From the NCBI GenBank assembly GCA_963771175.1, contig CAVYSY010000024.1:231227-295226 (forward strand): a stretch of DNA of 64,000 nucleotides, read 5' to 3'. This document shows, one piece after another, positions 1 to 64,000 of the stretch (position 1 is its first letter; each line of letters opens with the position of its first letter). Below the pieces are notes generated by a model that was not told the DNA's origin, made no database searches, and saw nothing but the letters and a program-made list of their open reading frames with translations. This stretch comes from an uncultured delta proteobacterium (GTDB lineage: Bacteria; Myxococcota; Myxococcia; Myxococcales; Myxococcaceae). Both the position numbers and the translations under genes were made by a program.

Positions 1-1
1 G

Positions 2-667
2 GACGACCTCAACCTGCGGCTCGCGCTGCGCGACAACCTGGAGAACCAAGGTGGATACGCCGTGGAGGAGGCGGCCACCGTGGCCGAGGCCCGCGCGCAC
101 CTGGCCCGGCGCATCTTCCAGCTCATCCTGCTGGACGTGATGCTGCCGGACGGGGACGGTTACACGCTGTGCCGGAGCCTGCGCCAGGAGGGGGTGACGA
201 CCCCGGTGCTGATGCTCACCGCGCGCACCCTCGAGGACGACGTGGTGCGGGGCTTCGAAGCGGGCGCGCAGGACTACCTGGGCAAGCCCTACCGCCTGCG
301 AGAGTTGCTCGCGCGCGTGGGGGCGCTGGTGCGGCGCGGCGGCGGAGTGCCCGTGCAGATGCTGCGCTTCGCGGGTTATCGGATGGACCTCGACCGGCGC
401 AAGGTGGAGACGCCCGACGGGAAGGCGGTGGAGCTGACCCGCACCGAGTTCGACCTGCTCGCCTTCTTCGTGCGTGAGCGCGAGCGCGTGCTGCGCCGGG
501 ATGAGCTCCTGGACGCGGTGTGGGGCCGCGACGTCGTCGTGGACCCGCACACCGTGGACAACTTCGTCTCCAGCCTCAAGCGCAAGCTGGGATGGAACAG
601 CGCCTCGCGATTCGCCCTCCAGACGGTGCGCGGCGTGGGCTACCGCATGGAGATAGAGGGCTCTTGA
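2..667 (+). CDS. OmpR/PhoB-family response regulator (5' truncated by window edge)
   Basis: REC motif LILLDVMLPDGDG, LTAR and KPY; winged-helix C-terminus LTRTEFDLL...TVRGVGY; frame open back to base 2. Confidence 0.93.
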   Translation, partial: DDLNLRLALRDNLENQGGYAVEEAATVAEARAHLARRIFQLILLDVMLPDGDGYTLCRSLRQEGVTTPVLMLTARTLEDDVVRGFEAGAQDYLGKPYRLRELLARVGALVRRGGGVPVQMLRFAGYRMDLDRRKVETPDGKAVELTRTEFDLLAFFVRERERVLRRDELLDAVWGRDVVVDPHTVDNFVSSLKRKLGWNSASRFALQTVRGVGYRMEIEGS

Positions 668-685
668 GTCCCTCCTGGGGGTAGC

Positions 686-1285
686 ATGCGCCCCGTGAGT
701 ACGGCGGGCGCCCTCCTCTTCCTGCTGCTGCTGGCCCTCCTCCTGGCGGGGATGCTGTCCATCGTCTTCCACTCGCTGCGGACCGGCATCTCCCCCATGC
801 CAACCTCGGGGAAGGTCCGCCGCCAGTTGCTCTCCCTGCTTCCCCCGGACCTGGAGGGCACCGTGCTCGAGCTGGGCTCCGGCTGGGGGACACTGGCCTT
901 CGCGCTGGCGGACCGCTGCCCTCGCGCCCAGGTGGTGGCCTTCGAGCTGTCTCCCCTCCCCTACGCCTTCTCGCGGCTGCGCCAGCGCCTCGCCCCACGC
1001 GCCAACCTCCGGCTCGCGCGCGAGGACTTCTTCCGCGCTCCCTTCTCGGGGGCCTCGGTCGTCGTCTGCTACCTCTTCCCCGGCGCCATGACGCGGCTGG
1101 CGCCCAAGCTGTCCGGGGAGCTCGCCCCGGGCACGCGCATCCTCAGCCACACCTTCGCGCTCCGAGGGTGGAAGCCCCTCCGTACCCTCGTGGTCGACGA
1201 CCTGTACCGCACCCCCATCTACCTCTACGAGGTGCCGGCCCGGGAGGGCGGTTCCGAGGCACCTGGCGCCGGACCTGGAGGGTAG
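686..1285 (+). CDS. Class I SAM-dependent methyltransferase with N-terminal membrane anchor
   Basis: VLELGSGWG motif I, VVVCYLFP, ILSHTF; hydrophobic N-terminus. Confidence 0.85.
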   Translation: MRPVSTAGALLFLLLLALLLAGMLSIVFHSLRTGISPMPTSGKVRRQLLSLLPPDLEGTVLELGSGWGTLAFALADRCPRAQVVAFELSPLPYAFSRLRQRLAPRANLRLAREDFFRAPFSGASVVVCYLFPGAMTRLAPKLSGELAPGTRILSHTFALRGWKPLRTLVVDDLYRTPIYLYEVPAREGGSEAPGAGPGG

Positions 1286-1417
1286 CCCGCGCGTCCGACT
1301 TCCCTCGGAGGTCAGGCGGCGAATCCGCCCTCTCCGGTCCTCTATTCATGTCAGACCCAACGGATACGATTCCTCTCGTCGCCGCGAGGGAAACGCGGCG
1401 CGCAAAGGGAGAGACTC

Positions 1418-2508
1418 GTGGCTGACATCGCGGACGGCGCCCAGGTCGAGATGCAGGGCTCCGGCGCCAAGCCGTACGTGCTGAAGAACGTCGGCGGCGT
1501 GTACTCGTGCACGTGCCCGGCCTGGCGGAACCAGTCCGTCGCCATCGAGCGGCGCACGTGCAAGCACCTGCGCAAGCTCCGCGGCGATGCGGCCGAGGAC
1601 GCCCGGGTGGGCGCCTCGGCGCCAGCGCTCCGGCCGAACGGTGACGCGCAACGTCCGCCCCGGGCGAGCGCGAGCGACACCGGCGAGGACACCGCGCCGC
1701 CCCGCCGCTGCTGCTGGCGCAGACCTGGGACAACGACGTCGACCTGACCGGCTGGTGGATGAGCGAGAAGCTCGACGGCGTGCGCGCCTACTGGGACGGC
1801 AAGCAGTTCCTGTCGCGCCAGGGCAACCTCTACCACGCCCCCGACTGGTTCACCGCGGGGCTGCCCGACCACGCCGCTCGACGGCGAGCTGTGGGTCGGC
1901 CGCAAGAAGTTCCAGCGCACGGTGAGCATCGTGCGGCGGCAGGACAAGAGCGACCACTGGAAGGAGGTCGCTTCGTCGTCTTCGACGCGCCGGCGGATCG
2001 ACGGCGCCTTCGAGGAGCGGCTCGCGCACTGCCAGCAGTACGTGCGAGGACATGGCGCCGCCGTACGCCGACTGGCTGCGAGCACGAGCCGCTGCCAGGG
2101 CCTGGCGCACCTGCGCGAGGAGCTGGCCCGGGTGGAGGCGCTCGGCGGCGAGGGGCTGATGCTGCGCCAGCCCGGCTCGCGCTACGAGGCCGGCCGCTCG
2201 TCCACGCTGCTGAAGGTCAAGACCTTCCACGACGCCGAGGCGCTCGTGGTGGGCCACTGGCCGGGCACGGGCAGGCACAAGGGGCGGCTGGGGGCGCTGG
2301 TGGTGGAGCTGCCCGACGGCACCGAGCTTCTCGGTGGGCACCGGCTTCTCCGACGCGGAGCGCGAGAACCCGCCCGCCCTCGGCACGCATCATCACGTTC
2401 CGCTACCAGGAGCTCTCCGACGGCGGCGTGCCGCGCTTCCCCTCGTACGTGGGGGTGCGCATCGACGCCGCGCCCTTCGAGGTCGTGGCCCGGCGCAAGC
2501 GCGCCTGA
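1418..2508 (+). CDS. ATP-dependent DNA ligase with N-terminal SWIM zinc finger (several frameshifts)
   Basis: YSCTCPAW...CKHL (SWIM); SEKLDGVRAYW (KxDG), DGELW, EGLMLR, LLKVK, GTGFSD, GVPRFP motifs spread over different frames. Confidence 0.88.
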
Positions 2509-2539
2509 GCCGGAGGCCAGTAACGACCCCGTCCAAAAG

Positions 2540-2570
2540 CCACGGAACCAGGAGCGTGCTGGTTCCGTGG
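2540..2570. terminator. Hairpin between convergent ligase and S8 peptidase genes
   Basis: 12-bp perfect stem CCACGGAACCAG/CTGGTTCCGTGG. Confidence 0.55.
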
Positions 2571-2626
2571 GTCTCCAATGACGGGCGCTTCAGCGGGCCG
2601 CCCTGCCCCACTGGAAGGTGGCGCGA

Positions 2627-3920
2627 CTACTTCTTGTCCTGCGCCGTCTCGACAGAGGGGCGGAAGGTGGGGTCGAGGAAGCCGGAGAACATCAGCCGGT
2701 TGGGCGAGCACTTGCCCGGGTTGCCCACCTTGCCAGTCGTGGAGTTGTCGACCAGCGCGGAGGTCACGGCGGCGGGCGTGGCGGAGGCGTTGCGCTCCAG
2801 GAAGAGCGCGGCGACACCGGCCACGTGCGGAGAGGCCATCGAGGTGCCACTGAGGACTCGGGTGGAAGCGTCATCGGTGGGCCAGGCGGAGAGGATCTGG
2901 TTACCCGGGGCGAAGACGTCCACGCAGCTCCCCCAATTGGAGAAGGAGGCACGCACGTCGTTGTTGCTGGTGGCGCCCACGGTGATGGCCTCGGGCGTGC
3001 GAGCCGGGGAGCGCGTGCAGGCGTCCGCGTTCTCGTTGCCCGCCGCGACCACGAAGGTGACTCCCGAGGCGACGGCCCGACGGACCGCGTCATCGACCGC
3101 ATCGCTCTTGCCGCCTCCCAGGCTCATGTTGGCCACCGCGGGGAGCTGCCGGTTGTTGGCCACCCAGTCCACGCCGGCGATCACCCCGGCGTACGAGCCG
3201 GAGCCCGCGCAGTCGAGCACGCGCACCGCATGGAGCTGGACGCCCTTGGCGACCCCGTAGACATTGCCTCCCACGGTGGCGGCCACGTGCGTGCCATGCC
3301 CGTTGCAGTCATTGCCCTTCTGGCCATCCTCGATGGAATCGAAGCTGAACTCCGCACGCCCACCGAACTCGCTGTGCGAGAATGCGGATGCCCGTGTCGA
3401 TGATGTAGGCATGCACGCCCCGGCCGTTGGCGTTGTAGAGGTAGGTCCGGTCCAGCGGCAGGTCGTGCTGATCGAGCCGGTCGATGCCCCAGGTGGCCTC
3501 GGGCTGGCTCTCGATGATGGACATCACCCCGTTCTGCTCCACGTACTCCACCTCGGGGGCGGCGGCCATTGCCCGGGCCTGCTCCTCGGTCATGCGGCTC
3601 GCGAAGCCCCGCAGCGCATGCTCGTACGTGAAGAACACGCTGCCGCCGAACCGCGCCGTGAGGTTCTCGGCGACCATCGCGGACTTGAGCGACTTCTCGC
3701 CCAGAGCGGGCGCCTTGAGGACGACGATGTACTCACCCGGCACCGCCCGTGCGGCGGTGATGAACTTCTCCTGGCGGGCCTGGGACTCGATGACCTTGGC
3801 CTGGGGGCAGGGATCCGAGGGCGGAGTGGTGGGGTCGGGAATGTTCTTCGCCGGACACGCCACCAGAAGGGACAGGGACACGGCGCAGAGAGACACTCCC
3901 GACACTGCTTGGAAACGCAT
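2627..3920 (-). CDS. S8 subtilisin/aqualysin-like serine protease lipoprotein with I9 propeptide (frameshift near 3385)
   Basis: Lipobox LVAC; WGIDRLDQ; triad motifs IIDTG, GHGTHVA and GTSMASPHVAG. Confidence 0.92.
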
Positions 3921-4067
3921 GCATTCCCCCAAGGAGAGGCAATCACTGGACTGCCGGTTTCATTGTACAGTGACGCCTGACGGTTCCCTGGCGTGACAGG
4001 CATCCGCGTCACACGTTCAACAATGGACGCGTGGCGTGGCAGCCGACCGAGTGTCTACCATTGGACA

Positions 4068-5366
4068 CTATTTCGCGGGCGGCGGCGCCAGGGCCTTGGG
4101 GGGCTCGGAAGGGGCCTCGCGTTTGAAGGGACTCCAGGACACCACCACCTCCTTGCCGGTGGCGTCGTGTCCATACAGGAAGTCGAGGATCTGTTTGATC
4201 TCGGCGGAGGACTCGGCGGGGCTCACGGTCACGTGGCCACGGAAGCCCCCGTGCTCGAGGGTCTCTTCCACGCGGATCACCTCGCGCCAGTCGCGCGTGG
4301 TGACGTCCGCCTGATCGTCCCAGTGCAGGAGGATGCGCTCGAGACGCTCCCAGGTGATGTCTATCTTTTCCGGGGCGCGCACCACCACGTCACTCCGCCA
4401 GCCACCGCCTTCGGGGTTGGGGCGCCAGCGGGAGATGCGCAGGTCGACGGGAGGTGGAACATCGGAGGGAGGCTGACCGCGAGTCAGCGCGAACGCCGTG
4501 GCCTCCAGCGGCCCGCCCCGCTCGAGTCGGGCCTGGAGCCTCACGGTGAAGCTCTTGATTTCGTGGGCGCCGAGTCCCTGGAGCGGATAGGCGTGCTCGA
4601 CGATGGGCTCGGCCGTGGTCGCGGTGGAGCCATCGCCGAAGTCCCACACGTACGCCGTGACACGCTCGCCGCCCTGGTACAGCGCCTGGAACGTGAAGGT
4701 CCCCTGCCCTCGCTGGGTGACGCCGAGGCGAAGCGGTTCGTGCCGCTGGCCCTCGCCCTCGCCGCACGAGCGCACGTCGATCTCCACATCTCGCTCGGCC
4801 AGCACACCGACGCGCCTCCCTCCGAGGTCCGTGCAGACCTGGAAGCGCACGCGGTACGAGCCAGCCGTCATGGGGGCCCGCCACTGGAGCGTCGGGCCGG
4901 GGTGCAATTCGGCGCCGCCTCCGGCGACGGGCCAGACCCAGCGGTAGACAGCACCCGGCTCGGGCTCACCGCCGATGCGGGCGGACAGACCCATGGATTC
5001 ACCCGCGCACACCCAGGGCCGATCCTTGTCGAGACCCTCGACCACCATGCTGGACGCGAGCGACACCCGCTCCTCGTGGAGGGCCGAGGAGAGCGCGTCC
5101 CCCGACGTGGCGGGCGACACGGGCACACGCGGGGCGGGCACGGGGGTCGGCGGAACCGGAGCTGCCGGGGACGACTCCACCCTTGCGGGGGGGCCACCCT
5201 CGATGACACGAATGGGAGGAGGAGGCCCGGCAGGCTCCCGCCGCGGCCATAGGGTGACGGCGAGCACCATCACCATGGCCATGACCGCGAGCCCCACGAC
5301 GGCGCCAGCGCGAGCCCTGGCGCCGGGGCGTCCCGAGATTCCTGGTGGCATGGGCGCGTTCCGCAC
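4068..5366 (-). CDS. Membrane-anchored PKD-domain protein
   Basis: N-terminal TM helix, Pro-rich linker, YVWDFGDGS...VEHAY PKD signature. Confidence 0.75.
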   Translation of the reverse strand: MRNAPMPPGISGRPGARARAGAVVGLAVMAMVMVLAVTLWPRREPAGPPPPIRVIEGGPPARVESSPAAPVPPTPVPAPRVPVSPATSGDALSSALHEERVSLASSMVVEGLDKDRPWVCAGESMGLSARIGGEPEPGAVYRWVWPVAGGGAELHPGPTLQWRAPMTAGSYRVRFQVCTDLGGRRVGVLAERDVEIDVRSCGEGEGQRHEPLRLGVTQRGQGTFTFQALYQGGERVTAYVWDFGDGSTATTAEPIVEHAYPLQGLGAHEIKSFTVRLQARLERGGPLEATAFALTRGQPPSDVPPPVDLRISRWRPNPEGGGWRSDVVVRAPEKIDITWERLERILLHWDDQADVTTRDWREVIRVEETLEHGGFRGHVTVSPAESSAEIKQILDFLYGHDATGKEVVVSWSPFKREAPSEPPKALAPPPAK

Positions 5367-5372
5367 GGCGCG

Positions 5373-6176
5373 CTAGAACCCGAAGTCGTTCAGGTGGCGG
5401 CGATAGCCTTGCGAGTTGGGCCGGTACCACTGGTCATCCCAGCCCTTGAACTCCACGTCATCGAGCAGGCGCTCGGTCTTGCCATTGAAGGAGACCTGGT
5501 TGATCAACTGCACCGCCGTCGAGCCCACGTTCCGGGAGACGAGCCGATCCGTGGTGTCGAGGTATTGGTAGGCATAACGGCTGCAGTAGTCCTGGTAGAA
5601 GCAACCATTGTCGCAGGTGCTCAGGTTGTTGTAGGTGGCGTGCTTGTCCTCGGCGACGTAGAGCGTGGGCCAGCCGCGATAGGCATTGCGCGAATCGCTG
5701 GCCGTGTCGTACTCGAGCTGGGAATACGAGTACCACGCCGACGAGTCACAGCTGCTCTTGCGGTGGGCGGACAGGTAGGCCCAATCGAGGTACCACCTGC
5801 CACCGGAGTAATGGAGCTCCAGGAGCTGGAACTCGGGGTCTCCGTCGTGGCCGGTGGTGACGCCGGAGTCCTCGAAGAAGGTGTCCATGTAGAAGACCTG
5901 CAGCGTGCGGGTGGAGAAGCTGGTGCTCTTCACCGCGTAGTAGGGACGCCGGGCATGGCCGCTCTCTCCGGTGTCGAACCAGAAGAGGGGCATGAACCAG
6001 TAGGCGAGCTGGTACTCGCAGTCATCGTTGAGTCCGTCCTGGTCGGCGTCGGTGCCGGTGCCCCAGCAGTTGTCACCATAGGGGATGTTTCCGAGACCAT
6101 CGGCACGGGCCGGCGTTCCCTTCAGGGCAAGCAACAATCCCAACGACACGACTGCGATTCTGGCGATGCGGGCCAT
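5373..6176 (-). CDS. Secreted Cys/aromatic-rich protein, possibly NPP1/Vps62-like fold
   Basis: Signal peptide (PARA-D), DADQDGLND Ca-binding-like loop, GHDGDPE, LSAH and [10 protein letters not shown] motifs. Confidence 0.65.
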
Positions 6177-6455
6177 TCGAGTCCTCCGGGGTGGGGGGGA
6201 CCGCGAATGCTACACGCCATCGGCCGCTTCAGGAGAGGCGTGGGGCCCGCTTTTCGTCGTCTCGGGACGGGAAGTCCGGCAGGCCACGGCCATCCACCCG
6301 TGGACCCGAGAGGGGCCATGGCCGTCCCCAAGGAGGGCACCCGGGCGGATTGCGGTCTGCCCGTGAATCGCGGCGGCGCTGGCTTCATCGCGCCGTTATG
6401 GCCATCCCCTTGAATTTACTTCTGAATCCCACCCAGTCCTGTAGAGAATGGCCAC

Positions 6456-8841
<2,386 letters not shown>

Positions 8842-8857
8842 CGCCGCGCCGGCACGA

Positions 8858-8890
8858 GAAGAAGGCGGGAGGAGACCTCCTGCCTTCTTC
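8858..8890. terminator. Hairpin between convergent glnS and CoA-transferase genes
   Basis: GAAGAAGGCGGGAGG-AGA-CCTCCTGCCTTCTTC. Confidence 0.6.
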
Positions 8891-8907
8891 CCCGCCGCCG
8901 TGGAGGC

Positions 8908-10435
8908 TCAGCCGCCCTTGGGGAAGGAGCGGCAGGCCTCGTCGTAGTCCTTCCACCAGCCCTCGAGGGCCTTGAGGTCGGTGGGGCGCGGCTCGTCGCC
9001 GCCGCCCGCCATGCTCAGGTAGTCGTGCAGCAGCGGCCGGAAGTGCGGGTGCGCGCAGCGGTCGATGATGTCCACGGCGCGGCGCCGGGCGAGCGGATCT
9101 CCGTGTTGAGCGCGAAGCCCTGCTCGGTGACGACGCACTTGATGTCGTGCTCGGTGTGGTCGATGTGCCGCACGTACGGCATCACGCAGCTCACCGTGCG
9201 CCCGTCCTTGCAGCTGCCGCATCGACGGCGTGTGCACGATGCTGAGGTAGGCGTTGCGGAAGAAGTCGCCGCTGCCGCCCAGCCCGTTGACGATGCGCGA
9301 GCCGTCGATGTGCGTCGAGTTGACGTGGCCGTAGATGTCCACCTCGATCGGCGTGTTCATCGCGATGACGAACAGCCGCGAGATGAGCTCCGGGCAGTTG
9401 GACAGCCACATCGGCCGCAGCACCAGCTTGTCGCGGCAGCGGTCGAACAGCTCGCTCGAACTCGCTGCGCCCCTCGGCCGAGAAGGAGACCGCGGTCGCC
9501 GAGGCGCACTCGAACTTCTCGTCGTCCTCGACGTAGCGCATCATCCCGTCCTGGAACACCTCGGTCCAGAAGCGGATCTTCTGGAAGGGCGAGTCGTAGA
9601 GCTCGCCGACGATGGCGTTGGCCACGTTGCCCACCCCGGACTGGATGGGCGGCAGGCGCTTGCCCCAGTCGAACCGCTCGCGGCAGCTGCAGGAGGAAGT
9701 CGATGACGTTCTGGGCGATGCGGCGGTCGGTGTCGCTCGCCGCCTTGAAGGGCACCGGGTAGTCGGGCGTGCTGCGACTCGACGACCGCCACCACCTTGC
9801 GCGTGGTCGAACTCGACGTAGGGCGTGCCGATGCGGTCGCGCACGTTGACGATCGGCAGCGGCCAGCCCACGTGCGGGTGCACCGGCGGGCAGCGACGAT
9901 GTCGTGGAAGCCGGTGTAGTCCGGCACCGCGGTGTTCACCTCGAGGATGATCTTCTTGGCCTTGGCCAGCGCCTCGGCGGAGATGCCCACCGACGAGGTG
10001 AGGATGACGCTGCCGTCCGGGCGGATGCGCGAGACCTCGACCACCGCCACGTCGATGTCGCCGTAGAAGCCGTACATCAGGTTGCGCGCGAAGACCGACA
10101 GGTGGACGTCGGTGAAGTCCATCTCGCCCGCGTGGATGAGCTTGCGCGAGGCGGCCGAGGACATGTACGGCCCGCGCTTGCGCGATGAAGGGCGCGATCG
10201 GGTTCTCGACCTCGTCCGAGAGCGAGGCGCCGCTGAGCAGGGTGATGCGGGTGTCGGGCGCGGTCTCCGCGAGGTGCCGGGCCAGCGCCGGGAGGAAGAT
10301 CTTGGGCTCGCCCGACTTGGTGAAGCCGCTGATGGCCACGGTGTTGCCGTCGGTGACGTGCTTGACCGCCTCCTCGACCGGCACGACCTTGGCCAGCAGC
10401 TCCGCGTTCTCGATTCGCTCCTGAAGTGTGCTCAT
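8908..10435 (-). CDS. Acetyl-CoA hydrolase / succinate CoA-transferase (multiple frameshifts)
   Basis: [57 protein letters not shown] motifs. Confidence 0.9.
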
Positions 10436-10675
10436 GGAGTGTCCTGCTCTAGTGCCGCGCGCCCCGGCTGTCCACGATACGATGTAACCCCCCTGGACCC
10501 TGGCGAAGGGAGGGTCCGAGCGCGGCCTTCCAGGGTAAGCACGGTCAGAAGGCGTACGGGCGGGCGCCTGCCAGGCCACCGGGTCGCGGCGCAGTGTCTG
10601 GCGCTACGGCTTCCAACCCTGAGAAGAGGACCCCACGCGGCCACCTGCAAGGGGCTCGGCCTGCCGCTGCGCGTC

Positions 10676-10780
10676 CCCTTACCCGTGTCCCCCTGATTTT
10701 ACTCGGACCATCTCACACCCACCTTGCACCACCTCATCCCACTCGAATCCGCGCTGGAGAGGCACGCTGGGGGCACATGG
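10676..10780. repeat. Diverged copy of the island-end (att arm) module at 22971-23093
   Basis: Shares CCCTTACCCG, TGATTT(T)ACTCGG, CCACCTCATCCCAC, CCGCGCTGGAG and GGGGCACATGG in the same order and orientation. Confidence 0.75.
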
Positions 10781-10832
10781 ACGTGCCCCATCACCACACA
10801 GGCCCTCATCTGTGACTGGTATGGAGGCGCGC

Positions 10833-12755
10833 ATGAGGAAGCGCATCCTGGATGGTCCAACGACTCGCTCCGCCGACCATGTGGCCGAGAACGTGGCGAA
10901 GCTGAAGGAACTGTTTCCCGATGCGTTCACGGAGGGGAAGGTCGACTTCGACGTACTCAAGCAGGTCCTCGGCGGGGCCGTGGACGAGCGCGAGGAGAAG
11001 TACGGGCTCAATTGGCACGGGAAGCGGCGAGCCCGCCAACTCGCGCTGACGCCGTCGACCGGGACCTTGCGCCCCTGCCCCGAGGAGAGCGTGGACTGGG
11101 AGACGCACCCAGAACCTCTTCATCGAGGGTGACAACCTGGAAGTCTTGAAGTTGTTGCAGAAGAGCTACGCCGGGAAGGTGAAGCTCATCTACATCGACC
11201 CGCCCTATAACACTGGCAAGGACTTCGTCTATCCGGACGACTTTCAGGACAACATCAAGAATTACCTGGAGCTGACCGGGCAGGTGGAGGGCGGACAGAA
11301 GATCACGTCCAACACCGAGGCGTCGGGGCGGTTTCATACGGATTGGTTGAACATGATGTATCCGCGGCTGAAGCTGGCGCGGGACCTACTGCAAGAGGAG
11401 GGCCTGATATTCGTCAGCATCGACGACGGCGAGCACGTTCGCCTGGCGGCGACGCTCGATGAGATTTTCGGGCCGGAGAACTTCGTCGCCAACTTCATCT
11501 GGAAGCGGAAGGCCGGCGGTGGTGACGACAGCGGACACGTTGCCGCGGAGCACGAGTACGTTGTTTGCTATGCGCGGGACCTGCCGCGAGCTGGCGTGGC
11601 TGCGATTCAGCACGAAAGCCCGGCGATGACAGCGAAATACAATCGTTCGGAGAACGGGCGCCGGTACTACCTGGAACGTCTCGACAAGACGAGCCTGACG
11701 TATAGCCCGTCGATGGACTTCGAGATTGAATGTCCGGATGGGACGAAGACTCGTCCGCCCCAGCCAGACCCGCGCGTGCCGACAACCATCTGGAGGTGGA
11801 GTCGCTCAAAAGTCGAGGAGAGGCGACAGGAGCTCGTGTTCGATCGCGACAATAAAACAAACGAATGGCGCATCTACACCAAGACCATGGAGTCCCTCGA
11901 CGGCGTAACTCCACGCAGCCTGCTGGTGGATACCGAGCATGGCCGGAACCGTGATGGCACCCAGGAGCTCGCGGAACTGCTTGGGACGAAGGTCTTCAAC
12001 AATCCCAAGCCGCTCAAGCTCCTGGGCCATCTGCTTTCGATTGGAGCGAAGGACAAGGACGCCGTGGTCTGCGACTTCTTCGCTGGCTCGGGGTCGACGG
12101 GGCACGCCCTCTTTCGCCAGAACCTGAGCGATGCAGGGCATCGGCGGTTCATCCTCGTGCAGTTGCCAGAGCCGTTGCATCCGGATGATTCGCGCGAGCG
12201 TGCCGCTACCGAATTCTGTGACAATCTCGGAAAGCCTCGAACGATCTCCAGAATTGACGAAGGAACGCCTTCGCCGTGCAGGCAAGAAGATTCAGGAAGA
12301 CGCCACGGCGAATCCCGGCGATCTCGGCTTCCGCGTGTTCAAGCTCGACAGCTCGAACATTCGCGCCTGGGAGCCGAACCGGGACGCGTTGAAGGACTCC
12401 CTCTTCGACAGCTTGGAGCACATCAAGGAGGGCCGGAGCCCGGACGACATCCTCTACGAGCTGCTGCTCAAGCTCGGCCTCGATCTGTGCGTGCCCATCG
12501 AGCAGCGGACCATCGCCGGCAAGACGGTCCACAGCATCGGCGGCGGCGTGCTGATGGTCTGCCTCGCCGAGAAGATCGCCGCGCGAGGACGTCGAGCCGC
12601 TGGCGCTGGGCATCGTCGAGTGGCACAAGGAGCTGGCCCCGGCCGGCGAGACCACCTGCGTCTTCCGCGACAGCGCCTTCGCCGACGACGTGGCCAAGAC
12701 GAACCTCGCGGCCATCCTCGAGCAGCACGGCCTGGCGAACGTGCGGAGCCTGTAG
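10833..12755 (+). CDS. mod: Type III restriction-modification methyltransferase Mod (frameshifts near 11105, 12250, 12585)
   Basis: EKYGLNWHGK, IEGDNLEVLK, YIDPPYN, WLNMMYPRL, DFFAGSGSTG, RRFILVQLPE; RBS GGAGG. Confidence 0.93.
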
Positions 12756-12767
12756 GAGCGTCCGGCG

Positions 12768-15700
12768 ATGAAGCTTCACTTCGAGCCGAACCTCGACTAC
12801 CAGCTCCAGCGCCATCGAGGCGGTCTGCGACCTGTTCCGCGGCCAGGAGATCTGCCGCACCGAGTTCACCGTCACCCGCGAGCGCTCGGCGGACCTGCAG
12901 CTCCTGCCCGGCATGCGAGAGCGACCTCGGCATCGGCAACCGGCTCACACTGCTCGACGACGAGCTGCTCGAGAACCTCGAACGACATCCAGCTCCGCAA
13001 CGGCCTGCGCCCCGTCGGCAGACGCTCGCCTCCGGCGATTTCACCGTGGAGATGGAGACCGGCACCGGCAAGACCTACGTCTACCTGCGCACGATCTTCG
13101 AGCTGAACAAGCGCTACGGCTTCACCAAGTTCGTCATCGTGGTGCCGTCGGTGGCCATCAAGGAAGGCGTCTACAAGACGCTCCAGATCACCGAGGAGCA
13201 CTTCCGCGGCCTCTACGCCAACGCGCCCTTCGACTACTTCCTCTACGACTCGGCCAAGCTCGGCCAGGTGCGCAACTTCGCCACCAGCCCGCACATCCAG
13301 ATCATGGTGGTGACGGTCGGCGCCATCAACAAGAAGGACGTCAACAACCTCTACAAGGACAGCGAGAAGACCGGCGGCGAGAAGCCCATCGACCTGATCA
13401 AGGCCACGCGCCCCATCCTCATCGTGGACGAGCCGCAGAGCGTGGACGGCGGCCTCGAGGGGCGCGGCAAGGAGGCGCTCGGCGCGCATGAACCCGCTCT
13501 GCACGCTGCGCTACTCGGCCACGCACGTCGACAAGCACCACATGGTCTACCGGCTCGACGCGGTGGACGCCTACGAGCGCAAGCTGGTCAAGCAGATCGA
13601 GGTCGCCTCGGCCACCGTCGAGGGCGCCCACAACAAGCCCTACGTGCGGCTGGTCTCCGGTCGAGCAACAAGCGGCGGCGTCATCACGCGCGAAGGTCGA
13701 GCTGGACGTGCAGACGGCCGACGGCGTCCGGCGCCGGCGAGGTGACCGTCCAGGACGGCGACGACCTGGAGCAGACCACCGGCCGCGCCGATCTACGCCG
13801 ACTGCCGCATCGGCGAGATCCGCGTCGGGCAAGGGCAACGAGTTCCTGGAGCTGCGCGTGCCCGGCGGCGAGCAGTACCTGACGCCCGGCCAGGCCTGCG
13901 GCGACGTGGACGCCGCTGGCCGTGCAGCGGCAGATGATCCGCCGCACGATCAAGGAGCACCTCGACAAGGAGAAGCGCCTGCGCCCGCAGGGCATCAAGG
14001 TGCCTCAGCCTGTTCTTCATCGACGCGGTGGACCAGCTACCGGCAGTACGACGCGCGACGGCAACCCGGTGAAGGGCGACTACGCCCGCATCTTCGAGGA
14101 GGAGTACCGGCGCGCTGGCCAAGCACCCGGACTACCAGACGCTCTTCAAGGAGGTGGACCTGACGCGCGCCGCCGAGCGAGGTCCACGACGGCTACTTCT
14201 CCATCGACAAGAAGGGCGGCTGGACCGACACCGCCGAGAACAACCAGGCGAACCGCGACAACGCCGAGCGCGCCTACAACCTGATCATGAAGGACAAGGA
14301 GAAGCTGCTGAGCTTCGAGACGCCGCTCAAGTTCATCTTCTCCCACTCGGCGCTGCGCGAAGGCTGGGACAACCCGAACGTCTTCCAGATTTGCACCCTG
14401 CGCGACATGGGCACCGAGCGCGAGCGCCGCCAGACCATCGGCCGCGGCCTGCGTCTGTGCGTGAACCAGAAGGGCGAGCGCCTGCGCGGCTTCGAGATCA
14501 ACACGCTGACCGTCATCGCCACCGAGAGCTACGAGCAGTTCGCCGAGAACCTGCAGAAGGAGATCGAGGAGGACACCGGCATCCGCTTCGGCATCGTGGA
14601 AGAGCACCAGTTCGCCGCGATCGCCGTGACGGGACGCGGACGGCAGACCGACGCCGCTGGGCGTCGAGCAGTCGAAGGCGCTCTGGGAGCACCTGCAAGG
14701 CGCCGGGCTACATCGACGCCAAGGGCAAGGTGCAGGACTCGCTGCGCAAGGCGCTGAAGGACGGCACGCTGTCCGCTGCCGCCGAGCGTTCGAGGCCCAG
14801 CTCCAGCAGGATCGACGGAGATTCTCCGCAAGCTCGCCGGGCGGCTGGAGATCAAGAACGCCGACGAGCGCAAGCCGATTGCGCACCGCGGCAGGCCGTG
14901 CTGCACAGCGAGGAGTTCAAGGCGCTGTGGGATCGCATCAAGCACAAGACCACCTACCGCGTGCAGTTCGACAACGAGAAGCTGATTGCAGAGCTGCGTC
15001 ACGGCGCTCCGCGACGCGCCGCCGATCGCCAAGACCCGCGCTGCAATGGCGCAAGGCCGACCTCGCCATCGGCAAGGCGGGCGTGGAGGCGACGGAGACG
15101 CAGACGCTGCCGCGCCGGTGGTCCTCGACGAAGGCGACATCGAGCTGCCCGACCTGCTGACCGACCTGCAGGACCAGACCCAGCTCACCCGCCGCACCAT
15201 CTACCGCATCCTGACCGAGAGCGGCCGGCTCGACGACTTCAAGCGCAACCCGCAGCAGTTCATCGAGCTTGCGTGGCCGAGGCCATCAACCGCAGCAAGC
15301 GGCTCGCCCTGGTGGACGGCATCAAGTACCAGCGGCTCGGCGACGAGCACTACTACGCCCAGGAGCTGTTCGAGGAGGAGGAGCTGACCGGCTATCTCAA
15401 GAACATGCTGGCGGCGACGAAGTCGGTCTACGAGCACGTCGTCTACGACTCGGACGTCGAAGCGAACCTTCGCCGAGCAGCTGGAGAAGAACGAGGCGGT
15501 CAAGGTCTACGCCAAGCTCCCGGGCTGGTTCAAGGTGCCGACGCCGCTCGGACGCTACAACCCGGACTGGGCCGTGCTGGTCGAGAAGGACGAGGGCGAG
15601 CGCCTCTACTTCGTGGTCGAGACCAAGAGCAGCCTGTTCACGGACGACCTGCGCGACAAGGAAAGCGCGAAGATCGAATGCGGCAAGGCCCACTTCGCCA

Positions 15701-15783
15701 GCCTCGGAGTCAGCGAGCCGCCGCCCAAGTACACCGTCGCGCGGACGCTCGAGCAGGTCCTAAACGAGGTCGAGCCGACCTGA
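12768..15783 (+). CDS. res: Type III restriction endonuclease Res (many frameshifts)
   Basis: EMETGTGKT Walker A, DEPQ, LRYSATH, FSHSALREGWDNPN, QTIGRGLRL; C-terminal YNPDW...VVETK nuclease motif. Confidence 0.93.
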
Positions 15784-15793
15784 TACCACCCGG

Positions 15794-17223
15794 TCACTGG
15801 CTCGTCCCCGGAGGCTGCGTGCTCGCCAGCCATCCCCCGCCGAGCGCTTTGTAGAGGTTGACGAGGTTGGACAGGCGGGAGAGCTGCGCGTCGATGAGCG
15901 TCTGCTGGGCGTTGTAGAGGTCTCGCTGAGCCGACAACAGCGTGATGTAGCTGTCCACGCCCGCCCGGTAGCGCTGTTCGGACAAGCGGAAGCGCTGCTC
16001 CTCGGCCGCCACCCGCTCCGTCTGCGCCTTGAGCTGTTCCTCGAAGGAGGCGCGGGCGACGAGGGCATCCGCCACCTCGCGGAATGCCGTCTGGATGGAG
16101 GCCTCATAGCGGGCAATCTCGATGGACTTGGAGACCTCCGCCACCTCGAGGTTCGCCCGGAGCCGGCCGCCGGTGAAGATGGGCAGGCGAATCTGGGGCA
16201 CGAAGCTCCAGACGCCCGCACCGCCGGAGAAGAGCCCGACGAGCTCCGTGCTGGAGACGCCACCGGACCCCGTCAGAGTGATGGACGGGAAGAACGCGGC
16301 ACGCGCCGCCCCGATGTTCGCGTTGGCCGCCTTGAGCTGGTGCTCGGCCTGGAGGATGTCGGGCCTGCGCTGCAGCAGGTCCGACGGCAGTCCCGCGGGC
16401 AGGTCCGCGAGGAGCTTCTGGGTGGACAGGGGCCGCGGCGCGGGAAGCTCGGCGGGCAGGGGGCGGCCAATGAGGAGCACCAGGGCGTTCTCCGCCTGAG
16501 CGTACTGGCGCTTATAGAGTTCCAGGGTGAAACGGCTGGCGTGGACCTGGGTCTCCGCCGTGCGCAGGTCCAGTTCGGAAGCCCGGCCGAGCTCGTAGCT
16601 GCGCCGGGTGATGTCGAAGGAAGCCTGCACCGTCTCGAGTGTCTGGCGGGCGAGGGCCAACTGTTCGTCGAGCGCGCGCTGGGTGAGGTAGGCCCGGGCG
16701 ACCTCCGCCACGAGCGACAGGTGCGCGCTGCGCTGCGCCTCGCCCAGTGCGAGGTACTGCTCCAGTGCCTGGTTGTTGAGGCTGCGCACCCGGCCGAAGA
16801 AGTCGAGCTCGTAGGCCGTCACGCCCACGCCCACACTGTAGGCGTTGAGGGTCGTGGCCTCCCCCGTCGGGCTCTGGAAGGCGGGCATCCGCTGGATGGC
16901 GTCGCTGGCGGTGGCGTTGACCGTGGGGAAGAGGTCCGCGCGCTGGATGCGGTACTGCGCCCGGGCGCGCTCCACGTTCAGCGCGGCGATGCGCAGGCTG
17001 CGGTTGTTCTCGAGGGCCAGGGAGATCAGCTCCGCAGGCGCTCATCCCCGAAGACGTCCCGCCAGCCAATGTCGGCCGCGTGCACGCCCGTCTGCCCCTC
17101 GCCGCCCTCCCCTCCTGGAAACACGGAGACGACGGGTGCCTCGGGACGCTGGTACTTCGGCGCGAGCGTGCAGCTCGCCAGCAGGGCCGCGCTCGCGGCG
17201 GCCAGCAGAGAATGCCTAACCAT
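15794..17223 (-). CDS. RND efflux outer-membrane lipoprotein, OprM/NodT family (frameshift near 17035)
   Basis: Lipobox [35 protein letters not shown]. Confidence 0.93.
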
Positions 17224-20200
17224 GGACCGCACCTCCGGCGGTGGCAGGCGCCTGGGGAGCCGCGGTGGGCTCCCTCGAGAACCTGCGGAGAATGACGACG
17301 AAGAACAGCGGCACGAAGAAGACGGCCAGCACGGTGGCGGAGATCATGCCGCCGATCACGCCGGTGCCGATGGCGTTCTGGCTGCCCGAGCCGGCGCCGC
17401 TGGCGATGGCCAGCGGCAGCACGCCGAGGATGAAGGCGAGCGAGGTCATGATGATCGGGCGCAGGCGCATGCGGCACGGCTTCGAGCGCCGCGTCGAGCA
17501 GGCTCCTGCCCTGCTCGTACAGCTCCTTGGCGAACTCGACGATCAGGATGGCGTTCTTGGCCGACAGACCGATGGTGGTGAGCAGGCCGACCTGGAAGTA
17601 GACGTCGTTGCTGCAGGCCGCGCCATCAGCGCGGCCAGCAGCGCGCCGAGGACGCCGAGCGGCACCACCAGCATGACCGACGAACGGGATCGACCAGCTC
17701 TCGTAGAGCGCGGCCAGGCAGAGGAACACGACCAGCAGCGAGAGGGCGTAGAGCATCGGCGCCTGGGAGCCGGACAGCCGCTCCTCGTAGGACAGGCCGG
17801 TCCACTCGATAGCCGATGCCGGCGGCAGCTGCTGGACGAGCTCCTCCATCGCGCGCCATCGCCTCGCCGGAGCTGTTGCCCGGCGCGGCCTCGCCGAGGA
17901 TCTCGACCGAGGGGATGCCGTTGTAGCGCTCCAGCTTCGGCGAGCCGTAGGTCCACTCGCCGGTGGCGAAGGCCGAGAACGGCACCATCTCGCCCTGCGC
18001 GTTGCGCACGTACCAGCGGTCGAGGTCCTCCGGCTGCATGCGGAAGGGCGCATCGCGCCTGCATGTAGACCTTCTTCACGCGACCGCGGTCGATGAAGTC
18101 GTTGACGTAGGTGCCGCCCCAGGCCGAGGACAGGGTGGTGTTGATGTCCGCCAGCGACAGGCCCAGCGCCGCTCGCCTTCTCCTGGTCGATGTCGACGCT
18201 GGAACTGCGGCGTGTCGTCGAGGCCGTTGGGGCGCACCTTCGTCAGCGCCGGGTTCTGCGCGGCCAGCCCGAGGAGCTGGTTGCGCGCCGCGCATCAGCG
18301 CCTCATGGCCGAGTCCGCCGCGGTCCTGCAGGTACACGTCGAAGCCCGTGGCGTTGCCCAGCTCCAGGACCGCCGGCGGCACGAAGGCGAAGACCATGCG
18401 CGTCCTTGAGCTGCGAAGAACACTGCCATCGCGCGGCCCGCCAGCGCCTTCGACGTTCTGCGCGGGCGGCTCGCGCTCGCTCCCAGTCCTTGAGCTGCAC
18501 GAAGGCCATGCCGGCGTTCTGGCCGCGGCCGCCGAAGCTGAAGCCGGCGATGGCCGAAGACCGAGCTCGACGGCGTCCTTCTCCTCGTCGAGGTAGTAGT
18601 CCGCACCTTCTCGAGGACCGCTGGTCGGTCCGCTCGCAGCGTGGCGCCGGCCGGCAGCTGCACCTGCGCGAAGATGCACGCCCTGGTCCTCGTCCGGCAG
18701 GAAGGCGGTCGGCAGGCGGACGAACAGCAGGCCCATGCCGCCGACGATCGCCACGTAGACGACCATGGAGCGGCCCGTGCGTCCCGAGCAGCACGCCGCA
18801 CGACGCCGCTGCGTAGCGTGTCAGCGCCGCGCTCGAAGGTGCGGTTGAACCAGCCGAAGAAGCCGCGCCGTTCTCGTGGCCGTGGCCGTGCGGCCATCGG
18901 CTTGAGCAGGTGGCGCAGAGCGCCGGGGTGAGCGATCAGCGCCACCAGCACCGACAGCACCATGGCCGACGACGATGGTGATGGAGAACTGCCGGTAGAT
19001 GACGCCGGCCGAGCCGCCGAAGAAGGCCATCGGCACGAACACCGCCGACAGCACCAGGCCGATGCCGATCAGCGCGCCGGTGATCTGCTCCATCGACTTG
19101 CGCGTCGCCTCCTTCGGCGACAGGCCCTCCTCGCTCATCACGCGCTCGACGTTCTCGACCACCACGATGGCGTCGTCCACCAGCAGGCCGATGGCCAGCA
19201 CCATGGCGAACATGGTCAGCGTGTTGATGCTGATAGCCGAACACCGCCAGCACGCCGAAGGTGCCGAGCAGCACCACCGGCACCGCGATGGTCGGGATCA
19301 GCGTGGCGCGGAAGTTCTGCAGGAACAGGAACATCACCAGGAAGACGAGCACGATGGCCTCGATCAGCGTCTTGACCACCTCCTCGATGGACGAGGCGCA
19401 CGAAGGGCGTGGTGTCGTAGGGATAGATCACCTTGCACGCCCGGCCGGGAAGAACGTCTGCGAGCTCGCTCGACGCTGTCGCGCACCGCCGGCCACGGTG
19501 TCCAGCGCGTTGGCGCCGGTCGGCCAGCTTGATGGCCATCGCCGCGGCCGGCTTGCCGTTGTAGCGCGCTGGCTGATGTCGTAGTTCTCGCCGCCGAGCT
19601 CGACGCGGGCGACGTCGCGCAGCGCACCTGCGAGCCGTCCGGCGTTGACGCGCAGCAGGATGTTGCCGAACTGCTCCGGCGTCTGCAGGCGGCTCTGCGC
19701 CGTGACGGTGGCGTTGAGCTGCTGGCCCGGCGATCGCCGGCAGGCCGCCGAGCTGGCCGGCGGAGACCTGCACGTTCTGCGCCTGGATGGCGCCGCTCGA
19801 CGTCCGCCGGCGTCAGCTGGTAGTTCATGAGCTTGTCCGGGTCGAGCCAGATGCGCATGGCGTACTGGCGCGCCGAAGAGCTGGACGTCGCCCACGCCGC
19901 GGCACGCGGCTGAGCGGGTCCTGCACGTTGGCGGCCATGTAGTCGCCGAGGTCGTAGCCGGTCATGCTGCCGTCGTCGGAGATGAAGCCGACGATCATCA
20001 GGAAGTTGTTGCACGGCCTTGTCGACGCGCACGCCCTGCTGCTGCACCTCCTGCGGCAGCAGCGGCGTGGCCAGCTGCAGCTTGTTCTGCACCTGCACCT
20101 GGGCGATGTCCGGGTTGGTGCCGGCGTCGAAGGTCAGCGTGATGGTCACGTGCCGTCCGAGTCGCTCGCCGAGTCCATGTAGCGCAGGTCGTCGAGCCCG

Positions 20201-20411
20201 TTGAGCTGCTGCTCGATGACCTGCGTGACGGTGTTCTCGACCGTCTCGGCCGAGGCGCCGGGGTAGATGGCGCTGATGCTCACGCGCGGCGGCGCGATGC
20301 TCGGGTACTGCGCGATCGGGCAGGCTCAGGATCGACAGCGCGCCCGGCCAGCATGATGACGATGGCGATGACCCACGCGAAGATCGGCCGGTCGATGAAG
20401 AATCTGGCCAC
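17216..20411 (-). CDS. RND efflux inner-membrane transporter, AcrB/MexB family (many frameshifts)
   Basis: [15 protein letters not shown]-terminus, [43 protein letters not shown]. Confidence 0.93.
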
Positions 20412-20444
20412 GGAAGTTCTCGCTGATGCGGTGAGCGGATGGGC

Positions 20445-21679
20445 TCAGCGCGTGAATTGAGTGACGGGGGCACTCGCGGCGGCGGGCACGGCGCGCACCT
20501 CGCTGCCCGGCCGCACCTTCTGCAGGCCCTCGACGATGACACGGTCGCCCGCCGCCAGCCCCTCGGTGACGAGCCACTTGTCACCCACGCTCCGCGCCGC
20601 CGCGAGCGTGCGCAGCTCGACCTTGTTCCCCGCGCCGACGACGAGCGCCGTCGCCTCGCCCTTGGGGTCGCGCGTGACGGCCACCTGCGGCACGAGCAGC
20701 GCGTCCGGGTCCACGCCTTCCTCCAGCCGCGCGCGGACGAACATGCCCGGCAGCAGCCGCTGCTGGGGGTTCGGCACGAGCACCCGCAGGGTGATGGAGC
20801 CCGTGGACGGGTCCACCGTCACGTCGGAGAACTGCAGCGTGCCCGGCTCCGAGTACTCGGTGCCGTCCTCCAGGAGGAGCTTCACCTTCGCGTGCGTGGC
20901 GTCCGCGCGCTGAAGCCGCCCGCTCTCCAGTTCGCGTCGGAGCCGCAGCAACTCGGCGCTCGACTCGGAGACGTCCACGTAGAGCGGGTCGAGCTGCTGC
21001 ACGGTGGCCATGAGGGTGGCCTGGCCCTGCTGGACGTAGGCGCCCTCGGTCACCGTCGCGCGGCCGATGCGGCCCGACACGGGCGCAGTGACGTGGGTGT
21101 AGCCGAGGTTGATTTGCGCCGTCTGGACGGCGGCCTTCGCCGCGGCGACGTCCGCGAGGGATACCTTGTGCGCCGCGGTGACGTTCTCGTACTCCTGCTT
21201 GCTGATGGCCCGCTCCGCCAGCAGCTCCGTGTAGCGCTCCTCCTTGAGGCGGTGTCTGCTCCAGGTTCGCCTCGGCCCGCGCGAGCGTGGCCTTGGCGCT
21301 GTCGAGCGCCGCCTGGTAGGGCTGGGGATCGATCTCGAAGAGCACCTGCCCCTCCTTCGACGTCGCTGCCCTCGGTGAAGAGCCGCTTGAGCACGATGCC
21401 GTTGACGCGGGCGCGCACCTCGGCCACCCGGTACGCGGAAGTCCGGCCCGGCAGTTCCTTGGCGAGCGCCACGGGCGCCGCGGCCAGCTGCACCACCCCT
21501 ACCTCCACGGGACCCGAGGGACCCCGGCCAGTTGGAGCGCCCGGCTTGTCGCCACACGCGCCAAGAAGCAGGGCTCCGAGGGCGGCCACGCCCAAGCCCC
21601 TGACTCGCGGGGTGGGAAAAGGCCAGCGGGTACATGCCTGCTCGGCAGCTCTCTTCAGGACGGATTCTGTTTTCGCCAT
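20445..21679 (-). CDS. RND membrane-fusion protein, AcrA/MexA family (frameshifts near 21255-21350)
   Basis: Lipobox LGAC, ELPGRTSAYRVAEVRARVNG, APVSGRIGR, LLPGMFVRA. Confidence 0.92.
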
Positions 21680-21738
21680 CTCTCCCTCGGCCTCGGTCGG
21701 AGGGCCCCGCGGGGGCATCCACGAGGCGACAAGCAGCA

Positions 21739-21760
21739 AACTAAACCGTTCAGTTTAGTT
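21739..21760. promoter_or_regulatory. TetR-type operator 1
   Basis: Perfect inverted repeat AACTAAAC-N6-GTTTAGTT in the divergent acrA/tetR intergenic region. Confidence 0.8.
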
Positions 21761-21803
21761 CTATTGCCGCGGAGAGATACGGCTGGAGGCATTTCCCGTC
21801 AAG

Positions 21804-21821
21804 ACTAAACCGTTCAGTTTA
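21804..21821. promoter_or_regulatory. TetR-type operator 2
   Basis: ACTAAACCGTTCAGTTTA identical to 21740-21757; abuts a minus-strand TTGACG (-35-like) at 21797-21802. Confidence 0.78.
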
Positions 21822-21871
21822 TTCAGTTCGAAGGGGTGATATGCGGGCCAGGCGAGCGAGAAAGGCGGGAT

Positions 21872-22489
21872 ATGAGGAAGACACCAGCGGAGCTCTCACC
21901 GACCAAGCGTGCGCAGATTCTCAGTGGCGCGTCCGCGGTCTTCAGTGACCTGGGGTACGAGCGGGCGAGCGTCGATGCGATTGCCGCCCGCGCCGGGGTC
22001 TCCAAGGCGACGATCTACAACCACTTCGAGGACAAGAAGGCGCTGTTCGTCGCATGCCTCTCCGAGGAGACGCGCGCGGTGGAGGAGCGTCTGCGCGAGG
22101 TGCTGGACACGCCGTCGGGCGATCTGGAGCGTGACCTCCAGCTGATTGGGGAGGCCTTGATGCGCCTGCTCCTCTCACCTGCCATCCTCAAGCGGTACCG
22201 CATCTTCGCGGCACAAGTGGACCGCTTTCCGGAGCTCGGGGTGGCGCTGTTCGAGCAGGGTACGAGTGCCACGCAACTGCGGATGACCCGCTACCTGGAG
22301 CGAGCCAGCGCGACGGGGGCCTTGAGACTGGAGGACCCCGCCCAGGCCGCCCTGGACTTCCTGTCCCTCTGCCATGGCGACATCCCCATCCGGGCACAGC
22401 TCGGGGTCCTCAAGAGCCTCACGGACGAACAGATTCGAGCCAGGGTCGCTCACGCCGTGCGTGTCTTCCTCTGTAGCTACCGCCCGTGA
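21872..22489 (+). CDS. TetR/AcrR-family regulator of the divergent efflux operon
   Basis: HTH IAARAGVSKATIYNHFEDKKALF; divergent from the RND operon. Confidence 0.93.
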   Translation: MRKTPAELSPTKRAQILSGASAVFSDLGYERASVDAIAARAGVSKATIYNHFEDKKALFVACLSEETRAVEERLREVLDTPSGDLERDLQLIGEALMRLLLSPAILKRYRIFAAQVDRFPELGVALFEQGTSATQLRMTRYLERASATGALRLEDPAQAALDFLSLCHGDIPIRAQLGVLKSLTDEQIRARVAHAVRVFLCSYRP

Positions 22490-22496
22490 GGGCAGC

Positions 22497-22670
22497 CACC
22501 ACCTCTTCCAACCCCTGCGCTACCAGGTGGCCACCGCCGGCCTGAGCCCCTCGGACATCGCGATGCCCATCCGCTCGCAGTTCGCTGGGCTGCCCGACGT
22601 GTCCGTACAATGGGGCGCGCAGAGAGCGTGAGCCTGGAGAAACGCAGGGTCGGCGCCGAGGACGGCGCGC
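22497..22670 (+). pseudogene. Fragment of a type II NADH dehydrogenase (Ndh) gene
   Basis: HHLFQPLRYQVATAGLSPSDIAMPIRS resembles the NDH-2 N-terminal motif HLFQPLLYQVATAGLS; no start codon, truncated. Confidence 0.7.
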
Positions 22671-22870
22671 GGGTGGTCGGCGAGAGCGCCTGGGGCCGAA
22701 GGGGGACATCGTGAGCCGCTACACGACACTCCCCTGGGAGTCCGTCTGGGCGGAGGTGGCGAAGCTGAAGGGGGAGCTCCGGTCCCCGTCGACGTCGCCG
22801 GCAGGAGGCGCGCTGCCCTCGGACGAAGCCCCGTAGCCACAGTCGAGCCACAGTCCGGATCAGCAAAAGA

Positions 22871-22907
22871 AAAAAGCCCCCGAGTCACTTGGACTCGGAG
22901 GCTCTTT
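22871..22907 (-). terminator. Intrinsic terminator following the displaced tRNA-Leu 3' fragment
   Basis: AAAAAGCCcCCGAGTC-loop-GACTCGGaGGCTcTTT; T-run on minus strand. Confidence 0.7.
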
Positions 22908-22936
22908 CGGGTTGCCCAGGGCGGGATTCGAACCCG
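22897..22936 (-). repeat. att direct repeat, distal copy (tRNA-Leu 3' end plus downstream bases)
   Basis: GGAGGCTCTTTCGGGTTGCCCAGGGCGGGATTCGAACCCG identical to 32328-32367 (40 bp). Confidence 0.95.
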
Positions 22937-23240
22937 GTACGGGGGGATGGAAAACCTCAAGCAGGACGCGCCCTTACCCGCCATCCCCTTGATTTACTCG
23001 GGTTCGTCGTCCCGCACTATCCCACCCCGCGCCACCTCATCCCACCTCGTCCCCCCTGAACCCGCGCTGGAGGGGCACATACGGGGCACATGGGCGCGTC
23101 ACACCACCGCCTCGGCGATCGTTGGTCGCGCCAACTCGTGCTCACACGCCTGACCTAAAGTTCAGAGGCCTCCGCCCGAAGCGGGCAGGTTCGGGGAAAC
23201 CCCGCTGAGGCTTCCCGCTATGGGTGTAGGAGGAGCCCAC

Positions 23241-26200
23241 ATGCTGAAGTCCAAAAAGAAGCTTTTCGAGGAGACCCGGAAGGGTTTGCAGGCGCTTCAG
23301 GAAGAGAAGGTCTACGACCAAGCCCTCGCAGAGAACCCCGAATCCTGGAACTTGCGTCTTCGAGCTGCAGAGCCTGCTCGCCCTGGGCCACAGGGAGGAA
23401 GCGCTCCCACTCTTCCAGCAGGCTCTGGCGCTCCATCCGGAGGCGGATGACAGCGCCGCAGCGGCAGCTGCCCGCCATGACCTAGCACATGCGCTCGCGG
23501 ATGAGCAGGAGAACGTCTTCGCGCTCAACACCGCCAGGCAACTCTACAGCCGTGCGCTGGAATCATCGGCCCGCCAACGCGCCCCGCTCCGCTCCGCGGA
23601 GACCGAAAGCTCTCTCGCCGTCTGCCTGCGCCGGATGGCTCACCTTGTCTCTCGGGAGGATCGCGCGCCGCTCTTCGAGGAGATCGAACGACGCTACAGA
23701 AGTGCCATATGGAGGCTGGAGGGCTGCGGTCAGCTGGGCCTTCAACAACTCTCCGAGGTCCACCTGAACCTCGCCAACTTCCTGGGAACCGAACGTGGGG
23801 AGGTTGAGCGTGCCATCCGCGAGTATGACCGAGCGGAGGAATGCGCCCGGCGTGCCAAAGAGTTCTTCGGTCCCTCCCGCAACTCCATTCCCCTGCGGGC
23901 CCGGCTCTCCTCCGCGAGCCTGCTGCGCGTGCGTGGACGAAAGCAAGACCTCAAGCAGGCCGAGCGATTGGCGAAGGAGGTCATCCAAGCGGGGGACCCG
24001 CAGTACCAGGGGCTCGCGCGCATGGAGTTCGCCGAGGTCATCCTCGCAGGGGATGCTCCCGACCGGGCGACCCGCGCCCGCGCTTTGCTGGAGCAGGTGC
24101 GATGGAACGTGCTGGACCAGTTCGAGCACCTGAGGCACTTGGCAGCCCTGCTCAGGCGTTCCGATGGACGTCAGGCCGCCATCGAGCTGCTGAGCGGATT
24201 CATCGAGAAGGCCATCCACCATCGGGCCCAGGCCACCATCTCCGACTTCGAGGCGGACGCGGCTTCGGTCGATCTGCAGGATGCCGCGGAGTTGGTGGCG
24301 CGCATCCTCGCGCAGGACCAACAGGATGCGCTGCACGCCTTTCTGGCACTCGAGAATACGAGTGGCTTCCGCTTCGCCGAGAACCTCTCCTCGTATGTGC
24401 GAAGGCCCGAGGAGCCGTTGGCCAAGGCTCTTTACGACGAGCTGAAGAAGCACATGGGACAGACGTACATGCTCGACACCTTCGCGCAGTCGATGAAGCG
24501 CCAGGCCCCCGATGAGCAGCGGGAGTACCTCGACAACATCATTCCCCAGTTGAAGCAGTCTGCCGAGGACAAGGACTCCGGCTTCATCCTGCCCAGCTGC
24601 ATCGCCGCCCGAAAGGCGCCCGTCCCCTCAGAATACTTCGACACGTTGGTCGAAAAGGGGCGCCAGCAAGTGCTCCGGCTGCGCTACTCGCTCGCCCGGG
24701 CGGACACGACCTTCGCGGAGGTCCAGCACATCCTCAACCAGAACCTTGGCTCCGAGGAGCTGACCGACGTGCTCCGCCAGCATCCAAGCCATGTCCTGGT
24801 ACGAATCTTCGTGCAAGAGCTGGAGCTGCTAGCCATCGCCGTGTGGCTCGAAGGTGGCGAGCTGAAGGCACGGAGCACCACCTGCCCCATTCGTCCGGAG
24901 GTCTTTAGCCTCCTCCGACAGGCTGCGGAGCACAGTACGACCTTCACGAAGTCCGAGCCCCTCTCCCAGATGCTGCGGGAGTTCGATTTCTCGGCGGCGT
25001 TACCCTCGGGGACATGGGCGCGTGCCGTCCTGCTGCCCTCGCACGTGTCGACGTTCCTCCCGCTTGCCGCACTGGGCCCCCCGGGCAACCGGCTCATCGA
25101 TCGGTTCGAGTCCATCATCTGGCTCCCCAGCCTCTTTCCGCTACGCACCCGCCCGGCCCCCACTCCCCCTCGAAAGGGAGAATGGGTGGTCATCCCCGGG
25201 GGGACGCACTTCCACCCTATCGCCTTCCAATCCCTGCGCCCCAATGAACGCTGCCTGCTGGGTGAGGAGGCAACGCTCGAGGCCATCCATGGCGCCGTCT
25301 CGGAGGCCCGTACCCTCAGCATCTACACCCACGGAGAGCACAATCCTGGAGAGTGGCCCCAGCTCCAGCTCCAGGGCGGGACGCTCGACTTCAGCAAGCT
25401 GGGGGCAGAGTCACTGCACGGCATGGAGCGGGTGGAGATCTGGGCGTGTCAGTCGGGTGCCAACCTTCCCCATCGATCCCCTGACACGGCCCGCGAACGA
25501 GGGCTACGGACTGGACCACATTCTGCTGACGAGCGGGGTTCGGACCGCCATCGGGACACAGTGGTCCGTGCCAGACCTGGTGACCGCGATCGTGGCACGG
25601 GAATACCGGCGGCGGCTCGCCGCGGGCGATGAGCCTGCTCGTGCCCTGACTGGCGCCCAGCGGCATTGGCTCGAGCAGAACCTGCCGCTGCTGCTCCAGT
25701 CCCTGCGGACGCTTCCCGTCAACGAGGCCATTGCCTCGTTCGCTGGAACCTTGGGTCTCCCCCCGGGGCAGGACATCTCGCGGCCCTGTGTTGGGAATGC
25801 TGGGTCCCGTCTCTGACCAGATGAGCGAGCAGGAGGTGAGCGAGTTGGAAGCGCGGCTGGCCTGCCCGGTCTCGTGGGCAGGGATCCGCTTCGTGGGCCT
25901 GCCGGAGTGGACGCCCGAGAAGGAATGGACACCGGTCTCCGACCGGGCGCTCACCGACGAGGAGCGGACACTGATGGAGCAACTCTTGGCCCAGGAGCCA
26001 CCGTCACCGGCCTGCTTCAATGAGTTGCAGGACCAATGGCTCGAACGCGAGGTTCCCTCCACTCCCGGTGAGTCTCCCTCACCCGAACGAGCCCTGGCCG
26101 TGGCGCGGTTGCTGCGCGATCGCCTGAACTCCTCTCAGTTCGACAATCTGCTCGCCGCGCTGGCCTGGGTCCACGAGGCGCTAGCGGTTCCAGGCATCTC

Positions 26201-28719
26201 GCCCCACGAGCGGGAGCAACTGTCCGTAGAGGCCGCGCATCTCTGGCTCGATGTCGCCCAGCGAGGAGATGTCCGGCCCATGCTCCCCCACACGGTGCCC
26301 TTGGCCCGGTCGGAGGGACTTCTGGCCAGCGTCTCTCCGGGCTCCGCGGACCTGTCCGCCGACGCTAAGGCGGCGCGAGCCCGGTTGAACTTCCTCCAGC
26401 ATGTGAACCGCAGGGAGAAGGAAGAGCCCGATGACGCTGGTTCAGGCCGCGATCGAGGAAGTCCTCCCGGCTTTGACCCAGGTCACCCCGGGTACATTCG
26501 AAGCCCTCCGAGTCGCAACGACCGCGGCCGAGCTGATCGCTCTGGGTTCCCCGAAGGTGCGTACGCGACACGCGAGCAGCATCGACGCGGTACGCAAGCT
26601 GGCCCCAGAGTCATTGCCTCACCGAGAGGCCTTGGCGGCCGTCTACCGCCTGCGAGGTGTGCTCGAGCGCCTTGGCTGTGAGCCGTTGACCGTCGGGGAA
26701 GCCATGGCTTTCCTGCCTCCGAGGGAGCTCGTGGCGGTCGTCAATCACAAGGCACATCAAGAAGGGGCGCGTCCGGGCGCGGGCATGCTGCCTCGGGCAT
26801 CCAACGGGGCACTCAACCGGATGGAGGGGGCCCTCTGGGGATACCCAAGCGATGATCGCTCTCACCTGGTGCGGATGACAGGCACGCTGGGACCGGCCTA
26901 CCGGTGGATGCTCAACGGGTACCTCGCGGGCCATGTCCGCGCCCAGCCAGAGGACGTGGTTCACCTCCTGGCCTGCTTGCAGTACTCCTGCGACCTGCGC
27001 CTGACCGTGCTCCATCGGCTCGCGCGGCTGCCAGAGGCGCTGAAGCAGGACACCCTCCCGCCTCTGATGAAGTACCTGTGGGAGCTGCTGAGGATGCGGC
27101 GCCTCCTCCACACCGCCCTGGCGGATGCGGCCCTGTTTCCTGGGGTGGACTCCGCCCGTCAGAAGCTACGTCCCCACCGCCTCGATCCTTACGCCCTGTC
27201 GTCCCAGGAGCTGACACAGGGGCTCCAGGGGCACACGGATCTGACGGCATGGAGCCTCGGCGAGGTGTGTGACACGCTCCGCAAGGAGGGCTCGCGATTG
27301 GCGCACACCGCTGCCTTCGAGGCCACCTGCCTCTCGGCCTGGATCGAGGCGGAGCATCGCCAAGAGCTGGGCGCGGCTCCTAGAGACTCGATGAGCAGGG
27401 CCGAAAGGTCATGGCGTCCAGGAGTTTCCCGGACTGACGAACGTCATCGAGCCGGGACGCGACCTGGACAAGAACGAGAAGACTCTCAGGGACATCGCCG
27501 ACGGAACGGTGTCCTCGGGCTGGTGGTCGAGCCCACGGGGGAATTGATGGTCATGGCGTGCTGGAACGATGGCCACATACGCGGCCAGCGGACCTTCCGG
27601 TTGGAGACAGGCCTGGTCCAGGGCGGGCTCATGGGGGCGCTGCACCTGTGCGACGAGGACTTCGCCTCCCGCCGGGGCTCCTCCTCGGCCATGCGCCGGA
27701 ACGCCTGGAGCATGGTGGAGACACAGTTGGCGCCGGTGCTTGAGTCGCTGCTCCGCGTGGCACAGGTCCGAAAGCCCCTGCGCTGGAGTGTCCTGGCTCC
27801 GGGGGCCCTGCGCGAGCTGCCGCTACTCGGCTTGAGGGTCGAGGGGAAGCTCCTCGCGCACCAGGTCGAAGCGCTCGTCCACATGCCCTCGATTCGCTTC
27901 TCCCTCCCGCCGATGGAAACCGAGGCCCAGGACTTCACGGCCTGCCTGCTTGCTCGAGACCGGGAGAAAGGCACCACGTGGTTTGGCGAGGCGGCGGTGG
28001 AGACGCTGCGGCGCATTCAGCCTCCACACCTGGTGGCCGACCCCCAGGAGACTCAGCGGCAGTCACGTGGTGGAGGTGGGAACCCTGGAATCCCATGCCT
28101 CACGAATTCGCACCCTGCGGCTCTATGGCGTCGGCAAGGCGGCCTCGCTCAACGACACCCTGGCGCTTCTGCAATTGGAGGGAAGAAGAGTACTCCGCGA
28201 CCGGAATACCCACGGGATGATCATGCCTCGCTGCAGGGTGGTTGAACTCTGGGCGTGCACTGCCGGGAGCGCGGGATCGCTGAACTCCCTGCGCAATGAG
28301 GCAGACCGCATCCCCGGGCTCGCCGCGAGCTTCCTCGCCAATGGCGCGTTGGCGGTCATCGACCTGGCATGGCCGGTCCACGATATCGTCAAGGCCCTTG
28401 TGTGCGAGCAGTACGGGCTGATGCGACGGCGAATTGGCCACCGCCCCGAGGCGCTGAAACAAGCGCTCTGCATGACGGACGCAGCCCTGCAGGAGCTTCG
28501 GCGTCAGGCGGGACAGCGGACAGTGCGCCAAGTGCTCGAGCAGCTTGATCACCTGCGGCGATCCGCAGCGGCGATCGTGTTCCACATCGACCCAGGCCAG
28601 CTCGTACCGTTCGCCGATGGAGCGGACTCTCCCCTGGTGGGGAACTGTCCGGGGAGCAACTGGTGGAAGAGCTGTGCCAGCCGGTACATCTCGCGGCTTT
28701 CCGTTGGTGGGGGGTGTAG
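23241..28719 (+). CDS. Giant TPR + tandem CHAT (caspase-like) protease, about 1800 aa if one gene; frameshifted, possibly two genes split near 26431
   Basis: RBS AGGAG; TPR-like LLALGHREEALPLFQQALALHPE; CHAT1: FLPLAAL..RLIDRF..WLPS, YTHG, EIWACQSG, TQWSVPD, PVSWAGIRFVG; CHAT2: PGALRELPLLGL, ELWACTAG, LAWPVHD, PVHLAAFRWWGV-stop. Confidence 0.8.
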
Positions 28720-28722
28720 CGC

Positions 28723-29729
28723 ATGGGCAAGCTGGATACGCCCATCACCGATTGGTCCCAGGCAGGACGTGCCTCGCTTGTGCAGGAGCACCGTGAAGCT
28801 CCTCGGGCTCCTGCTCCGCCATAGCCTCGCACAGGTGGCAAAGCCCTACGGCGAGCAGAACCTGCTCGACGCGTTCCGGTTCGAAACCCTTGATGACGCC
28901 GTTGACTGGTGCCTCGAACGGTTCGCCACCGGCACGCTGGCTCCAAGACAGCTCAGTCCGTCTTCACGCAGCTGGCGACTCTTCACCCAGGCGAGTTTCT
29001 GGCTCTCCCAGCGGGAGGGGACCGCGGGCTTCCGGCGGAAGATGCAGGAGTTGGAGGCGGCATGCCGACGGGACTCGGCGCGCGCCGAGTCCCCTGAGCC
29101 CGGGGAAGAGCCCGTTCCCGACTTGGATGTGCAACGGCTGAAGGAGAGGCTCGCTCGCACCTTGTCAGAGCTGCGCGACTCGCACCTGTCCGGATCTCGT
29201 CACCTGGTGGCTCCGGGCCACGGAGGCACTGCGCTCCCAATGGTTCGAGTTGCCAGTCCCGAGCTTGCCCACGAATCCCGGACGAAGAAGGATCGAAGTG
29301 TGCGCGCGCATGATGCGCTGTTCCGCTTCGCGTGCCTCTTCCGCAAGCTGATTCTCCACGAGAAGGACACCGCCCCCTCACAGCTCGCGGTAAGTGAGTG
29401 GCTGTTCAGTCCATGCCGGAACGCGCCTCCCTACCGGCGAACGGAGGAGGAGATCGCAGCGGCACTGCCTCTGAAGGTTCCCAAGGAAAAAAGAGCGATC
29501 CAACGCCTGCGGCGTGAGGGGGTGAGTCGCGCTCATCCACCAGTTGATCAGCGCCCTCGACTTGCCGACGGACACAGTGGAGGCGGTTGCACTCATGGAG
29601 TGGCAGCTCATGCGCGTGTCCGTGACCAGGACCACCCTCACTGCATTTGCCCTGGATGAAGGGGCAAGCCCTGAACTGGAACGCCGCATCGAAGCGCTTC
29701 CATCCATCGCAAGTATGAGGCGCCCATGA
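28723..29729 (+). CDS. Putative divergent ECF-sigma-like / HTH DNA-binding protein (frameshifted)
   Basis: Starts 3 bp after the CHAT stop; region-2-like LDDAVDWCLERF...RSWRLF...FWLSQR; region-4-like EEEIAAAL...AIQRLRREG; function inferred. Confidence 0.5.
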
Positions 29730-30335
29730 GCCGCAAGCCCGTAGACTTCGTGACGCTCGATGCACTCGTCCAAGGCGAGGATGATCCGGAAACCCCCGAG
29801 GCATGGCGGGCCCTGCTCACAACGCCGGACGCGGCGGCTCGGTGGGCCCAGGCCGTTACGCGGCGCGCGACCATCGACCGGTTCGCCATGGAAGTACTCA
29901 ACCATCCCTGGCTCGCGTCAGCCTTGAGCAGGCTCCGGCGCAAGACACGCTCCCCCTCGGATGTGGCGCTGAGAGTCCATTTAGAGCCCCCCCCACTCAC
30001 AGCGATCCTGGGACCCACCTCCAGGGCTCCTGAGTTGCTGACCGCCCCTGCCTGGGGCGACATCGAGTCGATCTCCGTCAAGGTGGGGCTCACCCTCGAA
30101 ATACACCCCTCCCAAGTCCCCGGCGAGAATGTTCGGGTGTTCTATCAGTCGAGAACCTCCCAGGGTTGGATGCCCGGGTAGACGCTGGAAGTTGGAGCCA
30201 GGTGAAAGCCCAGTGCTCTTGATGGCGGTGGAGGGAGCAGACACGGCCGACACGCTGGACTCGGCTCTGTCGAAATCCCCCCGTTCCGCAGGGGTTGTCC
30301 TCTTCGAACTCGCAGAAGAAGCGCCAGAGGATTGA
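29726..30335 (+). CDS. Putative anti-sigma-like protein / protease substrate (frameshift near 30178)
   Basis: ATGA overlap with upstream gene; N-terminus TLDALVQGEDDPE..WRALLTTP resembles an anti-sigma helical domain lacking Zn ligands; beta-rich C-terminus. Confidence 0.5.
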
Positions 30336-30612
30336 GCCGCAGGCTCAGGCCACATAGCAAATGGTCCTGTGATCCGCGGGTCGCTTCCGCGTTATGCCAG
30401 GGCCTTCTGATTACGAATCGGGGCTGGGCAGGGGCAGCCCAGGGCTCTTCCCTCTGAAGGTGGCCCGTTCTGGCCGCCTCTGGCACGTCCCAAGTGGGGG
30501 GGAACCGTGGGTTCCCCACCCCACCACGCCTGCGGACTGGCAGGAGGGTCGCTCCAGCGAGTGCACCTCGCCCACCAAGGAGTACATCCCGGCGACCAAG
30601 TTCTGCGGCAGG

Positions 30613-32100
30613 TGTTACCGAGCACGCCGGATGAGGGAGAAGTGGGCCCGGGTGAGCAGACAGAATGATGGAGAGGCCCCCGGGCATGGCCAGGATTCCA
30701 TCAGCAAGCGTGGCGAGGGAGGAGAGAGCCCCAGGGTTGTCCGTGCCTGTCCGCCCCTGTCGGTCCGTGTCAACGCCCAGGAGCACGGGTAGAGCGGGTG
30801 CGCGAGGAGGGCGGAGCAGCATGGCAACGAGCAGGGGCAGGCCCGCGGTGGACAAGGCCCACAGCCCCTGGGCTCCGCGACAAGGCGAACATGGAGCAGA
30901 AGGCAGAAACCGGGGGAGTCCTCCGCATGAGAGGGCGGAGCGATGTGTCGCCGCCCACCACCGATGAGGCCCGTCCGCGCACGTGTCCGCGGTGCGGCCA
31001 GCCGGCCTACGAGGGGGGCGAGGTGTGGATACACGGGCATGGAGTGATACAGCGGCGGCAGCGAGGGCCCGAGGCTCCCAGCAAGGTGGCGGTGAAACGG
31101 GAGGTGGCCTGTCGTCGCTACCGCTGCAAGGCGTGTACGGACCGTGCTGCCGGCGTCCGCACTGGCCAGCAAGCACTTCTCGGGAGCGGCCATGGCGCTG
31201 GCGCTCTGGAGGGCTATGCGGCTGGAGCGCGGCCCAGGTACGAGTCGTGGTGGGTGGACGGATGCTATCGGGTGGAAGGCCCCGGGGATGGCGGACGGTG
31301 GCGCGCTGGGCCCGGCAGGTGGCAGACGGGACGTTGTGGGCGTCGTTGGAGTCGCGGGCCAAGCGTGCACCCAGGCAGGTGGCGGCACGTGCCACACAGG
31401 CCTTGTGTGGCTGGGCACCGCCCTGGGCACGGACAGCCGGGCGACCCCACCAAGCGTTCGCCGGAGCCTGCCATGTGAATTGATGGGCACCCAAGCGCCA
31501 GTAGCGGCCTGCAACCGCCCACCGGGTTGGGGCTGCGCATATGGCGCTCGAATCCGGCCTGCCGACGCATGCCCGCGCTCCTCAGCCCGCGTCGGGCAGC
31601 GAGGCTGGAAGGGACAGGTCTGCCCCGCGACTGGCTTCGCCGCGGATTCCGGCCAGCTCGGGCACTCGCCGCAGCGGATGCGTGCACCGCTGGCCTCCAT
31701 TTCCACCCCTCCGCTCCGTTGGCCTCCACCGAAGTTTCTGGAAGGCCGCTCCCCCGTCGTGGAGCAGACTTGTAGGTCAATGAACCCCCCTGGTCCCGTG
31801 CCGGTGCTCGACCACCCCGGAATCGGTGCTCGACCCGTCCCGGTGCACGCATCCGCTGCCGCGCACGCTCGGGACAGCGTCCACTCCGGATGGTCTGGAT
31901 GGACTCCGCGAGCGGCGCCCGACTCCCGTCACCGTAGCTCCCGTGCCATCCCCCAGGAGAGTCGGCCGCCCCCCCCCTGGCATCCCATGGGCCACCCCTC
32001 CCCGGACCCCTCCCCATCTCCCAGTGTGGCGCTGGCACCACCTGCGAAAGGCCATCAGCAAGCGTGCTCACATCCCCATCAACAAGCCTGCGCGGTAACA
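30613..32100. mobile_element. Non-autonomous TGT...ACA transposon (DUF6431/Mu-like ends)
   Basis: Terminal IRs TGTTACCG, 28/38 identical by manual alignment; subterminal repeats CCATCAGCAAGCGTG at 30698 and 32052, variant at 32076. Confidence 0.8.
30891..31483 (+). pseudogene. DUF6431-like zinc-ribbon/HTH transposon protein (frameshifted)
   Basis: CPRCG...HGHG...RRYRCKAC..TVLP...HFS..AMALAL...WRTVARW pattern across frames. Confidence 0.6.
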
Positions 32101-32276
32101 ACCTTCGCCAGCCACCTCGCCATGCGCGGGGTGCCGCTCAAGGCCGTCCAGGAGCTGATGGGGCACGCCACCATCGACATGACGATGCGCTATGCGCACC
32201 TCAGCCCGAACGTGAAGAAGGACGCGGTGCGGGCCCTGGACGTCGTGCGCCCGAGGGGCACATTGGGGGCACATAG
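32101..32276 (+). pseudogene. C-terminal remnant of a tyrosine recombinase (island integrase)
   Basis: TFASHLAMRGVPLKAVQELMGHATIDMTMRYAHLS with catalytic His and Tyr; begins exactly at the transposon right end. Confidence 0.9.
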
Positions 32277-32301
32277 ACCAGGAGGGCGTCGCCCAGAAAT
32301 G

Positions 32302-32338
32302 AAAAAGCCCCCAAGTCTCAAGGACTTGGAGGCTCTTT
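32302..32338 (-). terminator. Intrinsic terminator downstream of tRNA-Leu
   Basis: AAAAAGCCcCCAAGTC-loop-GACTTGGaGGCTcTTT. Confidence 0.7.
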
Positions 32339-32367
32339 CGGGTTGCCCAGGGCGGGATTCGAACCCG
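32328..32367 (-). repeat. att direct repeat, tRNA-proximal copy
   Basis: Identical to 22897-22936. Confidence 0.95.
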
Positions 32368-32425
32368 CACACCTTTCGGCGCCACCCCCTCAAGATGGTG
32401 TGTCTACCAGTTCCACCACCTGGGC
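32344..32425 (-). tRNA. tRNA-Leu (anticodon GAG), CCA not encoded
   Basis: GCCCAGG acceptor, D-loop GGAACTGGTAGAC, anticodon arm CCATC-TTGAGGG-GGTGG, long variable arm, GGTTCGAATCC; follows secG as leuU does in other bacteria. Confidence 0.96.
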
Positions 32426-32559
32426 GATTCCGCTGCGGTTTCGACTGCCTTCTCCGCACCGGCGACGACGGGGCCTCTAGTACCACGAACCGCGCCGTCT
32501 TCAACAACGATTTTTAACTCTTTCGCCACCCGATTCCTTCCGCCGGGTGGCTCACCCGC

Positions 32560-33021
32560 CTACTGGCCGGGCGCCGGAGCGGGAGCCGGGGTCTCGGCCG
32601 GCCGCGGCTGCTCCAGGCTGCTCGGAACGCCCGGAGCCGTCTGCTGCTGTGCGGGAGCCGGGGGCGTCGGGGGAGCCGCCTCCTGCGGGTTCGCCGCGGG
32701 CACCTGGCCCGCCGGAGGAGCGCCCGTGCCCGTCTGCGCCGGAGCCTCCTGCTGCGCCGCCGGCTTCGACACCGCGCCCGCCGCCACCGAGGTGCGCATC
32801 CCCACGAAGGAGAGGCCCAGCGACGTCAGGAAGAACAGCGCCGCGCACACGCCCGTCACCTTGGTGAGGAAGGTCGTCGCACCGCGCCCACCGAAGGCGC
32901 TCGTCGCGGCACCGCCACCCAGGGCCGAACCCATGCCGGCGTCCTTCCCGGGCTGCAAAAGGATGACGAAGATCATGAACACGCACAGGAGGACGTGCAC
33001 GATCGTCACGAAGGTCAACAT
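32560..33021 (-). CDS. secG: Preprotein translocase subunit SecG
   Basis: ILLQPGKDAGMGSALGGG..AFGGRG..FLTKVT; downstream of tpiA. Confidence 0.95.
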   Translation of the reverse strand: MLTFVTIVHVLLCVFMIFVILLQPGKDAGMGSALGGGAATSAFGGRGATTFLTKVTGVCAALFFLTSLGLSFVGMRTSVAAGAVSKPAAQQEAPAQTGTGAPPAGQVPAANPQEAAPPTPPAPAQQQTAPGVPSSLEQPRPAETPAPAPAPGQ

Positions 33022-33104
33022 GCTTTAAGCTCTTCTTTCCGGTCCTGGATGAAAGGCCGCGCAGCCTAACCGAACGGCCCCGACAGTGACAATCTTCCTG
33101 AAGA

Positions 33105-33878
33105 TCAGATCCCGCCCTTCAGGATCCCCGCGAAATCCGCCGCCTTGAGGCTCGCCCCGCCCACCAGGGCCCCGTCCACGTCCGGCTGCCCCAGCAATTC
33201 GGCCGCGTTGTCCGGCTTCACGCTGCCGCCGTACTGGATGCGCACCTGCTCCGCCGTCCCCCGGTCGTAGAGCCGACCAAGCTGCTCGCGGATGGCCCGG
33301 TGGACCTCCTGGGCCTGGGCGCTGGTGGCCGTCCGGCCCGTCCCGATCGCCCACACCGGCTCATAGGCCAGGACGAAGCCCGCCACCTCGGCCGCCTGGA
33401 AGCCCTTCAGCGCCCCCGCCACCTGCCGCTCCACCACCTCCAGGGTGCGGTTGGCCTCGCGCTCGGCGAGCGTCTCGCCCACGCAGATGATGGGCTTCAT
33501 CCCCGCGCCGAGCACCGCCCGGGTGCGCTTGTTCACCGTCTCGTCCGTCTCGCCGAAGTACTGCCGGCGCTCGGAGTGGCCCACGATGACGTAGGCGCAC
33601 CCCACGTCCTTCAGCATCGGCGCGGACACCTCGCCGGTGTACGCCCCGCTGGCCTCCCAGTGGCAGTTCTGGGCGGCCAGCTTCACGGACGAGCCCTCCA
33701 GCTCCTTCGCCACCGCCTGCAGCGAGACGAAGGGCGGCGCCACGGCGATCTCCACCCGGTCGCCCGGAATGGAGGCCACCAGTCCCTTCAGCTCTCGCAC
33801 CAGCGCGAGCGCCTCGGAGACGGTCTTGTTCATCTTCCAGTTGCCGGCGATCACCTTCCGACGCGCCTGTGCCGCCAT
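33105..33878 (-). CDS. tpiA: Triosephosphate isomerase
   Basis: [36 protein letters not shown]. Confidence 0.98.
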
Positions 33879-33921
33879 GAGGACTCCCTCCCGTGGTGTC
33901 GAGTGCGGTGGACTGCTTGGA

Positions 33922-35124
<1,203 letters not shown>

Positions 35125-35151
35125 ACTCGGAACGCCCGTTGGACTACCTGA

Positions 35152-36174
<1,023 letters not shown>

Positions 36175-36258
36175 TTAGAGGTGAACAGCTCACGGCGGGC
36201 CGCACGCTCGCCCGACGTGGAAAAGGGCGGCCGACCGTAGGCATGCGGCGCACGCGAG

Positions 36259-39075
36259 TCAACGCTCAGTGAAGGGTGAACGACGACGCGTGTGCCGTAG
36301 CTGAACAATCAGCAGCACCAATAGCCACGCAACGGACGCGGTTCCCCCGCCCGCCCGGCAGCCACAGCCCGTCTCCGGGTTTTCGTAGGACTCGGGAATC
36401 CGGTCCACCGAGCATGGGGAAGTGGAGCCGGCCAGAAGATCCTGCACATCGGCTTCCGTCAGCGGGAGGTCTTCCCCGGCAGGCGGGGCGGGAGGAGAGG
36501 CCAGGACGCCCGCGCGCGCGAGGAAGGCCCCCATGAGGTAGGCACGACGCGAGGGGCTGACGATGCCCTCGAAGGGCACGCTCAGGAAGAGCACCTGCCC
36601 GCCCGGGGTCGAGAGCACGCCCGCAGCCGAGCCCGCCCCCAGGTAGCCCAGCACCGGGATGCCTCCCTCCAAGGGGAGCAGCACGTCCGGCACGCCCACC
36701 GGAAAGGAGCCCCGCGATCCGTCGTCGAGCAGGGTTCCCGAGAGGCCAGCGAGCCATCCCTCCGGAAGCCCGTTCACCACGAGGTTGGAGATTCCGCACC
36801 TGGGCAAGGCATGGAGGATGTCCGTCAGGAAGGCCTGTGCCCCCGGCCCTCCCGCGAAGAGCGCGGAGGCCACATGACTGCCCGAGAGCAAAAGGTGCCC
36901 GCCGCCCATGACAAAGGTGCGCATCAGTTGCAGTTCAGCCTCGGTGGGACCCGCGCCCCCTACCCCGCCCCGCCCGGTGAACCAGTCCAGCACCCGGTAA
37001 CCCACGGGGGTGAAGAGGCCCGCGGAGATTGCCTCGCTGGTGGCTCCGTCGAAGGACACCGCGTGCTGCGCCAGCGCTTCACCGTGCCGGCGCAGGGCGG
37101 TGCCGTCGTTCATGGACTCCAGTAGCTCGCGCAGAGGGGAGCTCAAGCCATACGCGGAGAGGTCCTCGGCGTGCGCCAGCGCCGCATCCAGACGGCGGAA
37201 GGCGTTGACCACGAGCACCTCCGCGCCCTTGCCCGCCTCGGGGACGCGCACCCCCACCACCTCCGAGGGGAAGGACTCTCCTCCGACGTTGAGGGAGGCC
37301 ACGCGGAAGTACCGCGTGGTCCCCGGCGGCAGCGAGAGGGAGAAGGTGGCGGCGTCCGTCTCGGTGCCATCATCCCAGGCCAGCCCATCCGCGCTCTGGT
37401 AGACGCGGTAGCCGGTGGCCTCGTGCCCGCCCAGGTCGAGGGTGTCCCGGGTCGGCGCGACCCACTTCACCGCCACCTCACCATTCCCGGCGTTGCGAGC
37501 CACCAGCGCGGAGGGGGGCTCGGGAGGCAGGTGCGGCTCCAAGCCGTCCCGCGCGGCGAAGTATTTGATGAGGCCCTGCAGGATGGCGCGCGCGGCCACG
37601 CGGCGGAACTCCGGCTGCTTCAGGTACGCGGCATCCGCGGGATGGTCATGGTAGGCCACCTCGAGGAGCACCGACGGCATCTCCGGGTTGTGGGTCGGGT
37701 TCACCTCGCCGAGGTTGGCAGAGCGCAGCGAACGCACCCGCCAGGTCGGCTCCACCGCGTTGCGGATGTCCTGCGTCAGCTCTTCCAGCAGCTTGCGCGC
37801 GAGCACGTCACTGCCGGGCACCCCGGTGAAGTTCAGCGTGCCGTCCACGGGGTTGGGGCCGTAGACGTACGCCTCGGTGCCTCGGAACCGGTCGTCCGGC
37901 TTTGAGAGCCCGGAGGCGTTGGTGTGCCAGGCGACGTACACGGCATCCTCCCCGTCCTCGTGAAGCCAGGCGGCGAAGCGAGGGCGCGCGGAGACGTCGT
38001 CGTTGCGCTCGTTGGAGAGCGCGTTGATACCCGAGGGCGCGAACACCGCGGGCGGCGCGCCGCTGAACTGGGTGTGGTAGCGCGCGCACTCCTCGAAACG
38101 GGGGCGTGCGAGAGGGCCGAGGGCCGAATCCCCGATATCGCCGCTGCCTCCACCGAAGCGCACCGCGTCCAGCGACACGCTACCCGTCGCCGTCGAGTCG
38201 TTGAGCGCCACCGCCGAGGCCGTCTCCGGGTGCAGGCCCGCCCGGAAGTAGAAGCGGCCCAGCAGCACCCACGTCCCACCGTGGCGACGCTGGTTCACCC
38301 GGAAGTGGCTCTCGCCGCCCGCGTGCCGCACCACGTAGTGAGCATCCGGAACACGGCCCGGGTCCGAGCTGTACGAGACGTAGACATGGTAGTAGCCGTC
38401 GGCCGGAATCGAGGGCGCCCAGGTGGCGCGCGCGGTGGCCGTGGGAGCGGCCGTCATCAGCCGGTTGTCCCCGAGCTGGAAGGGCTGCACCGCATTCCCC
38501 ATGGGCACCAATGGAGGCCCCCAGCCAGGACTGGAGGAGGAGAAGAGCTCCGTGGGGCCCTGCTCCGAGTAGCCCTCCCGCCCGTTGTCGAGCAGGACCA
38601 TGTGCGGGTTGAGGTCCGACTCGCGCACGGGAATCACCGTGGCGCCCGCCCCCGTGAGCATCGGCAGCAGGTACTGGTTGAGCGTCTCGATGGAGACGAG
38701 GTCCTCGATGAGGTCGTTCGTGTTGCCGCGCTGGGTGGCCCACCGCCCCAGGGGCGAGCTGCGGTAGAAGCCGTGCCCGGGGCTCAGGTAGAGGGTCTTG
38801 CCCGACAGCGCCCCGGTGCGCGTCCGCGTCTGAGGCAGGCCGGCGAGCGCCGACACGCCCGCCGTGTCCTCGCGGCGCACCAGGGGCGGCTCCGAGGGGC
38901 TCCACCGCGTCTCGTGGGGCCTCGGGCCTGGGAGCGGCACATAGACGGCGCCGGGCGGCTCCAGGCCGCAATCAAAGGAGGAGACAGCCTCCTCCTGGGC
39001 GTGGACGGTGCCTGGCAGGCAGAGCAGCGAGAGTAGCACCCAAGCGATTGCATGGATGTGAGCAGGAAGGGCCAT
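36259..39075 (-). CDS. Secreted N-acetylmuramoyl-L-alanine amidase-like protein with golvesin-like insert, FN3 domain and MYXO-CTERM anchor
   Basis: LYLSPGHG, AWHTNA, SVLLEVAYHD amidase motifs; VNQRRHGGTWVLLGRF, DAVRFGGG; C-terminal GCGC + hydrophobic + RRR. Confidence 0.85.
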   Translation of the reverse strand: MALPAHIHAIAWVLLSLLCLPGTVHAQEEAVSSFDCGLEPPGAVYVPLPGPRPHETRWSPSEPPLVRREDTAGVSALAGLPQTRTRTGALSGKTLYLSPGHGFYRSSPLGRWATQRGNTNDLIEDLVSIETLNQYLLPMLTGAGATVIPVRESDLNPHMVLLDNGREGYSEQGPTELFSSSSPGWGPPLVPMGNAVQPFQLGDNRLMTAAPTATARATWAPSIPADGYYHVYVSYSSDPGRVPDAHYVVRHAGGESHFRVNQRRHGGTWVLLGRFYFRAGLHPETASAVALNDSTATGSVSLDAVRFGGGSGDIGDSALGPLARPRFEECARYHTQFSGAPPAVFAPSGINALSNERNDDVSARPRFAAWLHEDGEDAVYVAWHTNASGLSKPDDRFRGTEAYVYGPNPVDGTLNFTGVPGSDVLARKLLEELTQDIRNAVEPTWRVRSLRSANLGEVNPTHNPEMPSVLLEVAYHDHPADAAYLKQPEFRRVAARAILQGLIKYFAARDGLEPHLPPEPPSALVARNAGNGEVAVKWVAPTRDTLDLGGHEATGYRVYQSADGLAWDDGTETDAATFSLSLPPGTTRYFRVASLNVGGESFPSEVVGVRVPEAGKGAEVLVVNAFRRLDAALAHAEDLSAYGLSSPLRELLESMNDGTALRRHGEALAQHAVSFDGATSEAISAGLFTPVGYRVLDWFTGRGGVGGAGPTEAELQLMRTFVMGGGHLLLSGSHVASALFAGGPGAQAFLTDILHALPRCGISNLVVNGLPEGWLAGLSGTLLDDGSRGSFPVGVPDVLLPLEGGIPVLGYLGAGSAAGVLSTPGGQVLFLSVPFEGIVSPSRRAYLMGAFLARAGVLASPPAPPAGEDLPLTEADVQDLLAGSTSPCSVDRIPESYENPETGCGCRAGGGTASVAWLLVLLIVQLRHTRRRSPFTER

Positions 39076-39156
39076 GGGGGGGCGGACGTTAGGCCCGGGC
39101 GAGAGACCCGGCAAACGAACCGTGGGTGGTCGCCCGCTCTCCCGCTAACCTGACCC

Positions 39157-39831
39157 GTGATGAGCTCTCCCGCACTCACTCCCCTGCCCCCTTCCCCCGA
39201 GCCGCGGCCGCCGTCCTACCCGCCTCGTGGTGGGTCCGGCATGCGCGCCTCCTTCCGCCACGCGTGGAATGGGCTGCTCCACACCGTCATCCATCAGCGG
39301 AACATGCGCGTCCACCTCGTCTCCGCCCTGCTGGTCGGACTGGTGGGCAGCGGCATCTACCTCGGGCTCGCGGAGAAGGTGACGCTCATCTTCTGCGTCC
39401 TCCTCATCTTCTTCGCGGAGATCCTCAACAGCGCGCTCGAGCACCTGGTGGACCTCGCCACCCGGCACTTCGACGAGAAGGCCCGCCTCACCAAGGACGC
39501 GGCCGCCGCGGGCGTGCTGGTGCTCGCCCTGGGCACCGTCGTCATCTTCTCCGCCATCCTCGTCCACAACTGGGAGACGGTGGTCACCAGCGGGCCGCGA
39601 ATCGCCCGTCAGGTGGCCTTCGGGGTGCCCCTGGCCGCGTGCGTGACGGGACTGGTGCTGCCACAGCCGCGCTCCGCCTGGTGGGATCGGCTCGCCTTCG
39701 TGACGGGCGGCGTCCTCATCGGGGTGCTCGCCATGTACAGCATCAGCTCCGTCTTCACCGCGATGAACGCCGGCCTGCTCGTCGTCGCCGGGGCCGCCGC
39801 TCGCCAGCGGCGCCTGGAGTCCCGGCGGTAG
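39157..39831 (+). CDS. Diacylglycerol/undecaprenol kinase family membrane protein
   Basis: SFRHAWNGL, NMRVH, EILNSALEHLVDL, KDAAAAGVL. Confidence 0.88.
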   Translation: MMSSPALTPLPPSPEPRPPSYPPRGGSGMRASFRHAWNGLLHTVIHQRNMRVHLVSALLVGLVGSGIYLGLAEKVTLIFCVLLIFFAEILNSALEHLVDLATRHFDEKARLTKDAAAAGVLVLALGTVVIFSAILVHNWETVVTSGPRIARQVAFGVPLAACVTGLVLPQPRSAWWDRLAFVTGGVLIGVLAMYSISSVFTAMNAGLLVVAGAAARQRRLESRR

Positions 39832-39846
39832 CGAGGCCTGGAAACG

Positions 39847-39871
39847 AAAAAACCGGCTCGAGGGCCGGTTT
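39847..39871 (-). terminator. Intrinsic terminator
   Basis: AAACCGGCTC-GA-GGGCCGGTTT with adjacent A-run (T-run on minus strand). Confidence 0.55.
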
Positions 39872-39949
39872 CCGTGCCACCTAGGGGCTCGAGCCCCGGG
39901 ACCTGCCCGGAACTCGGTCGCCCGCTAGGGACGAGTTCATTCTATCTCC

Positions 39950-40165
39950 TCAGGCTTCCTGACGGAAGTCCGGCCGGGCCTCGGACGTCTGGGGGACAAC
40001 ATTCTTGTCCGCGCCCTTGATGTCCTCCGTCACCAGGTCCAGCAGCTCGGTGGCGACGCCGATGATCTGGGTGGGGGTGTAGCCGCTCGCACGGAGCTGG
40101 TTGAAGAAGGTGCGGGCCAGGATTCGAGGGGCCTGCTTGTCAGTGCTCAAGGACGTGTCCTCCAT
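39950..40165 (-). CDS. Small hypothetical protein
   Basis: Host-like codon usage; ARTFFNQLRASGYTPTQIIGVATELLDLVT amphipathic helices. Confidence 0.7.
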   Translation of the reverse strand: MEDTSLSTDKQAPRILARTFFNQLRASGYTPTQIIGVATELLDLVTEDIKGADKNVVPQTSEARPDFRQEA

Positions 40166-40203
40166 AAGGGTGGGACCGCGCAAATCATCACGGGCGCGGA
40201 GTC

Positions 40204-40219
40204 TTCAACCCTCGTGCCA
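40204..40219 (-). promoter_or_regulatory. Putative sigma-54 (-24/-12) promoter
   Basis: TGGCACG-AGGG-TTGAA versus consensus TGGCACG-N4-TTGC, upstream of the small ORF. Confidence 0.5.
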
Positions 40220-40465
40220 GGAAGCTCCTTCCTGGCGAATTCTCCATGACTCTCGGGTAGTTGGGAGGTTGAGGGGGGCTGGCGGGTATTCCGGAGCTGC
40301 GAAGGCCCCTTCGCACCCCGCTGGCGGCTCAGGGGGAAGGCTCGAAAGGGGTGCATCGTCAAGTTCGCACCCCGCGGGTCCTCGATTGTTCAAGAGCTTG
40401 CATTCCGAAGGGGAGGCGGCGCAGATACGCGCCCCCTTTCCCCGGCATCAGGAGAAGAGCGGCGC

Positions 40466-42061
40466 ATGGCGTATCGGGTGAACAACATCGGGCTGTGGCT
40501 GGACGAGTCGGACGAATTGCTCGGAGAGCGAGCGGCCGAGAAGCTCGGCGTGACTCGGTCGGACCTGGCGTCTGTGCGCGTCGTGCGCTCGGTGCTGGAC
40601 GCCCGCAAGAAGGGCAGCCCTCGCTACATTTATACGTTGGAGGTGGAGCTGGCCCCGGGGCGCGCGCCCAAGCGGCTGCCGCCGGACGTGAGCGAGACAC
40701 CGCCTGCGCCGGAGCCGCCCACGCGCGTGAAGGCGCCGGAGCAGATGCCGCTCATCATCGGCACCGGGCCCGCGGGTCTCTTCTGCGCCCTGGCCCTGCT
40801 GGAACGCGGCGTTCGCACCATCCTCCTGGAGCGCGGCAAGGAAGTCGTGTCGCGGCGGAAAGATGTGGCGAAGCTGATGCGGGACGGCACGTTGGACCCG
40901 GAGAGCAACATGAACTTCGGGGAGGGTGGGGCCGGCGCTTATACCGACGGCAAGCTGTCCACGCGCATCAACCACCCCATGGTGCGCAAGGTCATCGAGA
41001 CGTTCGCCCGCTGCGGCGCGCCGGACCACATCCTCGTGGAGGGCAAGCCGCACATCGGCTCGGACCTGCTGCCGGGAGCGGTGGCGGCGCTGCGCGACGA
41101 GCTCATCGCCGGGGGCTGCCAGGTGCTCTTCGAGCACAGGGTGGAGGAGGTCCTCTACCGCGACGGCCGGGTGGCGGGCGTGAGGCTCGCGGACGGGCGC
41201 ACGCTGGAGAGCGACCGGGTGGTGCTCGCCCCGGGCAACTCGGCGCGCGAGCTGTATGAGCGCTTCGCCGCGGACGGCAAGGTGGTCATCGAGCCCAAGC
41301 CCTTCGCGCTCGGCTTCCGGGCCGAGCACCCGCAGGGCCTCATCAACTCCATCCAGTACGGGTCCGCGGCGAAGAACCCGAAGCTGCCTCCGGCGGACTA
41401 CAAGCTGGCGGAGAACCTGGAGGTGGATGGGGAGATGCGCGGCATCTACTCGTTCTGCATGTGCCCGGGCGGCATCGTGGTGCCCACGCCCACCCAGGAA
41501 GGGCTGCAGTGCACCAACGGCATGAGCAACTCGCGCCGCAACGCGAAGTACGCCAACGCGGGCATCGTCGTGACGGTGTCCGTGCAGGACTTCGAGCGCG
41601 CGGGCTTCCGGGGTCCGCTCGCGGGCCTGGAGTTCCAGCGCCACTGGGAGGCCAAGGCGTACGAGTTGGGCGGGGGGAAGTTCTACGCCCCCGCGCAGAC
41701 GATTCCGGACTACCTCGCCGGGCGCGTGAAGAAGGACCCGGGTGGCACCAGCTACCGACCGGGGCTGGCGCACACGGACCTCAACAAGCTCTTCGAGCCG
41801 AGCCTCACCCAGTCGCTGAAGCAGGCGCTCAAGGCGTTCGACCGGAAGATGCGCGGCTTCATCAGCGAGGAGGGCAAGCTCATCGGCATCGAGAGCCGTA
41901 CCAGCTCGCCGGTGCGCATCACCCGCGGAGAGGACATGCAGTCCGTGTCGATGCGGGGGCTCTACCCCGCGGGCGAGGGCTGTGGGTACGCTGGCGGCAT
42001 CGTCTCCTCGGCCATTGATGGACTGCGGGTGGCTGAGCAGATTGCGACCGAGCTGACCTGA
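40466..42061 (+). CDS. NAD(P)/FAD-dependent oxidoreductase
   Basis: IIGTGPAGL, FGEGGAGAYTDGKL, FCMCPGG, GEGCGYAGGIVSSA. Confidence 0.92.
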   Translation: MAYRVNNIGLWLDESDELLGERAAEKLGVTRSDLASVRVVRSVLDARKKGSPRYIYTLEVELAPGRAPKRLPPDVSETPPAPEPPTRVKAPEQMPLIIGTGPAGLFCALALLERGVRTILLERGKEVVSRRKDVAKLMRDGTLDPESNMNFGEGGAGAYTDGKLSTRINHPMVRKVIETFARCGAPDHILVEGKPHIGSDLLPGAVAALRDELIAGGCQVLFEHRVEEVLYRDGRVAGVRLADGRTLESDRVVLAPGNSARELYERFAADGKVVIEPKPFALGFRAEHPQGLINSIQYGSAAKNPKLPPADYKLAENLEVDGEMRGIYSFCMCPGGIVVPTPTQEGLQCTNGMSNSRRNAKYANAGIVVTVSVQDFERAGFRGPLAGLEFQRHWEAKAYELGGGKFYAPAQTIPDYLAGRVKKDPGGTSYRPGLAHTDLNKLFEPSLTQSLKQALKAFDRKMRGFISEEGKLIGIESRTSSPVRITRGEDMQSVSMRGLYPAGEGCGYAGGIVSSAIDGLRVAEQIATELT

Positions 42062-42076
42062 AGCAGGGAGGGAGCC

Positions 42077-42442
42077 ATGCGCTACCGCGTACGCACGCCG
42101 GATGGAGAGCTGGACTACCCCAGCCTGAGGGACGTGGAGGTGGCGTACGCCCAGGGACTGGTGGGCCCCGACGACGAGGTGCTCGAGGAGGGGAAGGAGA
42201 CCTGGCGCAAGGCCGCCAGCCTCCCGACGCTCGCCCGGGCCCGCCCCGAGTCGAAGGGACTGGCCGCGCGGACCCAGATGCTGAGCGTCATCGGAGCGGT
42301 GGCCCTGGGCACGGCGGCGCTGGCGCTCATCATGAGCGACTCCTGGACCCGGCGCGGGCTGGGCATCGTGCTCGCGCTGGCGATGTGCACGCTGCTCATG
42401 CGAGTGACCTCCAAGGCGTTCAAGCGGCCGGACCCTCACTGA
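42077..42442 (+). CDS. Hypothetical membrane protein
   Basis: RBS GGAG, two C-terminal TM helices. Confidence 0.7.
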   Translation: MRYRVRTPDGELDYPSLRDVEVAYAQGLVGPDDEVLEEGKETWRKAASLPTLARARPESKGLAARTQMLSVIGAVALGTAALALIMSDSWTRRGLGIVLALAMCTLLMRVTSKAFKRPDPH

Positions 42443-42569
42443 GCCTCCTGCCCTGCTGGGGAGCACTCCCGCCCTCCCCGCACCGAGCCCCCGTCCGCCG
42501 CATGTTCCCCCCCATGAAGCCACACGGCGCGAGGCCCTCCACGAGGCCCGTGCAGAGGGGAGGACGACC

Positions 42570-43709
42570 GTGGTCAACACCTACCTTTCCCGCGAGGCGG
42601 CGCGAAGGATGAAGCACGGCGCGCCCTGGGTGCGCCGGGAAGACATCGTCTCGATGGAAGGCACCCCGTCCGTGGGCGAGGCGGTGCAGCTCCGGGACGA
42701 GGACGGACAGCCTCTCGGGCTGGCGGACGTGGACCTCGAGTCCTCCTACGCGGTGCGCCGACTGGGGATGCCGGACGAGACGCTCGAGGGCCTCATCCCC
42801 CGCCACGTGCGCCACGCCTTCGAGCGCCGCGCGCGCATGGTGGACGACCCGCGCTTCTGCCGCGTCATCAATGACGACGGCGATGCCCTCCCCGGCCTCA
42901 TCGTGGACCGCTACGACACGCACCTCGTCGTCCAGACGCTCACGCGGGCCATGGACACGCGGGCGCAGGAGATCGCGCGCGCCCTGGCGGAGGTGGGCGG
43001 GGCCGAGTCCGTGCTGCTGCGCAACGACACCTCTCGGCGCCGGCAGCTCGGCCTGCCCGTGCAGCGGCCCCACGCGCTCTACGGCAACCCGCCCCGGTGG
43101 ACCCGGGTGCTGGAATTGGGAGCCCGCTTCACGGTGGACCTCACCTACGGCCCGGGCGTGGGCTACCCGTACGACCAGCGGGAGCTGCGCCGCTTCATCT
43201 CGCGCATGTCCCAGGGGGCGCGGGTGCTGGACCCGAGCTGCCACGTCGGGGGCCTCTTCGTCCACGCGGGCCGCACGGGCGCCCGCTCCATCCTCGCCTT
43301 CGACAGCGACGCGGACACGGCGGACCTCGCCCGGGAGAACGGCGAGGCCAACGGGCTGCTGGGCCGTCTCCAGGTGGAGCGGGGGGACGCGCTCGCCGTG
43401 CTGCGCGGCCTGCACGACACCTTCGACCTGGTGCTCCTGGACACCCCGGAGGCCACCACCTCCGAGGCCTTCGTCGAGCAGGTGCGCCTGGGCCTGCGCG
43501 TCACCCGCCACGGCGGCTACCTCCTCATCGTCGGCTACCACCCTCCCCTGCCCCCGGCCGGCTTCGACGACCTGGTGGCCGAGGCGTGTGACCAGGAGGG
43601 GCGCATGGGCTTCCGCTTCGCCCGGCTCGGCCTGCCGCCGGACCACCCCACCCTGGTGGGCTTCCCCGGCACGGACTACCTGTCGGGGATCGCCCTCGAG
43701 GTGAGCTGA
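42570..43709 (+). CDS. RlmI-like SAM-dependent RNA methyltransferase (PUA + MTase)
   Basis: GAPWV, DGDALPGLIVDRY, YDQRELR, FDLVLLDTP, PDHP. Confidence 0.85.
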   Translation: MVNTYLSREAARRMKHGAPWVRREDIVSMEGTPSVGEAVQLRDEDGQPLGLADVDLESSYAVRRLGMPDETLEGLIPRHVRHAFERRARMVDDPRFCRVINDDGDALPGLIVDRYDTHLVVQTLTRAMDTRAQEIARALAEVGGAESVLLRNDTSRRRQLGLPVQRPHALYGNPPRWTRVLELGARFTVDLTYGPGVGYPYDQRELRRFISRMSQGARVLDPSCHVGGLFVHAGRTGARSILAFDSDADTADLARENGEANGLLGRLQVERGDALAVLRGLHDTFDLVLLDTPEATTSEAFVEQVRLGLRVTRHGGYLLIVGYHPPLPPAGFDDLVAEACDQEGRMGFRFARLGLPPDHPTLVGFPGTDYLSGIALEVS

Positions 43710-44321
43710 CTACTTCTTCATCGAATGCTTGCGCACGGCCCGGAGCACGTCCGGCACGGACGTCTTGTTCGCCTTGTCGGCGATCCACTTGGGCAGCGAG
43801 CCGCCCGGATCCGTGTAGAGGTAGTAGGTGACGAAGGTCTTCTTCCCCTCCTCGCGCGGCTCCAGCAGCCAGTAGCCGTCGTTGAGCTTCACACGCACCA
43901 CGTCCTCGCGCTCGGCCGGAGCCCCGTCGGTCGTCACCGTCCAGGCCGTCTTCAGGAAGCCCTTGCCGTCCTTCCAGTCCGACTCGTCGCGGATGCGGAT
44001 GATGAAATCCCGCTTGTCCACCAGGGGGGCGTTCACCAGGCAATGGAACACGATGACCTTCCCGTCCTGCTCCGAGGCCAGCACGCGGCTCTCGTCGGTA
44101 TAGGGCATGGTCTTCGTGTAGTTCGTGTAGTCACGGATGACCCGCCACACGTCGTGGGGCGGAGCCTCCACGAGGGCGGTGGCCTTCACCTCGGACACGG
44201 AGCCCCCTTCGGGCTTCCGGGCCAGCACGATGATGCCATCATCACGGGCCACCTGTTGCCAGGCGGTTTCATTGGCGCCAGCCAGCAGGACGAGCAGAGA
44301 CAGAGCGGGAAGAAGAGACAT
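43710..44321 (-). CDS. Secreted START/SRPBCC-domain protein
   Basis: Signal peptide; APLVDKRDF, TDPGGSLPKW. Confidence 0.82.
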   Translation of the reverse strand: MSLLPALSLLVLLAGANETAWQQVARDDGIIVLARKPEGGSVSEVKATALVEAPPHDVWRVIRDYTNYTKTMPYTDESRVLASEQDGKVIVFHCLVNAPLVDKRDFIIRIRDESDWKDGKGFLKTAWTVTTDGAPAEREDVVRVKLNDGYWLLEPREEGKKTFVTYYLYTDPGGSLPKWIADKANKTSVPDVLRAVRKHSMKK

Positions 44322-44368
44322 GAACGCATCCTAACCGCCTGGGGGGTGCTAGTGTCGGAGACCTAGAT

Positions 44369-45869
44369 ATGACGACCGAAAATCAGACTGACACAGCCCC
44401 CACCCCTTCCCCCACCGACGCCTCCGTGGAGCAGGTGCGCAAGGTCTACGCGAAGGACCTGCGGGAGAAGGATCAGGTCAACACCGTCTTCCGCGTCACG
44501 AAGAAGGAACGCGTCACCGCGCGCAGCGGCAAGGTGTTCGTCTCCGTGGTGCTCGTCGACAAGAGCGGGGAGATCGACGCCCGCGTCTTCGACAACGTGG
44601 AGGCACTCGAATCGACCTTCAATGTCGGTGACTACGTGCTCGTCCGGGGCAACGTCATCAGCTTCCACGGCAAGTCGCAGGTGGTCATCGAGGCCGTCGA
44701 GAAGCTGGACCCCGAGCCGCTCGACCCCAAGGAGTTCGAGCCTCCGACCGCTCCGCCCGCCCCCGCGCGCGAGGAGCAGCCCGCCGCCAAGGCCGCCGCT
44801 CCCGCCCGTGAGCCCCGAGAGGGCCGCGAGGAGCAGGCCGCTCCCAAGGCCGGCGAGGGCCATGGTGGCGCCCGGGCCGTCGGGCAGATCCGCGAGCTCG
44901 TCACCGAGCGCGTGAGCGACCCGAACGTGAAGGCCCTGCTGCTGGCCTTCCTGGATGACCCGCAGATCGCCGCGGGCCTGCCGATCGCCCCGGCCGCCAA
45001 GGGCGTCCACCACGCCTACCGCGGCGGACTGGCCGAGCACCTGCTGTCGGTGATGCGGCTCACCCTCCGGGTGGCGGACCACTACCCCATGGCGGACCGC
45101 GACCTGCTGCTGGCCGGCGCCCTGCTCCACGACGTGATGAAGGTCGCGGAGATCTCCCCGGAGAAGGGCTTCGAGTACACCGACGAGGGCAAGCTGGTGG
45201 GCCACCTCGTGATGACGGCGCAGAAGATTCGCGAGAAGACGCTCGGCATCCCCCACTTCCCGCCGCTGCTGGAGCAGCACCTCACCCACCTCGTCCTCGC
45301 GCACCACGGACGGCTGGAGTACGGCTCGCCCAAGCTGCCGGTGACGCTCGAGGCGCACATCGTCCACGCGCTGGACTCGCTGGACTCGCGGATTGCCTCC
45401 TGGGTGGAGGCGATGCAGCGCGACCCCAACGAGAAGTGGACGGAGAACCTCAAGCTCTACGACCGCCAGATCTGGAAGGGTCCCGTGCCCACGCAGCGCG
45501 GCCGGGCGCCGGTGGAGCGCCGCGCCAAGAAGGACAAGAAGCCCAAGGAGCGTCCGGAGAGGACGGGCGCCCCCGCGGGCGAGGCGCAGCAGCGCCGAGC
45601 GCCCCGAGAGGGCCGAGCGTCCGGAGAGGCCGCCGCGCGAGCCCCGTCCGCCTCGTGAGCCCAAGCCGCCGCGTGAGCCTCGCGAGCAGCGGGAGCCTCG
45701 CGAGCAGCGGGAGCCTCGCGAGGCACGCGAGCCTCGTGAGCCGCGCGAGGCCAGGCCGCCGCGCGAGCCGGTGAATGTTCCCAAGGAGCTGACCTTCAAG
45801 CCCTTCAGCGTCTTGACGGCACCGAAGTCGGAGCCCGCCGCCAAGCCCGAGGAGGGTTCGGAAGACTGA
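44369..45869 (+). CDS. YhaM-like 3'-5' exoribonuclease (OB + HD) with low-complexity tail (frameshift near 45595)
   Basis: DKSGEIDARVF OB fold; HHAYRGGLAEH, LLHDVMK, HHGRLEYGSP. Confidence 0.88.
45675..45722 (+). repeat. 18-bp coding tandem repeat (EPREQR)
   Basis: GAGCCTCGCGAGCAGCGG x2 plus a partial copy within a PRE-rich tail. Confidence 0.8.
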
Positions 45870-45870
45870 C

Positions 45871-47826
45871 ATGGCGAAGAAACTGGGCGAGCGCCTCGTC
45901 GAGGCGGGGCTCGTCACCACCGAGTCCATCACCAAGGCGCTGGACCACCAGAAGATCACCGGCCACCGGCTGGGGGACTGTCTGGTGGAGATCGGCCTGA
46001 TCCAGGAGGGAGCGCTGCTGCGCTTCCTGGCGGCCGAGTTCCAGACGCGGTTCGTCTCCGCGGAGAAGCTGGCCAAGGCCAAAATCCCCACGGAGGTGCT
46101 GGACAAGGTGCCGGTGCGACTGGCCGAGGCGCAGAACGTGCTGCCTCTGGCCATCGACCCGGAGCGCAAGCTGCTGTCGCTGGTGGCGGCCGAGCCGCAG
46201 AACAAGAAGCTGCTGGACGAGATCGCCCTGGTGACGGGCATGTCCGAGGTCTACGCGTACGTGGGCCTGCGCAGCACCATCGCCGCCGCCATCCGGAAGC
46301 ACTACTACGGCGACCCGACGGCCTTCGCCTCGCTGGAGGGCGGCGTGCAATTGCGGACGGACATGTCCACGATTGCCACCGCCTACGAGAACACCTCGGG
46401 GACGAACCCGAGGAGCAGCCTCCAGCTCAAGCTGGAGACGGACGCCCGGATACGGCTGCAACGCTTGGGCGGCTCGCGACCCAGCACGGCACGCAGCGAG
46501 GTCCTGCTGGGCCCGCGCGGGACGATGTCGGACGGCGACTACCTCGAGACGCTGAACGTCCTGGTGACGATGCTGGAGCGGGACCGCAAGCACCACCGGG
46601 GGCATTCGGCGCAGCTCTCGCGGCAGGCGACGGTGGTGGCCCGGCGCCTGGGGCTCCCGATCAAGGACGTGGCGGCGGTGGGCATCGCCGGGTACCTGCA
46701 CGATCTGGGCAAGCCCTCGGAGCGCCACTTCTGCCTGGCGAGCAACGCGGTGAATCCCGAGTGGATGGCCGAGGCCAAACGCTACTGCCGGGTGCCGACG
46801 AAGCTCTTCGAGATGGTGAACCTGCCGGTGCAGGTGAACACCATGATCGCCCAGCTCTACGAGGCCTATGACGGCTCTGGAGGGCCCCAGGGGACGAAGG
46901 GCGACGACATCACCATCGGCGCCCGCATCCTGGCGACGGTGGACAGCTACCTGGAGCTGACGAAGAACCCGACGAACGCATACGGGAAGCTCTTCACCAA
47001 GGAAGCCGCGCTGGAGCACCTGCGGGAGAACGCGGGCAGGCTGTATGACCCGGTGGTGGCGGACATCGTCATGCAGGTGCAGAGCGGCGAGTTTCTGCGG
47101 CACCGCATCGCGAACGACGGGCGGCAGATCCTCATCGTGGAGCCGGACGAGGGCACGCGGCTCGACCTGCTGGAGTCGGCACAGCGGCAGGGGCTGGTGA
47201 CACACGCGCAGTCCTCGCTGGACGGGGCGTACGACTCGCTGGCGTACCAGGACTGCGACGTGCTGGTGGTGGGACTGAAGTTCGGGCTGCAGGAGTTGCT
47301 GGGGCTGCTGCAGGCGGTGCGCGCGTCGGCGGAGAACGCGGGCCTGCCGGTGGTGGTGCTGGGAGATCCGGACCCGGGCACGCGAGAGCGCCTGATGATG
47401 GGCGGAGCGACGGCGGTGGTGCTTCCCGCGGAGCCGGAGGAGTCCGCCAAGACGGTGCGCGCCCTGTACGACGACCGCATCCTCCACAACGGCCCGGCAC
47501 GACTGGTGCGCGGGAGCCTGGACGAGATTCCCGCGCCTGAGCTGCTCAAGCTGCTGGGCTCGGGGAAGAAGTCCGGGCGGCTGCACCTCAAGTACCACGC
47601 ACACGAGGGATTCCTGCACCTGGAGCAGGGGCAGCTCGTCTACGCGGCCATCGCGGGACAGAGCGGCGAGCAGGCCATGCAGACGCTGCTGAGCCTCCAG
47701 CAGGCGGACTTCCGTTACGACCCGGACTCGCTGCTGCTGGACGTGCCACAGATGACCAAGAGCCTGGAGCAGCTCGCCCAGCAGCTCGCGACGCGCAGGC
47801 CGTCGGTGTCCACCGCCGCCGTGTAG
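45871..47826 (+). CDS. MshEN + degenerate HD-GYP + REC-like + DUF4388 protein
   Basis: KLGERLVEAGLV...RLGDCLVEIGLI MshEN; LHDLGK, YDGSGGPQG, ARILATVD; C-terminal GSLDEI...KKSGRL. Confidence 0.85.
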   Translation: MAKKLGERLVEAGLVTTESITKALDHQKITGHRLGDCLVEIGLIQEGALLRFLAAEFQTRFVSAEKLAKAKIPTEVLDKVPVRLAEAQNVLPLAIDPERKLLSLVAAEPQNKKLLDEIALVTGMSEVYAYVGLRSTIAAAIRKHYYGDPTAFASLEGGVQLRTDMSTIATAYENTSGTNPRSSLQLKLETDARIRLQRLGGSRPSTARSEVLLGPRGTMSDGDYLETLNVLVTMLERDRKHHRGHSAQLSRQATVVARRLGLPIKDVAAVGIAGYLHDLGKPSERHFCLASNAVNPEWMAEAKRYCRVPTKLFEMVNLPVQVNTMIAQLYEAYDGSGGPQGTKGDDITIGARILATVDSYLELTKNPTNAYGKLFTKEAALEHLRENAGRLYDPVVADIVMQVQSGEFLRHRIANDGRQILIVEPDEGTRLDLLESAQRQGLVTHAQSSLDGAYDSLAYQDCDVLVVGLKFGLQELLGLLQAVRASAENAGLPVVVLGDPDPGTRERLMMGGATAVVLPAEPEESAKTVRALYDDRILHNGPARLVRGSLDEIPAPELLKLLGSGKKSGRLHLKYHAHEGFLHLEQGQLVYAAIAGQSGEQAMQTLLSLQQADFRYDPDSLLLDVPQMTKSLEQLAQQLATRRPSVSTAAV

Positions 47827-47862
47827 GCTCGGGGGAGAGGGTCTTCCCCTCCCCCGCTCCCG

Positions 47863-48636
47863 TCACACGGAGAAGCCGAACAGCCTCGCGGCGTTGGCGG
47901 TCGTCACCTCGGCCACCTGGTCGAGGGACACGCCCTTGAGCTCGGCGACCTTCTTCGCCGTCTCGATGACGTACGAGGGCTCGTTCTTCTTGCCCCGGTA
48001 CGGCACCGGCGCGAGGTACGGGCTGTCCGTCTCCACCATCAGCCGCTCCAGCGGCGCGAAGCGCACCGCGTCCTGGAGCGCCTCGGTCTTCTTGTAGGTG
48101 ACGACACCGGACAAGGACAGCATGAAGCCCAGGTCCAGGTAGCGACGGGCCGCGTCGGTGTCCCCGGTGAAGCAGTGGATGACGCCCCGGCTCACGCCCT
48201 CCTCCTTGAGGATGGGCTCGCAGTCGCCGTGCGCATCCCGCACGTGGACCACGAGCGGCTTGTCGAGGCGCTTCGCCAGCGCGCACTGTCGCCGGAACAC
48301 CTGGATCTGCACGTCTCGGGGCGAGTGGTCGTAGTAGTAGTCGAGCCCCGCCTCGCCCACGGCATGAATCTCCGGGCGGGCACAGGTCCGCTCCAGGTGC
48401 TCCAGGTCCGCCTCGGTGGCCCGAGCCGCCTCGTGCGGATGGATACCGAGCGTGGGCGTGAGGAAGTCCGGGTGCGCGGCGGCGATCTCCAGCGCGACGC
48501 CCCAGTCACCGGGGCCCTGGAACTGGCCGACGATGACGGCATGCACCAGCCCGGCGGCACGGGCGCGCTCCAGCGAGGCCGTGACGTGCGCGGACTCGGC
48601 GCGATCGAAGTGACAGTGGGAATCAACGAGCCTCAT
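47863..48636 (-). CDS. tatD: TatD-family DNase
   Basis: DSHCH, GIHPH, GEAGLDY, HVRDA, HCFTG, ETDSPYLAP. Confidence 0.95.
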   Translation of the reverse strand: MRLVDSHCHFDRAESAHVTASLERARAAGLVHAVIVGQFQGPGDWGVALEIAAAHPDFLTPTLGIHPHEAARATEADLEHLERTCARPEIHAVGEAGLDYYYDHSPRDVQIQVFRRQCALAKRLDKPLVVHVRDAHGDCEPILKEEGVSRGVIHCFTGDTDAARRYLDLGFMLSLSGVVTYKKTEALQDAVRFAPLERLMVETDSPYLAPVPYRGKKNEPSYVIETAKKVAELKGVSLDQVAEVTTANAARLFGFSV

Positions 48637-49619
48637 GGCATCTCCTGGATGAGCTCGGAGAGCTCTGCACGGGCCTCTTGGGAGAACGCGGGCAGCACCG
48701 CGCGGACGCGGTCGCGACCCTCGGGAATGCCGAGCAGCCACAGGCCCTCGGCGGCATCGAGCCGGTAGTCCTCGTGGACTCCGGGCTCATCGAGCAGGGC
48801 GAGCAGCCATGGCAACGCCTGCGGGTCGCCCAGCCGGCCCAACCCCCGTGCCGCGGCTCCCCGGCAGGCGTCCTTCGGATCGAAGAGGATGGTGCGCAGC
48901 CGCTCGAGGGCCCCCGGCGCCTTCACCTCGCCACTCAGCTCCACGGCGAGGGCGCGGTCCTGGGCCCAGTTGAACCGCCGCCGCTCGGTGCGCTTGAGGA
49001 GCCATTTCGCCCCCTCGGAGTCCCCCAACTTCGCGAGCACTCCGGCGGCCTGGGTGCGATCGAAGGCGGGCAGCAGTAAGCGATGGAACAGGCGTTGGAT
49101 GGCGGGCAGCGCGCGCGCATCCCCCAGCTCGGCGAGCGCCCCGAGTGCCCGGAAGCGAAGCAGCTCCTCATCGAGCGCCTGGACGAGGACCTCCAGGCCG
49201 GCGGGGTGCTTGAGGGCGGCCATGCCACGAGCGGCCTCGAAGCGGACCTCGAAGACGGGATCCTCGAGGGCCTGGGCCAGCGTCCCACGACAGTCGGACC
49301 GGGCGAGGTCGGCCAGACGCCCGGCGGCTTCCAGGCGCACGAGGCTCTCCTCATCGGCGAGCCGCGCGGCGAGAAAGCCGGGGAGCTCCTCGGCGGAGAG
49401 CACCACGGTGGCCATGCCCACGGCGGTGCGGCGCACGGCCACCTGCTTGTCGGCCAGCAGCCGAACGAGCACCTCGGAGAACTCGGGCGCGAGCGAGGTG
49501 TCCTCGGCGGCGAGGAGGAAGAGAACCTCCGCCGCCTCGGCCCGCGCAGCGGGGTTCTTCTCGCGCTCGAGGGCAAGAAGCGCCCGATCCCGTTCGGCCC
49601 GCCAGTCCGTCACGCTCAC
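48633..49619 (-). CDS. HEAT-repeat protein
   Basis: Repeated L.D....VR..AA..L motifs; overlaps metG stop and tatD start. Confidence 0.85.
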   Translation of the reverse strand: MSVTDWRAERDRALLALEREKNPAARAEAAEVLFLLAAEDTSLAPEFSEVLVRLLADKQVAVRRTAVGMATVVLSAEELPGFLAARLADEESLVRLEAAGRLADLARSDCRGTLAQALEDPVFEVRFEAARGMAALKHPAGLEVLVQALDEELLRFRALGALAELGDARALPAIQRLFHRLLLPAFDRTQAAGVLAKLGDSEGAKWLLKRTERRRFNWAQDRALAVELSGEVKAPGALERLRTILFDPKDACRGAAARGLGRLGDPQALPWLLALLDEPGVHEDYRLDAAEGLWLLGIPEGRDRVRAVLPAFSQEARAELSELIQEMP

Positions 49620-51726
49620 TTCACCTCGGAGCCGGGAGGCATGTCACCCGGATCCAACAGGGACAGGTCCTTGCCACCGGGACCCGCGGTCAGAATCATC
49701 CCGCGCGACTCGATGCCCCGCAGCATGCGCGGCTTGAGGTTGGCCACCACCACCACCTTGCGGCCCTGGACCTGCTCGGGCTGGAAGGCCTCGGCGATGC
49801 CGGAGCAGATGGTGCGCGGCTGCCCCTCGCCCAGGTCCACGGTGAGCTTGAGCAGCTTGTCCGCCTTGGGCACGCGCTCGGCGGCGAGCACCTTGCCCAC
49901 CTTGAGCACCACCTTGGCGAAGTCGCCAATCTCGATCTCCCCCGGCGCGGCCTCGGCGGGCTTCGCCTCCGGGAGCGGCCTTGGCCTCGGCGGGCTTCGA
50001 CTCGGCGGCCTTCTTCTCGCCCTTGCCCTTCTTCTCCTCCTGCTTGGCCGGCTCGGCGGCGGCGGGAGACTGGCCGAGGATGGCGTTGACGCGCTCCTCC
50101 TCCAGACGGGGCAGGAGCGGCTCGGGGGTGCCCACGGGCCGGCTGCGGTCGAGCAGCGGGTAGCGCGCGGTGGCGAGCGCCTCGAAGGTGAGCGCCGGCG
50201 CGTTGAGCTGCGCGAAGAGCTTCTCCGTCACGCGCGGAATCACCGGCGTGAGGAGGGCTCCGAGGATGTAGGCCACCTCGGCGGCGTCGCTCAGGTCGGC
50301 GCGAGCGGCCTCGGGGTCGGTCTTGATCTTGGCCCAGGGCGCCGCGTTCTGGAGGAAGCCGTTCGCGGACTGGGAGATGTCCGTGATGATGCGGATGGCG
50401 TTGCGATACTCCAGCTTCTCGAAGGCCTCGCGCACCTCGGGGACGCGGGCGAGCGCGGCCTCCACCAGCGCCTTGCCGGGGCCCTCCTTCGTGGCGGGAG
50501 CGAGCCGCTTCTCCAGCACACCACCCGCCAGCATGGACAGGCTGCGGTTGGCCAGGTTGCCGATGTTGTTGACGAGCTCGCCGTTCACCCGGAGGCGGAA
50601 GTCCTTGAGGCTCAGGTCGAGGTCCTCGATGCCCGGAGCCGAGCGTGGCCGCGTAGAAGTAGCGCAGGTAGCTCGGGTCCAGGTGCTCCAGGTAGGAGCG
50701 CACGGGGATGAGCGTGCCGCGGCTCTTGGACATCTTCTCGCCGTTGACGGTGAGATGGCCGTGCACCTTCACCGAGTCGGGCCGCTTGAGGCCGGCCACC
50801 TTGAGCACGGCGGGCCAGAAGAGCGCGTGGAAGTAGACGATGTCCTTGCCGATGAAGTGGATGATGCGGGTGTCGCTGCCCTCGGCCCAGTAGTCCAGGG
50901 CGCTCTTCGCCTTGCCCGTCACCTGGGCCCACTTCTCCGTGGTGGCGATGTACCCGATGGGGGCGTCCAGCCAGACGTAGAAGTACTTGTCCGTCTCACC
51001 CGGGATGGAGAAGCCGAAGTACGGCCCGTCGCGGCTGATGTCCCAGTCCGACAGACCCTTCTCGAAGAAGCCCTGGAGCTGCGCGGCGAGACCGGGGTTG
51101 ACGAAGTCGGGCTTGCGCAGCGTCTCCTGCAGGAAGTCCGCATGGCGCGACAGCTTGAAGAAGAGGTGCGAGGACGTGCGGCGCACCGGCGGCGTGCCGC
51201 ACAGGGCGCAGCGGGGCTCGATCAGGTCCGTGGGGCTGTAGGCCTTGCCGCACTTCTCACAGGCGTCACCGTACTGGTCGGGAGCCTTGCAGTTGGGGCA
51301 GGTGCCCTTGATGAAGCGGTCCGGCAGGAAGCGCTTGTCCACCTCGCAGTAGGCCTGCTCGATGTCGCGCTTCTCGATGTCGCCGTGCTCCTTCAGCTTG
51401 CCGTAGATGTACTCGGCGTAGTGCTTGTTCTCGGGCGAGTTGGTCGAGTGGAAGTAGTCGACGCTGACGCCGAGGTCCCGGAAGTCCGCCTGGTGCGACT
51501 CGTACCACCGGGCGACGAACTCCTCGGGCTTGATCCCCTGCTTGGCCGCGTTGATCTCGATGGGCGTGCCGTGGGTGTCGTCGGCGCAGAAGTAGACGAC
51601 GTCCTTGCCGCAGGAGCGCAGGAAGCGCACGTAGATGTCGGTCTGGACGTACTCGACGGCATGGCCGATGTGGATGGGGCCGTTGGCATACGGCAGCGCG
51701 CTGGTGACGAGGATTCTCTCCGCCAT
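49616..51726 (-). CDS. metG: Methionyl-tRNA synthetase with C-terminal tRNA-binding domain (frameshifts near 50635 and 49970)
   Basis: TSALPYANGPIHIGH, Zn-knuckle CxxC motifs, YVWLDAPIGY, KMSKSRG; C-terminal VANLKPRMLRGIESRGMIL. Confidence 0.96.
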
Positions 51727-51840
51727 GGGTTCTCCTGAGGGGCGGCGGACATTAGCCGCTCGGGGCTCCGGTCATCGATAAGAAACGCCAAGGTGGTGAC
51801 AGGTGCATGGGGGCCCCGGAGCTGTTATCGACCCCACACG

Positions 51841-52641
51841 ATGTGCACCATCGTCATCCTCCGCCACGTCCACCCCGAGTACCCGCTCGTCCTGGCCGCC
51901 AACCGCGATGAGCTGTACGCCCGCCCGGCCGTCGGTCCCCAGGTGCTGTCCCCCTCCCCGCGGGTCGTCGGAGGACGCGACCTGGAGCGTCAGGGGACGT
52001 GGATGGGGGTAACGGACGGCGGCCTCTTCGTGGGACTGACGAACCAGCGGGGTTCCGCGAACCTGACGAGGGCACCCCGGTCCCGGGGCGAGGTGGTCAT
52101 GCGCGCCCTGCAATCCGGTAGCGTGGAGGGAGTCGAGCGCTACCTCGCGAGCCTGGACTCTCGGGAGTACAACCCCTTCAACCTCCTCTATGGGGGCGCC
52201 GGGGCGCTGCGGGTGGCCTACGCCCGCCCGGACTCCGAGCGGATGACCCTGGCGGACGTCCCGCCGGGCATCCACGTACTGGCCAACGACGTGCTCGATT
52301 CGCCCGAGCTGCCCAAGGTGCGGCGGGCCCGGAAGCTCGCGGAGGCGGCGGCGCACAAGCCCTGGCCCGAGTCCGTCCAGGCACTCCAGGCGATGCTCTC
52401 GGACCACGTGCTGCCAGAGCGCGCGCCGACGCTCCTCCCCGACGAGGAGGGCCTTCCGGACATCCACGAGCGCATGCGCCAGTACCAAGCACTGTGCATC
52501 CACACGCCGGGGTACGGGACGCGCTCGTCGGCCATCGTCGCGCTGGCACCCGGACGGGTGGCCCACTACCTCGCGGCCGACGTGGCTCCGTGCCAGGGGC
52601 CGTACCAGGACGTCACTCCCCTGCTCTACCCCGGTGAATGA
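51841..52641 (+). CDS. NRDE (TANGO2) family protein
   Basis: MCT N-terminus, ANRDE, GTWMG, SRGE, YGTRSS. Confidence 0.92.
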   Translation: MCTIVILRHVHPEYPLVLAANRDELYARPAVGPQVLSPSPRVVGGRDLERQGTWMGVTDGGLFVGLTNQRGSANLTRAPRSRGEVVMRALQSGSVEGVERYLASLDSREYNPFNLLYGGAGALRVAYARPDSERMTLADVPPGIHVLANDVLDSPELPKVRRARKLAEAAAHKPWPESVQALQAMLSDHVLPERAPTLLPDEEGLPDIHERMRQYQALCIHTPGYGTRSSAIVALAPGRVAHYLAADVAPCQGPYQDVTPLLYPGE

Positions 52642-52762
52642 CGGCACTTGGGAGCGCGCGGGCCCTGGCCGCCCGAGGTGACACTCCCGCGCACCCTCCA
52701 GGCCTGGACTCGACTTCCTACGGGAAAAGTAGCATCGTCGCCTTGACCTGGGAGGTGGTCAA

Positions 52763-53299
52763 ATGGATTGGGAGGCACGAGAGGAGTTGGAGCGGGCGGG
52801 ACTCGAACTGGAGCGGCCCGAGCTGCTTCAGGTGGCCATCGAGTTCGGGCCCCGGGGACAGGCGCTGCCGGTGCGTGAAGAGGTGCCGGTGGTGGACGCG
52901 GCCTGGACGATGGCGACAGTGAAGCTCAAGCCCATCTCGCGGCTCTGGACGGCAACGGAGATGACGCCGTTCCTGCTGAGAACCCCCCCTCCGCATGAGT
53001 CCTTCCTGCGCCTGCTGGAGTCGACGGCGGGCATCTACTGCACGGCGATGGACCGGCCCGTAACGGACGCGGAGTTCGAGCGACTCTACCGCCAGCTCCG
53101 CCGGAATCCGGATGGGGAGGACGCCCACCCGCTCTTCTCGTACCTGCAGGGGGCGGCGCGCTTGTACCTGTCGCTGCGGAGCGTGAGCCGGGCCGAGTAC
53201 GAGTCCCTGACCCACCGGCTCAGCAAACAGGCCCGGCGCTTCTGCTCTCACGTCGGCAGCACGAACTACCACCGCAGGGTGCTGATTGCCACCCTCTGA
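52763..53299 (+). CDS. Hypothetical protein
   Basis: RBS GGAGG, coherent 178-aa ORF. Confidence 0.65.
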   Translation: MDWEAREELERAGLELERPELLQVAIEFGPRGQALPVREEVPVVDAAWTMATVKLKPISRLWTATEMTPFLLRTPPPHESFLRLLESTAGIYCTAMDRPVTDAEFERLYRQLRRNPDGEDAHPLFSYLQGAARLYLSLRSVSRAEYESLTHRLSKQARRFCSHVGSTNYHRRVLIATL

Positions 53300-53314
53300 C
53301 CCCAACACCAAGCC

Positions 53315-54233
53315 ATGCGAAACCCCCTCTCCTGCGACCTGTGCTGTTGCTTCTCCTGGTGGCTCAGCCGCCCTGGCCCGAGACCGAGACAAGGTCGCCG
53401 TCCGGACCCTCCTGAGATCGGAGCACCCCGGCCAGTGGACGCCCACCCTCCACGTCACCGGTCAGGTCTCTTGCGTCCTCCGGTTCGACCAGCCCGTCGA
53501 CCCAGCCAGGACGAGGATGCTGGGTTGGGAGGGGCGTTTCGAGCCTCTCCTCGCAGGCGGCAACAAGGTGGTGGTGGAGCCGCTTCGTGACCTCGACATC
53601 GACGAACGGGTTCCCCTGATCGTGACGCTCGCTGACGGCACGGAGGTGGCGTTCCTGCTGGCGCCGCCGTCGCTTGAAGAGTCGTTCACGGACCAGCAGG
53701 TGAACGTGTTCAAGGACCGCGAGAGCTACAACGCGGTGCTCTCGTCCTTGTACGACGCACTTGGCCGGGAGCGGGTCCTCGAAGAGGAAAACAAGCGCCT
53801 CCGTAAGGAGGAGACCTCGGAGGATCACGCGCTTGCCGCCTTGCTGGCTTCGGGTGCGGTAGCGCAGACGCCGTTCCTGATCGCGGACCACTTTTCCGGC
53901 AAGGACGAGAATGCCCACGTCGTCGCGACGGTGTTCCAGGGAAAGGGCAAGGTGGGTGTCGTGCTCAAGGTCAAGAACCTTGATCCAGCGCAGCCCTGGA
54001 GCCTGAAGTCGGCTCGTCTCGTGACGAAGGCAAGCGGCAATGAGCGAATGGTCGCCGTTCGCTCTTCCGTCCGATCCATCGTACCCGGCGCATCCGGTGT
54101 GGTTGCCCTCGTCGTGGACCGAAGCGCCTTTGTTGACGATGGCGAGTTGACGAGCCTGCTCCTTGAGGTCTACCGGCACGACGGGCTCCGGCAAGCCATT
54201 GTCCAACTGGATCCCCACCTCGTTGCGAGATAG
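53315..54233 (+). CDS. DUF2381-family myxobacterial protein (frameshift near 5' end)
   Basis: LRFDQPVDP..GWEGRFEP, VTLADGTE, DQQVNVF, EDHALAALLASG. Confidence 0.8.
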
Positions 54234-54245
54234 GAGCGGAAGAGC

Positions 54246-54746
54246 ATGGCCTCCAACACGTTCCCGCTCTTGGGCTGCGCTGTCATCCTCGTAATGTCCT
54301 CCGCTTGTCCCGGAACCGCCACGAGTGGCGTGTCCCTCCGTCCGGACGGAACTCCAGGACCCGAGGAGTGCCCAGCGGAGGCGCGCAAGGCGATGGACTA
54401 CTTGAGGATGTTCGTTGGGGAAGCCGCATGGGCTCAGATCGATGCAAACCAGACCCGCGCCGAGCCCATCACGCTGTACGACGGCCCTATCGAGAGCGTG
54501 CTTGAGGAGAACCTCGGGCTTATCGAGGCGCCCTCCAGACTGTATGGACGGGTCTGGACCAGCGGCCCCCGCGTCATCATCCGGTACTATGCCGCCCAAC
54601 CGTTGCGGGGAGGCGATCAGGTGCCCATCTGCGCGGTGGCGCGGCTGGGATTCGGGCAGCTGCGCAAACGGCCCGAGTCCCAGCCAGGGACGGCCATCCT
54701 CGACTCTCCCCGTGCGGGGGTCTACATCGTGGACGAGTTCCGCTAG
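54246..54746 (+). CDS. Myxobacterial lipoprotein resembling the extracellular C-terminal domain of Ser/Thr kinases
   Basis: SSAC lipobox, PEECPAEA, LYDGPIES, LYGRVWT, PICAVAR; commonly paired with DUF2381. Confidence 0.7.
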   Translation: MASNTFPLLGCAVILVMSSACPGTATSGVSLRPDGTPGPEECPAEARKAMDYLRMFVGEAAWAQIDANQTRAEPITLYDGPIESVLEENLGLIEAPSRLYGRVWTSGPRVIIRYYAAQPLRGGDQVPICAVARLGFGQLRKRPESQPGTAILDSPRAGVYIVDEFR

Positions 54747-54849
54747 CGCACTCGCTCAGCAAAGCGCGCCCCCTCTGTCAGGATTTCTCCGGCCCGTGCG
54801 TCCCTTCGAGTAGCTGCCCGGCCGGAGATGCCGAACACGCACTTGGAAC

Positions 54850-54889
54850 TCGCCTGAAAAGCGATCGCGGTTCGACTCCGCCCATGACC
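54850..54889 (+). pseudogene. Degenerate tRNA-Phe(GAA)-like 3' fragment
   Basis: TCGC-CTGAAAA-GCGA anticodon-like arm, GCGG-TTCGACT-CCGC T-arm, CATGACC acceptor-like strand; no 5' half. Confidence 0.5.
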
Positions 54890-54992
54890 TGGATAGGTCA
54901 GCCAACCCAACGGCTTCTCCACTCGGGCAGCACCTTTTTCTTCCTACCCCGTCAGTCGTGCTCGAACGGGTTCTGGAGCACGGGCGAGCCCT

Positions 54993-56239
54993 TCACTGCC
55001 GCAACGGCAGGAGCAGAGTGAAGCGGGTCCCCTTCCCCGGCTCCGATTCGACCGAGATGGACCCGTTGTGGTTCTCCGCCACCTTGCGGGAGATCGCCAG
55101 ACCGACTCCTGGGCCCGGGGTGTTCGGATCCAGCTTCCTCAGCACCTCGAACACGTAATCACTGAAGCGGTTCTCGAAGCCGCTCCCGTTGTCCGAGAAG
55201 ACGATCCTCGCGAAGTCCGTGTAGGAGTACTTGTCCTTGATGGCCCGGAAGCTGTTGTGCTGGATCTGGCGATACTCGATGTCGATCTGAAGGCCCACAT
55301 CGGGCCTGCGGAACTTCACCGCGTTATCGAGCAGGTGGAAGAACAACAGCAGCAACTGCCGGCGTCGGCCCTGGATTATCGGGAGCGGCTCGATCCGCAG
55401 CTTCGCCTCTCCGAGCCCGGCTCTCTCGGACACGAGTTGCCGGGCGCAGTCCACCACCTCGCCCAGATCCACCTCCACGAACGGCTCGTCGGCCACGTCC
55501 AGCGCCACGAACTGCTGGAGCGCCGTGACGAGCTGATCCATCCGCGCGCTCACGGCCTTGATGCGCTCCAGCGAGCGCTGGCCCGTCAACGACATCGACG
55601 ACCGGTCCTCCTGGGTGAAGAGACACGAGAAGACGGAGAGCTTCCGGAGCGGCTCTCGCAGGTCGTGAGACAGGATGCCGCTGATGCGGCTCGAGCTGCA
55701 TGGTTCTTCTGCTCCAGGCTGCTGAGCTTCCGATCGAGCTCCAGGGCTCGCTGCTCCAGCTCGTGCCTGGCCCGGGTCAGCTCCTCGTTGCTCCGCAGCG
55801 CATCTTCCGCCGCCCGCTTCGCCTTCAGGAGCTCGTCCTCGTACTTGTTCCGCTCGCGGACCAGCATGAGCGCACAGTGATTGACGAATGCCCCCTCGCG
55901 CTCCGCACGGACGGCATTGACGAGCACGGGAACGTCTTCGCCGCTCTTGGAGCGCAGCGCGAGGTGGATCTCCGTCGCCTTGCCCTGCATCCGGAGCAGC
56001 GGGAAGAGGTGGGTCTGGCAGAAGATGCGGCTGGCCAGCGTCAGGAGCGTCTCCACATGACCGCCCGACAGCTCGCCGCGGGCGTAACCCAGCATTTCCA
56101 GCAGCGTGTCGTTGACGACCTCGATGGAGCCGTCGTCGGTGAACGACAACAGACCGCACGGCGCGGAGCTCCACAGCTCGGCCAGGTAGCTCGTGACCGG
56201 GTCTTCTCCGTGACGAGACGTCAAACGGGGCTGTGTCAT
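54993..56239 (-). CDS. PAS-domain sensor histidine kinase (frameshift near 55695)
   Basis: APCGLLSF..RIFCQTHLFPLL PAS; SHDLREPLRK H-box; LLDNAVKF, DNGSGF, GVGLAI. Confidence 0.9.
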
Positions 56240-56583
56240 GACATGGAGGAGGTTGGGAGCTGGCGCCAGGGCGGCGATTCCATGCAGAGCGTTACGCGGT
56301 CGGCGCGGTCTCCACAAGCGCTGGACGAGAAACCACCGGAGCTGCGTCGGTCTTCCGTTGGTGAAGCCGGGTTTCCCGCGAAGAGCGGGTCTGACTTCGG
56401 ACAAAGGGGCGGTCCACCGCTCGGCGGCCATGCAGTCCGGCCCAGTGCCATCGTGCAAACTTCACAGCTGACTTCCAAGGGAGCCTTTCGCGGGGGATGA
56501 TTCGCCTGGTTGCTCCCAGGATGGCGGTGAACGACGTTCATCGCCACGCTTCCGCTCAAGCAGTCCACGAACAGGTAAGGCCC

Positions 56584-57033
56584 ATGGAGCAGAGAAAGCC
56601 CGTTACGATCCTGATGGCTGATGACGACGCGGATGACCGGGACTTCGCCCGCTCCGCGATGGAGGAGAGCCGGCTCGCCAACGAGCTCCGCTTCGTCGAG
56701 GATGGCGAGGAGCTGCTCGACTACCTCTACCGTCGCGGCCGCTATGCCGACCCGAAGGACTCGCCCCGCCCCGGGTTGATCCTCCTGGACCTGAACATGC
56801 CCCGCAAGGACGGCCGCGAGGCCCTGCGGGAGATCAAGGGCGACCCGACGCTCCGGCTCATCCCCGTCGTCGTGCTGACCACCTCCAAGACCGAGGAAGA
56901 CATCCTGCGCAGCTACGACCTCGGAGCGAACTGCTTCATCACCAAGCCGGTGACCTTCGAGGGGCTCATCGAGGTCGTGAAGGTGCTCGACAAGCACTGG
57001 TTCCAGCTCGTCGAGCTGCCGCGCTCCCACTGA
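56584..57033 (+). CDS. Single-domain response regulator (Rcp/CheY-like)
   Basis: ADDDADD, ILLDLNMPRKDG, LTTS, ITKP. Confidence 0.93.
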   Translation: MEQRKPVTILMADDDADDRDFARSAMEESRLANELRFVEDGEELLDYLYRRGRYADPKDSPRPGLILLDLNMPRKDGREALREIKGDPTLRLIPVVVLTTSKTEEDILRSYDLGANCFITKPVTFEGLIEVVKVLDKHWFQLVELPRSH

Positions 57034-57046
57034 CGCCCTCGCACCC

Positions 57047-57595
57047 ATGAGCCAACCCGAGCTGGACCCCATCGACTTCGCCATCCTGGAGGCCCTGCAG
57101 AAGAATGCCCGGCTCTCCAACAAGGAGCTGGCCTCCGAGGTGGGACTCGCCCAGTCGAGCTGTCTGGCGCGGGTGACCCGGCTGCGCGAGACCGGTGTTC
57201 TCAAGTCGTTCCACGCCGAGGTGGACGCACGGGCGGTGGGGATCGGCCTCCAGGCGATGATCGCCGTGCGGCTCCGGCAGCACTCCCGGGAGCTGGTGGA
57301 GGAGTTCCGCCGCCACGCGCTCTCCCTGCCCCAGGTGCTGGCCGTCTACCACGTGGCCGGAGCGAACGACTTCCTCGTGCACGTGGCGGTGCGCGACGCG
57401 GATCACTTGAGGGATCTGGGCATGGACGCCTTCACCACCCGGCCCGAGGTGGCCCACCTGGAGACGTCGCTCATCTTCGAGTACGTCCGCAGCCCCGGGC
57501 TGCCGCTCTACAGGCATCCCGAGGCCCTGGCTCGTAGCGCCCCGCGAGAGGCCGTCAGGCGCTCCCGCAAACGGTCCAGAGGAGCCGCTCGATGA
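57047..57595 (+). CDS. Lrp/AsnC-family regulator
   Basis: LDPIDFAILEALQKNARLSNKELA, VAGANDF. Confidence 0.92.
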   Translation: MSQPELDPIDFAILEALQKNARLSNKELASEVGLAQSSCLARVTRLRETGVLKSFHAEVDARAVGIGLQAMIAVRLRQHSRELVEEFRRHALSLPQVLAVYHVAGANDFLVHVAVRDADHLRDLGMDAFTTRPEVAHLETSLIFEYVRSPGLPLYRHPEALARSAPREAVRRSRKRSRGAAR

Positions 57596-58871
57596 CGAGC
57601 TTGCTGCTCGCGGAGGACTTGAGCGCCAGGTCCGCATCGGCGCACGCCACCAGCGCGTCGAGCAGTTCCTTCCGCTTGTAGCGCCCCGCGCCCTGCATCC
57701 CGAGGAAGGCCGCGTAGGGGTGAGGGGCCTTGCCCTTGGCCGCCTTGGCCTCCTCTTCAATCCTCGGGAACACGCGCGCCTTGAAGTCCTGGAACGAGCG
57801 CGGCACCGAGCCTCCCGCGTACTTCTCCAGCCGCTCGTGGTTCTCCAGCATGCCCCGCACGATGGAGGCCACCGCGCCCAGCAGTTGCAGCCCGTGCACG
57901 CCCTGCCCCATCGCGTCCATCGTGTAGTCCAGGGCCCCCTTCAGGTTGCGGTTCTGCAGGGCCTCGGACAGCTCGAAGAACTCCTCCTCGCGCGTGTGCG
58001 CCACCAGCAGCGCCACGTCCGAGGACTCGATGGTGGAGCCCTCCGCGTACGTCGCCAACTTCTCCAGCTCCGACTGCAGCAGCCGCACGTTGCCGCCGAC
58101 GCGCTCCTTGAGCTGCTCGGCCGCGCCCTTCCCCAGCTTCTTCTTGAAGGGCCGGAGGAACTCCTCGGCGAGCGGCTCGATCTCCAGGTCCTTGTGGCGC
58201 GCCGCCACCTTGCGCTCGACCACCCGCCCCTTGTCCGCGGCCAGCTTCACCAGCGGGCTCTTCGCGTCCACCTCCGAGGCCGCCAGCACCAGCGCGTGCC
58301 CCTGCGGGACGCCCTTCTGGAAGAGCTCCAGCAGCGCGCTCGCGTCGCCCTCGGGCGCGGTGATGCGCTCCTCGCGGCAGAACGTGGCCACCTCCTTGAG
58401 GAACGCCAGGTCCGCCTCGGCGAGGTCGACGTTCAACTCCTCCCTCCATTGGTCCACGGAAGGAGCCCCGCGTGCGCTCGGGTCGAGCTGGTCCACGCCC
58501 CACCCCGCCCGCGCCGCCAGCGCCAGCAGCCGCCGCGCGCCCTCCTTGCGCTTGCCCGCCTTCCACGCCTCGCGCGCCTTGCCCAGCGCGTCCCCACGGC
58601 CCTTCTTCGGCGCGAGGAACTCCGGGTCACGCACCAGCACCACCTTGCGCCCGGGGAAGAGCGGCAGCGTGGCCAGCTCCTGCGCCACCTCGCGCGGCGA
58701 GCCCGCGTCCAGCACCGCGAAGTTCAGCCCCGCCGAGGCATCCGGCAGCAGCACCTTCACCAGCTCGTCCGCGCCCCGGCGCACCAGGTACTCCTCGCCC
58801 CACAACAGGTAGAGCGGCAGCACCTTGCCGGCCTTCGCCTCGTCCAGCACGTCGTCGATGTCCGCGCTCAT
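57555..58871 (-). CDS. holA: DNA polymerase III subunit delta
   Basis: PLYLLWGEEYL, TLPLFPGRKVVLV, LQSELEKLATY, ADLALKS. Confidence 0.9.
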   Translation of the reverse strand: MSADIDDVLDEAKAGKVLPLYLLWGEEYLVRRGADELVKVLLPDASAGLNFAVLDAGSPREVAQELATLPLFPGRKVVLVRDPEFLAPKKGRGDALGKAREAWKAGKRKEGARRLLALAARAGWGVDQLDPSARGAPSVDQWREELNVDLAEADLAFLKEVATFCREERITAPEGDASALLELFQKGVPQGHALVLAASEVDAKSPLVKLAADKGRVVERKVAARHKDLEIEPLAEEFLRPFKKKLGKGAAEQLKERVGGNVRLLQSELEKLATYAEGSTIESSDVALLVAHTREEEFFELSEALQNRNLKGALDYTMDAMGQGVHGLQLLGAVASIVRGMLENHERLEKYAGGSVPRSFQDFKARVFPRIEEEAKAAKGKAPHPYAAFLGMQGAGRYKRKELLDALVACADADLALKSSASSKLVIERLLWTVCGSA

Positions 58872-59896
58872 CGCCCCTCCAGCAGCTCGATGAGCATCCG
58901 CTCGAGCTGCAGCCTCGCCGCCGCGTTGCGCTCCACGATGGTCGTCTTCGCCTTCTCCAGCAGCGCGTGCCGGCGGTGCAGCGTGGACTCGTGCGTGCGC
59001 GCCGCCACCTCGTGCGCCAGCTCCGCCATATCCTGGTTGGCCAGGCGCCCCGCGCCCGCCTTCGCCAGCGACACGTCGCGCGTCCACATGGAGAGGATGG
59101 TGAGCGCCTGCTCCGCCAGCTCGCGCGTGGCACCGAACGTCTCCGCCCAGCGCAGCAGCGCGCCCACCTCTCCGGGCTTGAGCGCCTCGAAGCCGGTGAT
59201 GACCTCCTTGCGCGCCGCGAGCGCGTCGAGGTCCAGCGCCATCGCGCGCCCCAGGCTCCCGCCCGCCATCACCGCCGCCAGCTCGGCCGTCTGGGCGTCC
59301 AGCTTGCGCTCCTTCTGGAGACGCTCGGAGATGAACTCCACCGGCAGCGGGCCGAAGTGCACCTTGCTGCACCGGCTGCGGATGGTGGGCAGCAGCTTGT
59401 CCGGCGCCGAGGCCAGGAGGATGAGCGTGGTGTCCGAGGGCGGCTCCTCGAGCGTCTTGAGGAACGCGTTCTGCGCCTGCTGGTTCATCAGGTGCGCGTC
59501 CACCACGAGGGCCACCTTGCGCTTGGACTCGAGCCCGCGCAGGGTGATGCGCTCCAGCAGCCCGCGGATCTGCTCCACCTTGATCTCCCGGCTGGGCGTG
59601 CCGGTGATGTCCGAGCGCCCCGCCAGCCCACGCTCCACGCGCTCGGCGTCGGGCATGAGCCAGGTGACGTCCGGGTGGGAGCCCTTGGCGAGGCGGGTAC
59701 ACCCGTCACAGGTGCCACAGCCCTCGTTGGGCTTCACCGGGCAGGTGAGCGCCTGGGCGAGCCCCACGGCGGCGAGCTCCTTGCCCACGCCCTCGGGCCC
59801 GGCGAAGAGATAGGCGTGATGCACCGAGCCGCTGCGCAGTGCCGCCTGCAGTGCGTCAATCGCGCGCGGCTGTCCGACGACCGTAGCCAACGTCAT
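58868..59896 (-). CDS. holB: DNA polymerase III subunit delta'
   Basis: HAYLFAGPEGVGK, CGTCDGC, HPD, NAFLKTLEEP, LPTIRSRC. Confidence 0.95.
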   Translation of the reverse strand: MTLATVVGQPRAIDALQAALRSGSVHHAYLFAGPEGVGKELAAVGLAQALTCPVKPNEGCGTCDGCTRLAKGSHPDVTWLMPDAERVERGLAGRSDITGTPSREIKVEQIRGLLERITLRGLESKRKVALVVDAHLMNQQAQNAFLKTLEEPPSDTTLILLASAPDKLLPTIRSRCSKVHFGPLPVEFISERLQKERKLDAQTAELAAVMAGGSLGRAMALDLDALAARKEVITGFEALKPGEVGALLRWAETFGATRELAEQALTILSMWTRDVSLAKAGAGRLANQDMAELAHEVAARTHESTLHRRHALLEKAKTTIVERNAAARLQLERMLIELLEGR

Positions 59897-59927
59897 GGCG
59901 CGTGTATCCCCGCTCACGATTCCCCCG

Positions 59928-60875
59928 TCAACCACTCCCAGGGTAGACCCCGCGCTTCCCGCTCCGGGAGACCGCCTTCCGCCCCACACCACAAGCCGGC
60001 AGCAGCAGACACCGGGCACAGTTCTCGGGTACCGGCTTGGAGGGACACACCCCGCTCATGCCGTAGTGACACAGCGCGAAGTCGTAGCGCACGGGATCCT
60101 CGGCATCGAGCGCGCGCAACGAGGCCGTCACCTCCTCGGCGGTGCGCCAGCTCAGGTCCTTGCGACGGGTGAGGCCCAGGTGCTGCGAGATGCGCCCGAT
60201 GTGGGTGTCCAGGGGGATCAGCAGCGCCGAGGGGCGCACCCGCCGCCAGATGCCGAGGTCCACCCCATCGGGCCCGCGCACCATCCACCGCAGGAAGAGG
60301 TTGAGCCGCTTGGCGGCGCCGGCCCCGAGGGGCGAGGGCAACAGGTGGTGCAGCCCGCGCTCGGACCCGAGCGCCTTTCGCAAGGGCTCCATGGGTACGT
60401 CGCGCAGGGCCGAAGTGAAGGCATCCAGCGCGCCGTGCCAGGAGCCTCTGGCCTCGAGCCCCTGGATGAAGAGCGCCTCCAGGCTCCCGAGCTCGCGCAG
60501 CGTCCGTCCCATGCCCAGCAGCAGCACCGCCACGTCCGTGCCCACGTTGAAGCGGTAGACGAAGCCCGTGAGCAGCTCGCGCGCCCCGGCTACGTCCAGC
60601 CCGCGCACGAAAGCCGCCGGAGACGGACCCATGCGCTTCAGCAGCGCGTCCACCTTGGGCCGGAAGAGGTCCGCGCGCCCATACGCCAGCGCCGCCGCCA
60701 GCAGCGCGCTGACCTCGATGTCCCTCGGGTCGCGGTAGCGGTGCGGGAACTCCAGCGGGTCGAACGCGATGCGCCCCCGGCTGTCCGTCGACGCCAGGAA
60801 GGCATCCAGACACGGGCGCAGGCGCTCGGCCTCTCGGGGGCTCAGTCCTGTGGGTCCTCGGGTTCGCGGTGGCAT
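59928..60875 (-). CDS. TIGR02757-family protein
   Basis: DPLEFPHRY, LAYGR, KRLNLFLRWMVR, PLDTH, DPVRYDFAL. Confidence 0.9.
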   Translation of the reverse strand: MPPRTRGPTGLSPREAERLRPCLDAFLASTDSRGRIAFDPLEFPHRYRDPRDIEVSALLAAALAYGRADLFRPKVDALLKRMGPSPAAFVRGLDVAGARELLTGFVYRFNVGTDVAVLLLGMGRTLRELGSLEALFIQGLEARGSWHGALDAFTSALRDVPMEPLRKALGSERGLHHLLPSPLGAGAAKRLNLFLRWMVRGPDGVDLGIWRRVRPSALLIPLDTHIGRISQHLGLTRRKDLSWRTAEEVTASLRALDAEDPVRYDFALCHYGMSGVCPSKPVPENCARCLLLPACGVGRKAVSRSGKRGVYPGSG

Positions 60876-60934
60876 GGTTCAGGGACTCCGTAGCCTGGGG
60901 CAACCCGCCTCGCCATGGAGTTCATCCGCCTGCC

Positions 60935-61508
60935 TCACGGGGCACTCGGCGCGCCGTAGCGCGACTGGATGAGCCGGGCCGGTACCCGACGGCGGAACCA
61001 CGACCACCATGAGGCGGTCGTACTCGCTATCGGGGATGGGCTGAATGGGGACCCCGGCCAGCGCCTCGGCCACCAGAGGAAGGGTGTTGCTGTGACCGAC
61101 CACCAGGACGACCTCCCCCCGGTGCTGCGTGAGAATGTCCCGGGCCTGTTCCGCGGCCTGTGCCTGCCCCCCGCCCGGAATGACCTCGCGGACGGTGATG
61201 GGGACGCCGAGGCGATCCGCCAGCGGCTGGGCGGTCTCGCGCGTCCGACGGAGCTTCGTGGTGTAGATGGCGCTCACGCCAGCGTTCTGGGCCACCTGGA
61301 TGAGCGCCTCGGCGCGCTGCTGCCCAGCGGGAGTGAGAGGCGGATCCTCCTCGTTCGAAGCCTTCTCCGCGTGCCGGACCAGCAGCACGACGGTGGACGC
61401 GCTCGGGGCCGGTGACTCACTCCGTGGCTCCGCGGGACGAGCCCCGGCGCAGGCGACCAGCAGCAGCAGGCAGGCCGGAGAGAGCAGGCGGGCGGTGACG
61501 GTGCGCAT
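60935..61508 (-). CDS. Histidine phosphatase (SixA-like) lipoprotein (frameshift near 60975)
   Basis: Lipobox LVAC, VRHAEK, RTRETA, VVGHSNT. Confidence 0.85.
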
Positions 61509-61626
61509 GCAAGGACTCCAAGGAGGCGTGTGAGAAGGACGTGCCTCTTCGCGAGCCATCTACTCCACCACGGGGAGGAACCAGAAGCTCCGGCATGAGC
61601 GCCGAGCCACATGGTACGGTGTCTCG

Positions 61627-63489
61627 GTGTCCTCCCCCCTCTCGCCCGGACAGCGCTGGCTCCCACTCGCGCTGGTGTGCGTCTGCGCGGCCCTCGCCTT
61701 CGCCAACACCCTCGCCAACGGCTTCGTCTGGGATGACGACCTGCTCATCCTGTCCAACCCGTGGCTCGAGGGCCCTCGGCACCTGGGCGACATCTTCAGC
61801 ACACACTTCTGGGGCTTCTCCTCGCGGGTCGACCTGAGCCGCAACTACTACCGTCCCCTCGTCCACATCACCCTGATGCTCTGCCGGGCCGTCTTCGGCC
61901 TCCAGCCCTGGGGCTACCACCTGGTCATGCTGCTCGGACACGTGGTGGCCTCCGGGCTCGTGTATCGGGTGGGGCTCGTCCTCTTCGAGCGACAGGCGGG
62001 TTCCCTGGCCGCGCTCGCCGCGGGCCTGCTCTTCGCCGTCCACCCCATCCACACCGAAGCGGTGGCCTGGGTGAGCGCCGTGAACGACGTGGCCCTGGTC
62101 ATCTGCGTGCTGCTCGCGCTGTACCTGCTGATGACCTCGGGGCCCGGCCTGTCCCTCCGTGCCGCCCTCGCGGGCCTGGCATCCCTCGGCGCCCTCCTCT
62201 TCAAGGAGCCGGGCGTACTGCTGTTCGGCATGGTGGTGGTCTACGATCTCGTGCGAGGCGGCCGGGCCTGGAGCCTCCGACAGTGGCTGGGCCGCTATGC
62301 CCCACTGGCTCTCTCCCTTGCCGTCTACGCGGCGCTGCGCCTCCACGCCCTGGCTGGCACTGGGCGGACGCTGCATCACACGAAGCTCGGGCTCGTGGGG
62401 TATGTGCTCAATGCGCCGCCCCTGCTGGCGCAGTACCTGGGCGCGCTCGTGCTGCCACTCGAGCTCAACGCGTTCCATGTCTTCGAGCCGGTCGACTCTC
62501 CGTGGGCGCCGCAGGTGCTCGCCGGGGTGGCCGCTCTCATCGGCCTCGCCCTCCTGGCCGCCGTCCTCTGGCGGCGCGCGCCCTCGGCCTTCGTCGCGCT
62601 GGCGTGGTGCCTGCTCCCGCTGCTCCCCGCGCTCTACATCCCCGCGCTCGGGAAGAACTCCTTCGCCGAGCGCTACCTCTACTTGCCCTCGGTGGGCTTC
62701 GTCCTCCTGATGGGACTGGCATTGGAGGCGCTGGAGCGCCGGGGCCCGGCCTCGCGCCCGCTCCTGCTCGGCGGGCTGGCGGTGGTGGTCGTCGCGGGAG
62801 GGCTCGCCACCGCCTCGCGCAACACGGTGTGGCACGACAACCTCGCCCTGTGGCTCGACACCCAGACGAAATCGCCCGAGACGCCGGAGATCCACGCGGG
62901 CCTGGGTCTCGCCTTGCTGAATGAAGGCCGGCTGTCCGAGGCCCTTCCCCACCTCGAGCGCGCCGGCGGGAGCAGTGCCCCGGCCCGGAGGAACCTCGGG
63001 CTGGCCTACGCCATGGCGGGGCGACTGCAGGAGGCGGAGACGGTGCTCGGGGAGGCCGTGCGGCTCGATCCGGACAACGCCGGCGCCTGGAGCAACCTGT
63101 GCCTGGTGCACAAGAACCTGAAGCAGCTCCCGCGCGCCATCGAGGAGTGCGAGCACGCGGCCCAGCTCGCGCCCCATCTGCCGGAGGCGCGCACCAGCCT
63201 CGGGCAGGTGCTGCTGCTGGCCGGCCGGTACGAGGAGGCCGAGCAGCACCTCCGAGCGGCCCTCGAGCTGAAGCCGGACCTCGTCTCGGCCCGGCGGCTG
63301 CTCGACCGGCTCGCGCGGGAGCGACAGCGCGCGGCCGAGTCCCCCAGGGCGCGGCGAGTCCCGTGGTGGCCCCCTCGCCCGTGCCCTGAGTGCCTCAGCC
63401 CCGTGGGCTCAGCGCGTCAGCTCGCGCACCGCGTGGCCCAGCTCCGGCAGGATGAGCTTTTGCAGCCCGAGGCGCACCGCCTGCGGTGA
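61627..63489 (+). CDS. TMTC-like GT-C membrane protein with C-terminal TPRs
   Basis: FVWDD, YYRPL, HPIHTEAV, FKE, AERYLYLPS; many TM helices; TPR tail; start and end uncertain. Confidence 0.82.
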   Translation: MSSPLSPGQRWLPLALVCVCAALAFANTLANGFVWDDDLLILSNPWLEGPRHLGDIFSTHFWGFSSRVDLSRNYYRPLVHITLMLCRAVFGLQPWGYHLVMLLGHVVASGLVYRVGLVLFERQAGSLAALAAGLLFAVHPIHTEAVAWVSAVNDVALVICVLLALYLLMTSGPGLSLRAALAGLASLGALLFKEPGVLLFGMVVVYDLVRGGRAWSLRQWLGRYAPLALSLAVYAALRLHALAGTGRTLHHTKLGLVGYVLNAPPLLAQYLGALVLPLELNAFHVFEPVDSPWAPQVLAGVAALIGLALLAAVLWRRAPSAFVALAWCLLPLLPALYIPALGKNSFAERYLYLPSVGFVLLMGLALEALERRGPASRPLLLGGLAVVVVAGGLATASRNTVWHDNLALWLDTQTKSPETPEIHAGLGLALLNEGRLSEALPHLERAGGSSAPARRNLGLAYAMAGRLQEAETVLGEAVRLDPDNAGAWSNLCLVHKNLKQLPRAIEECEHAAQLAPHLPEARTSLGQVLLLAGRYEEAEQHLRAALELKPDLVSARRLLDRLARERQRAAESPRARRVPWWPPRPCPECLSPVGSARQLAHRVAQLRQDELLQPEAHRLR

Positions 63490-63999
63490 GCCCGGGAGCG
63501 CGAAGAGGATCATCCCCTGGTACGTCCCCGCCGTCGCTCGCGACATCATCGCCGCGCTGCCGATCTCCTTGTACGACAGCGCCCGGAACAGCTCGCCGAA
63601 GCCCGGCAGCGTCTTCTCGAAGAGAGCCTGGAGCGTCTCCACCGTGCTGTCCCGGCGGCCGATTCCCGTCCCACCGTTGAAGATCACCGCCCGCGCACCC
63701 GCCTCCTGCGCTTCCTTCAGCATCGCGCGGATGGCCTCGGGCTCGTCCTTGATGACGCGGTAGCCGCTCACCGAGTGCCCTTCGCCTTCCAGCAGCTCGC
63801 GCAGCACCCGCCCGCTCTCGTCCTTGGATTCGTCTCGGCTGTCCGAGCACGTCACCACGAACGCGCTCACGTGCACCGGCGCATGCGCCTTGTGCTCCGC
63901 CGCCGTCGCCGACCCGTGCTCATGCCCGTGGTCATGGTGGTGGTCGTGCCCATGGTCATGGTGATGGTCATGACCGTGGTGGTGGTCGTGCCCGTGGTG
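63409..63999 (-). CDS. moaB: Molybdenum cofactor biosynthesis protein MoaB/Mog with His-rich N-terminus (5' truncated by window edge)
   Basis: TCSDSR..DESG, NGGTGIGRRD, LPGFGELFR, SRATAG, LPGSP. Confidence 0.9.
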   Translation of the reverse strand, partial: HHGHDHHHGHDHHHDHGHDHHHDHGHEHGSATAAEHKAHAPVHVSAFVVTCSDSRDESKDESGRVLRELLEGEGHSVSGYRVIKDEPEAIRAMLKEAQEAGARAVIFNGGTGIGRRDSTVETLQALFEKTLPGFGELFRALSYKEIGSAAMMSRATAGTYQGMILFALPGSPQAVRLGLQKLILPELGHAVRELTR

Positions 64000-64000
64000 A

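What the first reader, a model, noticed from the sequence alone, without database searches (positions are those of the whole stretch)
23241..30335. CRISPR-independent tandem-CHAT protease + sigma-like + anti-sigma-like operon as the cargo of a tRNA-Leu island
Seen: after correcting single-base frameshifts, three tightly coupled genes (3-bp gap, then ATGA overlap). They encode a TPR-CHAT-helical-CHAT protein of about 1800 aa, a ~335-aa protein with sigma region-2-like and region-4-like segments, and a ~200-aa protein with an anti-sigma-like N-terminus. They are the only substantial cargo of the island. Established: in type III-E CRISPR, the TPR-CHAT protease Csx29 cleaves Csx30, which binds the sigma factor CASP-sigma. 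Inference: this is a stand-alone protease-triggered transcription switch, probably for defence or programmed cell death. The TPR arrays rather than a crRNA complex would sense the trigger. No cas genes or array are present in the window.
Basis: partly seen in the sequence, partly recalled or inferred. Interest (0 to 1): 0.9.

Follow-up and report, generated by a model that had tools for sequence, protein, structure and literature searches.

The report
Caspase-like protease with private sigma switch
A small mobile island carries three linked genes (a caspase-like protease, a sigma-factor-like protein and its binding partner) that in related bacteria sit directly in front of an antiviral viperin gene, so it looks like a protease-triggered gene switch for virus defence.

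Summary
Window 23241-30335 (+) encodes three coupled genes on a 9.4-kb tRNA-Leu island: a ~1820-aa TPR-CHAT-helical-CHAT protein, a ~334-aa helical protein and a ~202-aa protein. At least 11 single-base frame breaks interrupt them. Nine are +1, the same insertion bias as obvious assembly errors nearby, so they are probably errors rather than decay.

Two new findings:
- In 9 of 15 relatives a prokaryotic viperin gene follows gene 3.
- A bipartite motif, GGGAAA(C/A)-N16-18-CTAT(C/G), precedes gene 1 and the viperin gene. With a leading G and N16-17 it occurs nowhere else in six genomes.

Best reading: a CRISPR-independent, autoregulated, protease-gated sigma/anti-sigma-like switch for antiviral defence. 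Cleavage and sigma activity are untested. It is a new variant of a known kind.

The parts
22866..22936 (.). Left island border: a 71-nt direct-repeat copy of the tRNA-Leu 3' end plus its downstream hairpin (attL-like)
   Evidence: the repeat finder family D1, 90% identical to 32297-32367. The same sequence recurs at the tRNA-Leu site of relative G001.
23194..23223 (+). Promoter-like bipartite motif GGGAAAC-N17-CTATGG. A GGAGGAG ribosome-binding site and the ATG at 23241 follow it.
   Evidence: One match in the window against 0.02 expected. It is the only match in the whole 9.8-Mb genome, and the backwards-pattern control gave 0. The same motif stands upstream of gene 1 in 9 of 10 loci.
23241..28719 (+). 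Gene 1: TPR/helical region, active CHAT1, helical middle and degenerate CHAT2; about 1820 aa; at least 6 single-base frame breaks
   Evidence: tblastn with intact 1876-aa homologue P0007, 33-45% identity across five frame changes. P0007 matches Pfam CHAT in 2 stretches (E 8.9e-23) plus TPR models. The N-terminus was read.
25324..25458 (+). CHAT1 catalytic motifs YTHGEH (His codon 25330-25332) and IWACQSG (Cys codon 25447-25449)
   Evidence: Both are conserved in 7 of 7 sequences aligned. Coordinates.
28124..28267 (+). CHAT2 degenerate motifs YGVGKA (His replaced by Val) and LWACTAG
   Evidence: His is replaced by Val or Ala in 7 of 7 sequences and Cys by Ala in 4 of 7. Coordinates.
28723..29729 (+). 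Gene 2: about 334 aa, all-helical, two lobes, sigma-like; at least 4 frame breaks
   Evidence: 47% identical to P0010, and 24 of 30 family-invariant columns are kept. The hidden frame holding RTCPDLVTWWL was found. Model of a homologue has pLDDT 88.7. VIA hits are to ECF sigma domains.
29726..30335 (+). Gene 3: about 202 aa; four N-terminal helices (anti-sigma-like binder) and a C-terminal Ig-like beta-sandwich; 1 frame break
30613..32100 (.). 1.5-kb multicopy repeat (IS-like, type unknown) inserted next to the integrase remnant
   Evidence: At least 4 copies at 84% identity in relative G008. No convincing Pfam family; only DUF6431 at E 0.0015 on a G008 copy.
32101..32270 (+). C-terminal remnant of a tyrosine recombinase (island integrase)
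   Evidence: Pfam Phage_integrase E 6.5e-9, profile positions 135-169 of 172 only. Sequence read.
32297..32367 (.). Right island border: direct repeat overlapping the 3' end of tRNA-Leu (attR-like)
32344..32425 (-). tRNA-Leu (anticodon GAG), the integration target
   Evidence: ARAGORN.

Best explanation
The region is an island-borne copy of a rare module of the window organism's phylum (Myxococcota, going by source names and record titles). It is probably intact in the organism but was read through a noisy assembly. The module has three parts.

1. A large cytoplasmic TPR-CHAT protease. Its first CHAT domain is catalytically competent and its second is a dead copy, presumably regulatory or scaffolding.
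2. A very divergent sigma-factor-like protein with two helical lobes.
3. A small partner protein whose four N-terminal helices clamp between those lobes, as an anti-sigma domain does. Its C-terminal Ig-like domain is free, possibly for docking to the protease.

A bipartite promoter-like motif private to the module, GGGAAA(C/A)-N16-18-CTAT(C/G), drives the operon itself. In most relatives it also drives a prokaryotic viperin gene immediately downstream.

Proposed mechanism. A phage-derived cue is sensed by the TPR/pseudo-CHAT scaffold and activates CHAT1. CHAT1 cuts gene 3, most plausibly in its conserved flexible segment after the helical domain. Gene 2 is released, joins RNA polymerase and transcribes from the private promoters. 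That gives positive feedback and, where present, viperin expression.

Shown by computation:
- gene order and its conservation
- the catalytic residues
- the predicted gene 2/gene 3 complex
- the viperin linkage
- the motif and its exclusivity

Inferred:
- sigma activity
- cleavage of gene 3
- the trigger
- the output in viperin-less copies such as this one
For: Co-conservation. Gene 1, gene 2 and gene 3 stand in order in 9 of 9 genome loci. Of 9 metagenome loci, 8 are true family members; gene 1 is upstream in 6 of 6 with flank and gene 3 downstream in 7 of 7 with flank. The family is rare: 16 proteins among 5.8 billion clusters, 126 representatives at E<=0.001 in the profile search, and 8 of 401 sampled genomes of the phylum.

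Protease. The CHAT1 His and Cys are kept in 7 of 7 sequences including the window.

Binding. ipSAE was 0.89 in 3 of 3 runs, with a best control of 0.01. The tool's mark was reached by 116 of 157 solved complexes and 2 of 215 mismatched pairs. The runs agree in at least 77% of contacts and the partner's pLDDT is at least 56. The interface joins gene 3 residues 3-67 to gene 2 residues 20-124 and 157-200.

Viperin. The gene directly after gene 3 matches PADLOC pVip at E 1e-80 to 1e-86 and NCBIfam NF038283 at 265-274 bits (cut-off 180) in the 3 loci scanned. By tblastn it is present in 9 of 15 informative non-window loci.

Motif. There are 19 sites in 252,247 nt scanned on both strands. All lie on the module's coding strand. 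Nine lie upstream of gene 1 and ten upstream of the downstream radical-SAM gene. The motif was first defined at the viperin sites and then found in front of gene 1. In whole genomes of 9.8, 12.5, 12.4, 12.9, 14.6 and 8.5 Mb the pattern hits only module promoters (1, 1, 2, 2, 2 and 1 sites), and the backwards-pattern controls gave 0.
Against: Pfam sigma models match none of the 16 family members scanned and none of 38 more distant relatives. NCBIfam and PADLOC found nothing for the two gene 2 homologues P0008 and P0010 or for P0010 alone.

The window copy has no viperin. No viperin above the cut-off was found in its genome, which is 81.7% complete. Its only motif site is its own promoter, so the output here is unknown.

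The window copy carries at least 11 frame breaks. If they are real, it is dead.

L005 lacks the motif in front of gene 1.

Several loci are near-duplicates (L038/L040, L042/L069, L037/L068, L065/L066), so the counts overstate independence.
Confidence: 0.6

Rival explanations
1. The module is real, but gene 2 is not a sigma factor. It would be another kind of helical DNA-binding activator, or a protease substrate or adaptor, held by gene 3. The bipartite motif would then be an operator for it rather than a promoter it reads as part of RNA polymerase.
Against: The motif has the two-box geometry of ECF promoters, with a 16-18 nt spacer, and sits 20-45 nt before the start codons. The cognate lobe pairings beat the crossed pairings in hhalign. 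The partner is predicted to be clamped by both lobes, as in sigma/anti-sigma complexes.
Confidence: 0.2
2. The window's copy is a decayed pseudogene cluster on a degraded island. The frame breaks are real mutations and nothing here is functional in this organism.
For: There are at least 11 frame breaks in 7.1 kb. The integrase is reduced to a C-terminal remnant and a multicopy repeat sits beside it. No effector gene follows gene 3. Gene 2 keeps 24 of 30 and gene 3 keeps 27 of 34 family-invariant columns, so some are lost.
Against: Nine of the 11 breaks are +1. The same contig shows 47 non-3n insertions against 7 non-3n deletions in the AcrB-like gene relative to a 91%-identical orthologue. There is also a 1-nt insertion in the glutaminyl-tRNA synthetase gene relative to 3 relatives. 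That pattern points to sequencing error, not mutation. One metagenome contig that bridges the first break lacks the extra base at 23367; it is the only break so bridged. The catalytic dyad, start codons, ribosome-binding site and promoter motif are all intact.
Confidence: 0.2
3. The protease is itself the effector, or it activates a toxic gene 2 product, in the manner of protease-activated abortive-infection systems. Genes 2 and 3 would be a toxin-like and inhibitor-like pair rather than a transcription switch.
For: Viperin-less copies (window, L005, L006, L065/L066, L071) have no separate effector next to the trio. CHAT proteases activate effectors in other defence systems; this is from the abstract of the type III-B cascade preprint, seen in the listing only.
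Against: Gene 2 shows no membrane or enzyme features in its model. The private promoter motif in front of viperin implies a transcriptional output.
Confidence: 0.1

Closest known systems
Type III-E CRISPR 'Craspase' module: Csx29 (TPR-CHAT), Csx30 and CASP-sigma (passages of PMC10028731 read)
   Same: A TPR-CHAT caspase-like protease is encoded beside a sigma-type factor and a protein that binds and holds it. The logic is that protease cleavage relieves inhibition. The cognate promoter motifs lie inside the locus.
   Different: There is no Cas7-11, crRNA or array here. The protease is about 1820 aa with a second, dead CHAT domain. CASP-sigma is an unmistakable ECF sigma (HHpred 100% in that paper), whereas gene 2 matches no Pfam sigma model. 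Gene 3 is about 200 aa with an Ig-like domain; I recall Csx30 as much larger, but no call shows its size. In most relatives the output gene is a viperin.
DdvA-DdvS of Myxococcus xanthus (abstract and passages of PMC11506125 read)
   Same: The source names and record titles of the relatives put the module in Myxococcota, the phylum of M. xanthus. A TPR-CHAT domain is coupled to an anti-sigma/ECF sigma pair that controls defence genes. [quoted passage not shown]
   Different: DdvA is a single transmembrane protein with a periplasmic TPR-CHAT and a zinc-binding anti-sigma domain. It is proposed to self-cleave and then undergo RseP proteolysis. Here the protease, binder and factor are three separate genes. 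Gene 3's N-terminus has no Cys/His zinc motif (sequence). The regulated gene is viperin rather than CBASS/CRISPR.
CalpL-CalpT-CalpS (SAVED-Lon protease, anti-sigma, ECF-like sigma); abstract of bioRxiv 10.1101/2024.05.08.593097 seen in the listing
   Same: A tripartite arrangement of protease, anti-sigma and sigma serving as a defence signalling output.
   Different: It uses a Lon protease rather than a CHAT protease. It is activated by cyclic oligoadenylate from a type III CRISPR system. It has no TPR and no viperin.
Prokaryotic viperin (pVip) defence genes (PADLOC pVip models; NCBIfam NF038283)
   Same: The gene after the trio in 9 of 15 relatives is a full-length pVip.
   Different: The PADLOC models describe pVips as alone or with kinases (model names). 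Here pVip sits behind a protease/sigma-like/binder trio with its own private promoter. The window's own copy has no pVip.

Membership tests
CHAT caspase-like protease (Pfam PF12770) | Profile match above the curated cut-off | tested here: met
   Intact homologue P0007 scores 81.6 bits (cut-off 24) in 2 stretches. The window's broken pieces reach only 13 bits, E 0.069, but align to P0007 along its whole length.
CHAT caspase-like protease (Pfam PF12770) | Catalytic His-Cys dyad | tested here: met
   In CHAT1 the His (25330-25332) and Cys (25447-25449) are kept in 7 of 7 sequences. In CHAT2 the His is lost in 7 of 7 and the Cys in 4 of 7, so that domain fails this feature.
Sigma-70 family / ECF sigma factor | Match to Sigma70_r2 or Sigma70_r4 profiles | tested here: not met
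   No match in the 16 members scanned at E<=10 or in 38 distant relatives at E<=0.01. NCBIfam found nothing for P0008 and P0010.
Sigma-70 family / ECF sigma factor | Sigma-2 and sigma-4 folds in that order | tested here: inconclusive
Sigma-70 family / ECF sigma factor | A cognate -35/-10 promoter, usually including its own operon | tested here: met
   GGGAAA(C/A)-N16-18-CTAT(C/G) stands upstream of gene 1 in 9 of 10 loci and upstream of the downstream radical-SAM gene in 10 of 10. It is exclusive to the module in 6 genomes. That gene 2 reads it is an inference.
Sigma-70 family / ECF sigma factor | Binds RNA polymerase core and initiates transcription | not testable with these tools
   Needs biochemistry.
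Anti-sigma factor (class I anti-sigma domain) | N-terminal helical domain that binds between sigma-2 and sigma-4 | tested here: met
   Predicted only. ipSAE 0.89 against a best control of 0.01. Gene 3 residues 3-67 contact gene 2 residues 20-124 and 157-200.
Anti-sigma factor (class I anti-sigma domain) | Profile or fold match to known anti-sigma domains; a zinc motif in the zinc-binding subclass | tested here: inconclusive
Type III-E Craspase module | Genetic association with Cas7-11 and a CRISPR array | tested here: not met
   No Cas family among the 55 window ORFs scanned. No array-like repeat. Flanks of 7 related loci show no cas genes among the ORFs scanned.
DdvA-type anti-sigma | The TPR-CHAT and the anti-sigma domain fused in one transmembrane protein | tested here: not met
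   The protease and the binder are separate genes in all loci. Transmembrane segments were not predicted with a dedicated tool.
pVip (viperin) defence system | A viperin-family radical-SAM gene in the locus | tested here: not met
   Window: no tblastn hit, and no match above the cut-off in the genome. Relatives: present in 9 of 15 informative loci.
tRNA-integrated genomic island | Direct repeats derived from the tRNA 3' end, an integrase beside the tRNA, and variable cargo among relatives | tested here: met
   71-nt repeats at 90% identity. An integrase remnant is present but not a whole gene. Relative G001 is syntenic on both sides at 91% identity, with a different insert of about 5.8 kb.

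The most novel reading that the evidence does not exclude
Bacteria have an inducible viperin. A caspase-like TPR-CHAT protease senses infection and destroys a small anti-sigma-like protein. That frees a private, highly divergent sigma-like factor whose only promoters in the genome are its own operon and a viperin gene. This would be a bacterial counterpart of infection-induced viperin expression in animals, and a CRISPR-free relative of Craspase signalling. Gene 2 would found a new, unrecognised branch of sigma-70-like factors.
Probability: 0.4. Interest if true: 0.9.

Novelty: new variant of a known kind. Interest (0 to 1): 0.8.

Why it matters
Protease-gated sigma/anti-sigma switches in defence are known only in three forms. 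Two are tied to CRISPR (Craspase and CalpL/T/S). The third is the membrane protein DdvA.

This module would show the same logic working on its own in the cytoplasm, with a TPR/pseudo-protease scaffold in place of a crRNA complex as the sensor. It comes with a complete predicted regulon: two promoters and nothing else in genomes of 12-15 Mb.

It links viperin, a defence enzyme shared with animals, to regulated expression in bacteria. No such link turned up in four full-text searches.

The private promoter/factor pair is also a natural candidate for an orthogonal expression switch.

Every step is directly testable with an intact relative of the locus.

Tried and rejected
- Pfam, PADLOC and NCBIfam on the window's own frame pieces gave only marginal TPR and CHAT hits. 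Intact homologues were needed.
- Foldseek against the PDB gave nothing at E<=0.001 for the gene 2 or gene 3 models.
- A profile search of PDB sequences with the gene 2 alignment gave one meaningless hit at E 8.6.
- phmmer of P0007 against PDB sequences gave only a weak TPR-CHAT (7zoq_A) hit at E 0.41.
The 16-sequence alignment was used instead.
- The roughly 200-aa proteins that match the C-terminal two-thirds of the gene 2 profile were suspected to be ordinary ECF sigmas. None of the 26 scanned has a Pfam sigma domain.
- Sequencing runs: no RNA holder was listed. Only small shares were held (at most 0.14), and only as contigs.
- Laying those contigs bridged just one of the 11 frame breaks. 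Parts without cover say nothing.
- The sigma-70 consensus promoter scan found none in 22400-30800, against 0.4 expected. This is as expected if the promoter is of the ECF type.
- RNAalifold on the viperin leader gave no supported consensus fold (-0.56 kcal/mol), although single sequences show hairpins.
- The 1.5-kb repeat could not be typed.
- The search of earlier findings returned nothing for this genome.
- The frame-voting script mislabelled the first 130 nt of gene 1 through a low-complexity hit and missed the compensated pair in gene 2. Those stretches were read by eye.
Full report
**What is in the sequence.**

On the + strand, six long open frames tile 23248-30335. tblastn with intact homologues shows that they are pieces of three genes.

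- Gene 1 starts at ATG 23241, preceded by GGAGGAG, and ends at TAG 28717-28719.
- After a 3-bp gap, gene 2 runs from ATG 28723 to TGA 29727-29729.
- Gene 3 starts inside an ATGA overlap at 29726 and ends at TGA 30333-30335.

The reading frames are broken at least 11 times:

- Gene 1: six breaks, near 23367, 25470, 25800, 26420, 28043 and 28643.
- Gene 2: four breaks, at 28792, about 29178, about 29270 and about 29527.
- Gene 3: one break, near 30173.

The middle two breaks in gene 2 are a compensating pair. They push the family's most conserved motif (RTCxDLVxWWL) into another frame.

**Are the breaks real?**

Probably not.

Nine of the 11 breaks are +1. In the same contig the AcrB-like gene (17042-20447) carries 47 non-3n insertions and 7 non-3n deletions relative to a 91%-identical orthologue in relative G001. 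PGK and GAPDH (33.9-36.2 kb) carry none. The glutaminyl-tRNA synthetase gene has a 1-nt insertion at 8172 relative to three relatives. The genome scores only 81.7% complete at 9.8 Mb.

This is the signature of patchy, insertion-biased sequencing error.

One small contig from a coded metagenome run bridges the first break and lacks the extra base at 23367. The other ten breaks were not bridged.

I put about 0.2 on real decay.

**The island.**

A 71-nt direct repeat (22866-22936 and 32297-32367, 90% identical) contains the 3' end of tRNA-Leu(GAG) and its hairpin.

Relative G001 is syntenic at 91% identity on both sides: the efflux operon to 22492, and the tRNA with secG, tpiA, pgk and gap from 32075. 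It holds a different insert of about 5.8 kb.

Inside the window's 9.4-kb island there are only three things: the three genes, a 1.5-kb repeat present in at least 4 copies in G008, and the last ~35 profile positions (135-169 of 172) of a tyrosine recombinase.

No array-like tandem repeat was found in the window. No Cas family appeared among the 55 window ORFs scanned.

**The family.**

Intact copies exist. Genome G004 has two, L005 and L006. The sources name its proteins as from Archangium gephyra. In L005, gene 1 is a single 1876-aa frame.

Gene 2 relatives are rare:

- 16 proteins in the 5.8-billion-cluster search
- 126 representatives at E<=0.001 in the exhaustive profile search
- 8 of 401 sampled genomes of the phylum, in 4 of 154 genera

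In 9 of 9 genome loci (two in G004, seven from other Myxococcota-type genomes) gene 1, gene 2 and gene 3 stand in the same order and are tightly packed.

Of 9 metagenome loci, one is only a distant gene 2 relative. In the other eight, gene 1 is upstream in 6 of 6 with flank and gene 3 downstream in 7 of 7 with flank.

Some loci are near-duplicates of one another.

**Gene 1.**

P0007 matches Pfam CHAT in two stretches (81.6 bits) and several TPR models.

In an alignment of six intact proteins plus the window pieces, CHAT1 keeps Y-[AT]-H-G and L/I-W-A-C-[QE]-[ST]-G in 7 of 7. CHAT2 has Val or Ala in place of the His in 7 of 7 and Ala in place of the Cys in 4 of 7.

So 'tandem CHAT' means one live protease domain and one conserved dead copy.

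**Gene 2.**

No Pfam, NCBIfam or PADLOC family matches it.

The AlphaFold model of P0008 (pLDDT 88.7) is all-helical, with two lobes joined by a disordered linker at residues 111-130. Foldseek found nothing.

hhalign of the 74-sequence family against 19 ECF sigmas taken from the same genome gave a colinear 127-column alignment: score 27.1, P 0.0038, probability 8.8%. The reversed control scored 10.5, and the best of 30 column shuffles scored 16.7. Lobe by lobe, the cognate pairings (P 0.044 and 0.03) beat the crossed ones (0.26 and 0.49).

The Atlas gave leads only.

Each line is weak, but they agree.

**Gene 3.**

**Binding.**

The one complex job used the cognate L006 pair with their alignments.

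- ipSAE was 0.89 in all three runs, and the best of three controls was 0.01.
- The tool's mark was reached by 116 of 157 solved complexes and 2 of 215 mismatched pairs.
- The runs agree in at least 77% of contacts, and the partner's pLDDT is at least 56.

Gene 3 residues 3-67 are held by gene 2 residues 20-124 and 157-200. That is, the helical domain is clamped between the two lobes, the geometry of anti-sigma domains.

This supports binding but does not show it.

**New: viperin.**

A radical-SAM gene follows gene 3 within about 60 nt in L037, L038, L039, L040 (split there by an IS21 element), L042 and L043, and in metagenome loci L068, L069 and L070.

The three copies scanned are prokaryotic viperins: PADLOC pVip at E 1e-80 to 1e-86, and NCBIfam NF038283 at 265-274 bits against a cut-off of 180.

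That makes 9 of 15 informative non-window loci. L041 has a B12-type radical-SAM gene instead. L005, L006, L065/L066, L071 and the window have none. No viperin above the cut-off was found elsewhere in the window's genome.

**New: a private promoter-like motif.**

Across the gene 3 stop codon, every viperin-bearing locus has GGGAAA(C/A), then 16-17 nt, then CTAT(C/G).

A pattern defined from these sites was then scanned over 252,247 nt (the window plus 19 loci) on both strands. It gave 19 sites, all on the module's coding strand:

- 10 upstream of the downstream radical-SAM gene (10 of 10 such loci)
- 9 directly upstream of gene 1 (9 of 10 loci with that DNA, including the window at 23194-23223)

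L005 is the exception and has a fivefold tandem repeat of about 41 nt there.

In the window the motif is expected 0.02 times by chance.

In whole genomes the pattern GGGGAAAM-N16-17-CTATS occurs as follows:

- once in the window's 9.8-Mb genome, at this site
- once in G004 (12.5 Mb), upstream of L006's gene 1
- exactly twice in each of three Sorangium genomes (12.4, 12.9 and 14.6 Mb), at the gene 1 and viperin promoters
- once in the 8.5-Mb Haliangiales genome

The backwards-pattern controls gave 0 everywhere.

Within a locus, the two promoters share the same variant of the first box. It is C in both for L037-L040 and A in both for L043 and L069; these represent few independent lineages.

The two-box geometry and its position 20-45 nt before the start codons are those of ECF-type promoters. 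That it occurs only at the module argues that the factor reading it is encoded in the module.

**How it most likely works.**

See Best explanation.

Three things remain inference: cleavage of gene 3 by CHAT1, sensing by the TPR/pseudo-CHAT scaffold, and polymerase binding by gene 2.

A conserved but low-confidence stretch after gene 3's helical domain (invariant E81, A82, L93 and G94; pLDDT about 55) is my candidate cut site.

In viperin-less copies such as the window's, the only recognisable target is the operon itself. Their output is therefore unknown.

**Comparison with what is known.**

The logic matches three known systems:

- Craspase, Csx29/Csx30/CASP-sigma (PMC10028731; passages read)
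- DdvA/DdvS of M. xanthus (PMC11506125; abstract and passages read)
- CalpL/T/S (abstract in a listing only)

It differs in five ways:

- It is CRISPR-independent and cytoplasmic.
- It is split into three genes.
- It carries a dead second CHAT domain.
- It uses a sigma-like protein that no profile library recognises.
- It drives viperin.

Four full-text searches listed no paper that links viperin or pVip with CHAT, sigma or anti-sigma. The library lacks most subscription journals, and I did not see the supplements of the papers cited.

**Verdict.**

- It is a new variant of a known kind.
- Interest 0.8.

Noticed in passing
window 17042-20447 (- strand): The AcrB-like efflux gene is shattered by 47 non-3n insertions and 7 non-3n deletions relative to a 91%-identical orthologue in relative G001. 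The neighbouring OEP, HlyD and TetR genes have 0-4 such indels each. This is a local patch of insertion-biased assembly error.
   Followed up: yes
window 8172: A 1-nt insertion relative to three relatives splits the glutaminyl-tRNA synthetase gene (6426-8396) from its C-terminal GatB/YqeY domain (8077-8838). It is most likely another assembly error in an essential gene.
   Followed up: partly
window 2630-3959 (- strand): A subtilase (Peptidase_S8) and its I9 propeptide lie in different, overlapping frames. This is probably another frame break.
   Followed up: no
window 12128-15780 (+): A ResIII/DEAD helicase and an RE_endonuc domain (restriction-like system) lie in a lower-GC3 stretch with several frame changes, upstream of the efflux operon.
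   Followed up: no
G001:C1:4938086-4951111 (L049, L055): Relative G001 has three copies of the tRNA-Leu 3'-end repeat, near 4938086, 4943965 and 4951041. The efflux operon itself is therefore bracketed by att-like repeats. The tRNA-Leu site looks like a hot spot with tandem islands.
   Followed up: partly
L005:4960-5170: The intact Archangium-type locus L005 lacks the private motif in front of gene 1. It has five tandem copies of a unit of about 41 nt containing GTGAAAC instead.
   Followed up: no
L006:6968-12600 (- strand): In a one-contig genome, the second G004 copy of gene 1 lies in two overlapping frames that change near residue 1293. This is either a real frameshift or a split gene.
   Followed up: no
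L041:7-11545: This locus has two gene 1-like frames in tandem; the second covers only the TPR-CHAT1 half. A B12-binding radical-SAM gene stands in place of viperin, behind the same private motif.
   Followed up: partly
L040:10250-12620: The viperin gene of this Sorangium locus is split by an IS21-family element (IstB plus an rve transposase).
   Followed up: partly
L037:9569-9640, L038:9614-9672, L042:5168-5230 and others: The viperin leaders each contain a G+C-rich hairpin between the CTAT box and the ribosome-binding site, with different stem sequences in different lineages. RNAalifold on the MAFFT alignment gave no supported consensus.
   Followed up: partly
proteins P0119-P0157: A set of proteins of about 190-225 aa matches only positions about 126-310 of the gene 2 profile (E 1e-11 to 1e-3). 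None of the 26 scanned has a Pfam family. They may be a stand-alone form of gene 2's second lobe.
   Followed up: partly
L038:12909-16944: Downstream of the Sorangium four-gene locus lie an AAA_21 (AbiEii-like) ATPase and a PLD-ResIII helicase. An SNF2 helicase lies upstream. The neighbourhood looks like a defence island.
   Followed up: no
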